A stretch of 64,000 nucleotides of DNA from an uncultured Planctomycetales bacterium (lineage in GTDB: Bacteria; Omnitrophota; Gorgyraeia; Gygaellales; JAHJCI01), in NCBI GenBank assembly GCA_964592485.1, contig CAZQEY010000001.1, positions 95,935 to 159,934 on the forward strand, given 5' to 3'. The position numbers were made by a program, and so were the translations under genes. Under the pieces are notes generated by a model. The model saw only the letters and a list, made by a program, of their open reading frames with translations, was not told the origin of the DNA and made no database searches. Positions 1 to 64,000 of this stretch are shown here, in pieces (positions within the stretch are counted from its first letter, which is position 1; each line of letters begins with the position of its first letter).

Positions 1-686
1 TACCCTTTAACGATATCCTCAATATACACGTAATCACGAGTAAATCTGCCGTCGCTTCTTATGATAAATTGTTTTCGTTTTAAAATACTATAGATAGCAT
101 CAGGAACTAATCTCGAGAGGTTCCAATCACCTGGTCCATATATATTTCCGCACCGCGTAATGCATACGGGTACTTGATAGGTATGATAATAAGCATTCGC
201 CAGAAGGTCAGCACAACTCTTTGAAACATCATAAGGGTGAATTCCCTGTAACGGCATCTCTTCCGTATAGGGTAGAATTTCTTGAGAACCATAAGCCTTA
301 TCACTAGAGGCGATTATCAAACTCCTTAGAAATATTTTGCTTCTGCAAGATTCTAAAATATTCCAAGTTCCTTGAATATTAGATTTAAATGTTTTAACAG
401 GGTCTTTATTTGCCTTGCTTACAATAGCCTCCGCAGCAAGGTGGAATATAATCTGCGGTTTATATTTGTTAATTAGTCTTTTTATAAGAGTCAAATCAGA
501 AACATCTCCTTTTATACACACTATAGAAACCCGCAATCCCTTTAAGACAGACCTTGGCCTTTGAAATACGCGGTCTAATCCGATAACATAAGCTGACTTA
601 TTTATTAAAATCTTAGTCAGCCATGAACCCAAAAAACCTTCATAACCAGTAATGAGTACCCTCTTATTTTTCCAAAAGCTATTCAT
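1..686 (-). CDS. rfbG: CDP-glucose 4,6-dehydratase, N-terminal ~228 aa; the 3' end runs off the window start. Not in the ORF track because it is truncated.
   Basis: The reverse complement from an ATG at 686-684 translates to MNSFWKNKRVLITGYEGFLGSWL...IIASSDKAYG...YDVSKSCADLL. This has the Rossmann GxxGxxG and YxxxK of extended SDRs and closely resembles the CDP-glucose 4,6-dehydratase N-terminus. The ATG lies directly after the rfbF stop. Confidence 0.8.
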   Translation of the reverse strand, partial: MNSFWKNKRVLITGYEGFLGSWLTKILINKSAYVIGLDRVFQRPRSVLKGLRVSIVCIKGDVSDLTLIKRLINKYKPQIIFHLAAEAIVSKANKDPVKTFKSNIQGTWNILESCRSKIFLRSLIIASSDKAYGSQEILPYTEEMPLQGIHPYDVSKSCADLLANAYYHTYQVPVCITRCGNIYGPGDWNLSRLVPDAIYSILKRKQFIIRSDGRFTRDYVYIEDIVKG

Positions 687-1481
687 CTACCACGCCTTCC
701 AAGGTGCTTTTGCCCTTTCCCAAAGGTCTGTTAATAAATTCAATTCTCTCTGTGTATCCATACATTGCCAAAACCCAGTATGGACATATACCGAAAGCTG
801 CAGTTGTGCACTCAGTTTCTCTAAAGGCTCTCTTTCTAAAGAACAATCATCTTTATTGGTTAAATATTGAAAAAACTTCCTGTTAAAAACAAAGAAACCT
901 CCATTAATAAAACCTTTGGTAGTTTGAGTCTTTTCGCTAAAAGTTACCACCTTATTGCCCTTTATTATAAGCTCTCCAAAACGCGAAGAGGGATGTACGG
1001 CTGTAATAGTACCTATTTTCTTTCGCGCCATATGAAGATTAAACAATTCTTTAATATTTATATCTGCAACGCCATCGCCATAGGTAACCATAAATGTATC
1101 TTCCCTAATATATTGCTCTATCCTCTTTATCCTTGCACCTGTTTGGGTATTTTGTCCAGTATCTACAAGGGTTACTTTCCAGTCTCTTTCTAAATGATTG
1201 CTATGAAATTCAATTTTACCCTTATCTCCTAAACTAATTGTAAAATCATTATTCATTGCCTCATAATTTAAGAAATACTCCTTGATTTTTTCTCCTTTAT
1301 AACCTAAACAGAGAATAAAATCTTTGAATCCACAATGTGCATACATCTTCATTATGTGCCATAAGATAGGCCTGCCACCGATTTCCACCATTGGCTTTGG
1401 TTTAAATTCTGTCTCTTCCTTTAACCTCGTTCCTCTACCACCACATAAGATTACCACTGAACATTTTTCTATTTTGCTCAA
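687..1481 (-). CDS. rfbF: glucose-1-phosphate cytidylyltransferase
   Basis: MSKIEKCSVVILCGGRGTRLKEETEFKPKPMVEIGGRPILWHIMKMY matches the RfbF N-terminus (GGxGTRL, KPMVEIGGxPILWHIMK). The 264-aa size is typical. Confidence 0.9.
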   Translation of the reverse strand: MSKIEKCSVVILCGGRGTRLKEETEFKPKPMVEIGGRPILWHIMKMYAHCGFKDFILCLGYKGEKIKEYFLNYEAMNNDFTISLGDKGKIEFHSNHLERDWKVTLVDTGQNTQTGARIKRIEQYIREDTFMVTYGDGVADINIKELFNLHMARKKIGTITAVHPSSRFGELIIKGNKVVTFSEKTQTTKGFINGGFFVFNRKFFQYLTNKDDCSLEREPLEKLSAQLQLSVYVHTGFWQCMDTQRELNLLTDLWERAKAPWKAW

Positions 1482-1561
1482 TTTGCCTCCTTTAAAGCTA
1501 TTAAACTATGATATTCTTCAAGATATCCTTAAAAGTTAGACCGTTATCTGAAGACAACCTT

Positions 1562-3265
1562 TCAATTACTTTTTCTATTACTCACTAAATAACACGAATA
1601 TGTATTATTAAAGTATACTTGAGGATACGGCAAATTGAAACGCTTTGGTAGTGCTATATAATCTAATTTCCAAGGCGCATTTTCAATTATGCGTTTGATT
1701 CCTAAATTATCCCCCTGAGTAATAAGCTGAATTAAGTTGTTAATAAATTCTACTCTTTTTAAGTGTTCTTGTTTGAATTCATAATTTAAATAAAAGCTCG
1801 CATAATCACCAGTCAACATTGGCCTACAAGAGAATCCTCTAAAAGTGTAATTATCAGAAAGGTAACCGTAAGAATCTATTAAACAAATAAAGACACTATC
1901 CGTCTCTGTATTCTCTTTTGCCCACACTTGACAATCATAGTGATCTCTTTCAAGATTAAATACAATTAAAGGAAAGAATGGCGACCTTAATTTATAAGAT
2001 TTTAAAGTACTATTTCCCGCTTTTATAAAAAGAAAAATAATAACAGCCATATAGACCCACGCGGCTAATGGTGTTAACTTCATCTTAATTGAAAGCTTCT
2101 TATTATGATATACAAACAAGTAAGCAATAATGATGCATACAATATATATTAAAACCGATATTTTAAAATTAGGAAAAAAAGCCAGGGTAAAGAGCCCAAT
2201 GATACATATGTTTCGAATTGCTTTTTTTTGAGCTTTGACTGTACATTTGAGTAAAACACCACCAATAACTATAATTGAAATAATTAGAGGATATACCATA
2301 CTCCTGGAAAAGGTTAATGTCATCATCTCGGGTATAGGGATTAATTTATACAAATAGGATGTATATAGGATTCCAAAAAGAACTACAACAATCGATGTCG
2401 AATACATATAATATAGTTTACGACGCTGGATAGCATTTTTTAAAAATCTTACTGACCACACTCCTCCGCAGAAGATGAAGAAGAATTTCAAAAAATCAGT
2501 CCAGCAGTTAGCAAACATATCAATTTTACCACGCTCTCTTAGAATAATCCCGTTGCATAGTTCTAAACGTTGTGCATAAGCAAGTGTACTACCAACACTT
2601 TGAGATCGATAAAGAATAATAATAAGTGCACTTATAAAAACAAAAAAGCCTATAATAGCAACCCTGTTGAATTGAATTCTTTTGAAAGAGAAAAGTAAAT
2701 AAACCAGAACCATAATGAGGATAAACCAAGAAGACTTAAGATGCAATGGCATAGCTATGATTGCAATAAGAAACACTGATAACAATAATTTGTTTTTAAA
2801 ATAATAATAAAGAGCTGCTGCAAGAATAGGCATTGCTACTACTGTTTGAGAAAAGGTATGTTGATAGACTAATTGAGATGTTATCGTGAAAATAGGATAG
2901 TCATACAAAAATAATAATAAGACTATGAGACCAACGTTATATTCTTTTAAATCCGGAAATAATGCCCTTGCAATTTTAAATATGAAATAAATGTGTGTCA
3001 GGCTTGCAATAATATAAAGGAAAAAAATAAAATAGGTATTAGATGGCAATTTTCCAAATATTTTTAATAAGGGATATAAATAACTAGTTGATGCAATTAT
3101 TGAATTATGTACATACATATCATTAGGAAAGTATGTTGGGTCCTCAAATAAGGAAAAAATAGGCATATAGGCAGCACTGTTAACCCCTGAAAATCGAACA
3201 AAACATAAAAGCAAGCCATAAATTAAAATATATAAGTATATAATTTTATCTCTGCCTTCTGACAT
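1562..3265 (-). CDS. polytopic membrane protein (about 12 predicted TM segments plus a C-terminal soluble domain); putative GT-C-like glycosyltransferase or glycan polymerase
   Basis: Long hydrophobic stretches run through the first ~400 aa, with an acidic ED pair in the first extracytoplasmic loop (FSLFEDPTYF). No specific family is recognised. Confidence 0.5.
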   Translation of the reverse strand: MSEGRDKIIYLYILIYGLLLCFVRFSGVNSAAYMPIFSLFEDPTYFPNDMYVHNSIIASTSYLYPLLKIFGKLPSNTYFIFFLYIIASLTHIYFIFKIARALFPDLKEYNVGLIVLLLFLYDYPIFTITSQLVYQHTFSQTVVAMPILAAALYYYFKNKLLLSVFLIAIIAMPLHLKSSWFILIMVLVYLLFSFKRIQFNRVAIIGFFVFISALIIILYRSQSVGSTLAYAQRLELCNGIILRERGKIDMFANCWTDFLKFFFIFCGGVWSVRFLKNAIQRRKLYYMYSTSIVVVLFGILYTSYLYKLIPIPEMMTLTFSRSMVYPLIISIIVIGGVLLKCTVKAQKKAIRNICIIGLFTLAFFPNFKISVLIYIVCIIIAYLFVYHNKKLSIKMKLTPLAAWVYMAVIIFLFIKAGNSTLKSYKLRSPFFPLIVFNLERDHYDCQVWAKENTETDSVFICLIDSYGYLSDNYTFRGFSCRPMLTGDYASFYLNYEFKQEHLKRVEFINNLIQLITQGDNLGIKRIIENAPWKLDYIALPKRFNLPYPQVYFNNTYSCYLVSNRKSN

Positions 3266-3309
3266 TAGGATACCTGCCCCTTATATAGATCTTGGTTATT
3301 AAGAAAAAT

Positions 3310-4155
3310 CTAAAGTGGCTCTAAAATAAAGAAATTAAAATAGCTTCCCTCATTTTTATGAGTCAAACCCAATGGTTTAAAATAATTTATAGGAAAATTA
3401 TCGCAAAACCTCAAAAATGCATAACTTATTATCTTTTTAAAATCAGCAGTAGAAAACTCAAAGACATGGCAATCAACATCCCTTACCGAAGACTCCGACC
3501 ACCCTCCCTTATTAATATCCAGCATTTTTAGATTCTTCCAATAATCCAAATCATAAATAATTGTTCTTTCTACATATGGTATGGACAAAAATATCCTTTT
3601 TTTTGTCACTCTCCTTAATTCTTTTAGGGCTTGGACTGGATTTGGTATATGTTCGATACACTCAAAACAAAAGGTGTATTCAAAAGACTTATCCCCAAAG
3701 GGAAGCTGCTCGATATCTCCTACCTCTGCCTCTATACCACTTTTCTTTATAAATTCTACCACGTCAGGATTGATATTTACTGAAAGACCTCTGCGCCTCA
3801 TCGCACGCAAAAGAATCCCACTAGTATCTCCGATATCAGCTACAGCTATATTATTATCAAAAAGCTGAGGATAATATTCTAAAAAAAACTTGTATATCCG
3901 ATAATATCTTATTTGATTTATAAACAAGTCTGGGTGTTCCCTGGTTTGCCTCATGGGTTCGTATACGTAATGATTATTTAAATCTTCCTGAGGAAATAAT
4001 TCTTGAATTTCCGGCGTGGAATTAATTAACATATGGAGCTTTTCATAAAGCCTACTAATATATATATTGTATAGTCTCTTTATAAATGAAAACACAGAAC
4101 TGGGAAGCATCCGCTTTACAATAGATTTTATGTTCATAATTTCATTAATTAACAA
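3310..4155 (-). CDS. class I SAM-dependent methyltransferase
   Basis: Motif I-like VADIGDTSGILL, followed by the acidic and hydrophobic motifs (ECIEHIPNP) typical of Methyltransf_11/23. Confidence 0.65.
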   Translation of the reverse strand: MLINEIMNIKSIVKRMLPSSVFSFIKRLYNIYISRLYEKLHMLINSTPEIQELFPQEDLNNHYVYEPMRQTREHPDLFINQIRYYRIYKFFLEYYPQLFDNNIAVADIGDTSGILLRAMRRRGLSVNINPDVVEFIKKSGIEAEVGDIEQLPFGDKSFEYTFCFECIEHIPNPVQALKELRRVTKKRIFLSIPYVERTIIYDLDYWKNLKMLDINKGGWSESSVRDVDCHVFEFSTADFKKIISYAFLRFCDNFPINYFKPLGLTHKNEGSYFNFFILEPL

Positions 4156-5645
4156 TACTTCTGCTGATAGATATCTCTAAGTTGTTTAAATTTCGCATTT
4201 CCCACTTCATCAAATTTCTCAGCCCTGTTGATTTCGTTCCAGAACTGCTTAGACATCTTTACATACATCACAAAAGTTCGCATAAGACCTCGAATCTCTT
4301 GGTTTAATAATTGTGGCATCTCAAGAATGCTGCCCAGTGTCACACATATCGGTAAGGGCAAATCTTCTCTGATAAATCCATTTTTTTTACAGACTTCATA
4401 CAATTCAGTACCCTTGAAGGGATAAAATGCATAAGCATTACAGCTATCAAAAATAGTCTTTCTATTTAACTCAATAGTATCAAATATCAATTCCCTTGTT
4501 TCAAAAGGAAAACCAATTATATTATTTACCGTCAAAGGAATACCAGCCTCATTTATTATTTTAGTAGCTTCTATAAATATTTCATTATCAAACTCTTTCT
4601 TTAATACCCTTTTTCTAAACTCAGGATTACCATGTTCAAGACCTATTGACATTCGATGGCAACCTACACTTTTAAGTCGCCTCATTCTATCTGGCTTAAC
4701 AGTTTCGGGCCTGGTCTGAATCCAAAAGGGGAGTTTAAACTCTGAATACATCTCTATAAATTCATCAAATTCCCTGTCAGACATTACCAGGAAAGTATCG
4801 GAGGCAAAATATATATATTCGGCCTGCCATTTATCAATCAGGAATTTTAGTTCTTGATGTATTTTTTTTATGCTTTTTTTCCTGAAAAAATTGTGTACAT
4901 TATTGTTCCTATATAGCTTGGCAATAGTCGGAGAATTGCAGAATGTGCAATGAAAAAGGCAACCCCTATTGGTCTCCATAGGAACCATTCTATATACCCC
5001 TCCTGCCATTGGCCGATATAATCTGCGAGAGTCAAAAACACTGTAGTCAGGTATAGGTAGAGAGTTTAAATCTACAATTCCATTCAAAGCATTCCTAATA
5101 ATTCTGCCATCGTTTTTCTTTACCCATAAATTCTTAATTCTCGTATAATCTCTTGCTTCAGCTAAACTTTCGCATAACTCTAATAAGGCAATCTCGCCTT
5201 CCCCAACACATACGAAGTCAACAGAAGGATTCGCTATAGCCTCATCAGGAGCTACAGTAGGAAATACCCCTCCTGCTACTACCGGTATTTTATAATCCTC
5301 AATGGCCTCCAACATTCTAGACCCCATATGATACGTCCCTTCCAATGCCGATAGAGCAATAAGATTGGGTTTAAAATCTTCTACTTTTGCTCTAAGATCC
5401 TGGAACATATCTCCTTTGTTCGAGTAAATACCCCTTTCCTGAAAACTAAAAGGTTTTACTTGCAAATGTTCTAACTTTGCTAAATCAGAATTAATCGTTT
5501 CTGTTTCATAAAATGTGCTATCAAATACATCAACTTCAATCCTGCGCTCTTTCAATATAGCAGCCATAATGCCTATAGCAATAGGGGGTGGATTAAGAAA
5601 AGGCTCATTAGGATAAAGAAACAGGACTTTAAATTTAGAATTCAC
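4149..5645 (-). CDS. cobalamin (B12)-binding radical SAM enzyme (class B rSAM)
   Basis: N-terminal B12-binding-like Rossmann region, then a CxxxCxxC cluster motif (RGCLFHCTFCNS). It is a paralog of the rSAM at 35075-36571 (shared IKNLWVKK, CVGEGE and DLNSLP blocks). Confidence 0.85.
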   Translation of the reverse strand: MNSKFKVLFLYPNEPFLNPPPIAIGIMAAILKERRIEVDVFDSTFYETETINSDLAKLEHLQVKPFSFQERGIYSNKGDMFQDLRAKVEDFKPNLIALSALEGTYHMGSRMLEAIEDYKIPVVAGGVFPTVAPDEAIANPSVDFVCVGEGEIALLELCESLAEARDYTRIKNLWVKKNDGRIIRNALNGIVDLNSLPIPDYSVFDSRRLYRPMAGGVYRMVPMETNRGCLFHCTFCNSPTIAKLYRNNNVHNFFRKKSIKKIHQELKFLIDKWQAEYIYFASDTFLVMSDREFDEFIEMYSEFKLPFWIQTRPETVKPDRMRRLKSVGCHRMSIGLEHGNPEFRKRVLKKEFDNEIFIEATKIINEAGIPLTVNNIIGFPFETRELIFDTIELNRKTIFDSCNAYAFYPFKGTELYEVCKKNGFIREDLPLPICVTLGSILEMPQLLNQEIRGLMRTFVMYVKMSKQFWNEINRAEKFDEVGNAKFKQLRDIYQQKYC

Positions 5646-7645
5646 CCTTCTACGCTCCTGAGGAGATTATCATAGTATTGTTTGTCGTCTAAATAAATAT
5701 TCAAATATTTATTTAAGAATTTTCTATAACCATTCCCGTCAATATCTCGCCTATTTTGCATAATACGAATCACAGTATTAAATAACTCAACTGGATTATT
5801 TATATATATTGCTAAATTACTAAGCTTAGATAAAGGGCAAAGGTCAATTATACTATAAAGAGAGGGAACGATAACCGGAATACCATTGTAAATTGCCCAG
5901 AAAACCGAAGAAGACTCCTTTACAATCATTGCTTTTGATTCCGGTATAATCTCTTGCAAACGCTTATTTGTAAACTTAAATACCTTGCTGTTTATATCCA
6001 ACCCCATCCTCCTAGCCACCTTCTGGATAGGGTCGCAAGGATGCGTCTTAAGTAAGATATCGAAGTTTAAATTCTTGTCATTAAAGGCATGAAATAATAA
6101 CAGTAGCATTTCTCGATTCTCAAGCGGACAAAGAGAAAACGGCACGACAACCTGACCCTTTCTCCTTTCCTTTATGGTTAAGATATCTGGAGATTCTCTA
6201 AAATCATGAAATCTAAATCCGCCTAAAATAAATAATTTTTCTCTAGGCCAACAACCCTGAAGAAGAATATCTCTGGTGATACTCCCTACACAACCCAAAT
6301 AATCTGGGGCAGGACAATATTTTACATAGTCATTTCCCCTTAAATCCTCTGGATGGTCGAAATAATTAAGCATTAACAACGGCACTATTGAATGTTGCAT
6401 CCCAACACATGTAATATCTCCTCTTTTTGCACAGGCAACAATTAATGCTTTCTCCCAGGATTGCATCTCTGCAAAATAAAGCACTTTTATATATTTGGGG
6501 AGATCTTCAATAATGTTTGAAAATGCTATGTAATTGCTAATTCCCCAAATAAGTATTTTGCCCATAAAAGATGACAGAAAATCCTTCTTAAGTATTTCCC
6601 ATAAATTTATCCTGAGATTAGTAACAGGATCCCGATAAACAAAGTGAGCTCTATATCTATTTAGATTTATCAATGCCCTGACAGATAAGAGAAAATAGGT
6701 AAAAATAATTCTACTGAATTCTTTATATCCTAACCATTCTTCCAGTATAAAAAATTTACTGTTTTCTTTAACCCTCTTGGCTATCTTCAAAGTCTTAGAC
6801 CAATTATATGAGTTTATAGGAACGAACATCCCCAGCCATGCTACTTTGTTTTTATGATTACTCTCTATAGAATTTTGAAGAGAGCCATAAGCCAGATTGA
6901 CAAATCTTCCATCTTTAAGTTTTGTTTCATCAACAGAAGGAAAAGCAGTGACAGCCAAAATCTTGGAATCACGGAGATATTCTCTTTGATTTTTAAAGCG
7001 CCTCTCTAACCTCTTAGCGCCAATGGCTCTTTGTAATAGTGCCAGAATAAATTTTGCCACTCTTAACATTTCTATGAATATTAATTTAATCTCTCCCGTA
7101 TAGCCATGATAACTTCTGTAGCCAGAAATAGATACGAAATCATCTAGTCCAGAAGCAGATAATACATTGCCAATTACACCATTTTTTCTATTTAACCATA
7201 TTTGTTCACACCCTAATTCATTTTTTAAATGTAATATAGTCAAAATTTTGCAAAACTTAGTGAAAGCAGAGCTTTTATAAGGATTCTTTTCTGCAATTAA
7301 GGAAAACCACCATACAGAAAATTCACCAGAAGGATAAGTGAAATATCTTTTTAAATTTATACCATTAAAAAAATCCTTTTCTCCGAGTTCATGAATAAAG
7401 TTTATATATTCCTGTTTTAACTCAAACGCCTTTTTATTAAACCTATATATAAAATCTACTAACTCAGCTTCTATAGTAGTTTTTTTCTCTAAAGATTTCT
7501 TAAGCTGTTGGGCAAGTCTATCCGCATTATATTCAATCGGACATAAGAAAACTTCCTCTATATTATTATTATCGCCAGAAATCCTCCTCAAAACTTCAGT
7601 CTCTCTGTCTCTTCCTGTGAGTACCAGTAAAATTCTTTTGCCCAT
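5642..7645 (-). CDS. large hypothetical protein with a TagF-like (CDP/CMP-donor GT-B) C-terminal domain
   Basis: C-terminus has an HP motif (KTHPCDP) and ...MIVKESSSVFWAIYNGIPVIV. This resembles the catalytic His-Pro and D-Y-S-S...P-V-I blocks of TagB/TagF glycerophosphotransferases and the HP motif of bacterial sialyltransferases. Its 4-nt overlap with the downstream rSAM suggests co-translation. Confidence 0.45.
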   Translation of the reverse strand: MGKRILLVLTGRDRETEVLRRISGDNNNIEEVFLCPIEYNADRLAQQLKKSLEKKTTIEAELVDFIYRFNKKAFELKQEYINFIHELGEKDFFNGINLKRYFTYPSGEFSVWWFSLIAEKNPYKSSAFTKFCKILTILHLKNELGCEQIWLNRKNGVIGNVLSASGLDDFVSISGYRSYHGYTGEIKLIFIEMLRVAKFILALLQRAIGAKRLERRFKNQREYLRDSKILAVTAFPSVDETKLKDGRFVNLAYGSLQNSIESNHKNKVAWLGMFVPINSYNWSKTLKIAKRVKENSKFFILEEWLGYKEFSRIIFTYFLLSVRALINLNRYRAHFVYRDPVTNLRINLWEILKKDFLSSFMGKILIWGISNYIAFSNIIEDLPKYIKVLYFAEMQSWEKALIVACAKRGDITCVGMQHSIVPLLMLNYFDHPEDLRGNDYVKYCPAPDYLGCVGSITRDILLQGCWPREKLFILGGFRFHDFRESPDILTIKERRKGQVVVPFSLCPLENREMLLLLFHAFNDKNLNFDILLKTHPCDPIQKVARRMGLDINSKVFKFTNKRLQEIIPESKAMIVKESSSVFWAIYNGIPVIVPSLYSIIDLCPLSKLSNLAIYINNPVELFNTVIRIMQNRRDIDGNGYRKFLNKYLNIYLDDKQYYDNLLRSVEG

Positions 7646-7684
7646 TTTAAGTTAAATAGACTAAATATATGATATTATTTAAAT

Positions 7685-8572
7685 CTATTTCCTTATCTTA
7701 ATACCTCTATCATGCTCATGTATAGACTGTAATAATTCCAAGATTCCCTGGCCAAGATCTACGTAACTTGAATTAACTAACCGCTTAGCCAATTTTGGTC
7801 TAAAATTATAAGGGGTTATCTCATAATGCTCCTCGTAATCCTCTTTCGTAAACTCTAATTCAATTTCGTTATTCATCATCTCTTTAATCATTATTAACAG
7901 ATCCTTAATTCGCATGGGTTGATGCCCTGATATCATTACATATTGATTTTTAAACTCATCATCCAATATCTTAACACTTAGACGTGCAGCATCATAAACA
8001 TGTATGTACTCTCGTAACTCTTCGCCATCTCCCCTGCGTGTAATCTTCTTCTCAATTAGAGCTTGCATTAAAGTGTTGTAAATCCAGTTGCGCGCGTCAG
8101 CTCGAGGACCATATAAAGACCCATATCTTAAAATAGTGAAATCGATGTTATGCTGTTTATGGTAACATTCAATTATCAATTCACAGGCCTGTTTGCTGGC
8201 TCGATAGTACGACCCTGCCTGGCTATAAACATATACAGTACTGGCGAATATAAAACGTTTAACGTTGTTCAAACAACAAGCTTCCAATATATTCGTGGTG
8301 CCAATAACATTGGTGGTGATGGTATTGTAGGGTTGAGATTTTGCTTCACCGATATCTGCAACTCCTGCAAAATGATATACCACATCCACCCCTTTAGTAA
8401 TCCTTTCAACCGCTTCTGAATCCAAAATATTTCCTACCACCATTTCTTGTGTAGGTTTTAGATAAAGCGTTGGTTTTATGTCACAGATAATGACTTGGTG
8501 ATTGTTCTCAGAAAGACAGTCAGCTACATGACTACCCAAAAAACCTGAACCTCCAAAAACTACTACTTTCAC
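7685..8572 (-). CDS. NAD-dependent epimerase/dehydratase (extended SDR)
   Basis: MKVVVFGGSGFLGSHVADCL Rossmann motif, plus YxxxK context (YYRASKQACE). Confidence 0.8.
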   Translation of the reverse strand: MKVVVFGGSGFLGSHVADCLSENNHQVIICDIKPTLYLKPTQEMVVGNILDSEAVERITKGVDVVYHFAGVADIGEAKSQPYNTITTNVIGTTNILEACCLNNVKRFIFASTVYVYSQAGSYYRASKQACELIIECYHKQHNIDFTILRYGSLYGPRADARNWIYNTLMQALIEKKITRRGDGEELREYIHVYDAARLSVKILDDEFKNQYVMISGHQPMRIKDLLIMIKEMMNNEIELEFTKEDYEEHYEITPYNFRPKLAKRLVNSSYVDLGQGILELLQSIHEHDRGIKIRK

Positions 8573-8640
8573 GATATCCCTCCTTAGATTAATTTCATTT
8601 ATTCTTTAGACATACTAAACAACCTTCCTACTAAGCTTGG

Positions 8641-9279
8641 TTATAATGAAACTAGTGAAGCATCTAGCATATTTAGATTATCTAATCGATGTTGACAGTT
8701 CACTAATTCTTTAGATTCAGAATTAATTCGTGCAATAAAATATACACCTGTATCTCCAGCAGCCTTTAAGTCTGTTATAGAATCGCCTATGAAAACGACC
8801 TCCCGCGGGGAATAGTTATTGCGTGAGATGATGCCAAGAATAATCTCTGTTTTTGAGGGAGGTGAACCATATACTTCCTTAAAATAATCACACAACTCTC
8901 GTTTTGTTACAATGTAATTAAGTTCTTCCTGGGGAGTACCCGAGGCTACAAAAAGAGAGTACTTTTTACAATTTGCTTTAAGGAACTCAATTGCACCAGT
9001 AACAAACGGTGCATTCAGTACCTCCTCTAACACTATGCTAGAAAACTTCCTGCCTAATTCCTCTTCCTGCTGAACAGATAAAGATAATCTTAATATATTT
9101 TTATAGATATACTTGAATTTTACATATCGAGATATACCCATATTCTGAATGTGATGATTTACTATTGCATTTATTTTTTTAGGATAATCTTGTTCAAAAA
9201 GTCTTCTGAAAGCTACTGTTTTAATATCAGCTGATTCGATTATTACGCCATCTAAATCAAAAATAATTGCTTTTATCAT
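8641..9279 (-). CDS. HAD-superfamily hydrolase (subfamily IA phosphatase-like)
   Basis: HAD motif I IIFDLDGVIIES and C-terminal motif VFIGDSITD. I placed the start at ATG 9279, which forms an ATGA overlap with the upstream stop; the track start at 9303 is a TTG. Confidence 0.8.
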   Translation of the reverse strand: MIKAIIFDLDGVIIESADIKTVAFRRLFEQDYPKKINAIVNHHIQNMGISRYVKFKYIYKNILRLSLSVQQEEELGRKFSSIVLEEVLNAPFVTGAIEFLKANCKKYSLFVASGTPQEELNYIVTKRELCDYFKEVYGSPPSKTEIILGIISRNNYSPREVVFIGDSITDLKAAGDTGVYFIARINSESKELVNCQHRLDNLNMLDASLVSL

Positions 9280-9938
9280 TCGAAAATTCCTGCTACCGTA
9301 CAAGGAACACTATCTACCCCTTCTACCCTAAGCGGCGCAACCCAAACCTCTTTTAAATTCTTGGTATTCTCTGGTATATCCATATCCTCTATAAGCAATA
9401 TAGGATGCCCTTCTCCTTCTGGATTTAAAAATGCTCTATGTGCTTCTCTTCCTAATTCACGGTGTTGATAAGATGATATAGAAACCCAATCAAAACCTAT
9501 AGCCCTGAGTAAAGGACGTTCTCTCCTCAACCACACTCCTAACTCTGGATTAATACCTGGATTTCGAAGACTGTAGACCTCATCTCCTCTTAATCTTCTC
9601 CAGCCAGATCTTAAAAGTAATAAATCAGCTTCTGGATTAATTTGGGCGGTTAAATCTTTATAAGATAAAATTTGTGCAGGTTGCACTTTTATTGACAATA
9701 CCTGTGGCTTGCGGAATAGCCAAAAATCTGCTTCATAATCAATAATTCTTGCGCCATTGACAAAAAAGTGAGCTGGGCAATCTATATGGGTTCCCCAATG
9801 ATTCTCCATTCCTATCCAATAAACCTGACAAGAATCACCATTCTCGATTGACTTCACCTGTCGTACTCTCATATTTTTTTTAATTGAACCATAAACAGGA
9901 ATCTGTGCCGATAATTTGTAGGACAGGTATTTTATCAT
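9276..9938 (-). CDS. putative cyclase / kynurenine-formamidase-family metal hydrolase
   Basis: HWGTHIDCPAHF matches the HxGTHxDxPxH signature of the cyclase family. Confidence 0.65.
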   Translation of the reverse strand: MIKYLSYKLSAQIPVYGSIKKNMRVRQVKSIENGDSCQVYWIGMENHWGTHIDCPAHFFVNGARIIDYEADFWLFRKPQVLSIKVQPAQILSYKDLTAQINPEADLLLLRSGWRRLRGDEVYSLRNPGINPELGVWLRRERPLLRAIGFDWVSISSYQHRELGREAHRAFLNPEGEGHPILLIEDMDIPENTKNLKEVWVAPLRVEGVDSVPCTVAGIFE

Positions 9939-10846
9939 TACTCCCTTAATCCCCCCAGTAGGTTTCTTGCCGCTTGCATTTCCATCTCTACCCTTGCCTC
10001 TTTGGCATAAGAGCCTATGTGAGGAGTCAAAACAACATTCTCCAACTCATGAAGCCGCCCCTTGTAAGGTTCCTCAGTAAATACATCCAAAGCAGCCCCG
10101 GCAAGATGCCCTCCACGAATAGCTCTATATAAGCCATCTTCGTCCACAGCGGTTCCGCGTGAGACATTTACCAGCCAGGCCCCTTTTTTCATCTGTGATA
10201 ATTCCTGTTCTCTTAATATCTTATCATTGCCTGAAATGTGGATTGAGACGATATCAGCCCATTGAAGTAACTCTCTAAGAGACAAGCGCTCCAACCCTAA
10301 CAATCTATCTGCAACATAGGGATCGTTATAAACTATCTTACAAGCAAAAGGTTTTAACAATTCAGCGACCTTCTGACCAATACGACCAAAACCTATTATT
10401 CCCACTCTTTTCTGGTAAAGCAGATTTCCCATCAGCTTTTCCCATCTTTCATTTTTAATGGCGACATTCATAAGATTGATTTTTCTCAAAAGATTTAAAA
10501 TCAATCCTACAGTTAACTCAGCCACTGCAAGGGTTGGTGCATCTGGAGTATTAAATACCTTTATTCCTAATCTCTTTGCGACATCCAGGTCAACATTATC
10601 AAGACCTGCACCGCAACGCGAAATAACCTTCAGGTTAGTCAATCTCTCCATAATATCAGAGCCTAGTACTTCGGTCCCTGAAATAATACCAACGACATCT
10701 CTGCATATATTTATAACCTCATCTTTATTTAATCTCCTACCATACGGATTCAATATTACAGCCATTCCTTTCCTTTCTAAAAGGCTTAATGGCGCTTTAT
10801 CGTATTTGCCAAATGATGTCGTTGTGATAGCGATTCTCTTATTCAT
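9938..10846 (-). CDS. D-isomer-specific 2-hydroxyacid dehydrogenase (short SerA/GhrA-like)
   Basis: NAD-binding GIIGFGRIGQKVAE. Catalytic-region blocks NVSRGTAVDE and ALDVFTEEP are typical of D-2-hydroxyacid dehydrogenases. Confidence 0.85.
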   Translation of the reverse strand: MNKRIAITTTSFGKYDKAPLSLLERKGMAVILNPYGRRLNKDEVINICRDVVGIISGTEVLGSDIMERLTNLKVISRCGAGLDNVDLDVAKRLGIKVFNTPDAPTLAVAELTVGLILNLLRKINLMNVAIKNERWEKLMGNLLYQKRVGIIGFGRIGQKVAELLKPFACKIVYNDPYVADRLLGLERLSLRELLQWADIVSIHISGNDKILREQELSQMKKGAWLVNVSRGTAVDEDGLYRAIRGGHLAGAALDVFTEEPYKGRLHELENVVLTPHIGSYAKEARVEMEMQAARNLLGGLRE

Positions 10847-11789
10847 TGATTCCTGCGTGTTCTGCTCGTGCCCATTGAACCATCCTTTTTAACCCCTCAA
10901 GCAAGTTAATCTTCGGCTCCCAACCAGTATCTTTTCTTATGGCATTAATATCAGCAAATATACCGAATGTATCTCCGGGTGTTGAATCACTGTATTTAAT
11001 TGGGTAGGCTAATGGCCCTTCGCCAAATGCCTCCAATTCTGCCTCTAAAAGGTCCTGCACATATGTTTTTAATCCAAAGGCAACATTATAACTTTTCCCA
11101 AAAGTTATAGAATTATCCAAACATTTCATATAAGCATCAATGACATCATCAATATAGACAAAATCTCTATAACGCCGACCAGACCCCTTTACTAATATTT
11201 CCTGTTTTTTTAAAATATACGCCATGTAAATACTAACCATTCCCTGACGCAGATTCTCCATATTCTGACCTGGACCGTAAACATTAAATAGGCGCAAGGA
11301 AGTTGTATTGATTCCTAATTTTGAATAAATTTTTAGATAATTTTCAGAAGTAAGCTTGCCAATTCCATAAAAGGATTTAGGCTTAGGTTGCGCATCTTCA
11401 CTGACTGGTTGAATTTCTTGATCGCCATAAATAGACATAGAACTTGTATATATAAAGCGTTCTATATTCTTTTTTAAACACCAGTCTAACAACATTAAGG
11501 TACTTAAACAATTAGTCTTAAGGTCATACTTGGGATCTTCGAATGAAATCTCTCCTGAGGATTGAGCAGCTAAATGAAAAACTGCATCAAATTTTCTTTT
11601 TGGCAAATGATTGCTGAAATCATCACTAGAAAGATCAAGAAAGGTAAAATCAGCATCTGCAGGAATATTACTTTTAAAACCCGTAGATAAGTTATCTATG
11701 ATATGGACCTGCCAACCAACTGAAAGAAGTTTCCGCGATAAATGCGACCCAATAAAACCAGCTCCTCCAGTTAGTAATGCTGCCTTCAT
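10839..11789 (-). CDS. NAD-dependent epimerase/dehydratase (extended SDR)
   Basis: MKAALLTGGAGFIGSHL. I moved the start to ATG 11789; the track's longer N-terminal extension overlaps the upstream gene. Confidence 0.8.
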   Translation of the reverse strand: MKAALLTGGAGFIGSHLSRKLLSVGWQVHIIDNLSTGFKSNIPADADFTFLDLSSDDFSNHLPKRKFDAVFHLAAQSSGEISFEDPKYDLKTNCLSTLMLLDWCLKKNIERFIYTSSMSIYGDQEIQPVSEDAQPKPKSFYGIGKLTSENYLKIYSKLGINTTSLRLFNVYGPGQNMENLRQGMVSIYMAYILKKQEILVKGSGRRYRDFVYIDDVIDAYMKCLDNSITFGKSYNVAFGLKTYVQDLLEAELEAFGEGPLAYPIKYSDSTPGDTFGIFADINAIRKDTGWEPKINLLEGLKRMVQWARAEHAGINE

Positions 11790-11796
11790 TCTATAT

Positions 11797-12732
11797 TCAG
11801 CCTTTCTTATAAATTCGTGCAATAAGTGTATCGCAATAACCTGTTTTTTTCATGCTTTCCAAATAGGTTCTCTCTAATTTTTCTGTAAAGAATGGTGAAT
11901 ATTTACCCTGGCCACCGGGCTTTCCTTTTATAGCCCAAGTTATGTGATTAGAAAGGTCATAACGCTGTTCTGGAATAATCTGGAAATCATCAGCAACCTC
12001 TTTTAAAACGTATTCCAAAGATTTTTTATTGAAGTAATAATTGTGTGCAACACTCCAATAGAATCTGTTAAATGCCGGGATATTATAAATACTTAACAAT
12101 GGATCGCTGCGGCTGGGGACTTCAAAAATCATGGTACCCCCAGGTGCTAGTAATTTAAACGCCTGCCTTAGAAAGCCAACTGGTTCAGCAATATGTTCTA
12201 AAACAAAAAAATGTAACACCAAGTCAAATTTAATCGATTGATATTGTGAATTCTTTAGTGTTTCTAAAGAATCAAAAACCTTTATTTTATTTTCTTTTAA
12301 GAAATTCGTAAAAACACGCGACGGTTCTATGCCTACAACCTCAAGCCCTTTCTTTTTTAGAGGTAGAAGCATAAAACCTGAAGAACAACCTATCTCTAAT
12401 ACCCGCTTTCCAGGAGAAAGTAAGTCAGAAAAGAAACGCAACCGCCTTTTATATTGTTTTTCATTAGATTTTAAATGAGCCTGAGGACCACTCCAGTCAA
12501 AATCCTTACCCGCTCGTTTTTCCATAAATTTTTCAAATCCCTTGGCATAAAAATTTCTTTCTTCTGTTTGGCTCATTGCCGGAAACAGAAAAGCAATATC
12601 GCATTTTAAACAGCGATAGAATTTTTGCAATTTAGTCCCGCCATAGACAAAATCTCCCACTATCTCTAATCTGCCAAGATTAGTCTTACATAGACGGCAC
12701 TTTTTAGGTTTATTATTTTCTTCACTCTTCAT
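11797..12732 (-). CDS. SAM-dependent methyltransferase with an N-terminal Cys4 zinc ribbon (TylCIII-like N-terminus)
   Basis: CRLCKTNL...CLKCDIAF zinc ribbon, followed by motif I VLEIGCSSGFML. Within class I methyltransferases this architecture recalls NDP-hexose C-methyltransferases, but the C-terminal domain of that family is absent here. Confidence 0.65.
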   Translation of the reverse strand: MKSEENNKPKKCRLCKTNLGRLEIVGDFVYGGTKLQKFYRCLKCDIAFLFPAMSQTEERNFYAKGFEKFMEKRAGKDFDWSGPQAHLKSNEKQYKRRLRFFSDLLSPGKRVLEIGCSSGFMLLPLKKKGLEVVGIEPSRVFTNFLKENKIKVFDSLETLKNSQYQSIKFDLVLHFFVLEHIAEPVGFLRQAFKLLAPGGTMIFEVPSRSDPLLSIYNIPAFNRFYWSVAHNYYFNKKSLEYVLKEVADDFQIIPEQRYDLSNHITWAIKGKPGGQGKYSPFFTEKLERTYLESMKKTGYCDTLIARIYKKG

Positions 12733-12738
12733 AATACG

Positions 12739-13521
12739 TTATCTACGGGCTTTATTTTTATAAAGTGGCAATAATGGATCTTTATCTAAAAACATTTCCA
12801 CATGTCGTAAATCTTCAATGGTATCCACGCTATAAGTTTTATATTTGCTAAATACCATTTTTACCTTGTAACCATGTCCTAAGAGCCTCAGCATATCTAC
12901 AGATTCGATTTTCTCAAGAGGAGTTGGAGGGAGTTCGTTGAATTTAATCAAGAAATCACGTCTATAAGGAATAATACATACCTGCTTTAACATTAAAGCT
13001 AGGTCTTTATTCTTTTTTCGTGAAGGAATAGGCTCTCTGGAAAAATATAAGGCAAAATTATTGTTATCCACAACCACTTTTACCTCATTAGGGTCTTGGA
13101 ACTCTTCAATATTTTCTAAAGGAGACATAAGATTAGTAACTTGTATGTTTTCGTCCTTCAATATAGGCTCTATTGCCAAATCTATCATTTCAGGAAAAAG
13201 CATTGGTTCATCCCCTTGAACCATAACCACAACATCAATCTTTTCCTTTGTTGCCTGTTCGATTTTAAACATTGCTTCCGTAGTCCGATCAGAGGCTCTT
13301 TCATGGGTATCTTTTGTCATAATAGATTTTGCGCCTATGGTTTGAGCATAATCCATTATTTCTCTATCGCAGGTAGCAATATAAGTATCGCTTAACAACT
13401 CACTCATTATACTGCGGAAATAAACATGACCAACCATGGGAATTCCACGTATTTTGGCTAAAGGCTTTCCAGGAAAACGTGTGGAAGCCATACGTACCGG
13501 TATTATGGCAACTATTTTCAT
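12739..13521 (-). CDS. kdsB: 3-deoxy-manno-octulosonate cytidylyltransferase-family enzyme (CMP-ulosonic acid synthetase)
   Basis: MKIVAIIPVRMASTRFPGKPLAKIRGIPMVGHV aligns with the KdsB N-terminus (IIPARYASTRLPGKPL..I.GKPMI.HV). The internal VQGDEP and ALYFSR blocks are also conserved. Confidence 0.8.
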   Translation of the reverse strand: MKIVAIIPVRMASTRFPGKPLAKIRGIPMVGHVYFRSIMSELLSDTYIATCDREIMDYAQTIGAKSIMTKDTHERASDRTTEAMFKIEQATKEKIDVVVMVQGDEPMLFPEMIDLAIEPILKDENIQVTNLMSPLENIEEFQDPNEVKVVVDNNNFALYFSREPIPSRKKNKDLALMLKQVCIIPYRRDFLIKFNELPPTPLEKIESVDMLRLLGHGYKVKMVFSKYKTYSVDTIEDLRHVEMFLDKDPLLPLYKNKARR

Positions 13522-14303
13522 TCCTTCCTGGCCTCCAGATGCTTTCTAACTTTTTCTAAATTATCAGCACAGGATTGCCTTAAAAACATTGTATCTAAAC
13601 TAAAGCCCAAAAATCTATAGCCTTCGTTTATTCTCCTTAATAACTCCTCCTCAGCAGGTGGAATAACATGAAAACCAGCCGGCTTCTTTATCTTCTGAGA
13701 TACTTGAATAATCTTTTTTAAGGCCTTTTTAACAGTTCCGTGTTCAAATTCTCCGGGAACTCCCAAAGAACCGGAAAGGTCATAAGGCCCCACTATAAAC
13801 CCATCTACACCATCAACCTCTAAAATATCTTCTAAGTTATTCACTGCTTCGATATGCTCGATTTGAACGATAACGATACTTTCATAATTGACCCACTTTT
13901 TATACTTCTCAAATTCAAAACCGTATCCTTGAGCCCTCGCAAGCCCAACGCCTCTTTTACCTAAAGAAGGATACTTTACTGCTCCGACTGCATTTTTAGC
14001 ATCTTCTTTTGTGTTTACCATGGGAACAATGACGCCATATGCCCCCGCATCCATTGTTCTTTTGATGAGGTTTGAATTATTCTCTCCCACTCGTACTAAA
14101 GGAGTAACTCCACAGAGTTCTATCACCCTTATTAATTCTTGTGCTTTATCTAAGGTTATAACACTATGTTCCATATCCACAGTTAACCAGTCAAATCCTA
14201 TCTTAGCCATAATCTCTGCAATGGCAGTATCAGCCAATGTTATCCATGAGCCAACAGTTAACTCCAGCCTTTTTAATTTATTTTTTAAAAAATTATTTTT
14301 CAT
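13518..14303 (-). CDS. HpcH/HpaI-family aldolase (pyruvate-dependent 4-hydroxy-2-ketoacid aldolase)
   Basis: GSWITLADTAIAEIMAKIGFDWLTVDMEHS and the RVGENN...DAGAYGVIVPMV blocks are typical of HpcH/HpaI/citrate-lyase-beta folds. I placed the start at ATG 14303, which has an AAGGGGA RBS. Confidence 0.75.
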   Translation of the reverse strand: MKNNFLKNKLKRLELTVGSWITLADTAIAEIMAKIGFDWLTVDMEHSVITLDKAQELIRVIELCGVTPLVRVGENNSNLIKRTMDAGAYGVIVPMVNTKEDAKNAVGAVKYPSLGKRGVGLARAQGYGFEFEKYKKWVNYESIVIVQIEHIEAVNNLEDILEVDGVDGFIVGPYDLSGSLGVPGEFEHGTVKKALKKIIQVSQKIKKPAGFHVIPPAEEELLRRINEGYRFLGFSLDTMFLRQSCADNLEKVRKHLEARKE

Positions 14304-14338
14304 ACTAACATTCCCCTTTATTTTATATTGCAGACACA

Positions 14339-15067
14339 TTAGGCCTTCATACCCTCGAATCCTAAATGCTCTACAATAAACTCAAGCCACTTGATATCAT
14401 TTAATGTATGGACATCAACAAAACAATTATGGTTATGATAAATCTGCTTTATGCCTTTAATCTTCTTTCCTAGATAACTCCATGGCTTTATACCTTTGTC
14501 TCTATTCAACCAAGAATTATATTTAAAACACTCTACCGCATGATCAATTTCGTAAGCCTGGTTAACTTGACGAGATATGGGAACTTTAGTTTGTCTGTCA
14601 AGAAAATAAGGAACAAGCACACCATTTTCTATTCTCATTAATGCCTCAGGAATATATTCTAAGCTTCGGATAGTAACAACAGAATCATATTCTGGATTAT
14701 CAAGCAGAAACGTAATACATTTATCAAATATGTCGGGATCTCTAAACGGCACAACGCATTCAGGAAGAACAATAATATCTAAGTCGTGATACTTATTTTT
14801 GATAAAGTTAACCCCATGATCCACAGCCTGCATAAATTTTTCATTTTTAGCCAATTCATCGTCCCTTACAATTACCTCTGCACCGGCTGCCTGAGCAATC
14901 TGGGCAGTCTCCTTGCCGTTGGTGCTAACAAAAACTTTATCTACATTTTTAGAATTTTTCGCATCAACAATTAACCATTCAAGTAAACGCCTATCTTTAA
15001 TCTTCCAGATATTCTTGCCGGGTAAACCAATGCTACCTTCCTTTGCCAGAATCAAAACAGCATTCAT
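14339..15067 (-). CDS. acylneuraminate cytidylyltransferase-family enzyme (CMP-nonulosonate synthetase-like)
   Basis: MNAVLILAKEGSIGLPGKNI is a CTP_transf_3 N-terminus (compare NeuA, which has ARxGSKGLxxKNI). Confidence 0.8.
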   Translation of the reverse strand: MNAVLILAKEGSIGLPGKNIWKIKDRRLLEWLIVDAKNSKNVDKVFVSTNGKETAQIAQAAGAEVIVRDDELAKNEKFMQAVDHGVNFIKNKYHDLDIIVLPECVVPFRDPDIFDKCITFLLDNPEYDSVVTIRSLEYIPEALMRIENGVLVPYFLDRQTKVPISRQVNQAYEIDHAVECFKYNSWLNRDKGIKPWSYLGKKIKGIKQIYHNHNCFVDVHTLNDIKWLEFIVEHLGFEGMKA

Positions 15068-15119
15068 AATTTTTACTCCTTTTCGTAAAATATTATCCTT
15101 TTATAAAAATAACCATCTT

Positions 15120-15869
15120 TCACAGTTGTCCGCCATTAACATCAATAGCAGCACCTGTCATATAATTAGAATCTTCACAAGACAAGAAAAGTATGACTTT
15201 CGCTTGTTGGATAGGTGAAGCTATATATCCCAAAGGAATAGATTTCTCCAATTGTCTCCTGCTTTTAGGCGTCAGGAATTTCTCTAACATAGGTGTTTTA
15301 GTTTGACTTGGGCATAGAACATTAACATTAATGTTATATCGTGCCAACTCAAAAGCCAATTGTCTGGTAAATGCAATAATGGCAGCTTTGGCACTAGTAT
15401 AATGTATGCCTGCTAAACTACTACGAAAACGTCCTGCAATAGAAGAAATATTTACAATCTTACCATATTTTCTTTTTTTCATATGAGGAACAACATATTT
15501 ACAGCATAAGAAACAATTTGTAAGATTATTCTTAACTATATAATTCCATTTCTCCAATGTAATCTCTTCAATTCTCCCGGACGCACTAATTCCTGCACTA
15601 TTAACTAAAATATCAATTTTCCCGAATTTTGAAATTACATCTTTAACCAACCGAACGACATTCTCCTCTTCACTAATATCGCCAACAAAAGGTACAATCT
15701 GTGCCTTTCTATAACATTTTTTTAGCTCTTTAGTTGCCTTTACTACAGCCTTATGGCTCCTTGAACAAGCTATTACACGTGCACCTTCAGAAGCAAAACA
15801 ATATGCTGCTTGAGCTCCTATACCCGATGCTCCGCCTGTAATTATTACTACTTTATCCTTAAAACGCAT
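15120..15869 (-). CDS. classical SDR oxidoreductase (FabG-like)
   Basis: KVVIITGGASGIGAQAA glycine motif, NSAG, and the catalytic YxxxK context (YTSAKAA). Confidence 0.85.
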   Translation of the reverse strand: MRFKDKVVIITGGASGIGAQAAYCFASEGARVIACSRSHKAVVKATKELKKCYRKAQIVPFVGDISEEENVVRLVKDVISKFGKIDILVNSAGISASGRIEEITLEKWNYIVKNNLTNCFLCCKYVVPHMKKRKYGKIVNISSIAGRFRSSLAGIHYTSAKAAIIAFTRQLAFELARYNINVNVLCPSQTKTPMLEKFLTPKSRRQLEKSIPLGYIASPIQQAKVILFLSCEDSNYMTGAAIDVNGGQL

Positions 15870-15888
15870 ATTTCTAATTCTATTAATA

Positions 15889-16314
15889 TTATTTATGGCC
15901 TTCTATAAATACATGTTCCACATCCGGTTTAGTAATTGCAAACCGAATACCTGGCTCTTTCCCTACAACTTTAATACAATGCTTTTTATTATTCTTCACA
16001 AGAACTATATCATTCTCATATACCTTTTTAGTCCCTTCTCCCTCAATAAACCATTCCCATTCACCTTTTATAATAACCCAGCATTCGTCTGTATCAGGGT
16101 GATAATGCAACCTATTACCTTCTCCGGGCTTCTGAGCAATCAAAACACCACCAAATCGTTCATTATATACTATTCTCACTGCCCATGGCGGCTCTCCCAT
16201 TTTCCTGCCAATCTCTTCAAAAGATGTAACCGATTTATTGGCAGAACTATTAATATCTACATTTGCAATCCCGTCATCATGAAATATTTTATACAGGTTT
16301 TTCTCTCCATCCAT
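15889..16314 (-). CDS. cupin-domain protein
   Basis: HYHPDTDECWVIIKGEWE plus a downstream His, typical of cupin_2 metal-binding motifs. Confidence 0.55.
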   Translation of the reverse strand: MDGEKNLYKIFHDDGIANVDINSSANKSVTSFEEIGRKMGEPPWAVRIVYNERFGGVLIAQKPGEGNRLHYHPDTDECWVIIKGEWEWFIEGEGTKKVYENDIVLVKNNKKHCIKVVGKEPGIRFAITKPDVEHVFIEGHK

Positions 16315-16482
16315 TACGTTTGCTCCTCTTTTTTAAAAGATCGTTGTTTAATATTATCAACTCACACACTCTATTCGTTCCACAGATTGTATATATAAAG
16401 TTTCATTATACATTATCTCTTTACTTCATTCGCCTATAGAAATATTTGATTTCTCTTAGAACAAAAACTGATAAAATAATTT

Positions 16483-18456
16483 TCAATCCTCCATTAGCCC
16501 TGTTAATGCCTTATCTACAAAATTATTAAAATATAATCGGAATTCTTCGGGATATCTATAATCTTTTAAATCTAAATCACTAAGGGGTGCCTTTACTGCT
16601 GTATCAAGAATCCGTGGCAAGCATTCCTTTAAAATCTCTGTCTCAGTTACATAATATACCGGTTTCTTCTCAACCTCGCTTAAGCTCTCTGTCACTTTTA
16701 TGTTAAAATGATTATACCTACTCCATTTATCATATAACACAACAGGCACCTTATTCTGTAGTGCTTCTTCTATACAGGTTGAAGAATAACTGACAAGAAG
16801 ATCAGCAATTGATAGAACAGCTTGGAATGAACCTCTATTTATTATTCTGACCTTATTACTCGTTGGTAGCAGTGTGCGGAAATCTGCCTCCGAAATATCA
16901 CATGTAGGATGTGGACGTATAACTAAAACTACGTCATCGAGTCTCTCTATGGCAGCGACAAGATCAGTAAGGCTTGAGATATATTCATCAAGTGTCTCAT
17001 CTATATGAAACCTCATGCCGTATCTGGCTTTTTGCGTTGAAGCATGCACAATAATTCTTGTGTTATTGTATACCCCAAGAATTTCATCCCTTTTTTGTTT
17101 TCGAAAATCATTATCTTTCTTAGAGTAAAGTAGTGGCCCAGAAAGAATTCGTGGCCTTGTATCTCTATAATAATTCAGAAATTTATCCGCCCAGGGAGTT
17201 TGAACAGCAACATAGCGATATGTATTGAGTATAACGCTTGTTCCTAAACGATAATTCTCAATTTTTTCAAATTCATTATTGGGTGGAACATGTGTCCCGT
17301 GGCTTATATTTAACGAACAGAGTTTTAAAAAATCACTCAATTCCCCCATTGTATAGTAAATACCCAAACTATACATTGACATTAGAAGTTTTGGTTGTAG
17401 ACGTTTTAAGATATTGGCTAACACCATTGTTGTATGCTGCAAAGAAAGAATCTCCTGTTTTAAGCCCTTGTAGGCTTTTTCTCTTAAATAAGAGCCGAAT
17501 GCAACGCCATTATAGACCAGCGATTTATTCATTTCCGAAAGAACTAACCTATCCAGTTTATCAAATTCTTCTTCGATTATCTTCTGCTGTTTAACATCTT
17601 TTCTAAAAATTCCTCTAATCAAATCAAGATGAATAATTGTTTCAAAGTAGTTCTTATTTTTAAATTTCTTTAAAAAATTAGATAAAGTCAAATATATTTT
17701 TAGCAGTTCCTGTCTGAGTGTTGATTTACCTTCCCAAATCATTATGCATCTAACATCAGCATTGCGCTGTTTTATCTCTCTCAATATGCTATCCATACGA
17801 TAGGAAAGAGCAGGAACAACAATAATCTTCTTACGATTAGGTTTTTTGGCAACACAAAATGCATAATCCATAATACTTATCAAACTGCCAATTGTATGTA
17901 TAACCTTTGTTATTAAAGAAATACCTAAAGTGCGCTTCTTAGTTTCTAAATGAATTCCATAAAAGGTAATTTTATTTTCCTTACAAAAATCTTGAGCCAT
18001 GAGTCCTAAAAATCTCTCCTCATTTTGGATGTAAGTATTTTTTGTGTACATTTTTCCTACATCTTTCGGCAGGCAGCAGTAAATTTCACTTATCGCATGC
18101 TTTTGTTTAATACCTCTAAGAATCTCGATAATCCAGAGAAAATGATTGATATACAAATGCAGGTGATGTATACATGTTTGCTCATATCCTTTTTTTATAC
18201 CAAAAGCATCTACAAAACATATCTTTTGCATAAATTGATTTACAAGCTCTTCGGTTTTCAGGATGATGCGGTGTTGTGCATTATTATCTACATAATCCAA
18301 CGTATCTTTCGAGTCTATCCCTTTATCTTTTAAGAAAGCACGGATCCTGGGATGCAAGCATACTGTAATCACATCTCCGGAATTAAAGAATCCTTTCCCA
18401 TATCTGCTTAAAATAATTTCTGCTTCATCTATAAACTCTAACAATATAATTTTCAT
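16483..18456 (-). CDS. large hypothetical protein with a TagF-like GT-B C-terminal domain (paralog of 5642-7645)
   Basis: C-terminus VIRPHPTCD...LLVSYSSTCIEEALQNKVPVVLYD carries the HP motif and the D-Y-S-S...P-V-V block of TagF/TagB-type transferases. It aligns with the C-terminus of the 5642-7645 protein. Confidence 0.45.
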   Translation of the reverse strand: MKIILLEFIDEAEIILSRYGKGFFNSGDVITVCLHPRIRAFLKDKGIDSKDTLDYVDNNAQHRIILKTEELVNQFMQKICFVDAFGIKKGYEQTCIHHLHLYINHFLWIIEILRGIKQKHAISEIYCCLPKDVGKMYTKNTYIQNEERFLGLMAQDFCKENKITFYGIHLETKKRTLGISLITKVIHTIGSLISIMDYAFCVAKKPNRKKIIVVPALSYRMDSILREIKQRNADVRCIMIWEGKSTLRQELLKIYLTLSNFLKKFKNKNYFETIIHLDLIRGIFRKDVKQQKIIEEEFDKLDRLVLSEMNKSLVYNGVAFGSYLREKAYKGLKQEILSLQHTTMVLANILKRLQPKLLMSMYSLGIYYTMGELSDFLKLCSLNISHGTHVPPNNEFEKIENYRLGTSVILNTYRYVAVQTPWADKFLNYYRDTRPRILSGPLLYSKKDNDFRKQKRDEILGVYNNTRIIVHASTQKARYGMRFHIDETLDEYISSLTDLVAAIERLDDVVLVIRPHPTCDISEADFRTLLPTSNKVRIINRGSFQAVLSIADLLVSYSSTCIEEALQNKVPVVLYDKWSRYNHFNIKVTESLSEVEKKPVYYVTETEILKECLPRILDTAVKAPLSDLDLKDYRYPEEFRLYFNNFVDKALTGLMED

Positions 18457-20132
18457 TTCAATTTAACCGGCTGGTAGTTCTGCGATACATATATAGCCTC
18501 AACCTTTGAAGTATCAATATTATTATCCCTCAAATATTCTAAAGCTTCACCCATTGAAGAAACAACAAATCTTTTATTAAGACTGGCTATAAATCTAGCA
18601 AAATCTTCAAATTTTATATTTTTATATTTCTTAACAATGTCTGTCCTTAACAAGTCTCGATAATACACAGTAGCATTAAAACAAGCAAAATCACGGATAT
18701 TCATTATATCTGGATTACTATAAAACCCATCAATGTATTTATAGTCGCTGTAATCATCAACAAAGAAGATTGCGCCCTTGTCTGCGTATCGTCCAATTTT
18801 TCTATTAATTTCTTTATATAACCTATCCGGAGCCTTTAGAGCATTTTTTGAAAGGCCAAAAAGATTTTTTCGATAACAATAATCAAATCCATCAAAGACA
18901 GTCCATATGGTTACAATAAGATATAATCCTAAAATTCCTATTCCAATTTTACGCAAACCTTTCTTCTCCTCACGCAAGAATGAAACAACTACATCTGCAA
19001 TAATAATACAACTGGGTATTGCAATAGCATTAGTGACATCAGTCCGATAAAAAACAAAAATATATATTAAAAACAAACATAAGTATACAACAGTAAACGG
19101 ATAAGTCTGCGGCTTAATGCGTTTAAATATTATTACCATTAATGCAACAAATAGCAGAATAATAAAGATACCCAGGGTCAATAAAGTAACTATGAATTGA
19201 GTAGATAAATTCTTCAAAATCTCGCCTTTATTTTCTCTGATTAATCGCTTAACCACCTCTTTAAGCTCTCTCTTTTGTTTCAGTTTGTCAAAGATTAGCT
19301 GGTGGTAAAGCAGAGAAAGACCAGTAGACTTTATAAATAGTTCATTTGCCTTAAATGCATACCCCTGAATACTCCGCCCCCATTTAAATCTATAACTAAG
19401 AGGAATGGCATTGCCGGTTTTCAGGTATGCGCCTAGAGGAAATAAGGCCATAGTCATTGAGAGAACCAAAATAATCAATATTAATTGCTTAAAACTAATC
19501 ACTTTTTTTAGCAATGAAAATAAAGCAATGATGATCAGGAAAGGAAAGAAGATGAAACCGCTTTCATAATTAAAAATAGTTAATAGGAAAAAAAAGGCGC
19601 AGATTAATAAAGCAAATTTTTTCTTTTTGTGCACATATATGATGAGAAAATACAAACTTATCAGTCCCGTCAGTGTATTAGTTAAGTGTGAATGAAAACA
19701 ATTCCAGGCCAATGCCCTAAAGCCAATGTAGTAATTAATCGCGAATAATGTCCCTGCTAGAATTCCTAATGTTTTATCCTTGTAATATGTATTAACAAGA
19801 AGAAAAATAAGAAAGGCGGTTAGAATATAACAGATTACAATGATTAGATGGAAAAATTGGGGATCTATGGATACGGAGGTAATTAAAAGATTAATTAAAT
19901 TGTAAAAAGGCGCAAAATGTCCTCCTTGTTGAATATGCCCGCCAGTAGTATCGAATAGTAATGGTAAAATTGGAGAAAACTTAGCTTTAACAACAAATAA
20001 ATTTGTATATTGATAATCATCACTCCAATTGCCCGTGTTAATGGTAGCGATTAATAATGGTAAATTAATCAAAACAAAATATAGAAATATTGATATTTTA
20101 TTCCTAAAGAGTTTCGAGTATATTTGTTTCAT
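18453..20132 (-). CDS. polytopic membrane protein (about 12 TM segments plus a C-terminal soluble domain); putative GT-C-like glycosyltransferase or polymerase
   Basis: Multiple hydrophobic helices, with a DD pair in the first loop (NWSDDYQYTNLF) after TM1. It has a 4-nt overlap with the downstream gene. Confidence 0.5.
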   Translation of the reverse strand: MKQIYSKLFRNKISIFLYFVLINLPLLIATINTGNWSDDYQYTNLFVVKAKFSPILPLLFDTTGGHIQQGGHFAPFYNLINLLITSVSIDPQFFHLIIVICYILTAFLIFLLVNTYYKDKTLGILAGTLFAINYYIGFRALAWNCFHSHLTNTLTGLISLYFLIIYVHKKKKFALLICAFFFLLTIFNYESGFIFFPFLIIIALFSLLKKVISFKQLILIILVLSMTMALFPLGAYLKTGNAIPLSYRFKWGRSIQGYAFKANELFIKSTGLSLLYHQLIFDKLKQKRELKEVVKRLIRENKGEILKNLSTQFIVTLLTLGIFIILLFVALMVIIFKRIKPQTYPFTVVYLCLFLIYIFVFYRTDVTNAIAIPSCIIIADVVVSFLREEKKGLRKIGIGILGLYLIVTIWTVFDGFDYCYRKNLFGLSKNALKAPDRLYKEINRKIGRYADKGAIFFVDDYSDYKYIDGFYSNPDIMNIRDFACFNATVYYRDLLRTDIVKKYKNIKFEDFARFIASLNKRFVVSSMGEALEYLRDNNIDTSKVEAIYVSQNYQPVKLK

Positions 20133-20143
20133 AAAAAGCTAAT

Positions 20144-21535
20144 TTAAAAAGTACTTTTAATAAGGGCGATGCCATTCTCAACATTCAATTTTATTCTGTT
20201 TAAGCTTTTCATTCTAATTAATTGTTTTATTATCTTTTTGGGCCTAAAGTAGAATTTCCTGTAGGCAACTTTCTGCCATTTAAGCAGATCACCTTCGCTA
20301 AGACTATTTAGGCGATGAACTGGTTTTGTATGTATCCCATAATGGTCAAAATCCATATCAAATATCATCCCTTTATCATTTAATTCATTAAAAACCCTTG
20401 TTCCTGGATAAGGTTTAAGAATATGGAATTTTGCGATATCTGGATCAAGTTTAACTGCAAAGTCAATTGTATTTTTTATAGTTATTTCTGTATCTCTGGG
20501 CAGACCGAGTATAAAAAAACCCCAACTTTCTATATTGAGATTTTTAACAATCTGAAAGACAACTTCTATCTCTTTAAGCGTTGTGCCTTTACTTACAGAA
20601 TCTAAAATTTCTTGGTTTCCTGACTCTACTCCAAAGGCAATACTATAAGTTCCCATCTCTTTCAGTGTACTTAAAATTTCCGTATCCACACAATCAACCC
20701 TTAAGCCGTTTGGAAATGAAAACTTTATATTTATTTTCCTCTTGAGAATTTCTTCCTTTATCCTAAAAACTCTATTTCGATCAATGCTAAAATTATCATC
20801 CCAGAAATGAATCTCTCTAACCATGTAATTTTTTAATAAATATTCTATTTCATCGATAATGCTTTTACTGCTTCGTGGTCTGAATTTCCTTAAAAAAATA
20901 CTTTTTGCACTACAAAAACTACAATTGGAAGGGCATCCCCTTGAGGACATAATCGGAAAGACAGAAGAACTGAGTGAATCTGGATAGGTGTATTTTAATT
21001 GTTTAAAGAGGTGCCAAGCGGGAAAAGGCAAAGTATCTAAATCTTTGATCAGCTCTCTATCCTCATTAATCATAATATTTCCATTTTTCTTATACAGAAG
21101 ACCTTTAACATATGAAGGTTCTTTGTGCTGCTCCAGATAATCTACAAGCTCACAAATCGTTTCTTCCCCCTCTCCTTTAACTAAAAAGTCTATACTCTCT
21201 GGAGTTATGGCCTCTTTGGGCATAACAGTAGCATGAATCCCTCCGATGACAATCTTAGCAGAGCTTTCTTTCTTGATTATTTCACACAGCCTTACTACAT
21301 TATTATATGTAGGAGTTGTGGTTGTTATCCCAATAAGCCCAAATTGCTCTTTCTTCAAAATAGTAATAAATCTATCCTTGGTAATATTATCTGCCTCCAT
21401 ATCGATGACTTTTACATCATGTTCTTTTTGTTCAAGAACAGCACCAATATAAGCAAGACCAAGGGGAGGAAAAGACGGTTTTTTCAAATTACCATACACT
21501 TTTTCTTGTGATGGATTAATTAAAAGAATTTTCAT
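20144..21535 (-). CDS. cobalamin (B12)-binding radical SAM enzyme (class B rSAM)
   Basis: B12-binding-like N-terminal domain, then CxxxCxxC (RGCPSNCSFCSA). It is a paralog of the rSAM at 38773-40209. Confidence 0.85.
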   Translation of the reverse strand: MKILLINPSQEKVYGNLKKPSFPPLGLAYIGAVLEQKEHDVKVIDMEADNITKDRFITILKKEQFGLIGITTTTPTYNNVVRLCEIIKKESSAKIVIGGIHATVMPKEAITPESIDFLVKGEGEETICELVDYLEQHKEPSYVKGLLYKKNGNIMINEDRELIKDLDTLPFPAWHLFKQLKYTYPDSLSSSVFPIMSSRGCPSNCSFCSAKSIFLRKFRPRSSKSIIDEIEYLLKNYMVREIHFWDDNFSIDRNRVFRIKEEILKRKINIKFSFPNGLRVDCVDTEILSTLKEMGTYSIAFGVESGNQEILDSVSKGTTLKEIEVVFQIVKNLNIESWGFFILGLPRDTEITIKNTIDFAVKLDPDIAKFHILKPYPGTRVFNELNDKGMIFDMDFDHYGIHTKPVHRLNSLSEGDLLKWQKVAYRKFYFRPKKIIKQLIRMKSLNRIKLNVENGIALIKSTF

Positions 21536-22284
21536 AGTTTTAAATTGTGTTGATTTTTTCTATTCATTTCATCTTTTAAAAGAATTTTTTCAAGCAATAC
21601 ATATAAAAGCGAAAAAAGATATTTTCTCTGTAATTCCTTAAGTTTGTATTTAGATACACCGGAACTTCTTCCATACCAGTTTACAGGAATAGTGGCATAG
21701 GAAAATCCGCGCACAATTGCTTTTAATGGAAGCTCAATGGTTATATTAAAATGATTTGAAACTAAAGGTGATACTGATTTAATTACTTCCACATGGTATG
21801 CTTTAAAAGCATTGGTAATATCATTATTTCTTATCCTAAAAAGATATTTTACAAAAATATTGGCTATCCTATTTATAACAAGTTTTACAGTTGGATAATC
21901 CTTAACTGTTGCACCTTTAATAAATCTCGAACCAAAAACACAGCTATATCCTTCCTGAATTTTTTTATAGTACTTAACAATATCGTCTGGATCATCAGAT
22001 AAATCCCCCATACATATAACCACTATATCACCCTTCATATTTTCTAATCCCACCTTAACGGCCCGTCCGAATCCCGGAGGCCAGGATCTGTGTATAATAA
22101 CTATCTGTTTATTTTTGTCTGCTAGTCTTTCAATTATCTGCGGAGTATTGTCCGTACTATTATCATTTACCAAAATTATTTCAAAATCTATTTTCTCTTT
22201 ATTTAACCTAGAAATTATATCAGTAATCGTTTTTTCAATGCATTTCTCTTCGTTTCGTACAGGAATAACAATAGAAAGTTTCAT
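21532..22284 (-). CDS. GT2-family glycosyltransferase, DPM1/ArnC/GtrB-like (polyprenyl-phosphate sugar synthase type)
   Basis: MKLSIVIPVRNEE, VNDNSTDNT, the acidic DxD region GDLSDDPDD, and TNAFKAY, which is typical of dolichyl/undecaprenyl-phosphate glycosyltransferases. Confidence 0.85.
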   Translation of the reverse strand: MKLSIVIPVRNEEKCIEKTITDIISRLNKEKIDFEIILVNDNSTDNTPQIIERLADKNKQIVIIHRSWPPGFGRAVKVGLENMKGDIVVICMGDLSDDPDDIVKYYKKIQEGYSCVFGSRFIKGATVKDYPTVKLVINRIANIFVKYLFRIRNNDITNAFKAYHVEVIKSVSPLVSNHFNITIELPLKAIVRGFSYATIPVNWYGRSSGVSKYKLKELQRKYLFSLLYVLLEKILLKDEMNRKNQHNLKL

Positions 22285-22332
22285 AATTGCAATCCTATAT
22301 TTTAATTATTGCAAACTATTGGTAATACAATT

Positions 22333-23403
22333 TTACTCAATCACATGCTTTAACAAATATTCCTTATCGCGTATCCAGTTATAAATGCTAAGAAGAATTT
22401 CTGAAGGACTCCTCTTAGGCTGCCACCCTAAATCATGAAGAGCCTGTTTGTTATCGGTTAAATAAATCTTGATATCTCCTGGCCGATTGTTAGACTCTCT
22501 TCTGATATCCAGGTAATTTCCACTTATCTCTTCACAGAGTTTAGTTGTTTCAAGCAATGAGAGACTAATTTGCCTACCTCCTCCCACATTGTAAACTTTA
22601 CCATTAATTTTATCAAATGAGGATATTTCTAAATTTATCAACTCAAACAGGTCATCTACATGCAAAAGGTCACGCACCTGTTTACCCCGTCCTCCAAAAC
22701 CTATGTATCTAAGTTCTCTTTTGAAATAATGTGCTAGCATCCATAATGTAAAAACTCCCTGATCAACCTTACCAAATTGCCATGGACCAGCAATCACCCC
22801 ACACCTATTTATTACTCCTTTTATCCCGTACATACTTATATATTCCTGCAAAATCAACTCAGAAGCAAATTTTGTCGCTCCATAAAGAGTTTTTAGCCCA
22901 TTTTTTGTAAAATCCTCGGCTATGCCTTCTTTAGACCAGCCCTCAATTTCCTGCCCATCTACCCAATCAAATCTTGTCTCTAACTCAATCGTATTTATAT
23001 TATTAATAGCGGCATAAGGATAAACCCTGCTTGTTGAAAGAAAAATAAAATCTGCTTTATTTCTTCTGGCTAATTCTAAACAGTTCATTGTTCCTAACAG
23101 ATTAATATTAATAATTTGAGCTGGATTTTGTCCAAATCCTGCTAATACCGAAGGCTCGGCAGAACATTCTATTAAGAGGTCAATCTCAGAATTAAGCATA
23201 AGGTCTTCAGTGCTTCTAACATCGCCATGTACAAAGTGTACACCATTTTCTTTCAGGCGAATTATATTTAGCTCGCTGCCACGCCTTTTAAGGTTATCTA
23301 ATGCTACAACTCTTAATTTAGGACAATCTTTCTTAAATTTAACTGCCAAATTACTTCCTACGAAGCCAGCTCCACCGGTTATTAATATAGTTCTGTATCT
23401 CAT
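22333..23403 (-). CDS. NAD-dependent epimerase/dehydratase (extended SDR)
   Basis: MRYRTILITGGAGFVGSNLA. I placed the start at ATG 23403; the track's longer 17-aa N-terminal leader looks unlike protein. Confidence 0.75.
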   Translation of the reverse strand: MRYRTILITGGAGFVGSNLAVKFKKDCPKLRVVALDNLKRRGSELNIIRLKENGVHFVHGDVRSTEDLMLNSEIDLLIECSAEPSVLAGFGQNPAQIININLLGTMNCLELARRNKADFIFLSTSRVYPYAAINNINTIELETRFDWVDGQEIEGWSKEGIAEDFTKNGLKTLYGATKFASELILQEYISMYGIKGVINRCGVIAGPWQFGKVDQGVFTLWMLAHYFKRELRYIGFGGRGKQVRDLLHVDDLFELINLEISSFDKINGKVYNVGGGRQISLSLLETTKLCEEISGNYLDIRRESNNRPGDIKIYLTDNKQALHDLGWQPKRSPSEILLSIYNWIRDKEYLLKHVIE

Positions 23404-23598
23404 TTTAAAATCACCCTTTGTATCTCGTAAAATTATCGACAGTATACACAGCAATATTTAATATATATCTTGCTCTATCCTCACCATAATGATAGTAACT
23501 AAATAAAATAAATCAAAAAACCCTGCTGATTTCTGACCGATAATTACAAGAGCCTGTTATCGATTATGCCCATGCTCGATTCCCTGTATAATTCTGCG

Positions 23599-25665
23599 CT
23601 AGACCGCTTCTCGCTTCTCTTTTTGGAAGGAGATTACTTTATCCGTTCCCCATTCCGTTCGGTATCTCTCAACTGCCTTCTCGACAACTTGCTGAGAATA
23701 TTTTCCTTTATCAAATTCATCCAACAGCCACTTCATAAAAAATCCCACTCTCTCAGAAGCCCTTCCATCTCTAAAAGGGTCAATATCCTTTAGTGAAAAA
23801 GAATAATCTGCGAATCCATCAGAGTTATTATTCCTATTTTTAAATTGTTGAATACTTTGCATCATTGTATCTAAGTCATTGAAAACTATAGAGTTATAAC
23901 CCTCCTTATAAAATGGATGACTGACAAGACCTTGCAAATCGCAGGTAATAGCAGGAATGCCCGATATGGCTGACTCAATAGCGGGTGTGCTATAAACTCC
24001 AAAGCCTATGGCTAAATCCGAGGCTTGCGCTGCGACATTAGTAGAAGTACTCCCGTCCAAGAAAAAACAGCGACCTGTCTTTTCAGCTTCCTTTGCCAAA
24101 GAAGATAAATTAGGCATTATCTCCCAAAAGTTCCTTATTTTCTTGGGCTTAGTAATAAGCCCAAAGTCAGAATCTTGCAAAACTTTATGCAACAGAGCGC
24201 GATAGATATCCTCAATATCTTTGTTTGCTTTTGGCCAAAAATAAGAATAGCGTTGGTCAAAGAAACAAACAATAAATTTTGCGCCATTCTCCAACAACCT
24301 CTGACGATAAAGCTGTGCCTTTTGCTTACATCTTGGGAAATGATAATCATAAGGGTAGCCTGTGTATACTAAATATTTCATCTCATAGAAATTTTTATCA
24401 AAAAAATGTCGTTCATAATAAGGTCCCCAGGAGAAATAGACATCATGTGGTTTTCCAATACAAATCTCAATAACATCAAAATTTGACCAATGATGGCACA
24501 AATCTATTCCGCCAACCAACTCTATTGCAATATTGGCTGCAATCATATCCATCCCTGCTTCATAAATACCATAATGCATTTTAATATTGTATAGACTAAA
24601 AAATGCCTCATATAATGTTACTCTATTTAATAAATTCGCTAAATGACGCCATTGCCAAAGTGCGATATTGCTAAGTTTAAACAAACAACAAAAAAATAAT
24701 TTAGCTATTTGTAAAAAAGTTATAATTGAATTTTTAATATAAAGAGGATGTGGTATTTTGTAAAATTCAGGAATAGCAGAAAGAATTCTTAGTTTAGAAA
24801 ACTTCCAGGGTAATAGATTGACCCAATGCATACCATACGACTCAATAAGCATTATAGACTCTTTTTTTGCTGGCCAGCAATGATACTTAAAATAAACCAA
24901 AATTCGCTGAGGGTCTATAGAGGAATTGTTAAACCAAAAATAATCTGACCTTTTTTCTAAATCTGCACCGTGAGCATGCAATACCCCTATTTTTGGTGTT
25001 GTTGGATTGGATATATATTTTATTCTTTTCTTCGTAAGGAATAAAAGCAATGAATTTGCGCAAATCTCTAAGATAATTTTTATAGGGATAAAATGTGTCT
25101 CAATCATTTTCTTTAAATTAAGATAGGTATAGATTCTCCAAACCAAATCCTTCTTATAAAACCTAAGATAATGACGCCATACGTTGCCCTTAATAATAAC
25201 AATATGACGAATGGTCTCTAAATTTTTGTTTTTGGCACAATACCACTTTATAAAATTACTGATTATTGTAAATTCTTCAATATCACAAGCAATTTCTCTC
25301 TTAAAGGAAAATACAATTTTAGATTTATTATAACGAGAGTCTAAATTAGTCAAAAGACGATCTTTTATAGACGCCCGTTTTGCTATGTCAATAGCTAAAG
25401 AGGATTTTTCTATATAGCATCCGTTATTATAAATCTCCATTTCTTCGTGGGAAGTCATCTCAAAGTCATCTTCACGAACGCTCTTAATACGAAGATAGGA
25501 ATCGAGTTTTAATTTGCAAATAATCTTTTCTGCCAATTTTGAGAAGCTTAAGTACCTTATCTCTTTATAATTATGAGTAGCTCGTAAGAATATAATTAGT
25601 AGCAGAGAAAGAAAGTTAATGTTATCCACCCAACATAGATAATAGTATTCTTTGCTCATATACAC
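23599..25665 (-). CDS. large hypothetical protein with a GT-B-like C-terminal nucleotide-sugar-binding region
   Basis: The C-terminal block GSTSTNVAAQASDLAIGFGVYSTPAIESAISGIPAI follows the S/T...E-A...G-x-P-x-I pattern of GT-B C-domains and KpsC/KpsS-like Capsule_synth proteins. The N-terminal half is unassigned. Confidence 0.4.
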   Translation of the reverse strand: MYMSKEYYYLCWVDNINFLSLLLIIFLRATHNYKEIRYLSFSKLAEKIICKLKLDSYLRIKSVREDDFEMTSHEEMEIYNNGCYIEKSSLAIDIAKRASIKDRLLTNLDSRYNKSKIVFSFKREIACDIEEFTIISNFIKWYCAKNKNLETIRHIVIIKGNVWRHYLRFYKKDLVWRIYTYLNLKKMIETHFIPIKIILEICANSLLLFLTKKRIKYISNPTTPKIGVLHAHGADLEKRSDYFWFNNSSIDPQRILVYFKYHCWPAKKESIMLIESYGMHWVNLLPWKFSKLRILSAIPEFYKIPHPLYIKNSIITFLQIAKLFFCCLFKLSNIALWQWRHLANLLNRVTLYEAFFSLYNIKMHYGIYEAGMDMIAANIAIELVGGIDLCHHWSNFDVIEICIGKPHDVYFSWGPYYERHFFDKNFYEMKYLVYTGYPYDYHFPRCKQKAQLYRQRLLENGAKFIVCFFDQRYSYFWPKANKDIEDIYRALLHKVLQDSDFGLITKPKKIRNFWEIMPNLSSLAKEAEKTGRCFFLDGSTSTNVAAQASDLAIGFGVYSTPAIESAISGIPAITCDLQGLVSHPFYKEGYNSIVFNDLDTMMQSIQQFKNRNNNSDGFADYSFSLKDIDPFRDGRASERVGFFMKWLLDEFDKGKYSQQVVEKAVERYRTEWGTDKVISFQKEKREAV

Positions 25666-25670
25666 ACTAT

Positions 25671-25756
25671 GTAGATAGAAATTATTGCACTATACACCAT
25701 AAAACTCTGTTGAGTTAAACAATTTATAAGACATTCGATTTGTAAGATAGAAATTA
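25671..25756. repeat. direct repeat AGATAGAAATTA (x2, 71 bp apart) spanning the 88-bp intergenic region upstream of the 688-aa gene
   Basis: GTAGATAGAAATTA at 25671-25684 and GTAAGATAGAAATTA at 25742-25756. The second copy overlaps the stop codon of the amidotransferase gene. Confidence 0.3.
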
Positions 25757-26950
25757 ACTGACGCGGTGTAATAATTTCCACTCTCCATTTTCCTTTTTCC
25801 ATAAATGAGGTGAAATAGACCGATAAAAGTCAACTACTTCCCAAAATTCATCTTCACTTATATTTAAATATTCCAAGAACTCCTTATAATATTTCTTGGG
25901 AAATTCGCCATCATAGCGATGAACTAATGCTACCCCCTCCTCTCTCTTAAGGTGTCTATCTCTGATTTCGTGAGCTGCATCAGACGTTGCCCTTCCAATA
26001 CCAAATTTAATAAATCCTAAATAGAAATGGAATCCATCTGTTTTATCATCAAGGCTTGCGTACTTGGAATAAGTACCTTCGGATCGTCCGGGATTTGCTG
26101 TAAAACCTGTATGCTCCACAGCAAAATAATAATGTTCCTGTGGTACCCATTTTTTATAATAAGAAAACCAGTGCATTTGAGCATTGATTCTTTTCAACTC
26201 CTCTATAGGAGGATGCCAATAAAAAAGAAATGATTCGTTTTTAACCTCTTCCTCTGTGAAATAACCAATCTCAAGACCTGCTTTAATGAGTTCATCAAGA
26301 GAAGAACCCTGGTAGTAAAATTCACTCCAATCCTCCACGTCTTCATAAGGTTTATCCTTATTTTTGGTAGACCCGCCATATTCAATCTCACCACTCTCAC
26401 CATAAAATACTAAGGGAATTTTAAATCTTACTGCGATATGAAATGCCAGTGCTTTCTGGCCAAGTCCAAAAACCTTAAAATGATCACCCCACAACTCAAA
26501 AGCCAACCTTGAGAGTTTGCGATGTATCTTGCCATTTGCAAATACCAGTATATTATCAAATCCAGAATCTTTAAAAGCGATGTAGTTTTTCCATCCAATA
26601 TCTGTATATAAGTGTGGAGCCCAGGTGACTGTAAGAGGGTGCATTCCATACTTATATTTTAATTGATAACTTACAAATGCACTATCCTTACCCCCGCTAC
26701 CTGGGATAATGCAATCATAGTTACCATCTTTAGAGCGATGTTTGGCAAGTAAATCTAATAACATTTTTTCTCGTTCTTTCCAATCAATAACATGATGTTT
26801 TTCATATGCGTAATCACATGCACTACAAACACCATTTTTATCAAAAGTTATACGAGGCCTCTGGTTAGAAACCACGCATTTCTTACAAAAAAATACTGCT
26901 TTCGGCCTTTTCGCCAATTGCCTGTCTAAGGTTTTACCACCAAACAACAT
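25754..26950 (-). CDS. N-acetyl sugar amidotransferase (PP-loop ATPase; WbuX/PseA-like)
   Basis: N-terminal Cys-rich zinc ribbon (CKKCVVSNQRP...CSACDY), then the PP-loop IIPGSGGKDSAF. Confidence 0.85.
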   Translation of the reverse strand: MLFGGKTLDRQLAKRPKAVFFCKKCVVSNQRPRITFDKNGVCSACDYAYEKHHVIDWKEREKMLLDLLAKHRSKDGNYDCIIPGSGGKDSAFVSYQLKYKYGMHPLTVTWAPHLYTDIGWKNYIAFKDSGFDNILVFANGKIHRKLSRLAFELWGDHFKVFGLGQKALAFHIAVRFKIPLVFYGESGEIEYGGSTKNKDKPYEDVEDWSEFYYQGSSLDELIKAGLEIGYFTEEEVKNESFLFYWHPPIEELKRINAQMHWFSYYKKWVPQEHYYFAVEHTGFTANPGRSEGTYSKYASLDDKTDGFHFYLGFIKFGIGRATSDAAHEIRDRHLKREEGVALVHRYDGEFPKKYYKEFLEYLNISEDEFWEVVDFYRSISPHLWKKENGEWKLLHRVS

Positions 26951-26988
26951 ATTTTACCCCTCTGCCTAAGTTACTTTTTATTAAATCT

Positions 26989-27699
26989 CTAATATGAAAT
27001 CGTTACTTGCACTCTGTTTTTATTCTTCAAAACAGATACTGCCAGTGCCTTATATATCTTTAAGCCTTGCGCTCCACTTCGCTCAGGATGGAACTGACAA
27101 GCAAAAATATTCTTATATTTCAAACTAGAGCAGAACTCAATATCACCATATCGAGTCATTGATAAACATAGTTGTGGTGCATGCAACTTTACATAATATG
27201 AATGGACAAAATACATATATTCGCCGTCAGACAATCCCTCAAGCAACGAATCTTGCCATGAGCCTCGAGAAGATTCTCTCTTATAAATAGTATTCCATCC
27301 AACTTGGGGCACCTTTAAAATATTGCCCTGGCTATCCTTGGGCTTATCTAAACGCACTACAGAACCCTTAACTATCCCCAATCCATTATGTTCGCCAAAT
27401 TCATAACTCCGTTTGCATAATAACTGCATTCCTAAGCAAATTCCCATAAATGGTTTGGATGAGAATGCGGCTTCCTTAATCGTATCAGTTAAATGCAGCC
27501 GCTGTAGCGTCTCCATTGCATCAGCAAATGCACCTACTCCGGGCAAAATTACTGCGTCGGCAGACCGTATCTCATCGCGAGAATACGTTATAATAGCATC
27601 CAAGCCACAATATTTACAAGCTTGCTTTACACTAAAAAGATTGCCCATACCATAATTTATAATAGCGACTTTTGGTCTATCTATATCACTATTACTCAT
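26989..27699 (-). CDS. hisH: imidazole glycerol phosphate synthase HisH-like glutamine amidotransferase (WbuY-like)
   Basis: KVAIINYGMGNL, the catalytic Cys in GICLGMQLL, and HPE near the C-terminus form a class I GATase triad. Confidence 0.9.
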   Translation of the reverse strand: MSNSDIDRPKVAIINYGMGNLFSVKQACKYCGLDAIITYSRDEIRSADAVILPGVGAFADAMETLQRLHLTDTIKEAAFSSKPFMGICLGMQLLCKRSYEFGEHNGLGIVKGSVVRLDKPKDSQGNILKVPQVGWNTIYKRESSRGSWQDSLLEGLSDGEYMYFVHSYYVKLHAPQLCLSMTRYGDIEFCSSLKYKNIFACQFHPERSGAQGLKIYKALAVSVLKNKNRVQVTISY

Positions 27700-28568
27700 G
27701 CTGCACCTACTTCAGAATATCTAGCATATCTACAATGAATTCCTTTATGTATTAGGTATTGCTTTATATCCATAAGTGAAGTATCTTTAATAATTGATAA
27801 GTGCCGCTTACTTTTTAGAAATTCAATATTGCCCTCATCTGAAAAGTCATCTTTAAGCATATCGTGATATTTAATGTAATTAAAATGTAAAATAGAGGCT
27901 ATGCTAACTGCATCGGCTTTACCTTCTTCAACAACCTGATAAATGTGCTCATCTTTCCCGGCTCCACCACATGCAATCACAGGAATTGGAACAGAATCGG
28001 CAACTTTACGCGTTAATTCTATATCAAATCCTTCTCCTGTGCCCTCGCGGTCAATCGAGGTAAGTAGTATTTCTCCTGCGCCTAATTCAACAACGCGTGA
28101 TGCCCATTCAAAAACGTCAACGCCGGTTCCCTCACGCCCATTATCAGTATATGCCTCATAGCTACCGTTATCCTTTTTTAATGCTTCAATCGAAATGACA
28201 ATAGTAGAAGAACCAAAACGTCTAGCTGCCCTCTTAATAAATCCAGGGTCACGAATTCCTCTAGTATTTATTGCAACTTTATCAGCACCAGCTTTGAGTA
28301 TGGTCTGAATATCATCCAACGTTCTCAAACCGCCAGCAACAGTTAAAGGAATAAAAATCTCTTTAGATGTTCGTTTAACAATGTCTAATAAATTATTTCG
28401 CCTATACAAACTGGCAACTATATCTATATAAATCAACTCATCAGCACCGGTTTCATAGTAATAGCGTGCAAAACGTTCTGGCTTACCTAAAATACGTAGG
28501 CCTTCTAAATGCATTCCTTTGACCAGGTTAGGACCCTTGATATCTAACCGCGGTATTACCCTTACCAT
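27696..28568 (-). CDS. hisF: HisF-like cyclase subunit (WbuZ-like), with a ~40-aa C-terminal extension
   Basis: RVIPRLDIKG...GADELIYIDI...GGGIR-type TIM-barrel blocks of HisF. It has a 4-nt overlap with the hisH homolog. Confidence 0.85.
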   Translation of the reverse strand: MVRVIPRLDIKGPNLVKGMHLEGLRILGKPERFARYYYETGADELIYIDIVASLYRRNNLLDIVKRTSKEIFIPLTVAGGLRTLDDIQTILKAGADKVAINTRGIRDPGFIKRAARRFGSSTIVISIEALKKDNGSYEAYTDNGREGTGVDVFEWASRVVELGAGEILLTSIDREGTGEGFDIELTRKVADSVPIPVIACGGAGKDEHIYQVVEEGKADAVSIASILHFNYIKYHDMLKDDFSDEGNIEFLKSKRHLSIIKDTSLMDIKQYLIHKGIHCRYARYSEVGAA

Positions 28569-28596
28569 CTAGAATTATTTCCTCAGTTTTTATTTA

Positions 28597-29649
28597 CTAA
28601 GTCGCGAGCTCACTAATTGCCTTTCTATACTCATCCCATTGTCCGACATCTATCCATGATTTCTCACTTAAAGGAAATACGCTAACCTTGCCACCTTGTT
28701 TTTTTACTTTCTTTATTAAGTCTGTCATAAGATAAAAGCTTCTTTCTGGAATAAATCTTAAAACTTTAGATTCTAATACGTACATCCCCGTATTAGCTAA
28801 GAAATCATACTCTGGTTTTTCTCTTATATTTGTCAATTTTCCTCCATTCTTAATCATACAAACCCCATAAGGAATAACAAGATGCCTGTATGAACCTACG
28901 ATGGTTATATCATTAGAATTCCTTTTGTGGAATTGGATAATCTCATGGTAATTACATTTAATTATTATGTCACAATTAGTCACCAGAAAGGAACCACGAA
29001 TTTGGTTTTCTAAAAAATTCAAGCATCCGGTTGTGCCTAATGGTTTTTCTTCATCAATAAATCTAATATTATAGCCGGTATTTGTGTCTTCAAAATATGC
29101 CTTGACCATTTTAGACTTATGATTAATAGAGACATAAAAATCTTTTATTCCATATTCGTTGAATCTATCCATTATTATCCTGATAATAGGTTTTTCTCCA
29201 ATAGGGATTAAGGGTTTGGGCAAAATTCTTGTAAAAGGGTCCAGACGCTTCCCCTCTCCTCCGGCCATAATAACTATGGGAATATTTATTTTTGGTTTAG
29301 ACTTAATAATCTTATTCCCGAAGACGCCTTCCCATAATAAAATCTTGCATATCTGCCGAGATTTGTTTACTACCGGTATGCATTCTATTCTCTCTTTTAA
29401 AATCAAAGACTTTACTGTTTCTATATCGTAATTCTCCTTTATGAACTTCGGCTCTTTATTGATAATTCTTTCAACCCTTTCTTTTAAATTACCCTTTGCT
29501 AAAATCCACCTTCTTATATCTCCATCTGTTAACGCTCCGAGCAATCTATTTCTTGAATCAACTACAAATAGAGTTTTCTCACCTATTCTATCCATGTGTC
29601 TCATTGCCTGCTTTATCGAAATATCTCTGGAAATTAAAAATTTCTGCAT
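28597..29649 (-). CDS. CBS-pair + sugar-phosphate nucleotidyltransferase (PtmE-like)
   Basis: N-terminal tandem CBS region, then MAGGEGKRLDPFTRILPKPLIPI, which is the NTP_transferase G-x-G-x-R-L motif. I placed the start at ATG 29649 with an AGGTAGGG RBS; the track start at 29685 is a TTG. Confidence 0.75.
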   Translation of the reverse strand: MQKFLISRDISIKQAMRHMDRIGEKTLFVVDSRNRLLGALTDGDIRRWILAKGNLKERVERIINKEPKFIKENYDIETVKSLILKERIECIPVVNKSRQICKILLWEGVFGNKIIKSKPKINIPIVIMAGGEGKRLDPFTRILPKPLIPIGEKPIIRIIMDRFNEYGIKDFYVSINHKSKMVKAYFEDTNTGYNIRFIDEEKPLGTTGCLNFLENQIRGSFLVTNCDIIIKCNYHEIIQFHKRNSNDITIVGSYRHLVIPYGVCMIKNGGKLTNIREKPEYDFLANTGMYVLESKVLRFIPERSFYLMTDLIKKVKKQGGKVSVFPLSEKSWIDVGQWDEYRKAISELAT

Positions 29650-29656
29650 CGTATCC

Positions 29657-30277
29657 CTACCTTTTGATTTTTGCCGGAACTCCAAATGTAGTCACTCCGG
29701 AGGGAATATCTTCTATAACAACTGAACCTGTTCCAACCACCACATTATCTCCTATAGTTATGCCTTGAACAATAACAGCACCTGTTCCAATATGGCAGCT
29801 TCTGCCTATATTTGCCCCGCCTGAGATTACAACGCCAGGAGCAATATGTGAATGCGCATCAATTTGACAGTCATGATCAATAGATGCTGATGTATTGATA
29901 ATGACATTTTCTCCAATTATTGTACCTAGATTAATTACTACACCTGCCATAATCTGAACACCTTCACCAATATTGGTATCTGCGGAGATTACTGATTGTG
30001 GATGAATCACAGAAGCAAAACGATACCCCTTACCTTTTAACTCCTCAAAGACTTCTTGGCGCCGAACCGGAAGGCCTACTGAACCAATGCCATTTACGAG
30101 CAAGATCTCATCTGCCGAATAACGCTGGATAGCTGTATCATCTCCTAAATATTTCAAGCCTACAATAACTTTTGGCTCTAAATCTGTAAAACCAACTATA
30201 TCAAATTGACCTGAAAGGCTTAAAATTTCTTTTAAAACTCGTGCGTGTCCGCCTGCACTGATTAGAATAACCTTCAT
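29657..30277 (-). CDS. NeuD/PglD-family hexapeptide sugar N-acetyltransferase (LegH/PseH-functional analog candidate)
   Basis: MKVILISAGGHARVL is the N-terminal Rossmann-like fold of PglD/NeuD. Left-handed beta-helix hexapeptide repeats follow (IGEGVQIMAGVVIN...). Confidence 0.85.
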   Translation of the reverse strand: MKVILISAGGHARVLKEILSLSGQFDIVGFTDLEPKVIVGLKYLGDDTAIQRYSADEILLVNGIGSVGLPVRRQEVFEELKGKGYRFASVIHPQSVISADTNIGEGVQIMAGVVINLGTIIGENVIINTSASIDHDCQIDAHSHIAPGVVISGGANIGRSCHIGTGAVIVQGITIGDNVVVGTGSVVIEDIPSGVTTFGVPAKIKR

Positions 30278-30293
30278 TGATATTCTCTTTTTT

Positions 30294-31457
30294 TTAATTT
30301 GTTATCCTCAAGTCACAAAATCGTTTTGCCTTCAATCTTTCTAAGTCAACATTAGCAAGAATAGATACAATATGTTCACTGGCTTTTCCATCACCGTGCA
30401 AATTTTTAATATCTCCTAAAGATATCCGGAATTCTTCGCTAAGGGCTTTCTTAATACCTTCAATAATCTCTAAAGACGCGTATCCCACATCAATGACGTT
30501 TTTGCTGCGTATCCGGCCTTCCTGGCGCGTCCCAATATTTACCACCGGCAATTTAAAAGATGCTGCTTCAATAATGCCGCTGGAAGAGTTACCAATCATA
30601 ACCACGCTATGTTGCATCATACTTAAGTATCCCTGCTGGCCAAAGTTATCCACATAGAATGTATTGGGGTGGATACTTACAAATGATTTGATTTCACGGA
30701 TTATAATCTTATAACCAGTATCAGCATTAGGAGAAGTAAAAACAATATTATAATCATTGAATATTTCCAAAGCATCTAAAAGATTAGAGATATAGGTCTG
30801 TGTGTTATTATATTCCAGCGTTATGGGATGAAAAGTAATTAGGAAAACAGGTTTCGAAAGATTGATTTTAAATCTTGTTTCCAACTCTTCTTTTAAATAT
30901 ATTGGGAGATTCAAAACATTATCCAATCCAGGAGCCCCTGAAACAATAATACGCCAGGGCTCCTCTCCCATCTGTCGTAAGCGTTGGGCATATGCATTAG
31001 TAGAAACAAAATGAATATGGCTCAATTTAGTAAGAGAATGGCGAAATTGTTCATCAAAGGCACCGTAAGTAATCTCGCCTCCGTGTATATGAGCAATAGG
31101 TATATTAAAAGGAATAGCTGCTATTGCAGCACAATGCATTTCAAAGCGATCGCCCAACACAACTAATATATCTGGTGGATTATCACGAAATATTTTTGCA
31201 AAGCCAGCTGTGCCAACTCCCATTGCCCGAGCAATACCATAAGGAGAATCTAAGGAAGACAATATCTCTACACGTTGCTTTATTGAGAAACCATCATCTT
31301 GGATTATTTTCACTGTATTGCCAAAATCATCTGATAAGTGCATACCAGTAACATAAAGTGACAATTCTAAGTCTGGGTGAGCAGCAATCCTTTTCAATAT
31401 CGGAAAATAAAGCCCGTAATCACACCTGCCACTAGTTACAATGCCAATCCTTCTCAT
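30294..31457 (-). CDS. neuC: hydrolysing UDP/GDP-N-acetylhexosamine 2-epimerase (NeuC/LegG-like)
   Basis: MRRIGIVTSGRCDYGLY...VVLGDRFE...HIHGGE. This is the NeuC-type non-retaining 2-epimerase signature. Confidence 0.85.
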   Translation of the reverse strand: MRRIGIVTSGRCDYGLYFPILKRIAAHPDLELSLYVTGMHLSDDFGNTVKIIQDDGFSIKQRVEILSSLDSPYGIARAMGVGTAGFAKIFRDNPPDILVVLGDRFEMHCAAIAAIPFNIPIAHIHGGEITYGAFDEQFRHSLTKLSHIHFVSTNAYAQRLRQMGEEPWRIIVSGAPGLDNVLNLPIYLKEELETRFKINLSKPVFLITFHPITLEYNNTQTYISNLLDALEIFNDYNIVFTSPNADTGYKIIIREIKSFVSIHPNTFYVDNFGQQGYLSMMQHSVVMIGNSSSGIIEAASFKLPVVNIGTRQEGRIRSKNVIDVGYASLEIIEGIKKALSEEFRISLGDIKNLHGDGKASEHIVSILANVDLERLKAKRFCDLRITN

Positions 31458-32509
31458 AGCAACATATCCAAGGATATAAGCTTGCCTTTTGGTATATCAA
31501 CCCTTGCTTTACGACCAAGCACAGAAAACAGCATATTGGAAGGTGACAAGCCAGTTCCTGGCCGTTTAATTGCAATTAGTTCCTTTTCTAACACTGTCCC
31601 AGCCTTAATTTCACAGGCAGCAACTAAACTCTTGCGTACGACAGCGGCAATCTTACTTTCGCACATTTTCGGCTTTTTACAACCATCACCTAAAGCAACT
31701 TCTATTCTACGGATACTGCGCACCAACAACTTCAACTCATCTGGCTCAATAGAGCTCTTGTGGTCAGGACCAAGTAAACTACGATCTAAGGTAAAATGCT
31801 TCTCAATCACGCCTGCCCCTAAGGCTACAGCGGCAACCGCAATATCAATTCCCAGAGTATGATCAGAGTATCCCACTGGGAGATTAAATGCCTCTCTCAT
31901 CGTTTGTATGGCTCGCAAATTAACATCTTCTGGTTGAGTAGGATAGTTGCTCACACAATGCAACAGGACAATATCTTGATTACCCGACTCATTAATTGCC
32001 TTTATTGCCATTCCCACCTCTTCTAAAGTCGACATTCCTGTTGAAAGAATTATTGGTTTTCCCTTACGAGCAATATGAGTCAATAACGGAATATTTGTAA
32101 TCTCACCAGAGGCAATTTTAAACACCTCAACTCCCAACTCTTGCAGAAAATCTGCACTCTCCTCATCAAATGGCGTAGACATAAAGACAATTTCCTTCTC
32201 TCTGCAGTAAGCATATAAGTTCCAGTGGTCATCTCTGGAGAGTTCCAATCGTTGCAACATTTCCAATTGCGACTCAGAACTACCAGTGGTTTCCATCTGA
32301 TAATCAGCCTTATGAGCCCAAGGAGTCACAAGCCGTTCTGCCTTAAATGTTTGGAATTTAACCGCATCTGCTCCTGCCTGTTCAGCAACATCGACTAATT
32401 GATTTGCCATCTTAAGATCGCCATTGTGGTTAATGCCAGCTTCAGCAATAATAAACACACGCTGCGAATCTATAACCCTATTCCACACACTGCCTACCAT
32501 ACTGTCCAC
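31454..32509 (-). CDS. neuB: N-acetylneuraminate-synthase-family enzyme (NeuB/LegI-like nonulosonic acid synthase)
   Basis: IIAEAGINHNGDLKMANQLVDVAEQAGADAVKFQTF is the canonical NeuB N-terminal block. A C-terminal SAF/antifreeze-like domain is also present. Confidence 0.9.
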   Translation of the reverse strand: MDSMVGSVWNRVIDSQRVFIIAEAGINHNGDLKMANQLVDVAEQAGADAVKFQTFKAERLVTPWAHKADYQMETTGSSESQLEMLQRLELSRDDHWNLYAYCREKEIVFMSTPFDEESADFLQELGVEVFKIASGEITNIPLLTHIARKGKPIILSTGMSTLEEVGMAIKAINESGNQDIVLLHCVSNYPTQPEDVNLRAIQTMREAFNLPVGYSDHTLGIDIAVAAVALGAGVIEKHFTLDRSLLGPDHKSSIEPDELKLLVRSIRRIEVALGDGCKKPKMCESKIAAVVRKSLVAACEIKAGTVLEKELIAIKRPGTGLSPSNMLFSVLGRKARVDIPKGKLISLDMLL

Positions 32510-33297
32510 CCCCCATCCACAACTAGGTTATGGCCTGTTACATATGTGGAAAGGTCGCTGGCAAGATATACAACAGCACCTTTTATATCCTCTTCAGTTG
32601 CCATACGTTGTAACGGTGTGCGATTAATATAACGTGACAAAAATGGCTCCTTATGATTTCTCATTACGCCTCCAATAGTAATTGCATTAACTCGAACTGC
32701 TGGAGCAAGCACTGCTGCCAGCCAACGCGTAAGCTGAAGCAAACCTCCTTTACTTGTACTGTAGGCTGCAGGATTGCCCAAATTAGTATCCTCATACAAC
32801 CGCATATCAGGAGCAACCATTCCATAAATTGAGCCAATATTAATAACTGACCCTTTGCCCGAAGCGCGTAAAGCCTTCTCGCAGCTCTGCACAAGAACAA
32901 ATATCGATGTTAGATTTACTTCCAAAACCTTTTGCCAAGTTTGTACGGATTGCTCCTGAAAACGAACATTCCATCCCTTCAAATCAGACTCACCTACAAA
33001 AGCTGCGCAATTCACAAGAATATCCAATCTCCCAAATTTTTCCAATACTTTGGTACAAACCTTCTTCACTTCATCAACTTTAGCTAAATCTATCAGAAGT
33101 GGCATAACTTCAACATTATATACCTTCTGAATACTCTCTACCTTCTCAAAACAAGCCTTTTTATTGCAATCAAGCAACACAACACAGGCTCCGACTTCTG
33201 CCACTGCTTCTGCCATGATAGAACCGATATGCCCGGCTCCTCCAGTAATTAACGCAACTCTTCCCTCTAAACTCATCAATTCCTGAACAGATCTCAT
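32494..33297 (-). CDS. classical SDR oxidoreductase
   Basis: VALITGGAGHIGS glycine motif and the catalytic YSTSKGG context. Confidence 0.8.
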   Translation of the reverse strand: MRSVQELMSLEGRVALITGGAGHIGSIMAEAVAEVGACVVLLDCNKKACFEKVESIQKVYNVEVMPLLIDLAKVDEVKKVCTKVLEKFGRLDILVNCAAFVGESDLKGWNVRFQEQSVQTWQKVLEVNLTSIFVLVQSCEKALRASGKGSVINIGSIYGMVAPDMRLYEDTNLGNPAAYSTSKGGLLQLTRWLAAVLAPAVRVNAITIGGVMRNHKEPFLSRYINRTPLQRMATEEDIKGAVVYLASDLSTYVTGHNLVVDGGWTVW

Positions 33298-34004
33298 TAA
33301 TTCCTCTCCTTCTTTCTTATTAAAAATTCAGCAATTTCCAAATCCAAAGAAGTATCAATATCCAATGCCCTATACGCAGGAACTATTACTGCCTTTACCT
33401 TTCCTGCAAACAACGATGACATTTGGCAAACATATGAAGCACGTGCAGCATACGCAACAGTAGTCATATCATATACCAGAGGAGCATCCTGACGCCGATT
33501 AATAATAGTTTGTGATTGAATAACCAGCTGCGCATTATCTTCGTCATCAAGAGTAACCATATTAAAATACGGATTGCGCCCTGCTTCTTTTACCGTGATA
33601 ACAATATCGGCATCACTATTTAATAACCGCTCAATACAGGCCTGAACATCTTCAACTGCACGCAAAGGAGATGTGGGAGGAATAGATACTAACACATCAA
33701 CTTTATTTCCTGTTTGTTTTTCAATCGTCTCAACTGCATGCCTCCAGGCCAGTAGTACAGATGCATCATCAGTGGATAATTGCGCAGGTCTCCTAAAGGG
33801 AACTTCGGCACCATAGCGTTGTGCAATTGCCGCGATTTCCTCATCATCCGTAGAAACGATAAGCTTATCAATCAAAGAGACAGCACGACCAACTTCAATC
33901 GCATAGGCAATGAGTGGCTTACCAGCTAATTCTTTAATATTCTTACATGGTAGGCCCCTGGAGCCTCCACGCGCAAAAATTGCACCCAACACATAAGGTT
34001 TCAT
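33297..34004 (-). CDS. acylneuraminate cytidylyltransferase (CMP-nonulosonate synthetase, NeuA/LegF-like)
   Basis: LGAIFARGGSRGLPCKNIKELAGKPLIAY matches the NeuA N-terminus. Confidence 0.85.
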   Translation of the reverse strand: MKPYVLGAIFARGGSRGLPCKNIKELAGKPLIAYAIEVGRAVSLIDKLIVSTDDEEIAAIAQRYGAEVPFRRPAQLSTDDASVLLAWRHAVETIEKQTGNKVDVLVSIPPTSPLRAVEDVQACIERLLNSDADIVITVKEAGRNPYFNMVTLDDEDNAQLVIQSQTIINRRQDAPLVYDMTTVAYAARASYVCQMSSLFAGKVKAVIVPAYRALDIDTSLDLEIAEFLIRKKERN

Positions 34005-35005
34005 AATGAAATTACTTCGTGAGTTTCTGCCGAATGTCGCGCTGCATTTATCATCCTAACCACACGCCTAGCCTCGTCTATTGATACCAACGGCTCTTGA
34101 TTATTAGCGACACATTGAAAAAAGTGCTTCAACTCTGTTTTGTACATCTCGTTCCTGTCTAATTTACCTGGTGTGCACAAATCAGTCCAATTACCAGTAT
34201 CAACAGAATACAGTTGCACGCGATTATCGCCATCGAAATTCCACACCACTGTTCCTTTGGTCCCAACCACACGGCAGGAGCGGTTCGCTGCATAGTCTAT
34301 CATATCAAGATGAATATTACCTAAAGCGCCGTTCTCAAACCTCAAACAAATTTCAGCTATATCCTCAACATCAATCTCCAAATCACTAACCTTACCCAGC
34401 AAAGCGCGTATCTGGGTCACCTCACCCGCTAACCACCGCACATAATCTAACTCATGACTCAACTCAAACAAAACACCGCCACCTAAATCTTTACGTGCGC
34501 TAACTTTATCTTGATAATTCTCTCCAGGACGCCAATTTAACAGATTCTGCCCAACAGATGCCTTAACCGACAAAACTCTTCCTATACAACCCTGCTCCAA
34601 TGCTTTTTTTAAAATTTTAATCGGCTCAAAGAATCGTAATACATATCCAATCATTACTACAAGCTTACGCCTCCTTGACTCTTGCAATAATTCATCTAAG
34701 CCATCATCATTAACTGATAATGGTTTTTCAATAAACAAATGGCTATCTTGTTTGGCAAACATTAACGCTGTCTGGCAATGCATTGTAACAGGATTCGTTA
34801 TAAAAGTAACACTGGGTTTCCATCTTAGCGCATCATCCTGAGAAAAAAACACATTCTCTACTAATGGCTGTAATTCACCCAAAGCAGCTTCTTGAGAAAA
34901 CTGTCTGTAAACTGCTATCTGAATGTTGGCATCAATACTCTTTATGTTCTTAATGTGCCGATTCGCTATACTTCCCAACCCCACAACTAAGATTTTCATA
35001 CTCAT
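34001..35005 (-). CDS. Gfo/Idh/MocA-family NAD(P)-dependent oxidoreductase
   Basis: MKILVVGLGSIANRH N-terminal Rossmann fold with the EKP motif (FIEKPL). Confidence 0.8.
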   Translation of the reverse strand: MSMKILVVGLGSIANRHIKNIKSIDANIQIAVYRQFSQEAALGELQPLVENVFFSQDDALRWKPSVTFITNPVTMHCQTALMFAKQDSHLFIEKPLSVNDDGLDELLQESRRRKLVVMIGYVLRFFEPIKILKKALEQGCIGRVLSVKASVGQNLLNWRPGENYQDKVSARKDLGGGVLFELSHELDYVRWLAGEVTQIRALLGKVSDLEIDVEDIAEICLRFENGALGNIHLDMIDYAANRSCRVVGTKGTVVWNFDGDNRVQLYSVDTGNWTDLCTPGKLDRNEMYKTELKHFFQCVANNQEPLVSIDEARRVVRMINAARHSAETHEVISL

Positions 35006-35074
35006 ACCGTTTTGCTTCTGAATACTCGCAGAGCTATTGTAGACACTGCAGTCGCCAAATGCATATGCGGCTCT

Positions 35075-36571
35075 TTAATCATTTTTTTCATACTCCTGCA
35101 AATATTTTATTAGTTCAGGGAATACCCTTTGTGCAAGTTGTTCGTCTTTCTCACATTTTTCAAGGATAGGAAAAAATTGTTCTGGAAGTTTAGTGTAAAA
35201 TGAAAAGGTTCTTACTAAACCGTTGATTTCATCTCTATTTAAATGAGGTGAATCTAAATTTGCTTTGACACTGCTATAATCTGGAGTTTCTTTTAAGAGC
35301 CCAAACTCCTTTGTAATTTCCGCCAAGCGTGTTTTTGGATACGGATTATAAGCCGCCACAGAAGAAGTGGCTGGCTTAACTTTTCGGTTCAGATGAATAG
35401 TATCAAATACCATCTGCCTTGTTTCAAAGGGTAGTCCTATCATATTATAAGCCGACACTCTTATACCGCTTCTCTTTACAATCTCGTATTTTTTAATAAT
35501 TTCCCCATCAGATATATCTCTATTAAGGACATATTTCCTTACCCAAGGATTCCCACTTTCAATAGCCATTGCCATTGTGATGCAACCCATTTCTTTAAGA
35601 CAATCTACTTTTTCTTCTGTCACTGTTCGTGTTCCAGCGTAAACAATAAAAGGTAAACCGACTTCTTTCTTATAAAGCTTAGCTAATTCTCTTAAATAAC
35701 TAACCGGGAATATTGTAAAATCTTCATCCCAAAATCTAATTGCATTAAATTGATATCTGTCCTTTAATTCTTTAAGCTGCCTTACGGCTACTCTCGGGCT
35801 TTTTCGTCTGTGATAACTCCCACATCCGCTAAATAGTTCCTGTAAGAAATGATTTGAACAGTAGGAACACTTGAATACACATCCTCGACTAATCTCGGTA
35901 TTCATCATCTTGTATATCTTGCCATCAAGAGGACGATAAAAATCATATTCACAAAAATCAGAGAAATCCTGAGCCGGAAGAGTATCTAAATCCTTTAAAT
36001 TTCGCAGTGGATTTTTGTAAATAGTCTCTGGGTTCTTTTTATCTTTTATCCATAAATTTTTAATTTTATTTATGGGCTTCTTCTGGAACTTCTCACAAAG
36101 TTCAACCAGTGCATCTTCGCCTTCACCAACACAAATAATGTCGATGGATCCCTCCTTAATAACTTCGTCAGAACAAATCGTTGGATGAATTCCGCCAATA
36201 ATAATAGTATTTTCCGGAAAATGTTTCTTAATGATTCTACTGCATTTTAAGCCTAGGGGATAAGTACCAGATGTAGTAGTTATACCAACAATATCAGCTT
36301 TGAACTCATCCATAGTATGAACTAAATCTTCCTCGAGAGATTCTATCGCTTTGCGCGGCGCAGGAGTAATTGGTGGAGGTGGAGCGGGTTTAAACATCCC
36401 AAATGATTCCTTAATCGATTGTAAATTTACCTGGGGAACATATTCTGAACAATCAAAAACTGCTACAGAATGACCTTCGGCTCTCAATACAGCACTCAAT
36501 GTAGTTAGGGCTATGGGGATATCTCCGTGTTCGTGAATTTGGGGATAAATAAATAATACTCTCATACGCAA
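35075..36571 (-). CDS. cobalamin (B12)-binding radical SAM enzyme (class B rSAM)
   Basis: CxxxCxxC (RGCVFKCSYCSN) after a B12-binding-like domain. It is a paralog of 4149-5645. Confidence 0.85.
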   Translation of the reverse strand: MRMRVLFIYPQIHEHGDIPIALTTLSAVLRAEGHSVAVFDCSEYVPQVNLQSIKESFGMFKPAPPPPITPAPRKAIESLEEDLVHTMDEFKADIVGITTTSGTYPLGLKCSRIIKKHFPENTIIIGGIHPTICSDEVIKEGSIDIICVGEGEDALVELCEKFQKKPINKIKNLWIKDKKNPETIYKNPLRNLKDLDTLPAQDFSDFCEYDFYRPLDGKIYKMMNTEISRGCVFKCSYCSNHFLQELFSGCGSYHRRKSPRVAVRQLKELKDRYQFNAIRFWDEDFTIFPVSYLRELAKLYKKEVGLPFIVYAGTRTVTEEKVDCLKEMGCITMAMAIESGNPWVRKYVLNRDISDGEIIKKYEIVKRSGIRVSAYNMIGLPFETRQMVFDTIHLNRKVKPATSSVAAYNPYPKTRLAEITKEFGLLKETPDYSSVKANLDSPHLNRDEINGLVRTFSFYTKLPEQFFPILEKCEKDEQLAQRVFPELIKYLQEYEKND

Positions 36572-36599
36572 GTGTATTCTATTTAGATAATTAATAATG

Positions 36600-37775
36600 C
36601 TAACTAAAAAAGGTCTTTATATTCTCTACAACGAAATTTACTTCTTCTTCTTTTAAATTAACACTACAGGGCAAATTGATACAACAATTATATGCCTGCA
36701 CAGCCTGCTTAACGCCATAACTTTGAAACTGGTTGTACATCGGTAAAGTATGCATCAACTTCCATATCGCCCTGACTTGAATTTCTCTTGCAATAAGATA
36801 TTCTATCAAGGCTATTCTGTATTTCTGCGGCACTTTTATAGTATAAAACCAGAAATTACTCTTTGCCCATGATTCCTCCCATAAGAACTCAATTTCATGC
36901 AACCCTGATAATAACTCCCTGTATAGAATAGCATTATTCCTTTTAATAGCTAAGAAATCGTGTAATCTTTCCATTTGGGCAACACCCAAAGCTGCTTGTA
37001 TGTTAGTAAGACGATAATTATAACCGATCTCATCATGCTCCTGTTCATAAACATGTTCCCGTTTTGCCTGTGTTGTTAGATGCCTAATCCGTTGTGCTAA
37101 ACACTGATCATCTGTAACTACCATCCCTCCGCCGCCTGTGGTTATAATTTTGTTTCCGTTAAAAGAGAAACAACCAACTTCTCCTATTGAACCTGTCTTT
37201 TTTCCTTTATATTCGGAGCCAAGACTTTCAGTAGCATCTTCAATTATAGTAATATTATATTTCTGAGATATTTCTAATAATGAGTTCATATCTACAGGAT
37301 GACCAAATATATGTACTGGGATAATTGCCTTTATTCTTCTACAAGTCTTTTTGTTATAAGCATATCCTTCCTTAGTACGTCTACACTCATTGACTAAAAA
37401 ATCAGCCACCTTTTGGATATCCATACATAGTGTTTTAATATTACAGTCCATAAAGACAGGGCTTGCCCCACAATATCTAATGGCATTTACTGGCGCAATA
37501 AAGGTAAGTGTGGGAACGATAACCTCATCATTAGGCTTAACTCCACATGCCATAAGACTTACGTGCAGCGCGGCTGTACCATTCACTGTAGCAACAGCAT
37601 ATTTAGCCCCTACATAATCGGCTACAAGATGTTCTATATTATTAACAAAAGTACCGGCTGAAGAAACCCAACCCGTATCAAGACACTCTTTTAAGTATTT
37701 CCATTCATTACCTGATATTTCTGGTTCCGATAAAGGGATTATATGTTTAATTGCAATATTAGACATTATAGACAT
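36600..37775 (-). CDS. DegT/DnrJ/EryC1/StrS-family PLP-dependent sugar aminotransferase (LegC/PseC-like)
   Basis: The N-terminal region (LSEPEISGNEWKYLKECLDTGWVSS...VNGTAALH) and the lysine-containing GGGGMVV...K context are typical of DegT aminotransferases. Confidence 0.85.
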   Translation of the reverse strand: MSIMSNIAIKHIIPLSEPEISGNEWKYLKECLDTGWVSSAGTFVNNIEHLVADYVGAKYAVATVNGTAALHVSLMACGVKPNDEVIVPTLTFIAPVNAIRYCGASPVFMDCNIKTLCMDIQKVADFLVNECRRTKEGYAYNKKTCRRIKAIIPVHIFGHPVDMNSLLEISQKYNITIIEDATESLGSEYKGKKTGSIGEVGCFSFNGNKIITTGGGGMVVTDDQCLAQRIRHLTTQAKREHVYEQEHDEIGYNYRLTNIQAALGVAQMERLHDFLAIKRNNAILYRELLSGLHEIEFLWEESWAKSNFWFYTIKVPQKYRIALIEYLIAREIQVRAIWKLMHTLPMYNQFQSYGVKQAVQAYNCCINLPCSVNLKEEEVNFVVENIKTFFS

Positions 37776-38757
37776 CCCATTTATATCTATTAAGATTTTC
37801 TTTATGTTTAAACCATTTTATGGTTTCCAGAAGTCCTTCTTGTAAAGAAACTTTGGGCTTCCAATTGGTCAACTTTCTTATCAATCTATTGTCACACACC
37901 AAACGTTTGACTTCACTTCTACCTGGTCTTTTTCTTGCGACTTCACAAGTAATTCTTGCTTTAGGTTTTATCTGTTTTATTATTAGTCCTGCGAGGTCGC
38001 CGATAGTTGTCTCCTGACCTGATCCAATATTAACTACCTTACCAATAGCTTTATCGCATTTAACAAGAGCCATTAACCCTTCACAAATATCCTGTACGTA
38101 GTTAAAATCTCTTGTTGGGAAAAGTGAACCAAGTCTTATTTCGTTGTTTTCATTTAATAGCTGAGTAATTATAGTAGGAATAACTGCTCTTGCAGACTGC
38201 CGTGGACCGTATGTATTAAATGGCCTGGCAATTACCACCGGCAACCCAAAGGATCTATAGAAACTCTCTGCTACAGCATCAGCAGCGATTTTCGAGGCAG
38301 AATACGGAGATTGAGGCTGTAGCGGATGTTTCTCATCTATAGGAACATACTTGGCTGTGCCGTATACTTCAGATGTAGATGTAACAACTACCCGCTTAAT
38401 ATTATAATCGCGGCAGGCTTGCAGAATATTTAAAATACCTTTAATATTTGTATTCACATAAGAATCGGGGGAATGATAAGAAAACGGTATCCCTATTAAA
38501 GCTGCTAAATGAAAAACTACATCTATATCCTTTATTGCTCTTCTAACACCGTTATTATCCCGGATATCACCAGTAAAAACCTCTATTTTGTTTAATTTAT
38601 CCTTTGGAAAGGTATCAAGCCATCCCCAAGAATTAAAAGAATTATAATAAACAAAGGCTTTAACATTACAATTGGCCTTAAGTAAACTCTCTACTAAATG
38701 ACTGCCAATAAATCCACAAGCACCGGTAACTAAAATCCTTTTGCCTTTTAACTCCAT
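37759..38757 (-). CDS. NAD-dependent nucleotide-sugar dehydratase/epimerase (candidate LegB-like 4,6-dehydratase)
   Basis: RILVTGACGFIGSHLVESL and the YSASK catalytic motif. Adjacency to the aminotransferase suggests the 4,6-dehydratase step. Confidence 0.65.
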   Translation of the reverse strand: MELKGKRILVTGACGFIGSHLVESLLKANCNVKAFVYYNSFNSWGWLDTFPKDKLNKIEVFTGDIRDNNGVRRAIKDIDVVFHLAALIGIPFSYHSPDSYVNTNIKGILNILQACRDYNIKRVVVTSTSEVYGTAKYVPIDEKHPLQPQSPYSASKIAADAVAESFYRSFGLPVVIARPFNTYGPRQSARAVIPTIITQLLNENNEIRLGSLFPTRDFNYVQDICEGLMALVKCDKAIGKVVNIGSGQETTIGDLAGLIIKQIKPKARITCEVARKRPGRSEVKRLVCDNRLIRKLTNWKPKVSLQEGLLETIKWFKHKENLNRYKWDVYNV

Positions 38758-38772
38758 TTCTAATCCCTGTGA

Positions 38773-40209
38773 TTATTCTCCTTCTCGCTTATAATGCCTG
38801 GAGCCTCTAAACTTGTAATCTCCTTTAAAATATAAATTATAAAACTGATCAATCAGAACTTCAGTTTGGTTCACATCTTGATTTGTGTGTTTATAATAGT
38901 CTTCAATAAGTTCTTTATTGGCCTCGAATAAACACTCATAGAATCTTTTTTCTGAGATTTCTGTAAAATTAATTGTTAATAAATCTGAATTCTTGAATCG
39001 CTCAAAGAACTCCTCTGGGCCCGATAACAACCCTCTATCTATAGCCTCATAATATAAATCACAACCCGGATAAGGCGTAACTGGTCTTATAGTCCTAATT
39101 TGATTATAGGTATTATATTTCTTTATAAACGCGACATTATCCTTAAGAACCTCCTCAGTATCTCCTTTATTACCCCATAAAAAATTCAATCCCATTCCAA
39201 TGCCCACTTTTTTTGTAAGTTCTGCGGCTTTAATGTTCTGTTCCACTGTGGACTTTTTATTCATAAGGTCCAATACTCTTTGGCTTGAAGACTCCATACC
39301 AAAGTTAAGAAATGTACAACCGCAATCCTTTAACATCTCCAGCAAATCTTCATTCAGTACATCTACTCTAGCATTACAATCAAACTTTATTTTGAGATTA
39401 TTGGCCTTGAGAGAATCCTTAAGTTCTTTTATGCGTTTTTTTGAAAAAATAAATAATTCATCGGATAAAGAAAAATAAGTTATTCCAAAATCATTGTTTA
39501 ATACCTTCATCTCTTCAATAATACTTTCAATACTCCTGAGTCTAATGCCTTTCTCAATTCTATAACAAAAATTACATTTGCCAACGCAACCCCTGCTTGT
39601 CAAGAAACTTATATACCTATCGGTCTTTTCGTGATGAAAAAGTTTAATACAGGTAGCGTAATTATCAACTGGAAATAAGTTCCACTCAGGAAAAGGAATA
39701 TTATTTAAATTTTTAATGGGTTCTCGTCTCTCATTAATATAGCACCTACCGTTTTCTTTATATGCAATCCCTTTAATTTTAGAAAGCTTGCGCCCCCCGG
39801 CTATCTTGCAATGCAACAGTTCAACAATCGTCTCTTCTGCTTCTCCAATAGCTATAATATCTGCTTTGGTTTTATCTAGTATATATTCTGGGATAGGTGA
39901 GGGCCCATGGCCGCCTAACACCAAGTAAGCATTCTTTTTGCACTCATTTATAACCTTGCATAAATCAAGGATGGTTTCCTTAAATCTTGCTGCCATAAAA
40001 CCAATACCGATTAAATCAAACTCGTTCTCTAACAAAAACTTTGATAATTCTTCATTCGAATAATGAAAAACATCCTGCGAATATACAGTTACTTGGGCTC
40101 CCTCTTTTTTTAATACCGAGGCCAAATACCCTATACCCAGAGGAAATACGTTATCATCCTGATAAACATCATGAACTATTAAGAGTACTCTACCTAATTC
40201 TTTCTCCAT
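38773..40209 (-). CDS. cobalamin (B12)-binding radical SAM enzyme (class B rSAM)
   Basis: CxxxCxxC (RGCVGKCNFCYR). I placed the start at ATG 40209 with an AGGGAGA RBS; the track start at 40236 would overlap the upstream gene by 47 nt. Confidence 0.85.
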   Translation of the reverse strand: MEKELGRVLLIVHDVYQDDNVFPLGIGYLASVLKKEGAQVTVYSQDVFHYSNEELSKFLLENEFDLIGIGFMAARFKETILDLCKVINECKKNAYLVLGGHGPSPIPEYILDKTKADIIAIGEAEETIVELLHCKIAGGRKLSKIKGIAYKENGRCYINERREPIKNLNNIPFPEWNLFPVDNYATCIKLFHHEKTDRYISFLTSRGCVGKCNFCYRIEKGIRLRSIESIIEEMKVLNNDFGITYFSLSDELFIFSKKRIKELKDSLKANNLKIKFDCNARVDVLNEDLLEMLKDCGCTFLNFGMESSSQRVLDLMNKKSTVEQNIKAAELTKKVGIGMGLNFLWGNKGDTEEVLKDNVAFIKKYNTYNQIRTIRPVTPYPGCDLYYEAIDRGLLSGPEEFFERFKNSDLLTINFTEISEKRFYECLFEANKELIEDYYKHTNQDVNQTEVLIDQFYNLYFKGDYKFRGSRHYKREGE

Positions 40210-41755
40210 ATATATTTTCTCCCTTATATTGCCCATTTTCCCATAAGCTCTGTATGGCTCTGGTTACGGAAATTACATTTTCTTTAGGAGAAATATTTAC
40301 TAATTTCTTATAGCTACTATCGACATATCCTTGGAAACTGAACTTTTCTAAAGCATAGATAAATGCCCTTACATTCTGAGTATTAACTTTATATCCCTTT
40401 TCTATCTTCGATAAAGCCTCTTTGCAGCTAGACTGAGTCGGAGTATAGAATACCCCTTCGCAACCTCTGTACCATGCGTATCCAAAAATAAGAACTGGCT
40501 TGCCTCTTATTACCGCCTCCCAGCCCACCGTTCCAGTGACTGTGGCGACTGCTTTGGAATTATCAATCAGGTCAAACGATGATACTGAAAGCGACACTAG
40601 TTTTACATTAGGTAGTGAAGCAATATCATCATAAAAATAAAGGGGTCTTGAACGTTCGCCTACTGCATAGGGGCTGAATTGTACTATATGTTCCTTTACA
40701 TACAAACTCCACCCTTTAGGTAACAATTTAGAAAGTAAATCTATCATAAGCAGCTGGTTAACAAAGACTCCTCCATCAGGAGAAGTAGTTTTTTCTGGTT
40801 GATAATGAAGCACAACATAGATATATGGTTTATCAATACAAACCGGCTCTGCCAATTTATTATAACAAGACTTGAGCTTTCGTTTATATTGCTCAGCTTT
40901 AAATTTACACAGCCAGATATATTTAAGATAAGTCATCTTTGAATCATCAAATTTCCTGCCCTTTAGTTTTATATAATTATGTGGCGCAGGCTTATAAATA
41001 AACTGTATATATTTACATAAAGTCCGTAATTTCTTCATAATAATAGTAATGAGATTATTCTCTTTAGCTTTTTGTAAGAATTCATGCTTTATATACGAAG
41101 GGAACGCAATATCATAAGAGCCTAAAACCTTTTTCCAATAATTCTCTGCAATAGGTGACAATGTAAGCTCTAAAGGTTGTCTGCGAGATAGCAGTTCTTT
41201 ATATAAAGATATTACTGGTTCAATCCTATCTTCGAATCTCTCTATCGGATAGAATAGCCCTTCGATGGTTAAGGTTAAAAACGTAACTGTTCTTATTCCT
41301 TGTCTCTTACATAAAATATATAATATATAATCATACACTATATGCGGAGAGGCAGGAAAAACAACAACATCTGGTTGATAATGTTGCAGAACTGAAAGCC
41401 AATACTTAATCTGCAGATGATAAAGTCCTTCTCGCTCCTGATAGGAAAAAGCACAACCAGGATCCATCCTATCAAGCATATTGAATATAGTTGATTCATA
41501 AACTGCTAAATCCTGTAACAATGCTTGATCTAGGGTTGCTAGATTAAGCCCTGAGCAATCATGCGGACTATGCCCTCTGATTGCATCTATGGTATAATGG
41601 AATACTATCTCGGGAAAAGCTCGCTTGACAATACTTTCCAAATCCGGCATGGCAATCCAATAACACGGCTGCCAATCGCTTTCTCTTTTGAGACTCACAG
41701 CCACATCCACCCAAAAGGACTCAGAACACTCGGCAAAGATTGCTTTAATAGCCAT
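40190..41755 (-). CDS. hypothetical protein with a KpsC/KpsS-like (Capsule_synth-type) C-terminal motif; candidate CMP-ulosonic-acid transferase
   Basis: C-terminal TVTGTVGWEAVIRGKPVLIFG resembles the conserved t-x-S-S-x-G-x-E-A-l-x-x-G-k-P-V block of KpsC/KpsS beta-Kdo transferases. YQPEK sits where the other paralog-like proteins carry an HP motif. Confidence 0.45.
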   Translation of the reverse strand: MAIKAIFAECSESFWVDVAVSLKRESDWQPCYWIAMPDLESIVKRAFPEIVFHYTIDAIRGHSPHDCSGLNLATLDQALLQDLAVYESTIFNMLDRMDPGCAFSYQEREGLYHLQIKYWLSVLQHYQPDVVVFPASPHIVYDYILYILCKRQGIRTVTFLTLTIEGLFYPIERFEDRIEPVISLYKELLSRRQPLELTLSPIAENYWKKVLGSYDIAFPSYIKHEFLQKAKENNLITIIMKKLRTLCKYIQFIYKPAPHNYIKLKGRKFDDSKMTYLKYIWLCKFKAEQYKRKLKSCYNKLAEPVCIDKPYIYVVLHYQPEKTTSPDGGVFVNQLLMIDLLSKLLPKGWSLYVKEHIVQFSPYAVGERSRPLYFYDDIASLPNVKLVSLSVSSFDLIDNSKAVATVTGTVGWEAVIRGKPVLIFGYAWYRGCEGVFYTPTQSSCKEALSKIEKGYKVNTQNVRAFIYALEKFSFQGYVDSSYKKLVNISPKENVISVTRAIQSLWENGQYKGENIYGERIR

Positions 41756-41804
41756 TTCTAGCCCTCAAATTATTAACCTTTTTAATATGTATATTTGTGT
41801 ATAT

Positions 41805-43673
41805 TTAGTTAACAGTCTGAATGTCTGCCGTATCCATCATAGCAGAAACACGGCTACCCGCCTCCTCATTGACTTTTTGCATATTATATAATGTCCAATA
41901 AGTTCCTTTTTTAGCAAGAAGCTCTTCGTGTTTACCTTCTTCCGCAACACTACCCTCATCTATTACAATTATTTTATCTGCGTTTTGAATGGTTGATAAT
42001 CTGTGTGCGATCACGATAACTGTATGGCCTTTTAAAATGTTGTTAATCGCTTTTTGAACCAACGCTTCAGATACATTGTCCAATGAAGCAGTAGCCTCAT
42101 CGAGAATTATTATCTGGGGATTCCTCAAGACCGCCCGAGCAATTGCCACTCTCTGCTGCTCTCCCCCAGACAATTTCACACCCCTATCGCCTACGACAGT
42201 ATCATAACCCTGAGGTAGATTACTAATGAACTCATGGGCATTGGCTATTTTTGCAGCATTTACAATATCGCTTTCACTATAATTTTCCAAACCGAAGACT
42301 ATATTTTCGTTTATGGTTGCATTATAAATAAACACATCCTGATCAACAAATCCTATCTTGCTTAACCAGGAAGAGGTATCAAATTCTTCCAAATCTTGAC
42401 CATCAACCATAATCTTACCCGCTTCCGGAGCAAATAAACGTAGAAGTAAATGTACAATTGTAGACTTACCAGAGCCTGATTTGCCAACAATAGCTGTCAT
42501 TTTACCTTTCTCAAATGATACATATGTGCCCTTTAAAAGCTCTACTCTGGCCTTGTGAGAAAAATGAACATTCTTAAATTCTATAGCATTTTTTAGTGTT
42601 CGGAATTCCTTGCTACCTCCAATTATTGTCTGGTTTTTTACGTTTAGTGTAGCATATACTATCTCTACATGAGGGAGAGCCTGGAATATCCGCATCTTCT
42701 GCATTCCTAATGATGTCAATTTAGGTAGTAAATTTAGGATAGCAAATGCCAAGGCACCAAAAACCGGTAAAATAGTCACAAAGCTATCAGGATGACGCAT
42801 ACGTATAACTATGGATACTACCCCGAGGCAAAGATAAAACATCATACGCAATAAAACTTGAGGAAAATTTTGCCATAATTGTGCCTTTTTATAATGATAA
42901 TAATGTCTGTCTATAGCTGTTGCAATTTTTGACATTAAACTATTATAGAATCCATTGACTTTTATTGAACGGATTCCGGTAATAGACTCATTCAAAATAA
43001 CATTATAATCCTGGCGGGATGCTTTTATCTGTTGACCGCAAAGATACAAATGTCTATACCCAATATACTGAGTAAAAACGTGATATGCTACGCCCAAACT
43101 CACTAGAACAACGGCTCCTTTCGGGGTTATCACAAACACTACACATAACAAGGATAACAAAAGTACTGCATCAGAAATAATAGTCATAATTGAAAAATAC
43201 AATGAAATGAGATGCTCTGGAGCTTCTCCTGCTCTATAAATTAAATCTCCCTGTTTATGATCAAGAAAATACTGATAATCCGCATTTACGAACTTACGAA
43301 ATATTGCCAATCTAGCCCTTGTTATTATCCTGGTTATAAGGGTTGCTCGAATTATAATCTCAGTATACATAAAAATACAGAATAGAGTGGAAACTGCCAA
43401 AAAGAATACACAAGCTGCAATGAACTTATCATCTATAGGAATATATGAAATAATAAACTCATTGAACCGAGTAAACATATTCCCTTGAGCATCTTGGACC
43501 CCAAGTCCCCAATTTAATATTGTGTATACTAATGCAACATTAAGCATCCCAAGTCCACCAATCAACAAAGAGTTTGATAACAAAACAAAAGCCAGCAACA
43601 GATGTTGTTTTAAGAAATACCAAATTACCTTTAACTTAGGATATTGCTGTGTGTTTTTGACATTATCACTCAT
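41805..43673 (-). CDS. ABC exporter, fused permease-ATPase (MsbA/PglK-like type I exporter)
   Basis: Six-TM N-terminal domain, then Walker A GKSGSGKST, ABC signature LSGGEQQR and Walker B IIILDEATASLD. Confidence 0.9.
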   Translation of the reverse strand: MSDNVKNTQQYPKLKVIWYFLKQHLLLAFVLLSNSLLIGGLGMLNVALVYTILNWGLGVQDAQGNMFTRFNEFIISYIPIDDKFIAACVFFLAVSTLFCIFMYTEIIIRATLITRIITRARLAIFRKFVNADYQYFLDHKQGDLIYRAGEAPEHLISLYFSIMTIISDAVLLLSLLCVVFVITPKGAVVLVSLGVAYHVFTQYIGYRHLYLCGQQIKASRQDYNVILNESITGIRSIKVNGFYNSLMSKIATAIDRHYYHYKKAQLWQNFPQVLLRMMFYLCLGVVSIVIRMRHPDSFVTILPVFGALAFAILNLLPKLTSLGMQKMRIFQALPHVEIVYATLNVKNQTIIGGSKEFRTLKNAIEFKNVHFSHKARVELLKGTYVSFEKGKMTAIVGKSGSGKSTIVHLLLRLFAPEAGKIMVDGQDLEEFDTSSWLSKIGFVDQDVFIYNATINENIVFGLENYSESDIVNAAKIANAHEFISNLPQGYDTVVGDRGVKLSGGEQQRVAIARAVLRNPQIIILDEATASLDNVSEALVQKAINNILKGHTVIVIAHRLSTIQNADKIIVIDEGSVAEEGKHEELLAKKGTYWTLYNMQKVNEEAGSRVSAMMDTADIQTVN

Positions 43674-43729
43674 GATTATTCCTCAACATATACAAACAAG
43701 ATTCAATATATCAAATCCAATATATCAAC
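43674..43729 (-). promoter_or_regulatory. candidate sigma70-like promoter plus RBS upstream of the ABC exporter gene; contains a tandem 11-bp repeat CAATATATCAA x2
   Basis: The minus strand reads TTGATATATTGGATTTGATATATTGAATCTTGTTTGTATATGTTGAGGAATAATCATG. It has TTGATA hexamers, TATATG about 16 nt downstream of the second one, and GAGGAA 7 nt before the ATG. Confidence 0.2.
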
Positions 43730-44750
43730 TAAACATCCCCCAACTTAAAGGGGTTCCTTTCTTTATATCCTTTTTTGCTATCTTACCCACTATTGATTCT
43801 AAATATTTAGGAGCAAGCCCATATGCAGGTCTGATAGAACTTATATTGTCTTCAGTAAATCTTGCTCCTTTCTGTATATTTTCTATTGCGAATAAAGAAC
43901 GGCGAAAAACCTTACTCTTTTGTTCTTTTTTAGTTAATCCATAATGGACTTCACCTAAGGATTTTTCTACAATCCTTACATTTCCTACAAGTTTTTTTAA
44001 CTCTTCCGGCTCAATTGAGAAAAAGCTATCCGGGCCTTTGTTGCTCTTTGATAAGGTAAAATGTTTTTCTATAATCTCTGCGCCTAAGGTTACAGCAGCA
44101 ATTGATACTCCAATACCTAAGGTGTGGTCCGAGAGGCCTATCGAACATTTAAATTTGTCTCTCATATGGGGAATCGTTTTCAAGTTCATCTCTTCTGGCT
44201 GTGCAGGGTAAGTGCTTACGCATTTTAATAATGTTATATTCTTTGCTCCTGCATCCTTGGCAGTATTTACTGCCTCTTTAATTTCAGAAATAGTTGCCAT
44301 CCCTGTAGATAAAATAAGTGGCTTTTTTGTCTTTGCCATATATTCAATTAGGGGCAAATCAACCAGTTCAAAAGAAGCTATCTTGTGCAAAGACACTCCC
44401 AATTCTTCAAGAAAGTCTACAGCTGTCTTATCAAAAGCCGTAGCAAAAAACAAAATCCCTAAATCGTCTGCTACTTTCTTTAATTTTTTAAACCATTTCC
44501 ACGGCGTATAGGCTTTTTTATATAACTGATATAAAGTCTGACCTCCCCACTGGGGATGTCTTATTCTGAAATATTTATTATCAATATCTATTGTCACGGT
44601 ATCTGGAGTATAAGCTTGAAACTTTACAGCGTCCACACCGCACTCTTTTGCCTTTTTTATAAGTGTAATCGCTCTCTTAAAATTCTGCCCATGATTAGCC
44701 GAGATTTCTGCCACAATAAAACAATTTTTTCTCACCCTATAATCCTTCAT
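43725..44750 (-). CDS. pseI: NeuB-family nonulosonic acid synthase (pseudaminic acid synthase PseI-like)
   Basis: FIVAEISANHGQNFKRAITLIKKAKECGVDAVKFQAY. It sits in a Pse-type gene context. Confidence 0.85.
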   Translation of the reverse strand: MKDYRVRKNCFIVAEISANHGQNFKRAITLIKKAKECGVDAVKFQAYTPDTVTIDIDNKYFRIRHPQWGGQTLYQLYKKAYTPWKWFKKLKKVADDLGILFFATAFDKTAVDFLEELGVSLHKIASFELVDLPLIEYMAKTKKPLILSTGMATISEIKEAVNTAKDAGAKNITLLKCVSTYPAQPEEMNLKTIPHMRDKFKCSIGLSDHTLGIGVSIAAVTLGAEIIEKHFTLSKSNKGPDSFFSIEPEELKKLVGNVRIVEKSLGEVHYGLTKKEQKSKVFRRSLFAIENIQKGARFTEDNISSIRPAYGLAPKYLESIVGKIAKKDIKKGTPLSWGMFS

Positions 44751-46252
44751 TTGACTTTTTTAAATTTAAAAACAGTTGTCTGTCTATCGGCCTTGGACAG
44801 ATTATGCGAAAATACATAACCCGCCTTTTGAAATGCTTTCTTAGAAACAATATTTTCACTAACCACTTCTGCTATTATCTCTTTAATTTTAGGTTTTTCT
44901 TTCATAAAAGCCTCTGTTGCCAGCTTGATAATCCGATTGCCGAATCCTTTACCAAAGAATGCCGGATTCAGATTTACATTTATATAAGCCTGCCTGTCTG
45001 CGTTTGACTCAAATCTCACCTGTCCAACCTTGCCTATTTCTTTATTTACCGCAATATATATACGAGATTGCTTGCTTTGAATTTTTTTATCAAACCATTC
45101 TTTATGACTGTCATATTCTATTCTGTCTGGACTAAAACTCCATTTTCGTACTTCAGGATGGTTTCTCCAAGACCATAAATCATAGCAATCATCCTGCCCT
45201 GCATTTCTCAATTCAATCTCATGATTTCGAGTCTTCCTGCTTTCCAAGCTAAATTTATCTCTTATTAACGCCTCAACTGTCCTTATGGCACCCCCGCCAT
45301 CTATCAAATCCCTTCCTGCTTTGCTGCATCTAATCCTTTCCCCTTGAGGCATCAGCTTGTCTATGGCCTGGCTCAATCTAAAAAGTAATTCTTTATCTTC
45401 ATACCATCCTGCAGATACAACAAATCCATGCCTCTGCCAACCCTCCAAGTTTCTTTCCTGATTCTTAGCCACACAAATTCCTGCCGTGGGAACCCCCACC
45501 CTGGCAAGTTCAGACAGAGTCTGTCCTCCTGCAGAAATAGCTACATCTGCCTTTAGCATAATTTTTTTAATTTGCTCTGCCTTCGGATAATAAATTAAAT
45601 TAGTATTGCTGTCCGCTTCTGATTTAATTAAATCTATGTTGTTAAAAGACCTCCCTATCGCCACGTTCTTCTTAAGATGGGGATAATGTCCTCTCAGGAA
45701 TCTTAAAATCTTGGGCATCATGTTCCTTATGTCATCCCCACCGAACATAACCAAAATAGTCTCTATGTTTTTTTTTATATTTTTATCGGGAACTTTCCAA
45801 AATTCTTTTCTTAATGGTGCATACCTTACCCCTAACAAATAGGTCAATCCTTTCTTGATGGGATAATCAATTTCCTCCGCACAAATCAAACCGTTGAAAA
45901 CTATGCCCCTTGGATAATTCAGCCTCATATTATCATCGATATAGACCGGGATATCTACTAATTCTGAAATCCTCTTATAAAAATTAAAGTCTGCTAAATA
46001 AGAATCAACGACCACCATAGACCTGCCTTTTATAAAATGAAGTATCCATTCCTTTTCTTTTAGCCAATCAAAAATCTTATATTTTCTGCCTTTCAATAAA
46101 TCTTTAACGCTATCATCTCCATTGACTACAAACTCTGACATAAAGCCTTTTTCTTCAAAGGCCTGAGATAAAGAAATACAGCGGCTCATATGTCCAAATC
46201 CGATATCTTTACCACCTTCGGTAATAATAAATACTTTATTAAATACGAACAT
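44747..46252 (-). CDS. bifunctional PseG-like UDP-sugar hydrolase (N-terminal GT-B domain) fused to a PseH-like GNAT N-acetyltransferase (C-terminus)
   Basis: The N-terminus IITEGGKDIGFGHMSRC matches the PseG G-x-G-H-x-x-R signature. The C-terminal ~170 aa have a GNAT fold with FGKGFGNRII. The reading frame is continuous over 501 aa. Confidence 0.7.
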   Translation of the reverse strand: MFVFNKVFIITEGGKDIGFGHMSRCISLSQAFEEKGFMSEFVVNGDDSVKDLLKGRKYKIFDWLKEKEWILHFIKGRSMVVVDSYLADFNFYKRISELVDIPVYIDDNMRLNYPRGIVFNGLICAEEIDYPIKKGLTYLLGVRYAPLRKEFWKVPDKNIKKNIETILVMFGGDDIRNMMPKILRFLRGHYPHLKKNVAIGRSFNNIDLIKSEADSNTNLIYYPKAEQIKKIMLKADVAISAGGQTLSELARVGVPTAGICVAKNQERNLEGWQRHGFVVSAGWYEDKELLFRLSQAIDKLMPQGERIRCSKAGRDLIDGGGAIRTVEALIRDKFSLESRKTRNHEIELRNAGQDDCYDLWSWRNHPEVRKWSFSPDRIEYDSHKEWFDKKIQSKQSRIYIAVNKEIGKVGQVRFESNADRQAYINVNLNPAFFGKGFGNRIIKLATEAFMKEKPKIKEIIAEVVSENIVSKKAFQKAGYVFSHNLSKADRQTTVFKFKKVK

Positions 46253-46997
46253 TTATTTTTCGTTGTTTAAGAAATTGTTTTATTAATAACGGTGTTATTT
46301 CAGTAAAATGAAAAATGCTTGCTGCCGCTATAGCTGAACTTCCTCCCTTCGCTAAAGCCTCAAATGTATGCTCACAATTCCCCGCCCCACCAGAAGCAAT
46401 CACCGGTATTGATACAGCTCCAGTGACACTACGTATTAACTCTATATCATAACCTTGCATAGTGCCATCTCTGTCTATAGAGGTTAATAAAATTTCACCA
46501 GCCCCCATCGCCTCAACTTGTTTTGCGAACTCTGTTGGCTCTATAGAAGTGAGTTCTGTGCCTGAACGAATGAACACCGCATATTTACCGGTTGATATTT
46601 TTTTTGCATCAATGGAGACCATTATACACTGAGAGCCAAACTTGCCAGCTGCATCTCTAATAATATTTGGGGTAAGAAAGGCGGCACTATTGATCACAAC
46701 TTTATCAGCACCATACTGCAAGAGACGTCTTATATCCACAACCGTTTTTATACCTCCACCGACAGCCAAAGGCATAAAACATTCATCAGCAAAATCATCA
46801 ACTAAACTAAAATCTGGAGGCCTATTTTCTAAAGTAGCTGCGATATCAAGAAAAACTAATTCATCTACCTCCCGCATGTTATATACTTTTACTGCTTGCA
46901 TCAAACTACCCACGCGGCGCCAACTATCAAATTGCACGCCTTTAACAAGGGTAAAATTTTTATAAAGAAGGGTTGGTATAATTCGTGTTTTCACCAT
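46239..46997 (-). CDS. hisF: HisF-like cyclase subunit (WbuZ-like)
   Basis: RIIPTLLYKN...VDELVFLDI...GGGI HisF TIM-barrel blocks. Confidence 0.85.
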   Translation of the reverse strand: MVKTRIIPTLLYKNFTLVKGVQFDSWRRVGSLMQAVKVYNMREVDELVFLDIAATLENRPPDFSLVDDFADECFMPLAVGGGIKTVVDIRRLLQYGADKVVINSAAFLTPNIIRDAAGKFGSQCIMVSIDAKKISTGKYAVFIRSGTELTSIEPTEFAKQVEAMGAGEILLTSIDRDGTMQGYDIELIRSVTGAVSIPVIASGGAGNCEHTFEALAKGGSSAIAAASIFHFTEITPLLIKQFLKQRKINVRI

Positions 46998-47012
46998 GAT
47001 TTAAAATCCTTC

Positions 47013-47639
47013 TTAAAGTAACAAAAAATTACGTATTATCTTAAGGCCAAAATGCTGACTCTTTTCTGGATGAAACTGAACACCAAAAATATTCTCTTTG
47101 CAAACTGCGGAAATAAAATATCCACAATAAGGGGTCCTTGCACAAACGTCAATTTCTCGCTTACATATAAAATGATAACTATGTACAAAATAAAAGTCTT
47201 TTCCCGTAGGGATATCTTTAAATAAAGGTGTGGATTGAGTAAAGGCAACTTCATTCCAACCTATATGAGGTATTTTATCAATTGATTGTTTAGACTCCAA
47301 TCTTTTTACCTCCCCCTCAATCCATCCTAAACCCTCAGTTTTTCCTCCTTCGAATCCAGTTGTTGCCAGAAGCTGCATACCCAGACAAATACCAAGTAAT
47401 AGGGTTCGTCTCTCAATAACCTCTTGCCTTAATATCCTATCAATGCCTAACTTACGTATATTAGCCATCCCATCGGCAAAAGCCCCAACTCCCGGGAGGA
47501 TTATCTTATTTGCAGTTTTTAAATCACGGATGTCGTTAGTAAGAATCGGGGTTCCTTCACACTCCTCTACTGCTCGAGCAATAGAATCCAGATTTCCCAT
47601 ACCGTAGTCTACAATTGCCACTTTTTTCATAAATATCAC
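47013..47639 (-). CDS. hisH: HisH-like glutamine amidotransferase (WbuY-like)
   Basis: KVAIVDYGMGNL, GICLGMQLL and HPEKS. About 50% identity to the other HisH homolog at 26989-27699. Confidence 0.9.
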   Translation of the reverse strand: MIFMKKVAIVDYGMGNLDSIARAVEECEGTPILTNDIRDLKTANKIILPGVGAFADGMANIRKLGIDRILRQEVIERRTLLLGICLGMQLLATTGFEGGKTEGLGWIEGEVKRLESKQSIDKIPHIGWNEVAFTQSTPLFKDIPTGKDFYFVHSYHFICKREIDVCARTPYCGYFISAVCKENIFGVQFHPEKSQHFGLKIIRNFLLL

Positions 47640-47659
47640 CGTATATTTAAAAGAGTTTA

Positions 47660-48856
47660 TTAATGGAATACTGACTCAGCTATTACAGCTTTATTAAAAT
47701 TTTCATCCACGTTGTCGTCATTTATCTTTATAAGATTGCCATACTTGTCTTTTACTAAATTCCCTTTAGAGTCAAGCCTGAACAATTTTTTATTAGTAAA
47801 TCTGTCACAGACCCTTACAAATTCCTCAAGTGTCATATCAATATCCTTGAGTATTTCTTCTAAGGAACAACCAAGATACACCCAGGGAAATTTCCCGCCA
47901 TGTTTTTTTACCAGTACCATAGCTTCTTCTCTTGTAAGTCTGCCTCGTCGGATATGTAAACACGCCAAATCAGAAACACGGTCATAACCGTATTTTAAAA
48001 ACTTGAAATAGTCATGTATGCCAACTTGACAGTTATCTAAATTCTCATAATTAACCAATGAATGCTCAACCGTTGTGGGGTAGGTATTAAAACCATACGC
48101 CTGAGCAATTAAGGCATTTCTATAACCATCCCAGGGGAAATAGTAACCAAGAAAAAGGCCTGTGACACCAACCCTCCTTAATTCTTCATTGGAAGGATAT
48201 GTGTACGGAATAAGATGTTTTTGTTCAATGCCTTCTTGGCCAATCCAATCAGATACCCGCAAACCCAAAAGTCCACCGAACTCCTCCAGCCAACGCCGGT
48301 TTAAAATATTATCTTCCGATGCAACTACAGGACCACCATACTCATTCTGGGAATTCTCCCCCCAGATAATCAGCGGAACATTGAATTGGACTGCTATACG
48401 CACAGGAATTGTGAAAATCGAAACATGCTCCGGCCAAGATATATCTCCTATTTGAGTAAGCGCCATTCTGTTGATTTTTCTACGAACTACCGGGTTAGCT
48501 GAAACCTCAATATAATCAACGCCAAGTTTCTTTATATTTTCGATATTGCGCCGTCCTATATCAGACAATTTATCTGTTGTTGCAGTGACACATAAAGGAT
48601 TCATACCCAGCTCCAGCATTTTTATAGTTTGGAAGTGACTATCTTTACCTCCGCTGGATGGAACTATACAGTCATAATTATTACCATTATTGTTACGATA
48701 CCGTTTGAGTATACCGAGTAATTCCTCCTTGCGTTTATTCCAATCGACAGACTTTCTACGTTCGAAACTACGGCAGGCGCAGCATATTCCTTCTTCATCG
48801 AGATAAAGGTCTGGCTTTGTTTCCGGCATTACACAACTTTTACAATAGCGTATCAT
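47660..48856 (-). CDS. pseA: N-acetyl sugar amidotransferase (PP-loop; PseA/WbuX-like)
   Basis: Zinc-ribbon N-terminus (CKSCVMPETKP...CCACR), then the PP-loop CIVPSSGGKDSHF. Confidence 0.85.
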   Translation of the reverse strand: MIRYCKSCVMPETKPDLYLDEEGICCACRSFERRKSVDWNKRKEELLGILKRYRNNNGNNYDCIVPSSGGKDSHFQTIKMLELGMNPLCVTATTDKLSDIGRRNIENIKKLGVDYIEVSANPVVRRKINRMALTQIGDISWPEHVSIFTIPVRIAVQFNVPLIIWGENSQNEYGGPVVASEDNILNRRWLEEFGGLLGLRVSDWIGQEGIEQKHLIPYTYPSNEELRRVGVTGLFLGYYFPWDGYRNALIAQAYGFNTYPTTVEHSLVNYENLDNCQVGIHDYFKFLKYGYDRVSDLACLHIRRGRLTREEAMVLVKKHGGKFPWVYLGCSLEEILKDIDMTLEEFVRVCDRFTNKKLFRLDSKGNLVKDKYGNLIKINDDNVDENFNKAVIAESVFH

Positions 48857-48918
48857 TACATACCTCCTTTTAATATATAGTTAGCCTGATTACTATTTTG
48901 GTCTTTTTACCTAATTTT

Positions 48919-49563
48919 TTAATTTTTCTTTCTAAGTAGAAACATTACATCTATATTATCATTATCTATATACTTATATCGTTTCTCTCTGACTAGTTTT
49001 AAATCATCAAATAAATCCATATACAGCTTTGCATAATCTGCCTTCCAATGCATATTCTTCTTACCTCTATATATAATCTCTGTAAACTTGGGAGCATAGT
49101 ATTCAAATCCCCAAATATATCTACGGGTGGACCTATGGATTTCTTCCATTACCTTCTTTATATCCAATGGATGAATATGTATAAGAACTCCGGAGGTAAA
49201 AACAAGATCAAAGTATTTGTCTTTAAAAGGGATATCAAATGCAGACCCCTTAATTATGTTAATATCTTTAGTCCTTGATTTAGAAAACTCAATTGCATAA
49301 CTATTTATTTCTATGCCGTAGAGATTTTTAAATCCCATTTTTTTAAGCAGAAGTAACTGATTACCTATGTTTGAACCAACCTCTAATATTCTAAGATTCC
49401 GATTGAGTCTTCCGATAACTGCATTATTCATTTCCCTGCGACTAACCCCGCAGTTCTTTCTATACAATTTATCTAACTCACTTAAGCTAAGGGCATTTCT
49501 ATCGGTATATTCCTTGCCAAACCTCCCTGCCCAATTTTTAATCTGGTAAGTTTTTTTAATCAT
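48919..49563 (-). CDS. small class I SAM-dependent methyltransferase (pseudaminic-acid-cluster-associated methylase type)
   Basis: Motif I LRILEVGSNIGNQL and motif II DLVFTSGVLIHIHP. Size and context fit the roughly 200-aa methylases that accompany Pse genes. Confidence 0.65.
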   Translation of the reverse strand: MIKKTYQIKNWAGRFGKEYTDRNALSLSELDKLYRKNCGVSRREMNNAVIGRLNRNLRILEVGSNIGNQLLLLKKMGFKNLYGIEINSYAIEFSKSRTKDINIIKGSAFDIPFKDKYFDLVFTSGVLIHIHPLDIKKVMEEIHRSTRRYIWGFEYYAPKFTEIIYRGKKNMHWKADYAKLYMDLFDDLKLVREKRYKYIDNDNIDVMFLLRKKN

Positions 49564-49593
49564 TCCTGATCCCTTCCATTTCCTCCTCCAAAA

Positions 49594-50442
49594 CTATGAA
49601 GCCTTATATTTTAAATTAGCTTCTAAAAAGCCTTTTGCCTTTTTTAAATCTTGTAACTCTAATATTCTTATGGCTTCCTTTATCTCTTCATCTAAGGTTA
49701 AGGCTATTTTCTTTTGAACACTCTTTTTATTTATAAGCTTCAACCATGGCTTTTCATTAAACAATTTTATTATATCCTCTGTATTAAAGAACTTATTTTG
49801 AGGATATAAATAATCGAAAACTGAACATAACAAGGCATAATCTTCTTCCGTATCAAGCGTGATTCTTATCTCTGGCGCATAAAGATGTCTTGTTGCTTCA
49901 ACCTGGATTATTTTAAAAATAGTAGGATTTCGATAAATATAAGGTGTAACGTGCTCCCTTTCATAATCTTCGCAAGCATTTTTGTGTGACTTTTCTAAAG
50001 AATCGAAATTAAAAACCTCTACATCAAGACCGCGAGGATAGGTTTTTTTAAAAGAGTTTGTAGCATAATCTACCTCTGCTTGTATGCATTCCTCAATAAT
50101 TAAATCGATAATTTCTGAATCATGGCAAGGACAATCACTAGTGGCCCTTACCACCATATCCAAATTATTCTCTCTAGCAGCCAAATAATACCTAGACAGA
50201 ACATCTTCTTGACTTCCCCTAAAACAAGTTATCTTCTCTTTTTCTGCAATATTAACGATTTTGTTATCGCTTTTTTCAACTGTTGTAGCAACTATAATCT
50301 CATTAAGCTTTTTAGACTGTTTTAACCTTCTAATGACCTGTTCTAAAACAGTTATGCCACTGGCGAAAGGTAGCTCTTTTAAAATTTTTCCAGGTAATCT
50401 TGTTGAGGAAAATCTTGCTTGAACTATCGCTCCTATCTTCAT
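49594..50442 (-). CDS. CMP-sugar cytidylyltransferase (SpsF/PseF-like)
   Basis: MKIGAIVQARFSSTRLPGKILKEL is a SpsF/FlmC/PseF-type CTP_transf_3 N-terminus. Confidence 0.75.
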   Translation of the reverse strand: MKIGAIVQARFSSTRLPGKILKELPFASGITVLEQVIRRLKQSKKLNEIIVATTVEKSDNKIVNIAEKEKITCFRGSQEDVLSRYYLAARENNLDMVVRATSDCPCHDSEIIDLIIEECIQAEVDYATNSFKKTYPRGLDVEVFNFDSLEKSHKNACEDYEREHVTPYIYRNPTIFKIIQVEATRHLYAPEIRITLDTEEDYALLCSVFDYLYPQNKFFNTEDIIKLFNEKPWLKLINKKSVQKKIALTLDEEIKEAIRILELQDLKKAKGFLEANLKYKAS

Positions 50443-50500
50443 AATCTTCTCAATTTTCTATTTAAAAAAGCTATCTAAATCTCCTAAATAGATCTTAAAC

Positions 50501-51697
50501 TTATTTAACTGTTTTCAGAACACTGTCTATTATCCGTGCGCACTCCTTATCTTGCAAACCTGGAAACAAAGGTATAGTAAGCGCAGAATCATAGAAAGCT
50601 TCTGCCTCTGGGAAATCGCCCCTCTTGTAACCAAATCTTTCTCTATAGTAGGGCTGGAGATGGAGTGGAATGTAATGCACATGCACCCCAATTCCCATTG
50701 TTCGCAACTCTTCAAAAACCTGACGCCTTGTCTTAACCATCCTATCTAAACGAAGACGAAGCATATAGAGATGCCAAGCACTCTGCCGGTTTGTTTCTTG
50801 ATAGGGGATTATTAAATATGGAGATTTAACAAAAGCCTCATTGTAACGCTGGGCAATTTCACGACGCCGGGAAATAAACCGGGCTAATTTTTTAAATTGG
50901 CTTAACCCTAATGCGCATTGAATATCTGTAATACGGTAGTTGTAACCCAATGCCTGCATTTCATAATACCATGGTGCTTTAGAATTAGGATTGCGTCCAT
51001 CCGAATATGAATTCTGGTTATCAGCCGCCTGGTCCTTATATATCATGTTATTGTTATCATTAGTAATCCCGTGGGTACGAAAAAGACGTAATTTTTTTTC
51101 CAATGATTCATCATCTGTAATAATCATTCCTCCCTCACCAGTTGTAATATGTTTTACGGGATGGAAGGACAAAATTGTCATATGCGCCAGAGTGCCTACA
51201 GGTTTACCTTTATAAGATGCACCTAAAGAATGAGCCGCATCATGGATTATCGTTATATTATTCTTTTTTGCTATCTTATTAATCTCATCCATATCGCAAG
51301 GCTGCCCGGTAAAATCTACAGGAATAATTGCTTTAGTTCTTGAGGTTATCGCTGCATCTATTTTATTAGCATCTATACAATAAGTATTACTTTTTATATC
51401 AGCGAATTTAACAGTTGCCCCAACAAAAAGAGCGCAATTCCCACTAGCAGCAAAGGTAATGGGAGAAGTAATAATTTCATCTTGAGGTCCTATGTCGGCA
51501 GCAAAACAGGCACAATGCAGTGCTGCTGTCCCAGTTGCAACCGCAATAGCATATTTAGCACCAGTATAAGCACAAACCGCATCCTCAAACTCCTTTATCT
51601 TAGGTCCTTGAGTAATCCAATCGCTCCTAAGCACTCCAATAACTTCATCAATATCATCTGAATCTATGTATTGTCGAGCGTAAGGAATGTATCTCAT
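50501..51697 (-). CDS. pseC: UDP-4-amino-4,6-dideoxy-N-acetylhexosamine transaminase (PseC-like DegT aminotransferase)
   Basis: IPYARQYIDSDDIDEVIGVLRSDWITQGPKIKEFE matches the PseC N-terminus. It carries DegT-family PLP-lysine region blocks. Confidence 0.85.
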   Translation of the reverse strand: MRYIPYARQYIDSDDIDEVIGVLRSDWITQGPKIKEFEDAVCAYTGAKYAIAVATGTAALHCACFAADIGPQDEIITSPITFAASGNCALFVGATVKFADIKSNTYCIDANKIDAAITSRTKAIIPVDFTGQPCDMDEINKIAKKNNITIIHDAAHSLGASYKGKPVGTLAHMTILSFHPVKHITTGEGGMIITDDESLEKKLRLFRTHGITNDNNNMIYKDQAADNQNSYSDGRNPNSKAPWYYEMQALGYNYRITDIQCALGLSQFKKLARFISRRREIAQRYNEAFVKSPYLIIPYQETNRQSAWHLYMLRLRLDRMVKTRRQVFEELRTMGIGVHVHYIPLHLQPYYRERFGYKRGDFPEAEAFYDSALTIPLFPGLQDKECARIIDSVLKTVK

Positions 51698-51718
51698 TTA
51701 TATGTAACTGGTAGATTA

Positions 51719-53152
51719 TTACTTACTATCAATTCCTTTTAATGCCTCAAGATTACTATGTCGTGAGTCATCGGTATTCGCGATATCGCCTTTTTCAAAA
51801 ACAGACTTAAGCTCTCTTAATCCCTCCAATACTTTAATCTGAGCACGATAGCCTAAAATCTGCTCAATCTTATTAAAATTAACTCTATAATTACGTGTGT
51901 CTGGCGAACTTGTGATATGTCTTATTTTGACTTCGGGAAATACTTGTGTAGTCAAATCTGCAAGCGTATTAATTGTATGATTTTGCTCTCCATTACCTAC
52001 ATTAAATACTTGCCGCGATACCTTATCAATAGGTGCTTCTAAGGTCTTAATAATTGCTCTTGCCACATCAATCACATGCACATTCGGCCGCCATTGATTA
52101 CCTCCAAAGACCTCTATGCATTTCTTGAAAAATGCATTCTTAGCAAAGGTATTAACTACTAAATCAAAGCGAGGCCTATAGGAATAACCAAATACAGTTG
52201 CCAGGCGTAAAATTGTCGGTGCAAATAAAGGGCTGGATATTCCCAATAATGCTTGCTCTGTCATTATTTTCATACGCCCATAGTACGAAACAGGATTAAG
52301 TTCACAATCCTCTGATAAATATGCCTCTGGGTCCCTACTCCCTCCATACACACTGCAAGAAGATGTATATATAAAACGATTTATATTCAAATAGGCGCAA
52401 AGATGCGCCATATTAGCAACCGATAGATAATTTGTCTTTAATGCCCTTCCCGGCCTATAGGCACAGGCAGCGTCACCAACGATCTCGGCAAGATAAACTA
52501 CAGCATCTATACCTTCTATTGTTTCAACTAAATCATTAATGTTTGTTACATCGCCATGTACAATTGAACAATACTCACTCTCGATTCCCTCTAAAGATGT
52601 CTGCTTATAGAGAAAATTATCTAATATACGTACTTTCCAGCCTTCGGCCAATAATACCCTGGTAAAAATAGAACCAATATAACCAGCACCGCCAACAACT
52701 AACACATGCGGATGGCCTGACCTTCTACCATTTTTCTTTGTAGCATCACTACCTTTGATCTGCAACATCTCAGGAACAACTAAACCAATAAGTTTATGAT
52801 TCTCGCTGATTACGGGAATTGTAGCCTGTTGCCCTAACCCATTGCCATATCGTTGATATATTTGGTCAATAACATGAACTCGCTTCAATTCATCGTCTAA
52901 ATCCTTGAGTTGGATTATAATAGGTTTAGTATTCATAACATCTACCAGAGGTGTATTCACGGATTTACCATTGAGTATTGCATTCCGAAGATCCCCTTCT
53001 GAGACAATACCGCAAAACCGGTTCCCCTCTTCGATAATCGTAACTACCATCCCAAATCTTCCATTGATAGCCTTGAAGGCATCCGAGATAGTATTGTTAC
53101 GGCTAAGATTCAAACTTGGAATAAACTCTATTTTATTATTGAAATTCATCAC
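51719..53152 (-). CDS. N-terminal CBS domain fused to an NAD-dependent nucleotide-sugar epimerase/dehydratase (candidate first-step 4,6-dehydratase of the Pse-type branch)
   Basis: The ~150-aa N-terminus has CBS-like blocks (GIVSEGDLRNAIL, GLVVPEM). The SDR part carries VLVVGGAGYIGS and a YGRMK catalytic context. Confidence 0.65.
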   Translation of the reverse strand: MMNFNNKIEFIPSLNLSRNNTISDAFKAINGRFGMVVTIIEEGNRFCGIVSEGDLRNAILNGKSVNTPLVDVMNTKPIIIQLKDLDDELKRVHVIDQIYQRYGNGLGQQATIPVISENHKLIGLVVPEMLQIKGSDATKKNGRRSGHPHVLVVGGAGYIGSIFTRVLLAEGWKVRILDNFLYKQTSLEGIESEYCSIVHGDVTNINDLVETIEGIDAVVYLAEIVGDAACAYRPGRALKTNYLSVANMAHLCAYLNINRFIYTSSCSVYGGSRDPEAYLSEDCELNPVSYYGRMKIMTEQALLGISSPLFAPTILRLATVFGYSYRPRFDLVVNTFAKNAFFKKCIEVFGGNQWRPNVHVIDVARAIIKTLEAPIDKVSRQVFNVGNGEQNHTINTLADLTTQVFPEVKIRHITSSPDTRNYRVNFNKIEQILGYRAQIKVLEGLRELKSVFEKGDIANTDDSRHSNLEALKGIDSK

Positions 53153-53189
53153 GCTTAGCTTAATTTATCTGGCTAGATAGCCCATACTC

Positions 53190-53633
53190 CTAACGTGGTG
53201 TAATTTCCCACGGATTCCAATAGTATGCATCATAACGATAATCATCATCTTTGCTTTGCTCTAAAGTCGCAGTGGAAAAGAACATTACCTGCGTATCTGG
53301 CTTGAGTGTCATAAATCCATTAGCATATCCTGGAGGTATTACTAAGATCCCCGGCTTTTTATCACTCAAAATATAGCGAAGGACATCTACATTCTTGCTA
53401 GGACAATCCCAATTATCTATTTTAACCGCTACCACCAGCGCTGTTCCGGAAACGACGAGAACAAACTTAGCTTCTTTTTTGTGAGCATGCCAGGCTCGTA
53501 TAAATCTGGATTCGTGATTCGAAACTAAATAGAATCTGCGCACATCCTTCATATCAAAACCATTGCAGAATAATAACTGCCCTCTATCATCTACAGCAAT
53601 CATCCCTTCAATATACCTAACTTTATCATCCAT
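53190..53633 (-). CDS. sugar 3,4-ketoisomerase (FdtA/WxcM-like cupin)
   Basis: RGQLLFCN...RFYLVSNHE...RAWHAHKK matches the FdtA/QdtA pattern. A strong GGGAGGA RBS lies 7 nt upstream. Confidence 0.7.
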   Translation of the reverse strand: MDDKVRYIEGMIAVDDRGQLLFCNGFDMKDVRRFYLVSNHESRFIRAWHAHKKEAKFVLVVSGTALVVAVKIDNWDCPSKNVDVLRYILSDKKPGILVIPPGYANGFMTLKPDTQVMFFSTATLEQSKDDDYRYDAYYWNPWEITPR

Positions 53634-53695
53634 TAAATCCTCCCACTATTATTCGGTGGTACTATTGAATTACCGCATAAGTTGTAGGCGATCTT

Positions 53696-54766
53696 TTATG
53701 TCGAATATACTTCTTTAATTTTTGACTGTTGTTGAAATATCTCCCTTAGCGTCTTATCAATAGTATAAGTTAATTTCCATTGCGGATAATGGTTCGTAAA
53801 TTTAGAATTATCAGTTATCCACCAAATATGGTCTCCTTTCCGATTCTTATCTACATACTCATAATTTATTTTCTTGCCGTAAATCTCCCGACACAAATCA
53901 ATTGCTTCTAATATTGATACATTAGAAAATCTCCCCCCGCCTATATTGTAAATCTCTCCGCAGCGAGGAGCTTGATAAAAATGGTAAAAGGCATTTACCA
54001 AATCATAGGAATGAATATTATCTCTTACTTGCTTGCCTTTATATCCATAGATTGTATATTTCTTGCCCATTATAGCGGACCTTACAAGATAAGATAAGAA
54101 TCCATGGAGCTCTGTCCCTGAATGGGCAGGACCTGTAAGGCACCCGCATCGAAATACACCTGTTTTTAAACCAACGTATTTGCCATATTCCTGAACAAGT
54201 ATATCTGCAGCGGCCTTAGAAGCACCAAATAAACTATGTAGGCAATCATCTATACTCATTGATTCATCTATCCCCAGATAGTATTTGTGACTAGAAGGGA
54301 GTTCAAATCTCTTCTGGAGTTCTATTAAAGGAAGTTTGTTTGGTCTATCACCATAGACCTTGTTTGTAGAAGTAAATATAAAGACTGCATTAGGAGAATA
54401 TGTCCGAAAGCTTTCAAGAAGGACCAATGTCCCATCCGCATTCACAGTAAAATCAGTAAAGGGATCTTTTGCTGCCCAATCATGAGAAGGTTGAGCTGCA
54501 GTATGTATTATTAAATCAAACTTATATTCTTTAAATAACCTCTCTATATTTTCTCTATCCCGTATATCAATATCATGGTGAATATATCCCGAAATTGTCT
54601 CTACAAGTAATTTCTTAACCCATTCAACAGAAGCATCTTCGCCGAAGAAAACCTTTCTCATATTGTTATCTATCCCGACTACTTTAAATCCCTTCTGAGA
54701 AAAAAAGCGTACACACTCAGAGCCAATTAATCCTGCTGAACCTGTAACTAAGGCTAATTTTTCCAT
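53696..54766 (-). CDS. NAD-dependent nucleotide-sugar epimerase of the CDP-paratose/tyvelose 2-epimerase (RfbE-like) subfamily
   Basis: [14 protein letters not shown]. Blocks [24 protein letters not shown] and IYNIGGG align with RfbE ([27 protein letters not shown]). Confidence 0.65.
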
Positions 54767-54790
54767 ATAGCGCGCTCTTTAATTTATAGT

Positions 54791-55774
54791 TTATTTATCA
54801 CAACAATATACTGCGTTAGCAACCATTTTCTCAATCCACCTATAGGTTTTCTCTAAACCTTCTTCCAAACTAATCTGGGGTTCCCACTCCAACACTTGGC
54901 GTAATTTTGTATTGTCACTATTTCTTCCTCTTACACCCTGAGGAGCACTGAGGTTATATTTTCTGACTATTTTTTTCTTGGATATTTTTATAATTATGTC
55001 GGCTAATTCGTTAATGGTTACCAATCTGTCTGAGCCTATGTTAAGAGGTTCGTTACAATTTGATTCCATCAGCATAATAACACCCTTTATGCAATCGTCT
55101 ATATAGCAATAGGATCGGGTTTGCCTCCCATCTCCCCAAATTTCTATCTCACCAGGATCATTGGCTTCTGCAACCTTACGGCACAAAGCTGCGGGTGATT
55201 TTTCTCTTCCACCTTTATATGTTCCTTCAGGACCATAGATATTATGATAACGAGCTATCCGTATATCTAAACCGTAATCTTTTTTAAAAGCTTCTAACAT
55301 CTTTTCTGTATAAAGCTTTTCCCAACCATAAAAATTATCCGGGTCTGCAGGATAGGCATCTTCTTCTTTTAAGGGTTTTACCTCTGAGGTTTTTTGTTTA
55401 TAGGTAGGATAGACACAAGCAGATGAAGAGAAAAGAAGACATCTAACGTTGTTTTCTACACAGGCCTTCATTATATAAGTATTTATTAAAACATTGTCAT
55501 ACATTATATCCGCACCAACTTCTGTAATAAAACCAATTCCTCCCATATTTGCTGCTAAGTTAAATACATAGTCCACGCCTTCCGTTGCCTTTAAACAATT
55601 TTGAAATCTTCTTAAATCAAGAGTTAATTTTTCAGAGTAATAAGGTTCTTTTATATAACCATCCCATTTAATATCCGCTACTCTCACAAAGTTATCTTTC
55701 TTAAAAAGCTCTCTTGCTAAATGTGAACCAATAAATCCTCCCGCTCCAGTTACCAAGATTTTTTTGTTTTGCAT
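54791..55774 (-). CDS. GDP-mannose 3,5-epimerase homolog
   Basis: ILVTGAGGFIGSHLA. Long collinear blocks (VDYVFNLAANMGGIGFI, SSACVYP, RYHNIYGPEGTYKGGREKSPAALCRK, GDGRQTRS) closely match plant and bacterial GME (VDHVFNLAADMGGMGFI, ASSACIYP, RFHNIYGPFGTWKGGREKAPAAFCRK, GDGLQTRS). Confidence 0.8.
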   Translation of the reverse strand: MQNKKILVTGAGGFIGSHLARELFKKDNFVRVADIKWDGYIKEPYYSEKLTLDLRRFQNCLKATEGVDYVFNLAANMGGIGFITEVGADIMYDNVLINTYIMKACVENNVRCLLFSSSACVYPTYKQKTSEVKPLKEEDAYPADPDNFYGWEKLYTEKMLEAFKKDYGLDIRIARYHNIYGPEGTYKGGREKSPAALCRKVAEANDPGEIEIWGDGRQTRSYCYIDDCIKGVIMLMESNCNEPLNIGSDRLVTINELADIIIKISKKKIVRKYNLSAPQGVRGRNSDNTKLRQVLEWEPQISLEEGLEKTYRWIEKMVANAVYCCDK

Positions 55775-55810
55775 CCCGTCTCCTTTAAGTATAGTCTGTC
55801 TGATATCTCC

Positions 55811-56158
55811 TCAGAGATTTTTTTGATTATTGCTCTTATTATTTAAATAAGCCTCCCATTCCCTTCTTAGATTTTCGTACTCCTGTTGTTTTCTCTCTAA
55901 AAAATGCAAGGTAAGTTCTGCCTTCTGTTTTATGCCTCTTGAGGTCAAATTATAGGAAATTCTGCTTAATTTATGGTTTTTATGAGAAAAGTTCTTTATC
56001 TTGACAAATCCCTTTTTGATAAGTTCTTTGATGAGATAGTTGGTTTTTCCTAAAGATATGCCTAAATGAGCGGATAAATCTCTTTGGGTAGGACTATCGT
56101 TTAAGGATAAAATACGTAGAATATTAAGAATATCCTCTTTAAGGGTATGTTCATCCAT
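55811..56158 (-). CDS. winged-helix transcriptional regulator, EPS-locus-associated MarR-like
   Basis: A small 115-aa protein. The block PTQRDLSAHLGISLGKTNYLIKELIKKGFV is an HTH recognition region, and the C-terminus has a coiled coil. Its position inside the polysaccharide locus is typical of EPS-associated MarR-type regulators. Confidence 0.55.
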   Translation of the reverse strand: MDEHTLKEDILNILRILSLNDSPTQRDLSAHLGISLGKTNYLIKELIKKGFVKIKNFSHKNHKLSRISYNLTSRGIKQKAELTLHFLERKQQEYENLRREWEAYLNNKSNNQKNL

Positions 56159-56211
56159 TGAACAATATTATAGGAAGAACATACCTAACTGTCAAGAAAT
56201 AATTTAAACCT

Positions 56212-57633
56212 TTAGGCTCGCTGGAAATCATCCTTGAGTCTTATTATATCGTCTTCCTCTAAATACTTGCCGCTCTGCACCTCAACAATCTTCAGAGGAT
56301 AACCAGTGGGGTTTTCTAAGCGGTGGATATGTCCGAGGGGGATAAAGGTACTTTCATTGACATTAACATAAGAAATATTCCTGCCTTTGGTAATCTTGGC
56401 TCTACCTTCAATTACCACCCAGTGTTCGCTACGGCGGGAGTGTTTTTGTAAACTCAAAGCCTTTTTAGGTAAGACCTCAACCAGTTTTATTTTAAAACCT
56501 GAACCCTTATCTAAGACTGTATAACTGCCCCAAGGCCTTTTTACTGTCTTATGTGAATATATCTCCGTGCGTTTGTGCTTCTTAAGCTCCTCTACCACTC
56601 TCTTTATCTCTTCGCTTTTCTCCTTATGAGTGATTAATAAAGCATCTGGGGTGTCAACAATAATTAGATTTTCTAAGCCAAGACAGGCAATCAAACGATC
56701 CTTACCAAAAATAGTAATATTCTTACTTCCTGATTGAATCACATCTGCCTTTATAGTATTATCGAGCTTATCTTTAGGCAGGAGCTTATCCAAAGAAGCC
56801 CAAGTTCCTAAATCTGACCAATCCAAATTTAAGGCAGGAATCATTAAAAGATTCTTTGATTTCTCTAACACCCCGTAATCAAAGGAAATGGATTTAATGT
56901 CGCCCCAGATATTATTTATTTCTTCTGGTCTGGATATTCGCCTAACTAATCTATAAAGAGCCGGCAGATTTTCTTCAATTGCATTCAGGAAAGTGCTGAC
57001 ACACCCAAAAAACATCCCACTATTCCAGAAATAGCGTTTATCCTGAAAGAACCTCTTTGCACTATTGATATTTGGCTTCTCAATAAACTTATCTACCTTA
57101 TAAATTCCCTGCCTCCTGACTACTGCCCCCTGACTACTGACTTTAATATATCCATATCCTGTTGCTGGAGAATCAGGGGGAATGCCAAAGATAATCAAAT
57201 TATTTTTAGATTCGGATAAGGCATGGGCATAACACAAAATCTTATTAAATCTCTTCTGATTCTTAATCATGTGGTCAGAAGGTAAAACTACCATTTTTGC
57301 CTCAGGGTCAATAAGACTAATCAAGTGGCTGGCAACTCCGATAGAAGCAGCGGTATTTTTACCTTCGGGCTCAAAGATAATGTTTGACTGCGGAATTTTA
57401 AAAACTGAGGTATAGTTAAATATTTCGGGAAAGTATAACTGGTTAGTCACGATAAAGATATTCTCAGGACGAATTATGGTCTTAATCCGATAAAGAGTAT
57501 CTTGAAATAGGCTCTTAGCAGAATGGAGGGAAATAAACTGTTTGGGTTCAAGGCTGCGACTTAAGGGCCAGAAGCGACTTCCTTGACCGCCGGCTAATAT
57601 TACTGCATAGTTATGGTTTATTTTTTTTATCAA
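56212..57633 (-). CDS. manC: mannose-1-phosphate guanylyltransferase / mannose-6-phosphate isomerase (bifunctional ManC-type)
   Basis: AVILAGGQGSRFWPLSR nucleotidyltransferase motif and a C-terminal cupin PMI domain (GHIHRLENP). The apparent start is a TTG at 57633. Confidence 0.88.
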   Translation of the reverse strand: MIKKINHNYAVILAGGQGSRFWPLSRSLEPKQFISLHSAKSLFQDTLYRIKTIIRPENIFIVTNQLYFPEIFNYTSVFKIPQSNIIFEPEGKNTAASIGVASHLISLIDPEAKMVVLPSDHMIKNQKRFNKILCYAHALSESKNNLIIFGIPPDSPATGYGYIKVSSQGAVVRRQGIYKVDKFIEKPNINSAKRFFQDKRYFWNSGMFFGCVSTFLNAIEENLPALYRLVRRISRPEEINNIWGDIKSISFDYGVLEKSKNLLMIPALNLDWSDLGTWASLDKLLPKDKLDNTIKADVIQSGSKNITIFGKDRLIACLGLENLIIVDTPDALLITHKEKSEEIKRVVEELKKHKRTEIYSHKTVKRPWGSYTVLDKGSGFKIKLVEVLPKKALSLQKHSRRSEHWVVIEGRAKITKGRNISYVNVNESTFIPLGHIHRLENPTGYPLKIVEVQSGKYLEEDDIIRLKDDFQRA

Positions 57634-57710
57634 AATTTTCTAACCACAGATAAACGCAGATTAACACTGTTTAAAATACAAATTCTTTGCAGTTTAATTA
57701 ATTCTTTATT

Positions 57711-57740
57711 CTGTGTTTCCCTGTGTTCACCTGTGGTTTA
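57711..57740 (-). promoter_or_regulatory. three phased 10-bp direct repeats (CTGTGTTTCC / CTGTGTTCAC / CTGTGGTTTA) in the 111-bp gap upstream of manC; candidate operator or promoter element
   Basis: Seen directly in the sequence. The repeats have one-helical-turn spacing, and this is the largest intergenic gap in the right half of the window. No consensus promoter could be assigned with confidence. Confidence 0.25.
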
Positions 57741-57744
57741 TACT

Positions 57745-58650
57745 TTACTTTGCTTCAAGAAAATGTTTAAGCGCCTCCTGCCAGGGTCTCAACTTTAAGT
57801 TAAACGCACTCATCAACTTGGAATTATCGAGCAAAGACATCCGCGGCCTCCGGGCCGGGCGATTACTTTCTTTAGAGCTGACTGGCAAGACTTGCGTTTT
57901 TAGCTGCTTAAGTGAGAGTATCTGTCTTGCAAATTCATACCAGGAGCAACTGCCGCTATTACTGATATGATAGATCCCATAGATATCCGGTGAGCGGGAG
58001 CTGAGAGTTGAGAATAAAGCCTTGATTGCTCTAGCTAAATCAATAGTATAAGTTGGTGAACCAACCTGGTCATTGACCACTTGAAGCGCTTCATTTTCTT
58101 TGACTTTCTGTAAAACAGCAGTAACAAAATTCTTCCCTTTGGGACCGAATAGCCAACTGGTGCGTAGGATATAATATCTCTCTAAGCGGTTCTGGACAAT
58201 CCTTTCGCCCTCTAATTTTGACTGGCCATAAATATTAATCGGATTACAGGTATCAGTCTCTATATAGGGCTTATCCTTCTTCCCATCAAAGACATAATCG
58301 GTGCTGATATAAATCAGGGTAGCCCCGAACTCCTCTGCTACCTGAACAACATTTCCGGTGCCCTGCGCATTGACAGCAAAGGCTTTCTCTGAATTCAGCT
58401 CACAACCATCAACATCAGTATAGGCGGCAGTGTGGATAATAAAATCTGGCTTAATCCCGTTAAGTGCGGTAACTAAACTATCTTTATCCGTTATGTCGCA
58501 TTGAATAAAAAATCTGGTATCCAGTACCGAGTATCCAGTATCAAGTAGGTCTAAACCGAAAACTTCATAGTCTTCAGCAAGTGTCTCACAGAGACTCGAG
58601 CCAAGCATCCCCTTTGAACCGGTGATTATGACTTTAGTTTTCTCCACCAC
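57745..58650 (-). CDS. rmlD: dTDP-4-dehydrorhamnose reductase
   Basis: ISTDYVFDG, YGQSKLEGE and RTSWLFG are the RmlD hallmarks. The apparent start is a GTG. Confidence 0.85.
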   Translation of the reverse strand: MVEKTKVIITGSKGMLGSSLCETLAEDYEVFGLDLLDTGYSVLDTRFFIQCDITDKDSLVTALNGIKPDFIIHTAAYTDVDGCELNSEKAFAVNAQGTGNVVQVAEEFGATLIYISTDYVFDGKKDKPYIETDTCNPINIYGQSKLEGERIVQNRLERYYILRTSWLFGPKGKNFVTAVLQKVKENEALQVVNDQVGSPTYTIDLARAIKALFSTLSSRSPDIYGIYHISNSGSCSWYEFARQILSLKQLKTQVLPVSSKESNRPARRPRMSLLDNSKLMSAFNLKLRPWQEALKHFLEAK

Positions 58651-59582
58651 TGCTGATTATCTTGATACCACCTGATTGTTTCTTTTAGTGCCTGTTCAAA
58701 TTGATATTGCGGTTGCCAGCCAAGAGTCCTTATCCTGCTGCAGTCCAAACTGTAGCGGCGGTCATGGCCAAGACGATTCTTTACATATTCAATCAGGCTG
58801 CCCGGTTTATCCATTATTTTTAATATAAGTTCAGTGAGCTCTAAATTGGTTTTTTCATTTCCAGCGGCTACGTTATATATTTGACCAATTTCACCTTTAT
58901 GAAGAACCAAATCTACTGCCCTGCAATTATCCAGCACATACAGCCAGTCACGCACATTAAGTCCGTCTCCATACAAGGGAAGGCTCTTATTCTTCTGGGC
59001 ATTGGTGATAAATAGAGGGATAACCTTTTCCGGATATTGAAAAGGACCGAAATTATTACTGCTTCTTGTAATTGCTACCGGCAGATTATAAGTGACAAAA
59101 TAAGAACGTACTAAATGGTCGGCTGCAGCCTTGCTGGCTGCGTAAGGGCTGTTTGGCCTTAAGGGGCTTTCTTCGGTAAAAGAACCCCTTTCAATTGAGC
59201 CGTATACCTCATCCGAGCTAATCTGGATATATTTACTGAGACTGTATTTTTTAGCCGCTTCCAGAAGAACATGGACCCCATAGACATTAGTACGGACGAA
59301 ATCGGAAGCATCCGTGATTGACCTGTCTACATGGGTCTGGGCCGCAAAGTTTATTATCGCATCGCAATTCCTGGCTATATCATTTACAATGCCGGAATCG
59401 CAAATATCTCCCTTGACGAATTTGTACCCGGGGCTGTTCTCTATGTCCTTCAAATTGTTGAGGTTCCCGCAGTAAGTAAGCTTGTCGAGATTAATTATTC
59501 TATATTCAGGATATTTATTTAAAATATGGCGGATAAAATTAGAACCGATAAAACCCGCCCCTCCCGTAACTAGAATCCTCAT
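58626..59582 (-). CDS. rmlB: dTDP-glucose 4,6-dehydratase
   Basis: MRILVTGGAGFIGSNFIRH..YRIINLDKLTYCGN matches the RmlB N-terminus. YAASKAA catalytic motif. Confidence 0.9.
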   Translation of the reverse strand: MRILVTGGAGFIGSNFIRHILNKYPEYRIINLDKLTYCGNLNNLKDIENSPGYKFVKGDICDSGIVNDIARNCDAIINFAAQTHVDRSITDASDFVRTNVYGVHVLLEAAKKYSLSKYIQISSDEVYGSIERGSFTEESPLRPNSPYAASKAAADHLVRSYFVTYNLPVAITRSSNNFGPFQYPEKVIPLFITNAQKNKSLPLYGDGLNVRDWLYVLDNCRAVDLVLHKGEIGQIYNVAAGNEKTNLELTELILKIMDKPGSLIEYVKNRLGHDRRYSLDCSRIRTLGWQPQYQFEQALKETIRWYQDNQQWWRKLKS

Positions 59583-60322
59583 CTTAATCTTGCGTTATTC
59601 TGTTTCAATAATTTCCTGCGCACAAGCGTTGCGGCCCTATATAGAGTTTCCGGCAAGCCGCAGTCAGTCCAAAAGCCCTCAAGAATATCATAATAAAGCT
59701 GCCCCCTCTTAAGATATGTATTGTTGACATCGGTTATTTCCAATTCGCCTCTCCGGGAGGGCTTCAGGGTGCGGATGAAGTCAAAAACCTGGCTATCATA
59801 CATATATATTCCGGTGACGATATAATTTGATTTGGGCCTTTTTGGTTTTTCGGAAATTGTCATGATTTTTCCGCCCTGAAGTTGAACCACACCAAATCTC
59901 TCCGGGTCAGGAACCTCTTTAATTAGAATTCTCGCCCCCCCAGCCTGTCCCGAGAATCTTTCTACATATTTTTTTATTGATTTCTCGATAATATTATCTC
60001 CCAAAATAACCACAATCTTCTGACCTTCAGCAAAATGCTCAGCTAAACCTAAGGCATCGGCAATCCCCTTTTCTCCCCGCTGATAAGTATAGTTAATATG
60101 TTTCAAGCCAAATTCCTCGCCGTTGCCTAAGAGTCTTAAGAAATCTCCGGCGTTGTTTCCACCGGTAACAATCATAATGTCCTTTATCCCCGCATCAACC
60201 AGAGTCTGAATGGGGTAATATATCATCGGCTTGTTGTAAACACATAAAAGGTGTTTGTTGGTAATCCTTGTCAATGGCTCAAGCCGCCTGCCTAAACCAC
60301 CGGCTAAAATTACGCCCTTCAT
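59579..60322 (-). CDS. rmlA: glucose-1-phosphate thymidylyltransferase (short form)
   Basis: MKGVILAGGLGRRLEPLT...NKHLLCVYNKPMIYYP matches the RmlA N-terminus. I placed the start at ATG 60322 with an AAGGAAGGA RBS; the track start is a GTG 21 nt upstream. Confidence 0.8.
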   Translation of the reverse strand: MKGVILAGGLGRRLEPLTRITNKHLLCVYNKPMIYYPIQTLVDAGIKDIMIVTGGNNAGDFLRLLGNGEEFGLKHINYTYQRGEKGIADALGLAEHFAEGQKIVVILGDNIIEKSIKKYVERFSGQAGGARILIKEVPDPERFGVVQLQGGKIMTISEKPKRPKSNYIVTGIYMYDSQVFDFIRTLKPSRRGELEITDVNNTYLKRGQLYYDILEGFWTDCGLPETLYRAATLVRRKLLKQNNARLR

Positions 60323-60324
60323 GC

Positions 60325-60777
60325 CTAATCCTTCCTTTCCCACTTATAACCTATCTTTTCATCAAAGGAATCCAATCTATATTCGTCAGGATTATTAAGA
60401 TTGTAAGGCTTAGTGACGGTATTTATCACAATTGCCTCAGAATCGCCGACATTCTTGAATCCATGATAGACTTCTTTCGGAACGTGAATCAATTTCGGTT
60501 CAGCGGGACTAATCACAAAATCATTTATTTCGCCGAAGGTAGATGAATTGACCCGTGCATCATATAAAGCAAGGATAATCTTTCCGGATACGCAAGTGAA
60601 ATTATCCGACTGTAATTTGTGATAGTGCCAGGCTTTTATTATTCCCGGATAAGCAGTGGTCATATATACCTGACCGAACTTCTCGAACATTTCATCATCG
60701 CAGCGCAGAATCTCCATTAGTCTGCCTCGATTATCTGGAATTACCTTTAATACCTTGACCTTAACCCCTTGAATCAT
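60325..60777 (-). CDS. rmlC: dTDP-4-dehydrorhamnose 3,5-epimerase
   Basis: VYMTTAYPGIIKAWHYHK...HGFKNVGDSEAIVIN is the RmlC cupin signature. I placed the start at ATG 60777; the track's 45-aa N-terminal extension is unlike protein and overlaps the upstream gene. Confidence 0.8.
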   Translation of the reverse strand: MIQGVKVKVLKVIPDNRGRLMEILRCDDEMFEKFGQVYMTTAYPGIIKAWHYHKLQSDNFTCVSGKIILALYDARVNSSTFGEINDFVISPAEPKLIHVPKEVYHGFKNVGDSEAIVINTVTKPYNLNNPDEYRLDSFDEKIGYKWERKD

Positions 60778-61720
60778 TATTACCCCTTCCCTTAAGGTTC
60801 TGCTTAAACCAGGCGATTGTCTTCTTAAGCCCTTCCTCCAAAGATACTTTTGGCTGCCAGTTAAGTAATCTTTTGGCTTTGGTAATATCCGGCTGCCTTT
60901 GCTTAGGGTCATCCTGAGGCAAGGGTAAGAATTTAATTTTGGATTTGGAGTTAATCAAATCGGTTATCTTCTTTGCCAACTCCATAACAGTAAATTCACA
61001 TGGGTTGCCTAAGTTTAGTAAACCAGAATAATCGACGTGCATAAATTTAATAATCCCTTCGACTAAATCATCTATATAACAAAAGGAGCGTGTCTGAAAG
61101 CCATCACCATAAATAGTAAGGTCATCATTATTTAATGCCTGGGAGATAAGATTTGAAACTACCCGACCATCATCCATCCGCATGAAAGGCCCGTAAGTAT
61201 TGAATATTCTAACAATTTTTATATATATATTATGTTGCCTCTTATAAGCAAAGGCCATCGCTTCAGCTGCACGCTTTGCTTCGTCGTAGCAAGAGCGAGG
61301 CCCAATAGGATTTACATTGCCAAAATATTCCTCTGGTTGAGGATGAATTAACGGGTCTCCATAGATCTCTGAGGTAGAAGCAAGAAATAATTTAGCACGT
61401 TTTTCCTTAACGATCCCTAAGCAATTATGCGTGCCTAACGTTCCCACCTTTAAGGTTTTTATGGGATATTCTAAATAATCTTTAGGAGAAGCTGGCGAGG
61501 CAAAATGCATAACCCAATCCAAATCTTCATCAATATACAAAGGCTGAGAGATATCATGGGTTATCAATTTAAAATTCGACTGGTTTAATAAATCCTTAAT
61601 GTTTTCTTCTCGACCGGTGATAAAATTATCCACACAGATAATAGAATTCCCGCCGATTAACAGTTTTTTGCACAAATGCGAGCCAATAAAACCTGCGCCT
61701 CCAGTGATTAAAATATTCAT
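60761..61720 (-). CDS. UDP-glucuronate decarboxylase (UDP-xylose synthase)
   Basis: MNILITGGAGFIGSHLCKKL...VDNFITGREENI...TSEIYGDPLIHPQPEEYFGNVNPIGPRSCYDEAKR is near-canonical for UXS. Confidence 0.9.
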   Translation of the reverse strand: MNILITGGAGFIGSHLCKKLLIGGNSIICVDNFITGREENIKDLLNQSNFKLITHDISQPLYIDEDLDWVMHFASPASPKDYLEYPIKTLKVGTLGTHNCLGIVKEKRAKLFLASTSEIYGDPLIHPQPEEYFGNVNPIGPRSCYDEAKRAAEAMAFAYKRQHNIYIKIVRIFNTYGPFMRMDDGRVVSNLISQALNNDDLTIYGDGFQTRSFCYIDDLVEGIIKFMHVDYSGLLNLGNPCEFTVMELAKKITDLINSKSKIKFLPLPQDDPKQRQPDITKAKRLLNWQPKVSLEEGLKKTIAWFKQNLKGRGNNDSRG

Positions 61721-61771
61721 ATTTCTATATTACCATGCGGAGTATTGTGCGAAATTCTGTTTCAAGCAAGG

Positions 61772-63076
61772 TTAGGCACGACCAATCGATTTGTAAATAA
61801 AGCCGAGTTTAAACATCTGTCTCGGCTCAAAGATGTTTCTTCCATCGACAATAATCGGCTGGCGCAATAATCTTTTTATTCTGGCTAAGTCAAGATGCCG
61901 AAATTCCTCCCATTCAGTCATAATCAGGAGACAGTCACTGTTCCTCGCCACTTCATAAGGGCTTTGGCAAAATTTTATATCCTTCAGTTCCTTTTTTGCC
62001 TGTGGCATTGCTTGTGGGTCATACGCCTTTATCCTTGCCCCCTCATCCTGCAGCATCCTAATAACATCTATGGAAACAGAAAAGCGTATATCATCGGTAT
62101 TTGGCTTAAAGCTTAAACCGAGGATACCGATTGTCTTTCCTGAAATAATCCATATTGCTTCCTCGATCTTTTTTAGCAAAAGTTGTTTTTGTTCTCTGTT
62201 TATTTTTGCTACCTCTTTAAGTATCCCGAAATCATACCCGGCTTTCTTAGCGATATAAATAAATGCCTCTAAGTCTTTTGGGAAACAAAACCCACCAAAA
62301 CCACAACCAGCATCCAGAAACGCCCGACCAATGCGCCTATCCAGTCCCATACCGTCAGCTACCTTGACCACATCCGCACCTACCCTCTCACAAAATTGAG
62401 CAACTGCATTAATAAAGGAAATCTTGGTGGCTAAAAAGGAGTTTGAGGCATGCTTAATCATCTCCGCCGTCTTAATATTAGTAATCACAATTGGTGCCTT
62501 AATTGGCCTAAATAGTATGCACATAATCCTCTCTGCCCTTTTATCATTAACACCCAATATAATACGGTCGGGATGCAGAGTATCTTTGATGGCTGAGCCT
62601 TCACGCAAAAACTCAGGGTTAGAAACAATACTGAACTCTACCTTGCGCCTGTGCTTATTGTGCATCAGGATTGTATGTCGGATTCGTTCTCCGGTTTCTA
62701 CCGGCACAGTACTTTTGCTCACGATTATCTTATATTCTTTCATATTCTGAGCAATCCGGCGCGTTACATTTTCCACTGAAGATAAATCCGCACTCCCATC
62801 TTCCCGGGGAGGCGTACTGACACAAATAAAAATAATTAAGGATTTATTCACTAGGTCAGGCATACTGGAGGTAAAGATTAATCTTTTTGCTTTAAGATTC
62901 TTCTTAACCAGCATTTTAAGTCCGGGCTCATAAATCGGGACAATGCCTTTTTGGAGTTTTTTAATCTTTTGTTGGTCGCTATCCTGACAGATTACCCTAT
63001 TTCCTAAATCAGCAAACACTGCCGCGGTAACCAAACCTACATGGCCTGCCCCAATAACTCCAATTTGCTGCATCAT
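61772..63076 (-). CDS. ugd: UDP-glucose / UDP-N-acetylhexosamine 6-dehydrogenase (UDPG_MGDP_dh family)
   Basis: IGVIGAGHVGLVTAAVFADLGNRVICQD NAD-binding N-terminus, catalytic-Cys region GFGGFCFPKD, and a C-terminal UDP-binding domain. Confidence 0.85.
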   Translation of the reverse strand: MMQQIGVIGAGHVGLVTAAVFADLGNRVICQDSDQQKIKKLQKGIVPIYEPGLKMLVKKNLKAKRLIFTSSMPDLVNKSLIIFICVSTPPREDGSADLSSVENVTRRIAQNMKEYKIIVSKSTVPVETGERIRHTILMHNKHRRKVEFSIVSNPEFLREGSAIKDTLHPDRIILGVNDKRAERIMCILFRPIKAPIVITNIKTAEMIKHASNSFLATKISFINAVAQFCERVGADVVKVADGMGLDRRIGRAFLDAGCGFGGFCFPKDLEAFIYIAKKAGYDFGILKEVAKINREQKQLLLKKIEEAIWIISGKTIGILGLSFKPNTDDIRFSVSIDVIRMLQDEGARIKAYDPQAMPQAKKELKDIKFCQSPYEVARNSDCLLIMTEWEEFRHLDLARIKRLLRQPIIVDGRNIFEPRQMFKLGFIYKSIGRA

Positions 63077-64000
63077 TTAGCTCCTTTTAAATTATGTCTA
63101 AACCACTCGACAGTTTTCACCAACCCCTTCCGGAAACTGGTCTTAGGCTTATAGCCAATAATCTTTTTTGCTTGCGAGATATCTGCAAGGGTCTTAAGTA
63201 CATCCCCTGGCCTGGATGGATGATAAATAGGCTGAATATTCTTTTTCATAATTTTATTGAGAAGACTAACTAACTCCAGAATAGTCTTACCATCGCCATT
63301 GGCAATGTTTAAGATTGCCCATTTAACTCTGCCCCTGCACGTAGGAGCAGAGTTAAGGTTGGGCGCATTTGCAGCTAAAAGATTTGCCTCGACAACATCG
63401 TCAATATAGGTAAAATCGCGTGACTGCTTACCTGTGCCATATATAGGAGGAGACTCATCGTTTAAGAGACAATGAATAAACTTGGGGATAGCTACTGCAT
63501 ATTCATCGTCTAATGCCTGGCGCGGACCAAAGACATTGAAGTAGCGCAGACAAACCGTAGACAAACCATAGTTTTGCGAATACACGCGACAGTAATGCTC
63601 GCCAGCTGACTTGGTCAGAGCATAGGGTGAAATAAGACGAGGTAGATCTGTTTCCTTTTCAGGAAATTTCTTTGTTTCGCCATAAATAGAGCTTGAGGAG
63701 GCATAAATAAAGCGTTTAATTTTCTGTTGCCTGGCAGCTTCAAGCATATTCAGGGTGCCATTGATATTTACTTCATTATATTCAAAGGGATTATTTAAAG
63801 ATTTCGGCACAGAGCGAAGAGCTGCCTGGTGAAGGACAACATCAATATCCTGGCAGGCCTTCTGGCAAGTGGGCAAATCGCGGATATCACCTCTTATTAG
63901 TGTATAGCGGTTAGCTGATGACGGATAGTTATTTACAAAAGATAGGTTTTCTTCCTTACCGGATGAAAAGTTATCCAGAACCACGATGGAATGCCCGCTC
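63073..64000 (-). CDS. UDP-N-acetylglucosamin(uron)ate 4-epimerase (WbpP/TviC/CapD-like), C-terminal ~309 aa; the 5' end runs off the window end
   Basis: The frame continues upstream of the track 'start', which is a GTG, to position 64000 (...SGHSIVVLDNFSSG...). Blocks VLHQAALRSVPKS, NINGTLNMLEAAR and YASSSSIYG match WbpP/TviC. Confidence 0.8.
   Translation of the reverse strand, partial: SGHSIVVLDNFSSGKEENLSFVNNYPSSANRYTLIRGDIRDLPTCQKACQDIDVVLHQAALRSVPKSLNNPFEYNEVNINGTLNMLEAARQQKIKRFIYASSSSIYGETKKFPEKETDLPRLISPYALTKSAGEHYCRVYSQNYGLSTVCLRYFNVFGPRQALDDEYAVAIPKFIHCLLNDESPPIYGTGKQSRDFTYIDDVVEANLLAANAPNLNSAPTCRGRVKWAILNIANGDGKTILELVSLLNKIMKKNIQPIYHPSRPGDVLKTLADISQAKKIIGYKPKTSFRKGLVKTVEWFRHNLKGAK

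Follow-up and report, generated by a model that had tools for sequence, protein, structure and literature searches.

A pyruvate aldolase paired with a KdsB-like cytidylyltransferase: a candidate route to a CMP-activated, non-Kdo ulosonic acid

Within the window (the whole stretch of DNA analysed here, 64 kb in length), the genes at 7685-14303 are, on balance, likely to form a self-contained module that makes and activates an ulosonic acid (2-keto-3-deoxy sugar acid) other than Kdo without a PEP-dependent synthase. To our knowledge, such a synthase is the starting point of all routes so far characterised to CMP-activated keto-deoxy sugars (Kdo, sialic, legionaminic and pseudaminic acids, Kdn). 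The analysis directly shows the protein families present, the intact catalytic residues, the near-obligate linkage of the aldolase and cytidylyltransferase genes, the altered sugar pocket of the cytidylyltransferase, and the lack of KdsA or NeuB partners.

The surface-glycan locus

Profile searches of its ORFs show that the window is a single giant surface-glycan locus. Complete legionaminic and pseudaminic acid gene sets are present, each with its own NeuB-type synthase and cytidylyltransferase. LegI (31454-32509) pairs with the cytidylyltransferase at 33297-34004, and PseI (43725-44750) pairs with that at 49594-50442. Thus, two other cytidylyltransferases, at 12739-13521 and 14339-15067, are left without a PEP-dependent partner; the original prediction had named canonical kdsA/neuB-type partners for both as evidence that would count against it, and the only two NeuB-type synthases of the window pair elsewhere. 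All three ORFs on which the prediction was built, these two and the aldolase between them (13518-14303), are found on the minus strand. Profile matches also recovered the neighbors that it listed, i.e., a Zn-ribbon-type methyltransferase, two SDRs, a D-2-hydroxyacid dehydrogenase, a cyclase-family protein and a HAD protein. Its observation that KdsA, KdsD and KdsC are missing holds across all ORFs of at least 100 aa in the window, and none of the three recurs among the neighbors in 84 aldolase loci.

The aldolase was predicted to be bracketed by a KdsB-like and a NeuA-like gene. Both are present, but the NeuA-like gene (14339-15067, minus strand) lies outside the conserved module and is a lineage-specific extra. 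It encodes a divergent NeuA/PseF-type cytidylyltransferase of 242 aa that matches CTP_transf_3 (PF02348) over residues 3-130 only (E 7e-17), short of a full-length match, and scores 59 bits against the PseF model (cutoff 206). Over 132 aa, it shares 34% identity with the LegF-like protein at 33297-34004. A close homolog was found only in locus L001.

The aldolase

The aldolase gene (13518-14303, minus strand) encodes a 261 aa class II metal-dependent pyruvate aldolase of the HpcH/HpaI family (PF03328, 121 bits against a cutoff of 25, E 6e-35) and belongs to a distinct subfamily associated with glycan loci. A GGGGA ribosome-binding site lies 7 nt ahead of the ATG at 14303; starting at another ATG, at 14339, yields the 273 aa form found in NCBI. 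The aldolase stop overlaps the start of the KdsB-like gene by 4 nt, and the two genes are translationally coupled by this overlap.

HpcH/HpaI-family aldolases are known mainly as catabolic enzymes. The subfamily has the same fold as HpaI, GarL and YfaU/RhmA and the same catalytic His, Arg, Glu and Asp. All 85 subfamily sequences share H46, R71, E149 and D175, which line up with the corresponding residues of YfaU and HpaI. In HpaI, we take R70 to bind the pyruvate carbonyl, E149 and D175 to be metal ligands, and H45 to act in a proton relay. From these residues, and from those of the cytidylyltransferase described below, both enzymes look active. Unlike the catabolic enzymes, the subfamily has H150 and Y174, next to the metal ligands, as invariant residues of its own, together with H212 and R82. 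Its identity to YfaU and HpaI is 29-41%, whereas those two are 62% identical to each other. The window's aldolase misses all NCBIfam aldolase equivalog cutoffs by a factor of at least two: it scores 183 bits against HpaI (cutoff 369), 165 against GarL (393), 165 against RhmA (441), and 160 against a further aldolase equivalog (407). The closest solved structure is YfaU (2vws, 150 bits), which cleaves a 2-keto-3-deoxy sugar acid.

Relatives of the aldolase are 65-79% identical across phyla; over the wider range of 48-79% identity, they were found in at least 555 species genomes, archaea included. The loci of the subfamily always have a glycan context. No catabolic partner genes (hpa, gar, rhm) recur near the aldolase in the 84 loci, where the neighbors are glycan-biosynthesis genes. 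Clustering with the HpaI/HpcH enzymes of aromatic catabolism had been put forward as a result that would speak against the prediction; the subfamily instead forms a separate clade. In contrast to the catabolic enzymes, it has an anabolic gene context, and we propose that it runs toward condensation. N-acetylneuraminate lyase and Kdo aldolase, when reversed in chemoenzymatic synthesis, likewise join pyruvate and an aldose into a 3-deoxy-2-ulosonic acid, but they are class I Schiff-base enzymes of the NAL/DHDPS fold, are physiologically catabolic, and have no genetic coupling to a cytidylyltransferase.

Linkage and distribution of the pair

The search of other genomes for the aldolase and KdsB pair that was proposed with the prediction showed a KdsB-like neighbor for the aldolase in 83 of 84 loci; more than 15 bacterial phyla and several archaeal lineages are represented, as is a plasmid. 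Reverse seeding on the KdsB-like gene recovered the aldolase in 43 of 48 independent metagenome loci. The gap between the genes is no more than 100 bp in 35/50 loci, and their stop and start codons often overlap. The pairing is far beyond chance and is nearly obligate across phyla. The remaining five KdsB-like loci have no aldolase within 6 kb, and no replacement synthase was found in them, only methyltransferases, glycosyltransferases, a sulfotransferase and a cyclase-family protein.

An accidental adjacency would mean a catabolic HpaI, GarL or RhmA enzyme placed by chance in a glycan locus. Catabolism is what the family is best known for, and HpaI, GarL and RhmA are the top NCBIfam names. 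However, the missed equivalog cutoffs, the lack of recurring catabolic partners, and a pairing that recurs in both search directions and across domains of life all stand against this idea. The co-occurrence data effectively refute it, and we consider it extremely improbable.

The aldolase and its relatives are carried by nitrifiers, anammox relatives, syntrophs, methanogen relatives, Asgard archaea and candidate-phyla bacteria, and the module is also found in cultured strains in addition to the plasmid. Loci with the module include those of Nitrosomonas marina and Syntrophomonas wolfei subsp. methylbutyratica, and the plasmid copy lies at 40686-45138 of NZ_CP094833.1 from Acuticoccus sp. I52.16.1. 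Among the carriers of aldolase relatives are archaea, Dehalococcoidia and Patescibacteria, which, as far as we know, do not make LPS. Full-text literature searches gave no published description of the module, and neither the SugarBase preprint nor the Maf/Kdo preprint covers it.

Instead of a backbone sugar, the module could also make a small acidic substituent (for example glyceroyl, lactyl or keto-deoxy acyl) for decorating the legionaminic or pseudaminic acids that other genes of the locus produce. Nonulosonic acids modified with di-O-methylglyceroyl groups are known from Campylobacter jejuni (mentioned in the SugarBase preprint). The module sits between the Leg and Pse genes in the window together with several methyltransferases, and a PGDH-like dehydrogenase with a HAD phosphatase could yield glycerate. 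However, just 9 of 51 loci with full flanks have a NeuB-type gene within 6 kb of the module, and the plasmid locus carries none. KdsB-type enzymes activate an anomeric hydroxyl, not an acyl group, and a dedicated GT-B protein accompanies the module. We regard a substituent as very unlikely and a backbone ulosonic acid as the better reading. The pathways to Neu5Ac, legionaminic acid, pseudaminic acid and Kdn resemble the module in that CMP-activated alpha-keto acid sugars arise from surface-glycan loci, but they use a PEP-dependent NeuB-family synthase with a NeuA-type transferase, whereas the module mostly has no NeuB nearby.

Accessory genes and module variants

The aldolase and KdsB-like pair is frequently accompanied by a PGDH-like dehydrogenase, a GalE-like SDR, a HAD phosphatase and a GT-B protein. 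The first three had been guessed as associates from the window alone and are frequent partners across the loci. The D-2-hydroxyacid dehydrogenase (9938-10846, minus strand; 2-Hacid_dh_C, E 2e-51), a PGDH-like short form, is the third most constant member, present in 64/84 loci and in 43/51 of those with full flanks. It keeps the Arg/Glu/His triad. It scores 233 bits against the PGDH model (cutoff 454) and 178 bits against human PHGDH, whose "VRS" segment aligns to a single "S" with a gap. The Arg of that segment is presumably a substrate-binding residue. On the low score and the missing Arg, we rejected a true 3-phosphoglycerate dehydrogenase.

The core SDR of the window's variant of the module (7685-8572, minus strand) is an extended, GalE-type 4-epimerase-like protein (Epimerase PF01370, E 7e-45) with the GxxGxxG motif, an Asp after beta-2 and YxxxK. 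Its best PDB matches are UDP-hexose 4-epimerases (about 97 bits), and this type occurs in 51 loci. A HAD-IA phosphatase (8641-9303, minus strand; HAD_2, E 5e-19), proposed for a dephosphorylation step, carries the motifs DxDG, SGTP and GDSxxD, and its nearest solved structure is the sugar-phosphate phosphatase TM_1254. It occurs in 45/84 loci. Dehydrogenase, SDR and HAD are each missing from 15-40% of the full-flank loci.

Three other genes are accessory. The cyclase-family metal hydrolase-like protein (9276-9938, minus strand; PF04199, E 3e-19) has counterparts in 20/84 loci, where it invariably separates the HAD from the SDR or dehydrogenase. A second GalE-like extended SDR of 327 aa (10839-11822, minus strand; Epimerase, E 1e-57) scores 154 bits against the GalE model (cutoff 262), and its type occurs in 18 loci. 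The SAM-dependent methyltransferase (11797-12732, minus strand; Methyltransf_23, PF13489, E 2e-22), probably a tailoring O-methylase, has homologs in 20/84 loci, usually directly after the KdsB-like gene. Finally, a 667 aa GT-B-fold protein of a TIGR04326-like "surface carbohydrate biosynthesis" family (5642-7645, minus strand) is a candidate transferase for the activated acid, and many loci have a GT-B protein after the module. The fold match is generic, not specific to Kdo or sialyl transferases.

The module occurs in two variants, and no locus holds the genes of both. Variant A, found in the window, has the HAD and no isomerase. Variant B has an AroB-like phospholyase (TIGR04425, 423 bits against a cutoff of 400; 278 bits against the aroB model) and a GmhA-like (SIS) sugar-phosphate isomerase. 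The mutual exclusion of HAD and phospholyase, together with the isomerase, suggests a phosphorylated intermediate, mirroring the KdsD-KdsA-KdsC logic. A link to phosphonates, with pyruvate and phosphonoacetaldehyde as substrates, was also considered; PEP mutase genes lie nearby in locus L001, but PEP mutase does not recur among the neighbors, and the idea was rejected.

The KdsB-like cytidylyltransferase and its sugar pocket

The KdsB-like protein (12739-13521, minus strand; 260 aa), the proposed CMP-activating enzyme for the aldolase product, matches CTP_transf_3 over its full length (E 1e-47). It passes the NCBIfam cutoffs for PRK13368 (302 bits against 255) and kdsB (TIGR00466, 164 against 155). 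It shares about 40% identity with E. coli KdsB and KpsU (124-148 bits), and KpsU is its best PDB match (1gq9, 147 bits). The catalytic residues that bind CTP and Mg, i.e., R10, R15, K19, QGDEP (Q98, D100) and D235 in E. coli numbering, are invariant in 68-70 subfamily sequences. Positions that contact Kdo are changed in nearly all of the same sequences: H181Q, Y185I, E210D, Q211M and S74R. H181 is replaced by Gln in 68/68 and Y185 by Ile in 63/68, while Q98 is retained. The assignment of residues to sugar atoms comes from one modelling paper (PMC12199768) and sequence alignment. Y185 of E. coli KdsB hydrogen bonds to the 5-OH of Kdo, and that enzyme has no activity on 5-deoxy-Kdo, owing to the loss of the Y185 and Q98 contacts (PMC12199768). 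The replaced contacts suggest that the product of the module is probably not Kdo. The original description of a bona fide KdsB thus stands at the level of the family but not at that of the Kdo-contact residues. Similarly, of its "Kdo-like or other keto-deoxy acid", a CMP-activated keto-deoxy acid is supported by context, but Kdo itself is improbable given H181Q and Y185I.

Ordinary CMP-Kdo would still be made if the aldolase were a Kdo or Kdo-8-phosphate aldolase run in the synthetic direction, from pyruvate and D-arabinose or arabinose-5-phosphate, with the HAD acting as KdsC. The aldolase would then replace KdsA. The profile matches and the identity to KpsU/KdsB fit this scheme, and the SIS isomerase of variant B could fill the role of KdsD. 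However, the isomerase is GmhA-like rather than KdsD-like and is lacking in variant A, the dehydrogenase and SDR are left unexplained, and the five substitutions occur in essentially all subfamily members. The E. coli enzyme, moreover, does not accept the 5-deoxy sugar. We consider CMP-Kdo quite unlikely, and an acid other than Kdo remains our preferred reading. The module still parallels the Kdo pathway (KdsD, KdsA, KdsC, KdsB/KpsU), since in both a 3-deoxy-2-ulosonic acid would be built, probably dephosphorylated, activated with CTP by a homologous cytidylyltransferase, and passed to a glycosyltransferase. In contrast to the Kdo pathway, the module has a class II pyruvate aldolase where the other has PEP-dependent KdsA, its phosphatase is HAD-IA and not of the KdsC type, its transferase has other sugar-pocket residues, it also contains a 2-hydroxyacid dehydrogenase and an SDR, and its carriers include archaea and monoderm lineages.

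Proposed pathway

As the first step, we propose a condensation of pyruvate with an aldehyde by the class II aldolase, a small sugar phosphate being the most probable acceptor. The HAD phosphatase would take off the phosphate, and the KdsB-like enzyme would use CTP to place CMP on the anomeric 2-OH. The GT-B protein at 5642-7645 could then attach the acid to the surface glycan as it grows. The PGDH-like dehydrogenase and GalE-like SDR may act before the condensation, to supply the aldehyde, or after it, to modify the acid through oxidation or epimerization, and the methyltransferase may decorate the acid. We infer the direction of the aldolase reaction, the order of the steps, the phosphorylated acceptor and the identity of the sugar. 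The core of the original prediction, a pyruvate aldolase in place of a PEP-dependent synthase followed by CMP activation, is supported by the gene context, the near-obligate pair and the lack of a PEP-dependent partner. Aldol condensation with pyruvate is less favorable than with PEP.

The most constant accessory gene, that of the 2-hydroxyacid dehydrogenase, gets no necessary role in this pathway. A conversion of sugar phosphate to aldonate and then to 2-keto-aldonate would use the SDR, a lactonase-like protein, the dehydrogenase and the HAD without the aldolase. The module may accordingly be read as making a 2-keto-aldonic acid: the SDR would oxidize C1 of a sugar phosphate, the cyclase-family or Pgl-like protein would open the lactone, the dehydrogenase would oxidize C2, the HAD would dephosphorylate, and the KdsB-like enzyme would activate. 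The aldolase would only epimerize or exchange part of the chain (retro-aldol and aldol) or take hydroxypyruvate as donor. Every frequent accessory gene is thereby given a job, and the 2-hydroxyacid dehydrogenase family includes 2-ketoaldonate reductases. The SDR at 7685 has weak matches to the SDR-type glucose-6-phosphate dehydrogenase Azf, and a 6-phosphogluconolactonase-like gene follows the HAD in 12 Nitrosomonas-type loci, with a cyclase-family gene there in 20 others. However, the lactonase assignment is a guess and the Nitrosomonas synteny may be simply inherited. The sole near-obligate pair is that of the aldolase and KdsB-like genes, with the dehydrogenase, SDR and HAD less constant. 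The aldolase is also the most conserved protein of the set, which fits a central rather than an editing role. We consider a 2-keto-aldonic acid unlikely and retain the aldolase as the enzyme that builds the acid. DAH-like, KDG-like, keto-deoxy-glucarate (by a reversed glucarate pathway), Dha-like and 2-keto-aldonate products were weighed, and sequence alone favors none of these schemes.

Implications

Taken more broadly, the module may represent an unrecognized logic of ulosonic acid synthesis, in which a dedicated class II pyruvate aldolase, not KdsA or NeuB, builds a new non-Kdo CMP-activated acidic sugar for the cell surfaces of hundreds of bacterial and archaeal species, and also in some very large viral contigs. 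We consider the chances of this to be evenly balanced. Candidates for the sugar are an ulosaric acid and a 3-deoxy-ulosonic acid that is either shorter or modified at position 5, and the product of the AroB-like variant could even be an omega-deoxy or carbocyclic analog. The five-gene module, with its occurrence in cultured strains and on a plasmid, makes the idea directly testable, and the aldolase could serve as a biocatalyst for ulosonic acid synthesis. The current names of the module genes, "CMP-Kdo synthetase", "HpaI aldolase" and "phosphoglycerate dehydrogenase", would need to be corrected. If the reading is true, a widespread aldolase-based route would be a new entry point to the chemistry of CMP-activated keto-deoxy sugars, and an undescribed acidic monosaccharide is probably present on the surfaces of environmentally important microbes.

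Gene content and conservation of the aldolase cassette

The window has a GC content of ~35%, and all ORFs of note are on its minus strand. Profile searches confirmed the existence and families of the three genes at its centre. The HpcH/HpaI aldolase (13518-14303, minus strand) has a GGGGA ribosome-binding site upstream of its ATG at 14303; an alternative start at 14339 gives the 273-aa form in NCBI. Its stop overlaps by 4 nt the start of a full-length KdsB-family cytidylyltransferase (12739-13521, minus strand), which scores above the NCBIfam PRK13368 and kdsB cutoffs. The second cytidylyltransferase (14339-15067, minus strand, 242 aa) matches CTP_transf_3 over its N-terminal 130 residues and PseF weakly (59 bits vs. 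a cutoff of 206). Downstream of the KdsB-like gene are, in order, a methyltransferase, a GalE-like SDR, a PGDH-like 2-hydroxyacid dehydrogenase (9938-10846) and a cyclase-family protein, followed by a HAD-IA phosphatase (8641-9303), a second GalE-like SDR (7685-8572) and a 667-aa protein (5642-7645) without a Pfam match in profile searches.

ORFs were called in 84 loci carrying aldolase relatives and the neighbors were clustered; related Nitrosomonadaceae contribute ~20 of the 84, which makes the counts not wholly independent. The KdsB-like gene is found in 83/84 loci, and the sequence ends on that side in the sole exception. The dehydrogenase is found in 64/84, a GalE-like SDR in 57/84 (mostly of the 7685 type), a HAD in 45/84, and the cyclase-family protein and a Methyltransf_23 in 20/84 each. 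Among the loci with full flanks (≥6 kb on each side, n = 51), 50 have the KdsB-like gene, which is ≤100 bp from the aldolase in 35 of these 50. The reverse test, a metagenome scan seeded on KdsB-like proteins, recovered the aldolase in 43 of 48 loci with sequence on both sides; a replacement synthase was sought in the remaining five and none was seen. An Acuticoccus sp. plasmid carries only the aldolase, cytidylyltransferase, PGDH-like, HAD and oxidoreductase genes, consecutively. Chance adjacency of the aldolase and KdsB-like gene is very unlikely, as the pair occurs across many phyla and in both prokaryotic domains despite the Nitrosomonadaceae share.

The aldolase was predicted to be bracketed by two cytidylyltransferases. 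The KdsB-like side of this arrangement is conserved, but the other side is not: among the 84 loci, 14339-15067 has a close homolog only in L001, a locus with a closely related cassette, and it falls outside the conserved module (the aldolase and KdsB-like pair with its frequent partners). Its N-terminal half is 34% identical to a LegF-like protein. Near it, in the window (16483-18456) and in L001 (7270-9983), is a protein of about 650-657 aa with weak matches to the TIGR04396 and BFO_1060 glycosyltransferases, whose GT-B-like C-terminal part is similar to that of the 667-aa protein. Together, these two genes hint at a fourth activated acid/transferase pair, without an identifiable synthase. 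The 667-aa protein has relatives in 46/84 loci (jackhmmer), usually just after the module, and is a reasonable candidate for transfer of the activated acid, its GT-B fold match being non-specific.

The aldolase and KdsB-like enzymes

Sequence comparison places the aldolase in a separate, highly conserved clade. Relatives 65-79% identical are found in Scalindua-type planctomycetes, Omnitrophota, Thermodesulfobacteriota, Peptococcaceae, Nealsonbacteria, Hadarchaeum and Promethearchaeota. Pattern matching against one genome per species found relatives in at least 555 species genomes (among 600 pattern matches listed); among the best 80 of these (48-67% identity) are several archaea as well as cultured strains of Nitrosomonas, Nitrosospira, Syntrophomonas and Draconibacterium. 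The subfamily keeps H46, R71, E149 and D175 without exception, and H150 and Y174, which adjoin metal ligands, and R82 and H212 elsewhere are invariant only within it. The aldolase does not cluster with aromatic-catabolism enzymes: it is 29-41% identical to YfaU and HpaI, vs. 62% between those two, and misses the HpaI, GarL and RhmA NCBIfam equivalog cutoffs, all by at least 2-fold. Among solved structures the nearest is that of YfaU, an aldolase acting on 2-keto-3-deoxy sugar acids.

Distant aldolase relatives (34-41% identity) adjoining a KdsB-like gene also occur on the IMG/VR viral contigs L168, L169, L171, L172 and L206 (5.8-548 kb; four are 78-548 kb), with a PGDH-like dehydrogenase on L168, L169 and L172 and a HAD on L169. 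On many marine viral contigs, an even more distant HpcH aldolase is paired with a NeuA-like gene and an SDR.

The CTP- and Mg-binding residues (R10, R15, K19, Q98-G-D100-E-P and D235, E. coli KdsB numbering) are invariant in 68-70 sequences of the KdsB-like subfamily, and H181Q, Y185I, E210D, Q211M and S74R are near-universal active-site replacements. A modeling study of E. coli KdsB attributed contact with the Kdo 5-OH to Y185 and Q98, and explained the enzyme's inactivity on 5-deoxy-Kdo by the loss of these contacts (PMC12199768). The KdsB-like enzyme is predicted to be active yet not tuned to Kdo. In public annotation the module's genes appear as CMP-Kdo synthetase, HpaI or dehydro-deoxyglucarate aldolase, and phosphoglycerate dehydrogenase. 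The substitutions point to a sugar other than Kdo, which makes authentic Kdo a less likely product. Speculatively, gaining an Arg and losing polar contacts would fit a substrate that is shorter, 5-modified or more acidic.

The surrounding polysaccharide locus

The entire 64-kb window is a single surface-polysaccharide locus. Besides an ABC transporter and a Capsule_synth-like protein, it encodes rml, GDP-mannose and UDP-glucose dehydrogenase functions. It includes a complete legionaminic acid set: LegB, LegC, PglD-like, NeuC, NeuB (31454-32509), PtmA/PtmF/PtmE-like genes and a cytidylyltransferase (33297-34004). The pseudaminic acid set has PseC, a PseG/PseH fusion, PseI (43725-44750), a Pse-associated methylase, WbuX/Y/Z and a full-length CTP_transf_3 gene (49594-50442). 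Each set contains a cytidylyltransferase, and therefore each NeuB-type synthase already has its own partner; 12739-13521 and 14339-15067 are without a PEP-dependent synthase partner in the window. "Third ulosonic acid" was thus fair wording, and the predicted lack of KdsA, KdsC and KdsD held in profile searches of the 64 kb. The module could instead decorate the nonulosonic acids encoded beside it in the window, but this is less likely; only 9/51 full-flank loci have NeuB.

Four B12-binding radical SAM enzymes (4149-5645, 20144-21535, 35075-36571, 38773-40236) are interspersed among the nonulosonic acid genes. Two lie within the legionaminic acid set, where they flank LegC and LegB. These enzymes could add C-methyl groups to the sugars or lengthen them. 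Canonical PseB (TIGR03589) was not found in the Pse gene set (43725-53152). In its stead is a 477-aa GalE-like SDR (51719-53152) whose N-terminal extension weakly matches the C-terminal region of the KpsF/GutQ sugar-phosphate isomerase model (positions 172-239 of 268). The Pse-set cytidylyltransferase (282 aa) is atypical, with weak KdsB-model matches and no PseF match. Two separate WbuX/HisH-like/HisF-like amidotransferase sets, near the Leg (25754-28568) and Pse (46239-48856) genes, suggest acetamidino modification of both nonulosonic acids. Two proteins, of 567 aa (1562-3265) and 688 aa (23599-25665), match no family. The latter has homologs in five related loci; the L001 homolog lies after genes for PEP mutase, phosphonopyruvate decarboxylase and aminotransferase and weakly matches PFTS_polysacc, and the 688-aa protein may therefore attach phosphonate. 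A small MarR/winged-helix regulator gene (55811-56158) is inside the otherwise purely biosynthetic locus.

Module variants and proposed pathway

The full-flank loci include two variants of the module, which never occur together in one locus. In variant A, the window's form (32/51), the core pair is joined by the dehydrogenase, the 7685-type SDR and the HAD, and in some loci by the cyclase-family protein. Variant B (9/51) keeps the dehydrogenase and swaps the SDR and HAD for a GmhA-like SIS isomerase, a short-chain dehydrogenase, a GFO-family oxidoreductase and an AroB-related protein. The last scores 423 bits against TIGR04425, "sugar phosphate phospholyase (cyclizing)" (cutoff 400), and 278 bits against the aroB model. 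The AroB substrate, DAHP, is a 3-deoxy-2-ulosonate with a terminal phosphate. By analogy, the HAD and AroB-like enzyme may therefore be alternative means by which the aldol product loses a terminal phosphate, which would imply a phosphorylated aldehyde acceptor. The variant B product might be an omega-deoxy or carbocyclic analog of the acid. Variant B loci (L002, L003, L010, L016, L041, L045, L048, L078) have an Asgard archaeon among their carriers. In ~12 Nitrosomonas-type loci (L053, L056, L058, L060-L062, L069, L070, L072, L074, L077), a 6-phosphogluconolactonase-like gene directly follows the module's HAD; this could be inherited synteny or a clue to an aldonate phosphate intermediate.

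The best-supported model has five steps. Pyruvate and a probably phosphorylated aldehyde would undergo aldol condensation, and the product would then be dephosphorylated, activated with CMP, tailored and transferred. Its main weakness is that it has no required role for the dehydrogenase, the most constant accessory gene. An alternative route from sugar phosphate via lactone and aldonate to 2-keto-aldonate puts the accessory genes to better use, but gives a lesser part to the aldolase, although no other gene is as conserved or as tightly linked.

We found no paper on the module in full-text literature searches. CMP-ulosonic acid biosynthesis is the known part of the aldolase model; the new part is a different class of carbon-carbon bond-forming enzyme, and the sugar itself is probably new.

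Follow-up and report, generated by a model that had tools for sequence, protein, structure and literature searches.

Ten consecutive open reading frames (ORFs) on the minus strand span exactly positions 28597-38757 of the window (the whole 64-kb stretch of DNA analyzed), in the order given by an earlier sequence-only reading and borne out by the ORF listing. Transcription runs from high to low coordinate, from LegB to PtmE, and adjacent ORFs either share 1-29 nt or lie no more than 69 nt apart, a layout that would fit a single co-directional operon. Promoter-like and terminator-like sites in the block were no commoner than in shuffled sequence. The main defining domain of each of the ten ORFs was recovered with a Pfam E-value between 5e-20 and 1e-104, far beyond chance, and the accessory domains (CBS, PglD_N, B12-binding, Gfo N-terminal) with E-values of 1e-10 to 1e-16. 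The ten genes and their neighbors are listed below in the direction of transcription.

38773..40236, minus strand: rSAM2, second B12-binding radical SAM protein (Pfam B12-binding, Radical_SAM)
37759..38757, minus strand: LegB-type NAD-dependent sugar-nucleotide 4,6-dehydratase, at the start of the module (TIGR04180)
36600..37775, minus strand: LegC-type PLP aminotransferase, DegT family (TIGR04181)
35075..36565, minus strand: rSAM1, B12-binding radical SAM protein, between legC and the Gfo gene (Pfam)
34001..35005, minus strand: Gfo/Idh/MocA oxidoreductase, PtmF/ElaA-like (Pfam GFO_IDH_MocA N- and C-terminal domains)
33297..34004, minus strand: CMP-nonulosonate synthetase, LegF/ElaB-like (CTP_transf_3, E=5e-24)
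32494..33297, minus strand: classical SDR, PtmA/ElaC-like by position (adh_short_C2, E=6e-48)
31454..32509, minus strand: LegI-type nonulosonate synthase, NeuB + SAF (TIGR03569)
30294..31457, minus strand: LegG-type hydrolyzing NDP-sugar 2-epimerase, Epimerase_2 (TIGR03568)
29657..30277, minus strand: LegH-type NeuD/PglD N-acetyltransferase (TIGR03570; Pfam PglD_N and hexapeptide repeats)
28597..29685, minus strand: PtmE-like CBS + sugar-1-phosphate nucleotidyltransferase (CBS at residues 18-62, NTP_transferase at residues 138-360)
27696..28568, minus strand: HisF-like cyclase subunit, WbuZ-like (His_biosynth, E=2e-64)
26989..27699, minus strand: HisH-like glutamine amidotransferase subunit, WbuY-like (GATase, E=1.5e-17)
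25754..26950, minus strand: WbuX-family N-acetyl sugar amidotransferase (TIGR03573, 345.3 bits; cut-off 203.2)

The sequence-only reading overlooked the downstream acetamidino trio, the adjacent upstream B12-rSAM and a full pseudaminic-acid module farther upstream. The latter is bona fide and separate from the Leg block (PseI 470 bits, PseC 510 bits).

The curated models assign the core enzymes to the legionaminic (Leg) type. LegB, a GDP_Man_Dehyd/Epimerase ORF, scored 495.2 bits against TIGR04180 (cut-off 475; Pfam GDP_Man_Dehyd E=9e-73), and no window ORF matched the PglF-like (Polysacc_synt_2) dehydratase of E. coli Leg clusters at E<=1e-5. LegC reached 512.2 bits against TIGR04181 (cut-off 420), while its 277 bits against the PseC model fell under the cut-off of 423, and it is 43-48% identical to LegC family proteins of E. 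coli. The synthase likewise passed TIGR03569 (483 bits; cut-off 399.65) and stayed under the PseI cut-off (319 bits; cut-off 340); the epimerase (453.6 bits against TIGR03568; cut-off 235.9) and the acetyltransferase (222.6 bits against TIGR03570; cut-off 160.8) were above theirs.

TIGR03569 and TIGR03568 carry Neu5Ac-enzyme names, and NeuB, NeuC and CMP-synthetase families are common to Neu5Ac synthesis, so the block could in principle be a sialic acid (Neu5Ac) module; we give this almost no chance. LegB and LegC above their cut-offs and the NeuD-type acetyltransferase are not required for Neu5Ac synthesis. Matched to the NeuB homologues from two Leg-type O-antigen clusters of E. coli, the synthase reached 363 and 333 bits, versus 192 bits for the sialic-acid synthase NeuB of N. 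meningitidis and 221 bits for SpsE of B. subtilis. The top solved relatives of the epimerase are 5ZLR and 5XVS (GDP/UDP-N,N'-diacetylbacillosamine 2-epimerase; A. baumannii) at 302 bits, compared with 196 bits for human GNE. For these two enzymes, scores against Leg-type proteins were 1.6-1.9x higher than against Neu-type ones, and when 5426 E. coli genomes were searched at the DNA level, both of the hit loci inspected were Leg-type clusters. The sequence-only reading had proposed a Leg-type rather than a Neu5Ac-type module and held that a Neu5Ac-like synthase and epimerase, together with the lack of a diamino-sugar aminotransferase, would count against it; the two enzymes instead score higher with Leg enzymes and LegC is present. 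As far as sequence evidence reaches, the Neu5Ac assignment is refuted.

Domain search also upheld the PtmE architecture proposed for the CBS + nucleotidyltransferase. In one-way searches from E. coli to the window, this ORF was the top-scoring one for each nucleotidyltransferase of the E. coli Leg-type clusters (31-32% identity), and it is 49% identical to its homologue in locus L084. PtmE of C. jejuni is GTP-specific, and of the nucleotide-activated forms of GlcNAc offered to BFO_1074, the LegB homologue of T. forsythia, GDP-GlcNAc alone was converted (PMC5378307). The module is of the LegB/PtmE type, Campylobacter/Tannerella-like and, by analogy, presumably GDP-linked.

One claim had to be abandoned, namely that two of the enzymes, the SDR and the Gfo/Idh/MocA protein, are extra to the Leg route: together with the CMP-synthetase they make up the PtmF-LegF-PtmA (ElaA-ElaB-ElaC) triad, which Table 5 of PMC4481668 lists for described Leg clusters. 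The triad is known from Leg clusters of Campylobacter, Plesiomonas, Vibrio, E. coli and A. baumannii and has been linked there to 8-epi-legionaminic acid (8eLeg). Strain S30 of E. coli and the environmental loci L084, L176 and L044 have the triad as well. The Gfo/Idh/MocA ORF was the only window ORF matched by the Gfo protein of the S30 Leg cluster (33% identity, one-way, E. coli to window) and is 67% identical to its L176 homologue in the same triad. The CMP-synthetase is nearer the triad-type enzyme of S30 (214 bits, 48% identity) than the non-triad enzyme of E. coli O161 (104 bits, 33% identity), and its PseF score of 160 bits lies under the cut-off of 205. The SDR shares 65% identity with its positional counterpart in L176. 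Its best curated models were both below cut-off (NF006619, 198 bits against 255; PtmA equivalog NF050062, 142 bits against 350), and this, with an identity of only 29% to the triad SDR of E. coli S30, speaks against the triad identity.

By analogy, we consider it an even chance that the Gfo/SDR pair would oxidize the CMP-sugar at C8 and then re-reduce it to the 8-epimer. The prediction is uncertain because Campylobacter has the triad (ptmA/ptmF), yet its flagellin bears Leg, not 8eLeg. The same observation favors a reading to which we grant roughly one chance in three, in which the pair acts early, in GDP-GlcNAc precursor supply, and the product keeps the Leg configuration. This early role is the one assigned to Campylobacter PtmF/PtmA (PMC4481668, citing Schoenhofen et al.), and the window has a Campylobacter-type LegB, whereas the dehydratase of E. 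coli and A. baumannii, which produce 8eLeg, is of PglF type. However, 8eLeg versus Leg tracks the presence or absence of the pair in both species: in A. baumannii lgaABCDEFG corresponds to Leg and lgaABCDEF + elaABC to 8eLeg (PMC9676051), and in E. coli the pair is missing from the O161 (Leg5Ac7Ala) cluster but present in that of S30, whose serogroup is inferred from its Elg1-7 gene order. ElaA-ElaB-ElaC have been proposed as 8-epi-Leg makers, and docking of CMP-Leg5,7Ac2 into ElaA/ElaC structures gave a picture consistent with oxidation and reduction at C8 (PMC13656337). Moreover, the pair always flanks the enzyme that ends the pathway, the CMP-synthetase, and not the one that begins it.

The HisF-like gene starts 28 nt past the PtmE stop, outside the range covered by the sequence-only reading, and overlaps the HisH-like gene by 4 nt. 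WbuX is 73% identical to its L176 homologue, and in L084, L002 and L176 the same trio lies inside the Leg gene set or after it. By analogy, the trio would probably convert a single acetamido group to the acetamidino form.

The rSAM1 ORF extends over 35075-36571, with a likely ATG start at 36565, and is separated from the adjacent genes by 34 nt and 69 nt. Pfam recovered a B12-binding domain (57.8 bits; cut-off 32.1) and a Radical_SAM domain (72.6 bits); no curated subfamily model matched at cut-off. The CxxxCxxC motif (C229/C233/C236) is invariant across 26 homologues. The AF2 model (pLDDT 93.7) resembles MgmA, TsrM, AprD4, OxsB, CysS and TokK at TM 0.60-0.67 and 13-17% identity; methylases (TsrM, TokK, CysS, MgmA) and non-methylases (AprD4, OxsB) scored alike in this search and were not separated. 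rSAM2 ends 15 nt before legB, carries CxxxCxxC at residue 217 and is 22% identical to rSAM1. It probably belongs to the Leg module; rSAM2-like genes lie within 10 kb of rSAM1-like ones in ~14 fetched loci (e.g., L052, L105, L106, L109, L111, L112, L132).

Relatives of rSAM1 occur in many uncultivated microbes, in sugar clusters resembling this one. Four Leg-type sets embed a B12-rSAM, at a different position in each: that of the window, L084 (69% identity; order LegH-rSAM-LegI), L002 (64%) and L176 (33%; order LegI-rSAM-LegG). Among 77 family loci flanked by 8 kb or more of sequence, counted without a matched control and with a few contigs entered twice, a NeuB-family gene lay within 10 kb in 32 and within 3 kb in 20, and NeuB and/or CMP-synthetase within 10 kb in 41. 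Loci L123, L126, L128 and L131 are minimal clusters of the form DegT-rSAM-CMP-synthetase-NeuB-NeuC. Close orthologues (67-71% identity) also stand alone in non-glycan surroundings (L003/L004, L090/L091), another has no NeuB nearby (L001), and one (L085, 55%) sits in a flagellin glycosylation island where NeuB is absent; given the non-glycan loci and L085, rSAM1 is not Leg-specific.

The view that the rSAM enzyme has no role in the described Leg route holds, and rSAM1 is the only such member of the ten-gene block. All nine of the nine standard Leg/Ptm functions are present, and the rSAM is therefore an added step, not a replacement. We infer that rSAM1, and probably rSAM2, performs an extra tailoring step without described precedent in nonulosonate biosynthesis. 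Its most likely reaction, proposed tentatively, would be methylation of the sugar or of one of its N-acyl groups at an unactivated carbon, and a methylated Leg derivative would be plausible. Since four B12-rSAMs are spread across the glycan genes that fill the 64 kb, rSAM1 could instead modify a different sugar within that glycan. It is somewhat unlikely, in our judgment, that the product is an ordinary described derivative (Leg5Am7Ac, 8eLeg5Am7Ac) and that rSAM1, placed by gene shuffling in a large glycan locus, acts on another residue, the assembled polymer or a carrier. The orthologues lacking a nearby NeuB or lying beyond glycan loci agree with this, as does the shifting position of the rSAM gene; yet four Leg-type sets embed one despite rearranged gene order, over half of the well-flanked family members lie close to NeuB and/or CMP-synthetase, and the minimal clusters leave it little other substrate. 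Tailoring of the nonulosonate by radical dehydration/deoxygenation (AprD4-like), epimerization or rearrangement (OxsB-/HpnJ-like) appears improbable. The diol dehydratase AprD4 was the sole solved protein retrieved by the rSAM1 sequence (42 bits), AprD4 and OxsB equaled the methylases in the fold search, and HpnJ and BchE, both non-methylases, are among the best curated matches, all of which fall far under cut-off. On the other hand, characterized enzymes of this two-domain architecture are mostly methyltransferases, the B12-binding domain exceeds its cut-off, and no AprD4-type partner reductase is evident besides the Gfo/SDR pair, which is already assigned elsewhere.

Overall, the block is, by its gene content, a complete and fairly standard set for a legionaminic-acid-type, sialic-acid-like sugar; the pathway is already known, with a recurrent uncharacterized radical-SAM accessory on top. 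The co-directional genes would probably direct synthesis of a CMP-activated 5,7-diamino-3,5,7,9-tetradeoxynonulosonic acid of the legionaminic family by a Campylobacter/Tannerella-type route plus accessory steps, with gene identities taken from sequence and chemistry from characterized families. A hexosamine 1-phosphate would be activated by the PtmE-like enzyme, 4,6-dehydrated by LegB, given a 4-amino group through transamination by LegC and N-acetylated by LegH; LegG would remove the nucleotide with 2-epimerization, LegI would condense the sugar with PEP, and the LegF-like enzyme would activate it with CMP. The Gfo/SDR pair may then act at C8, WbuX/HisH/HisF on one acetamido group, and rSAM1, probably with rSAM2, in further tailoring.

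At the family level, the CMP-Leg pathway of C. jejuni (LegB, LegC, LegH, LegG, LegI, LegF, PtmE, PtmA, PtmF) and its T. forsythia counterpart share the enzyme set of the block, with the CBS-nucleotidyltransferase, the PtmF-LegF-PtmA triad and a dehydratase of LegB type among the shared members. Unlike them, the module has an internal B12-rSAM, a second one upstream and WbuX/HisH/HisF attached, and its SDR is under the PtmA cut-off. The A. baumannii KL49 (lgaABCDEF + elaABC) and E. coli O108/O61 (elg, 8-epi-Leg) clusters have the same triad in the same order, but a PglF-like dehydratase and neither rSAM nor WbuX. As for 8eLeg5Am7Ac of Aliivibrio salmonicida (WbuX-type acetamidino), WbuX, HisH- and HisF-like genes lie by the Leg genes; Leg5Am7Ac of Legionella pneumophila is likewise an acetamidino nonulosonate made with a WbuX-type amidotransferase. 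No rSAM is described in these two acetamidino systems, and N5 versus N7 is not readable from sequence. rSAM1 shares the N-terminal B12-binding Rossmann domain and CxxxCxxC barrel of class B radical SAM enzymes (TsrM, TokK/ThnK, CysS, MgmA, OxsB; B12-domain relative AprD4), and GenK and Fom3 are cobalamin-dependent radical SAM sugar C-methylases. While the class B relatives belong to antibiotic, RiPP, lipid and cofactor pathways, the context of rSAM1 is that of nonulosonate/CMP-sugar clusters.

The window is a single long minus-strand gene array with a GC content of ~0.36. All ten ORFs that the sequence-only reading had assigned to a legionaminic acid (Leg) module were found in the ORF listing, exactly within 28597–38757 and in the order claimed. 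Its range left out the HisF-like, HisH-like and WbuX genes directly downstream, at 25754–28568, and it missed a second gene for a B12-binding radical SAM protein (rSAM2, 38773–40236), which lies directly upstream, 15 nt from legB. The main defining domain of each of the ten ORFs was matched with E-values from 5e-20 to 1e-104, and accessory domains with 1e-10 to 1e-16. Module genes overlap by 1–29 nt or are separated by gaps of at most 69 nt; a scan for promoters and terminators gave site counts no higher than in shuffled sequence. Five of the enzymes scored above the cut-offs of curated models.

Core Leg enzymes of the module and their curated model matches
LegB, NAD-dependent 4,6-dehydratase: TIGR04180, 495.2 bits, cut-off 475, above
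LegC aminotransferase: TIGR04181, 512.2 bits, cut-off 420, above
NeuD/PglD N-acetyltransferase (LegH): TIGR03570, 222.6 bits, cut-off 160.8, above; a family-wide model, not Leg-specific
Hydrolysing 2-epimerase: TIGR03568, 453.6 bits, cut-off 236, above
NeuB-type synthase: TIGR03569, 483 bits, cut-off 400, above

The corresponding pseudaminic acid (Pse) models stayed under their cut-offs, PseC on the window LegC at 277.5 bits (cut-off 423.5) and PseI on the Leg synthase. The CMP-synthetase matched CTP_transf_3 at 85.6 bits, its assignment to Leg being made without a Leg-specific curated model in the searched libraries. The nearest named homologues of the Gfo/Idh/MocA protein come from Candidatus Omnitrophota MAGs (50–64% identity), and the window probably derives from an uncultivated bacterium of this type.

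Comparisons drew on curated NCBIfam models, on PDB sequences and on two E. coli Leg-type O-antigen clusters, S30 and O161, which were located by DNA search and whose gene content was taken from RefSeq annotation. With the NeuB homologues of these clusters, the synthase reached 363 and 333 bits; N. meningitidis NeuB gave 192 bits and a PseI structure 200 bits. For the 2-epimerase, the top solved relative was the A. baumannii GDP/UDP-N,N'-diacetylbacillosamine 2-epimerase (LegG, 5ZLR) with 302 bits, versus 196 bits for human GNE; its scores against the two NeuC homologues of the E. coli clusters were 330 and 310 bits. Both enzymes thus score higher against Leg-type than against Neu enzymes, which bears out the original assignment to Leg, and on these bit scores a sialic acid (Neu5Ac) module was rejected. 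Judged by sequence comparison, the module is Leg-type and represents a known kind of pathway.

The window dehydratase is of the LegB type, and none of the window ORFs corresponds to the PglF-like enzyme that serves as dehydratase in the E. coli Leg clusters. The module ends with a CBS + NTP_transferase gene that matches PtmE in both architecture and cluster position. A GDP-linked route is the most reasonable reading: of the nucleotide-activated GlcNAc substrates assayed, GDP-GlcNAc was the only one that BFO_1074, the LegB homologue of T. forsythia, converted, and the PtmE of C. jejuni is specific for GTP (PMC5378307).

The SDR (32494–33297) and the Gfo/Idh/MocA oxidoreductase (34001–35005) had been taken as extras with no role in the described Leg route. 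This does not hold: together with the CMP-synthetase (33297–34004), both belong to the PtmF-LegF-PtmA or ElaA-ElaB-ElaC triad of described Leg clusters. In the window, the triad runs in the order Gfo, CMP-synthetase, SDR, with neighbours overlapping by 4 nt and 1 nt, and the same order is found in E. coli S30 and in the environmental loci L176 and L044. The Plesiomonas Leg cluster contains PtmA (SDR), LegF, PtmF (oxidoreductase) and PtmE, with homologues named in V. fischeri, E. coli and C. coli (PMC4481668, Table 5); citing Schoenhofen et al. 2009, the same source puts ptmA in the opening, GDP-GlcNAc part of the route. In A. baumannii, lgaABCDEFG corresponds to Leg5Ac7Ac, and lgaABCDEF with elaABC to 8-epi-Leg5Ac7Ac (PMC9676051). 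According to a 2026 structural study, the Gfo/Idh/MocA enzyme ElaA oxidises C8 of CMP-Leg5,7Ac2, the SDR ElaC reduces it again, and the CMP-synthetase is ElaB (PMC13656337).

The two E. coli clusters allow a natural comparison. The O161 cluster (Leg5Ac7Ala) is without the Gfo/SDR pair. The S30 cluster reads dehydratase, LegC, NeuC, NeuB, acetyltransferase, nucleotidyltransferase, Gfo, CMP-synthetase, oxidoreductase, and in gene order it matches the Elg1–7 scheme of O108, a serogroup with 8-epi-legionaminic acid (8eLeg). The window CMP-synthetase shares 48% identity (214 bits) with the triad enzyme of S30 and 33% (104 bits) with that of O161. The SDR appears to be the weakest member of the triad match and PtmA-like by position and family only: it reached 142.3 bits with the PtmA equivalog model NF050062 (cut-off 350), and shares 29% identity with the S30 SDR and 65% with the SDR in the same position of L176. 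In Leg clusters, the Gfo/Idh/MocA and SDR genes are standard components and probably form a C8 epimerase pair. Because an ElaA/ElaC-like pair is present, an 8-epimeric product is a real possibility.

The three genes directly downstream of the module are contiguous. They encode a WbuX-family N-acetyl sugar amidotransferase (TIGR03573, 345.3 bits, cut-off 203.2), a HisH-like protein (GATase, E = 1.5e-17) and a HisF-like protein (His_biosynth, E = 2.4e-64), and the trio likewise stands beside Leg genes in the environmental loci L084, L002 and L176. It is the standard gene set for acetamido-to-acetamidino conversion, which is its probable role here. The product is predicted to be Leg or 8eLeg in CMP-activated form with an acetamidino group; it may bear one further radical-SAM-dependent modification.

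That modification could fall to rSAM1, the B12-binding radical SAM gene at 35075–36565, between legC and the Gfo gene, with ATG at 36565 as its most likely start. A look-up of its exact sequence, with either start codon, returned no contig; LegB alone led to the same organism, on a 20.7-kb Logan contig. The protein carries an N-terminal B12-binding Rossmann domain (PF02310, 57.8 bits, cut-off 32.1) and a radical SAM domain (PF04055, 72.6 bits) whose CxxxCxxC cysteines (C229, C233 and C236) do not vary across 26 homologues. Its predicted class, a B12-binding radical SAM enzyme, is clear. All NCBIfam matches to functionally defined subfamilies (HpnJ, BchE, PhpK, HpnR, KedN5, MgmA-type, AprD4 and others) were far under cut-off, the best being HpnJ at 108.9 bits versus 577.6, and the sole solved relative by sequence was AprD4 (42 bits). 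In a fold search, an AlphaFold model built with 26 homologues (pLDDT 93.7) was about equally similar to MgmA, TsrM, AprD4, OxsB, CysS and TokK, with TM scores of 0.60–0.67 and 13–17% identity, and did not separate a methylase from dehydratase or rearrangement chemistry. Fold alone cannot decide on methylation, because AprD4, a non-methylase, has the same fold. Enzymes of this B12 radical SAM class most commonly methylate an unactivated carbon, and we consider such a methylation the likeliest reaction for rSAM1, with somewhat less than even confidence. All nine of the nine standard Leg/Ptm functions are present in the module; therefore, rSAM1 would add a step and replace none.

The informative evidence on rSAM1 comes from its genomic context. 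Its family is large and uncharacterised, with ~2,300 representatives (clusters at 50% identity, E ≤ 1e-30), and members come from MAGs classified as Omnitrophota, Planctomycetota, Nitrospirota, Pelagibacterales, Methanoregula, Nanoarchaeota and others. Across 77 genome and metagenome loci with at least 8 kb of flank, a NeuB-family gene lay within 10 kb of the rSAM in 32 and within 3 kb in 20, a CMP-synthetase was present in 36 and one or the other in 41, counts that include a few contigs fetched twice and are without a matched control. L084, whose rSAM is 69% identical to rSAM1, has the order LegC-PtmE-LegH-rSAM-LegI-LegG-SDR-Gfo-CMP-synthetase-WbuX-HisH-HisF; L002 (64%) combines HisF, HisH, WbuX and the rSAM with Leg genes, some of them fragmented in that assembly. 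Further close orthologues stand beside NeuB and/or CMP-synthetase genes in L083, L092 and L093–95, and another lies in the polysaccharide locus L001. Minimal clusters such as DegT-rSAM-CMP-synthetase-NeuB-NeuC were found repeatedly. In one of these (L131), an MptE-like gene (PF01973, 6224–6943) is located just ahead of the rSAM; this domain also occurs in Maf flagellin nonulosonate transferases.

The rSAM and the Leg genes differ in their history. Between L002, L084 and the window, rSAM1 orthologues are 64–76% identical, whereas the Leg enzymes of these loci share only 32–56%. L176 is the closest Leg relative of the window (triad 65–67%, WbuX 73% identical), yet its B12-rSAM, placed between LegI and LegG, is only 33% identical to rSAM1. 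A Leg-specific rSAM1 was rejected, as other glycan islands and non-glycan neighbourhoods also contain orthologues of 55–71% identity; one, in L085, belongs to a flagellin glycosylation island without NeuB. Orthologues of 67–71% identity stand alone in the non-glycan neighbourhoods of L003/L004 (=L098) and L090/L091, one with UPRTase, thioredoxin-like, NUDIX and DUF2845 genes and the other with a MacB-type ABC transporter, Fur and Fe-S proteins. Such orthologues are difficult to square with a role confined to a sugar pathway. Together with the three other rSAMs of the same locus, they make it conceivable that rSAM1 acts on something other than the nonulosonate. A dedicated nonulosonic acid (Leg/Pse-type) tailoring step by the family, making chemically undescribed C-methylated or otherwise radical-modified sialic-acid-like sugars, is a tentative proposal, less likely than not; the window would be one example, with two such enzymes around its Leg genes. 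A full-text literature search, judged by title and abstract, returned no report that connects radical SAM enzymes with the synthesis of Leg, Pse or nonulosonates in general.

In total, the window contains four B12-binding radical SAM genes (4149–5645, 20144–21535, 35075–36565 and 38773–40236), all with CxxxCxxC and with 22–32% mutual identity. Genes like rSAM1 and rSAM2 lie within 10 kb of each other in ~14 fetched loci. Upstream of the Leg genes there is also a separate, genuine and complete Pse module on the minus strand, at 43725–53152.

Genes of the Pse module
43725–44750, minus: PseI (470 bits)
44747–46252, minus: PseG-PseH fusion
46239–48856, minus: WbuX/HisH/HisF trio
48919–49563, minus: SAM methyltransferase
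49594–50442, minus: CMP-synthetase
50501–51697, minus: PseC (510 bits)
51719–53152, minus: CBS-fused SDR, in the place expected for PseB

The acetamidino trios of the Pse and Leg modules are paralogues only 32–43% identical. Between the two modules lie a fused TMD-NBD ABC exporter (41805–43673) and a 521-aa protein (40190–41755) with a weak Capsule_synth (KpsS/KpsC-like) match; the gene content hints at ABC-transporter-dependent glycan export.

A candidate third CMP-sugar cassette occupies 8641–15067, where an HpcH/HpaI aldolase (13518–14339) is flanked by CTP_transf_3 genes (12739–13521 and 14339–15067), with a methyltransferase, an epimerase, a 2-hydroxyacid dehydrogenase, a cyclase and a HAD hydrolase nearby. 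In L083, L152 and L160, rSAM1-like genes have the aldolase and cytidylyltransferase pair as neighbours, at 58–67% identity; in L159, only the aldolase was found (78%). ORFs 60325–60912 and 60761–61720 overlap by 152 nt, and the former has dTDP_sugar_isom and Polysacc_synt_C matches over the same residues; this could reflect a frameshift, a misassigned start codon or a spurious match to one of the models. Four large ORFs, 23599–25665, 16483–18456, 5642–7645 and 1562–3265 (688, 657, 667 and 567 aa), had no match in a Pfam scan, nor did the 688-aa ORF in an NCBIfam scan. All four lie inside the glycan locus and might encode unrecognised glycosyltransferases or polymerases.

Nonulosonic acids occur on flagella, capsules, LPS and S-layers, and affect immune recognition, phage attachment and cell-surface properties. 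These results correct a common annotation trap: a Gfo/Idh/MocA or SDR gene within a Leg cluster does not signal new chemistry. The diversity known so far within this sugar class consists of stereochemistry and of acyl groups on N or O. Should the embedded B12 rSAM modify the sugar, it would represent carbon-level tailoring new to the class and would provide a genomic marker for such tailoring across many uncultivated lineages. Overall, the pathway itself is known, and what is new is the recurrent, embedded B12-rSAM.

Follow-up and report, generated by a model that had tools for sequence, protein, structure and literature searches.

A putative PseA-type acetamidino cassette in a pseudaminic acid module, with a second, divergent cassette in the same polysaccharide-type island

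The second amidotransferase-HisH-HisF trio and its flanking genes

Three consecutive open reading frames on the minus strand of the window (the whole 64-kb stretch of DNA analyzed here) encode an N-acetyl sugar amidotransferase (NASAT), a HisH-like protein and a HisF-like protein, transcribed in that order and referred to here as X2, H2 and F2, or collectively as trio 2. Their coordinates in the ORF list are exactly those given in an earlier reading made from the sequence alone (the sequence-only reading). X2 (47660–48856, minus strand, 398 residues) is a member of the PseA-type lineage of the NASAT/WbuX family, scoring 334.1 bits against the NCBIfam WbuX model TIGR03573 (cut-off 203.2). It has both elements by which the family is defined, the PP-loop SGGXDS and the zinc-binding tetracysteine CXXC...[GN]XCXXC (PMC10607449), as SGGKDS at residue 68 and CKSC...EGICCAC from residue 5 (full form CKSCVMPETKPDLYLDEEGICCAC). 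H2 (47013–47639, minus strand, 208 residues) is a class I glutaminase subunit that matches the HisH model TIGR01855 at 234.6 bits (NCBIfam cut-off 105.4) and has the motifs carrying the Cys and His-x-Glu of the triad, namely the nucleophile motif GICLGMQ at residue 83 and HPE at residue 190. An independent gene call places the start of H2 9 nt further downstream, producing a protein of 205 residues.

F2 (46239–46997, minus strand, 252 residues) is a WbuZ-type barrel, putatively a conduit for ammonia in which the cyclase site is disabled. It falls 0.3 bits short of the NCBIfam cut-off for WbuZ (TIGR03572, 299.4 bits, cut-off 299.7) and scores 279.3 bits against the AglZ/HisF2 model (cut-off 310). 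As F2 also scores 278.1 bits on the hisF model and has ~46–51% identity to authentic HisF proteins, it could be argued that H2 and F2 make up the organism's housekeeping imidazole glycerol phosphate synthase and are located here by chance. We regard this as very improbable, however, as the hisF score is below the cut-off of that model (294.55), the catalytic residue Asp11 of HisF is replaced by Leu in F2 and likewise in all 69 of the 69 lineage members, there are no further his genes adjoining, and the amidation-type HisF paralogs were separated from 10 authentic HisF proteins in 184 of 200 bootstraps. F2 retains Asp130 and the gate residues R5/E46/K99/E167, which are invariant in F2-type proteins, and in the ORF list it is in one run with the HisH paralog and the NASAT gene.

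The genes on either side of trio 2 are those of a pseudaminic acid (Pse) module. Directly upstream of X2 is a SAM methylase linked to Pse biosynthesis (48919–49563, minus strand; TIGR03587, 197.3 bits, cut-off 112.05), homologs of which occur in 49 of 80 X2-type loci, in 39 of the 80 directly beside the trio. Further out upstream are a cytidylyltransferase that is a candidate PseF (49594–50442, minus strand; Pfam CTP_transf_3, 109.3 bits, with only weak matches to NCBIfam KdsB-type models) and the aminotransferase PseC (50501–51697, minus strand; TIGR03588, 510 bits, cut-off 423.5). Downstream, trio 2 is followed by a PseG/PseH fusion (44747–46252, minus strand), whose PseG part at residues 6–268 scores 149.5 bits on TIGR03590 (cut-off 153.55) and whose PseH part at residues 350–487 scores 57.7 bits on TIGR03585, and then by the pseudaminic acid synthase PseI (43725–44750, minus strand; TIGR03586, 470.1 bits, cut-off 340.25). 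The fusion likewise follows the trio in two other loci (L006 and L008). No canonical PseB was found in the Pse module of the window. The genes are packed as in an operon, with gaps of 15–62 nt at trio 2 and an overlap of 14 nt between the 3′ end of F2 and the start of pseG/H. Judged by these features, trio 2 appears to be an intact, ordinary PseA-type cassette, predicted to convert an acetamido to an acetamidino group, within a pseudaminic acid operon.

More widely, the surroundings are those of a polysaccharide-type island, which encodes an EpsG/Wzy-like protein, an ABC exporter and a MarR-type EPS regulator together with numerous further sugar pathways and four cytidylyltransferases; there were no matches to flagellar or Maf genes anywhere in the 64-kb window. 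Upstream of the regulator there is a sigma-70-like promoter match (56167–56195, minus strand) that agrees with the consensus at 12 of 12 positions, although the number of such sites in the region is no higher than the shuffled expectation. This consensus match is a possible start of a long transcription unit that would include trio 2.

Trio 1 and the divergence of the two cassettes

A second set of the same three protein families, trio 1 (28568–25754), lies 18 kb away on the same strand and is transcribed in the opposite order, as HisF-HisH-amidotransferase. Both orders, as described in the sequence-only reading, are evident at the ORF level. F1 (27696–28568, minus strand) scores 276.1 bits on the hisF model and 269.9 bits on the WbuZ model; it keeps Asp11 and has Glu in place of Asp130, a position occupied by Glu or Gln in 41 of 45 members of its lineage. 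H1 (26989–27699, minus strand; TIGR01855, 203.6 bits) has the GICLGMQ and HPE motifs, and X1 (25754–26950, minus strand; TIGR03573, 345.3 bits), the amidotransferase of the Leg-linked lineage, has the PP-loop SGGKDS at residue 85 and the tetracysteine CKKCVVSNQRPRITFDKNGVCSAC. Trio 1 closes a Leg-type module (28597–38757, minus strand) encoding LegB (TIGR04180, 495.2 bits, cut-off 475), LegC (TIGR04181, 512.2 bits, cut-off 420), a B12-radical SAM protein, a Gfo/Idh protein, a cytidylyltransferase, a PtmA-like SDR, NeuB/LegI (483 bits on NeuB, cut-off 399.65), NeuC/LegG (453.6 bits on NeuC), NeuD/LegH (222.6 bits on NeuD) and a PtmE-like protein; the matches in the module include a protein with CBS and NTP-transferase domains. 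We infer that trio 1 does for legionaminic acid what trio 2 does for pseudaminic acid.

The known counterparts of trio 1, rather than of trio 2, are Campylobacter PtmG and the Legionella pneumophila NASAT of solved structure (PDB 8WEX). X1 matches 8WEX over its whole length with an E-value of 7.9e-101 (341 bits), vs. 5.6e-38 (134 bits) for X2, and in the family tree 8WEX belongs to the sister subclade of the X1 clade, with X2 on the opposite side of the tree. PtmG is not known to have an adjoining HisH or HisF of its own. PtmG (Cj1324) converts CMP-Leg5Ac7Ac to CMP-Leg5Am7Ac, and its homolog in L. pneumophila is encoded in an LPS locus (PMC3766260).

The identities between the two trios (X, 32%; H, 38%; F, 43%) indicate strong homology rather than chance; they had been put at 40–50% in the sequence-only reading, which holds for the F subunits and is an overestimate for the other two. 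The presence of the same three protein families 18 kb apart on one strand might be explained by a recent within-genome duplication of trio 1 followed by inversion of the gene order. However, X1 and X2 each have 68–82% identity to relatives in other phyla (80 relatives across phyla at 68–77% for X2), far above their mutual identity. In the family tree, which has 89 cluster representatives, X1 is only the 102nd of 117 sequences by distance from X2, the common ancestor of X1 and X2 is the root, and ~100 sampled sequences are nearer to X2 than X1 is; X1 and X2 are not sisters in this tree. Each gene order is also conserved within its own lineage, and the substitutions in the HisF-like subunits differ by lineage (D11L vs. 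D130E/Q). We consider a recent duplication to be refuted by the phylogeny and to retain next to no probability, in agreement with the sequence-only reading. Instead, trio 1 and trio 2 belong, by these comparisons, to different cassette lineages that separated anciently.

The other subunits have followed the same course: in both lineages the H and F proteins cluster with the X of their own cassette, a pattern of co-inheritance. H2, for instance, groups with the HisH proteins of X2-type loci at 54–57% identity, vs. 38% to H1. The amidation-type HisF-like subunits of both lineages nevertheless form the one group noted above, apart from authentic HisF, which implies that they share a single ancient origin; the idea that histidine biosynthesis supplied HisH/HisF on two separate occasions is consequently not favored.

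Gene order and pathway context across the lineages

In 62 of 73 X2-type loci the three genes follow one another directly as X-H-F along a single strand, and in 46 of 55 X1-type loci the order is F-H-X. The presumed order in Campylobacter is also pseA, hisH, hisF. Gene order differs between NASAT lineages, including in comparison with the E. coli O145 / P. aeruginosa O5 type, and annotated plasmid records contain cassettes in the orders F-H-X, H-F-X and X-F-H. The "mirror order" remarked on in the sequence-only reading is real in that the orders are opposite, but there was no rearrangement in this genome, each order being fixed in its own lineage. The opposite orders are fixed traits of two cassette lineages, each of which moves with its own nonulosonic acid pathway.

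The pathway context of the loci points the same way. The only synthase type is PseI in 47 of the 60 long X2-type loci and LegI in two, and no Pse synthase was seen within 10 kb in 10 of the 60; of the 37 long X1-type loci, 30 have only a LegI-type synthase and 30 have NeuC. The association of X2-type cassettes with PseI-type synthases and of X1-type cassettes with LegI/NeuC-type genes is well supported by these sequence surveys. The closest relative of X2 (80% identity) is in a flagellin/Maf/PseBCHGIF island, and one member of the X2 clade (L072) is from Clostridium drakei, which is predicted to make Pse5Ac7Am (PMC13317340). Trio 2 can be placed at the sequence level by its family membership, motifs, lineage separation, and conserved order and pathway context.

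The proposal of the sequence-only reading that there is one amidination system for each nonulosonic acid is well supported by these contexts and by the much greater closeness of X1 to 8WEX. Its further proposal, that the two were independently acquired, goes beyond the ancient divergence seen here, in which each cassette accompanies its own pathway; the HisF-like subunits share an ancient origin. The view that both products in one locus would be unusual was overstated, as a single flagellar glycosylation locus gives rise to both PseAm and LegAm in Campylobacter jejuni and C. coli (PMC7099621, PMC3766260, PMC13130089), and the same Leg/Pse pairing was found in one of the 80 X2-type loci surveyed (L073). 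Trio 2 is therefore a known kind of system, in a double arrangement that is uncommon but has precedents.

Proposed chemistry and its implications

The chemistry of trio 2, the form of its substrate, the nitrogen modified and the physical coupling of X2, H2 and F2 are those we infer as follows. H2, as a class I glutaminase, would hydrolyze glutamine, and the ammonia would travel through F2, a HisF-derived (β/α)8 barrel in which the gate residues are kept and one of the cyclase's catalytic aspartates is missing. X2, a putative zinc-ribbon PP-loop ATP pyrophosphatase, would activate the carbonyl of an N-acetyl group, at N5 or N7 of Pse5Ac7Ac, the probable form of the substrate being the CMP-sugar; displacement of the carbonyl oxygen by ammonia would then produce an acetamidino group on Pse. 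This positively charged group would neutralize the carboxylate of Pse, and the product may be methylated further by the adjoining SAM methylase. We consider it likely that trio 2 is the PseA-type acetamidino-forming cassette of the island's pseudaminic acid pathway and that it acts by this mechanism. The cited literature contains no reconstituted reaction for any NASAT-family enzyme, ATP use being deduced from the PP-loop and, even for the enzyme with a solved structure, the activity being a deduction (PMC10607449).

The closest parallel is the flagellin PseAm pathway of C. jejuni, in which PseA (Cj1316c), encoded beside hisH/hisF-like genes, places the Am group on Pse5Ac7Ac, the described product being Pse5Ac7Am; like X2, it is a NASAT amidotransferase encoded within a Pse biosynthesis locus (PMC7099621). 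The links of X2 to Cj1316c are indirect, namely the source-given name "flagellin modification protein, PseA" of a match at 75% identity and the membership of C. drakei in the clade; searches of E. coli DNA and of plasmid proteins yielded no characterized reference. Flagellar glycosylation islands also harbor members of the X2 clade, 21 of the 80 having Maf and flagellin genes within 10 kb. The polysaccharide-type island examined here differs from the C. jejuni locus in having no flagellar or Maf genes in the window and in its host, probably an uncultured member of the Omnitrophota. The Maf/flagellin context characterizes the Campylobacter system and not necessarily a PseA-type enzyme. The three-protein architecture and the proposed glutamine-ammonia acetamidino chemistry are shared with WbuX/WbuY/WbuZ of E. 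coli O145 and with WbpG and HisH2/HisF2 of P. aeruginosa O5, although the substrates of those systems are hexosamine derivatives, L-FucNAc for WbuX and ManNAc3NAcA for WbpG, and not a nonulosonic acid as proposed for trio 2 (PMC10607449).

This variation in NASAT substrates raises the alternative that the target of trio 2 is another N-acetyl sugar of the island, an earlier UDP-linked intermediate, or the second nitrogen of the nonulosonic acid of trio 1. The many further sugar pathways and four cytidylyltransferases of the island would be compatible with such a target, as would the 10 of 60 long X2-type loci in which no Pse synthase was visible and the acetimidoyl forms of further N-acetyl sugars described for C. 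jejuni in a preprint (10.64898/2026.04.20.719630). Against this, X2 belongs to a tight clade (68–80% identity) that in most loci sits between pseC/pseF and pseG/H/pseI, whereas other sugars are served by different, distant NASAT clades. We accordingly judge a target other than finished Pse to be unlikely, and Pse5Ac7Ac to be the better candidate.

Together, the two cassettes raise the possibility, which we put forward tentatively, that the island makes two amidinated nonulosonic acids, of the PseAm and LegAm types and perhaps N-methylated or radical-SAM-methylated, which would be attached to a surface polymer other than the flagellum. Amidination offsets the negative charge of a nonulosonic acid and leaves the sugar without net charge, and this neutralization alters the charge of the cell surface and the way in which phages or immune systems recognize it (10.64898/2026.04.20.719630; PMC7099621). 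The lineage-specific features could also serve as a sequence-based predictor of specificity, with X-H-F order and D11L marking Pse-specific cassettes and F-H-X order and D130E/Q marking Leg-specific ones. While trio 2 adds no new kind of system, it provides a rule for annotation, as the two deep NASAT lineages, with their fixed and opposite gene orders, track the Pse and Leg pathways very consistently, and this rule can aid the prediction of glycan chemistry in uncultured bacteria.

The second amidination trio and the surrounding pseudaminic acid module

Every large ORF of the window is on the minus strand. The second acetamidino trio (trio 2) comprises an amidotransferase, X2 (47660-48856, minus strand; 398 aa; TIGR03573, for N-acetyl sugar amidotransferases, 334 bits, cut-off 203), a HisH-like protein, H2 (47013-47639, minus strand; HisH, 235 bits, cut-off 105), and a HisF-like protein, F2 (46239-46997, minus strand). 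F2 scored 299.4 bits with the profile for WbuZ, an amidation-associated HisF paralog (cut-off 299.7), and 278 with hisF (cut-off 294.55). The ORF list and profile matches place these genes where a sequence-only reading of the window had placed them, and bear out the transcription orders it gave, X-H-F for trio 2 and F-H-X for trio 1.

Trio 2 is embedded in a pseudaminic acid (Pse) module that runs, all on the minus strand, from PseC (50501-51697; 510 bits, cut-off 423.5) through a cytidylyltransferase (49594-50442), a Pse-associated methylase (TIGR03587; 48919-49563) directly upstream of X2, and the trio itself, to a PseG/PseH fusion (44747-46252), PseI (43725-44750; 470 bits, cut-off 340) and an ABC exporter. 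As the genes around trio 2 are spaced by only 15-62 nt and F2 overlaps pseG-H by 14 nt, trio 2 belongs to an operon. A 12/12 match to a sigma-70-type promoter (56167-56195, minus strand) immediately precedes the gene for a MarR-family EPS-associated regulator (55811-56158), in a region where the count of such sites does not exceed the shuffled expectation, and there is only one minus-strand terminator-like site between this match and the 3' end of PseI.

To place the module among its relatives, we draw on two surveys: 80 genome loci with an X2-type amidotransferase (68-77% identity; numerous bacterial phyla and two MAGs of Asgard archaea) and 80 metagenome loci with an X1-type amidotransferase (51-78% identity), X1 being the amidotransferase of trio 1. 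A homolog of the TIGR03587 methylase was present in 49 of the 80 X2-type loci and adjoined the trio in 39. By analogy with PtmH, whose product is Leg5AmNMe7Ac (PMC13317340), the window's methylase might methylate an amidino-Pse. No TIGR03589-level match to a canonical PseB was found anywhere in the window. The segment upstream of PseC (51719-55774, minus strand) encodes a 477-aa CBS and SDR fusion, a 147-aa cupin/dTDP-sugar-isomerase-like protein, a 356-aa dehydratase-like SDR and a 327-aa GDP-fucose-synthase-like SDR, four proteins that may substitute for PseB. The CBS-SDR fusion has homologs (37-40%) in the X1-type loci L141 and L163, directly upstream of a LegC-like gene in the latter.

The legionaminic acid module and the rest of the island

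Trio 1, consisting of F1 (27696-28568), H1 (26989-27699) and X1 (25754-26950), all on the minus strand, forms the distal end of a legionaminic acid (Leg)-type module with LegB, LegC, NeuB/LegI, NeuC/LegG, NeuD/LegH and a PtmE-like protein. Four B12-binding radical SAM genes on the minus strand (4149-5645, 20144-21535, 35075-36571 and 38773-40236) are spread across the island, two of them within or beside the Leg module; genes like them border X1-type and X2-type cassettes elsewhere (L002, L008 and L170). Four large minus-strand ORFs (567-688 aa; 23599-25665, 16483-18456, 5642-7645 and 1562-3265) had no Pfam or NCBIfam match and are candidate glycosyltransferases or polymerases. The 688-aa ORF is directly downstream of X1, the position occupied in L002 and L170 by B12/radical SAM proteins of ~690-713 aa; it showed no similarity to those proteins and was rejected as their homolog. 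A further segment (8641-16314, minus strand) encodes a HAD hydrolase, a cyclase, a 2-hydroxyacid dehydrogenase, an epimerase, a methyltransferase, a cytidylyltransferase (12739-13521), an HpcH/HpaI aldolase (13518-14339), a second cytidylyltransferase-like protein (14339-15067), an SDR and a cupin, and is possibly a third ulosonic-acid-like module.

Proteins identical to those of the window were also present in the Logan assembly of SRR14802574. Among named relatives of the window's UDP-glucose dehydrogenase (Ugd), the best (72-83%) were all from Candidatus Omnitrophota MAGs, which makes an Omnitrophota origin likely. A related MAG (L172; GCA_029932815.1, JAOZPJ010000001.1), whose Ugd is 84% identical, shares the epimerase-ugd-rml-manC flank with the window, but beyond it has GT2 glycosyltransferases and a B12-radical SAM gene in place of the MarR/Pse region; the contig does not extend far enough to show whether the trios are present. 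Island content therefore varies between relatives, consistent with a variable glycan locus.

Divergence, inheritance and chemistry of the trios

Between the two trios, identity is only 32% for the amidotransferases, 38% for the HisH-like and 43% for the HisF-like proteins, less than the approximately 40-50% estimated earlier from the sequence alone. Each amidotransferase has much closer relatives elsewhere: of the thousands of relatives of X2, the best 120 (73-80% identical) are from Cyanobacteria, Chloroflexota, Omnitrophota and others, and X1 is matched at 67-82% by proteins of Elusimicrobiota, Omnitrophota and candidate phyla. In a neighbor-joining (NJ) tree of 160 amidotransferases from the two locus surveys, a clean split separated an X1 clade from a tight X2 clade. 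When 1.84 billion cluster representatives were scanned exhaustively with HMMER, 4805 clusters of the N-acetyl sugar amidotransferase (NASAT) family were recovered, and in a tree that included 89 full-length representatives the lines of X1 and X2 met only at the root, X1 ranking 102 of 117 in distance from X2. The trios are thus not each other's closest relatives. Taken together, the identities, the closer relatives elsewhere and the trees rule out a recent duplication of one trio, which the sequence-only reading had also rejected.

The mirror-image gene order is real, but is inherited within each lineage and does not reflect local rearrangement. X-H-F in direct succession on one strand was found in 62 of the 73 X2-type loci with enough downstream sequence, several of the exceptions retaining the order with an extra gene inserted, whereas F-H-X, with F and H directly upstream of X, was found in 46 of 55 X1-type loci. 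The best match of HisH and HisF was always the version belonging to their own amidotransferase type, so each trio has been passed on as a unit. In annotated plasmid records, further NASAT lineages have the orders F-H-X, H-F-X and X-F-H. Characterised references (E. coli O145 WbuXYZ and Campylobacter PseA/PtmG) were sought in E. coli genomes at the DNA level, with no match, and among plasmid proteins, where only uncharacterised homologs turned up.

Both X1 and X2 have the PP-loop SGGKDS and the tetracysteine zinc motif, the features that define the NASAT family (PMC10607449). The Cys and His-x-Glu motifs are retained in H1 and H2. Residues of the F1 and F2 lineages were numbered by alignment to a T. 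maritima HisF reference sequence that agrees with PDB alignments. Neither lineage shows any variation in the ammonia-gate residues R5, E46, K99 and E167. The HisF cyclase has two catalytic aspartates, D11 and D130, whose role is established for HisF; one is replaced, and a different one in each lineage: D11 is Leu in 69/69 HisF paralogs of the X2-type lineage, with D130 retained, and D130 is Glu or Gln in 41/45 of the X1-type lineage, with D11 mostly retained. Invariant gate residues alongside a lost aspartate fit a barrel that would still conduct ammonia and activate the glutaminase, having lost imidazole glycerol phosphate synthesis. In the most likely scheme, H2 would hydrolyze glutamine to ammonia, F2 would channel it, and X2 would activate the acetamido carbonyl in an ATP-driven step to give the acetamidine; ATP use is itself only inferred in the paper on the amidotransferase structure 8WEX (PMC10607449).

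F1 and F2 are closer to a reconstructed ancestral HisF (50-51% identity) than to each other, which raised the idea that HisF was recruited twice from histidine biosynthesis. However, in a bootstrap NJ tree of 10 authentic HisF from bacteria and one archaeon, 26 members of the two lineages and three other amidation-type paralogs, 184 of 200 replicates grouped all amidation-type paralogs together, apart from the authentic HisF. This grouping disfavors two recruitments and favors a single ancient recruitment followed by deep divergence, a result that is indicative only, the sample of sequences being small and the method simple.

Sugar pathways and the pairing of two systems

Synthase types were tallied in loci longer than 12 kb. 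Among 60 X2-type loci, 47 had only a PseI-type synthase, two only a LegI-type, one both and ten neither, and one had NeuC/LegG; the corresponding numbers for 37 X1-type loci were one, 30, one and five, with NeuC/LegG in 30. The L. pneumophila amidotransferase crystal structure 8WEX aligned to X1 over its full length at 341 bits, versus 134 bits for X2. The O-antigen of L. pneumophila is a polymer of 5-acetamidino legionaminic acid, and its locus has a ptmG homolog; in Campylobacter, ptmG acts on CMP-Leg5Ac7Ac to give CMP-Leg5Am7Ac (PMC3766260). X2 has its closest relative (80%) in a textbook flagellar glycosylation island, with flagellins, FliW, CsrA, PseB, PseC, PseH/G and PseI, then X-H-F, a methyltransferase, PseF, Maf, FliS and FliD. 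Clostridium drakei, a member of the X2 clade (L072), is predicted to make Pse5Ac7Am (PMC13317340). Flagellar or Maf genes were nearby in 21 of 80 X2-type loci; none were found near the X1-type loci surveyed or within the window.

The co-occurrence of both systems, described earlier as unusual, is uncommon within 10 kb of the surveyed cassettes but has precedent. Campylobacter jejuni/coli use a single flagellar glycosylation locus to produce PseAm (pseA) and LegAm (ptmG) (PMC7099621, PMC3766260, PMC13130089), and one of the 80 X2-type loci, from a Peregrinibacteria MAG (L073), has an X1-like F-H-X trio and LegI/LegG within 10 kb, the same combination of Pse-type with Leg-type modules as in the window. 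Four further X2-type loci have a second amidotransferase 35-38% identical to X2: L019 (Saccharibacteria) and L024 (Sericytochromatia), with two amidotransferase genes each, and L045 and L047 (Promethearchaeota, Asgard archaeal MAGs), where the divergent copy adjoins an X2-type cassette of ~72%. Those of L019, L024 and L045 fell outside the tight X2 clade in the NJ tree. Three X1-type loci (L100, L109 and L131) have a second X1-like amidotransferase (45-48%) on the same strand, the two copies being side by side in L131.

The core of the original proposal, that the window has two divergent systems for amidination and that each serves a different nonulosonic acid, is upheld. The two lineages track PseI and LegI loci, respectively. 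The cassette type itself is known, and trio 2 represents a further example of it, not a novel kind of system.
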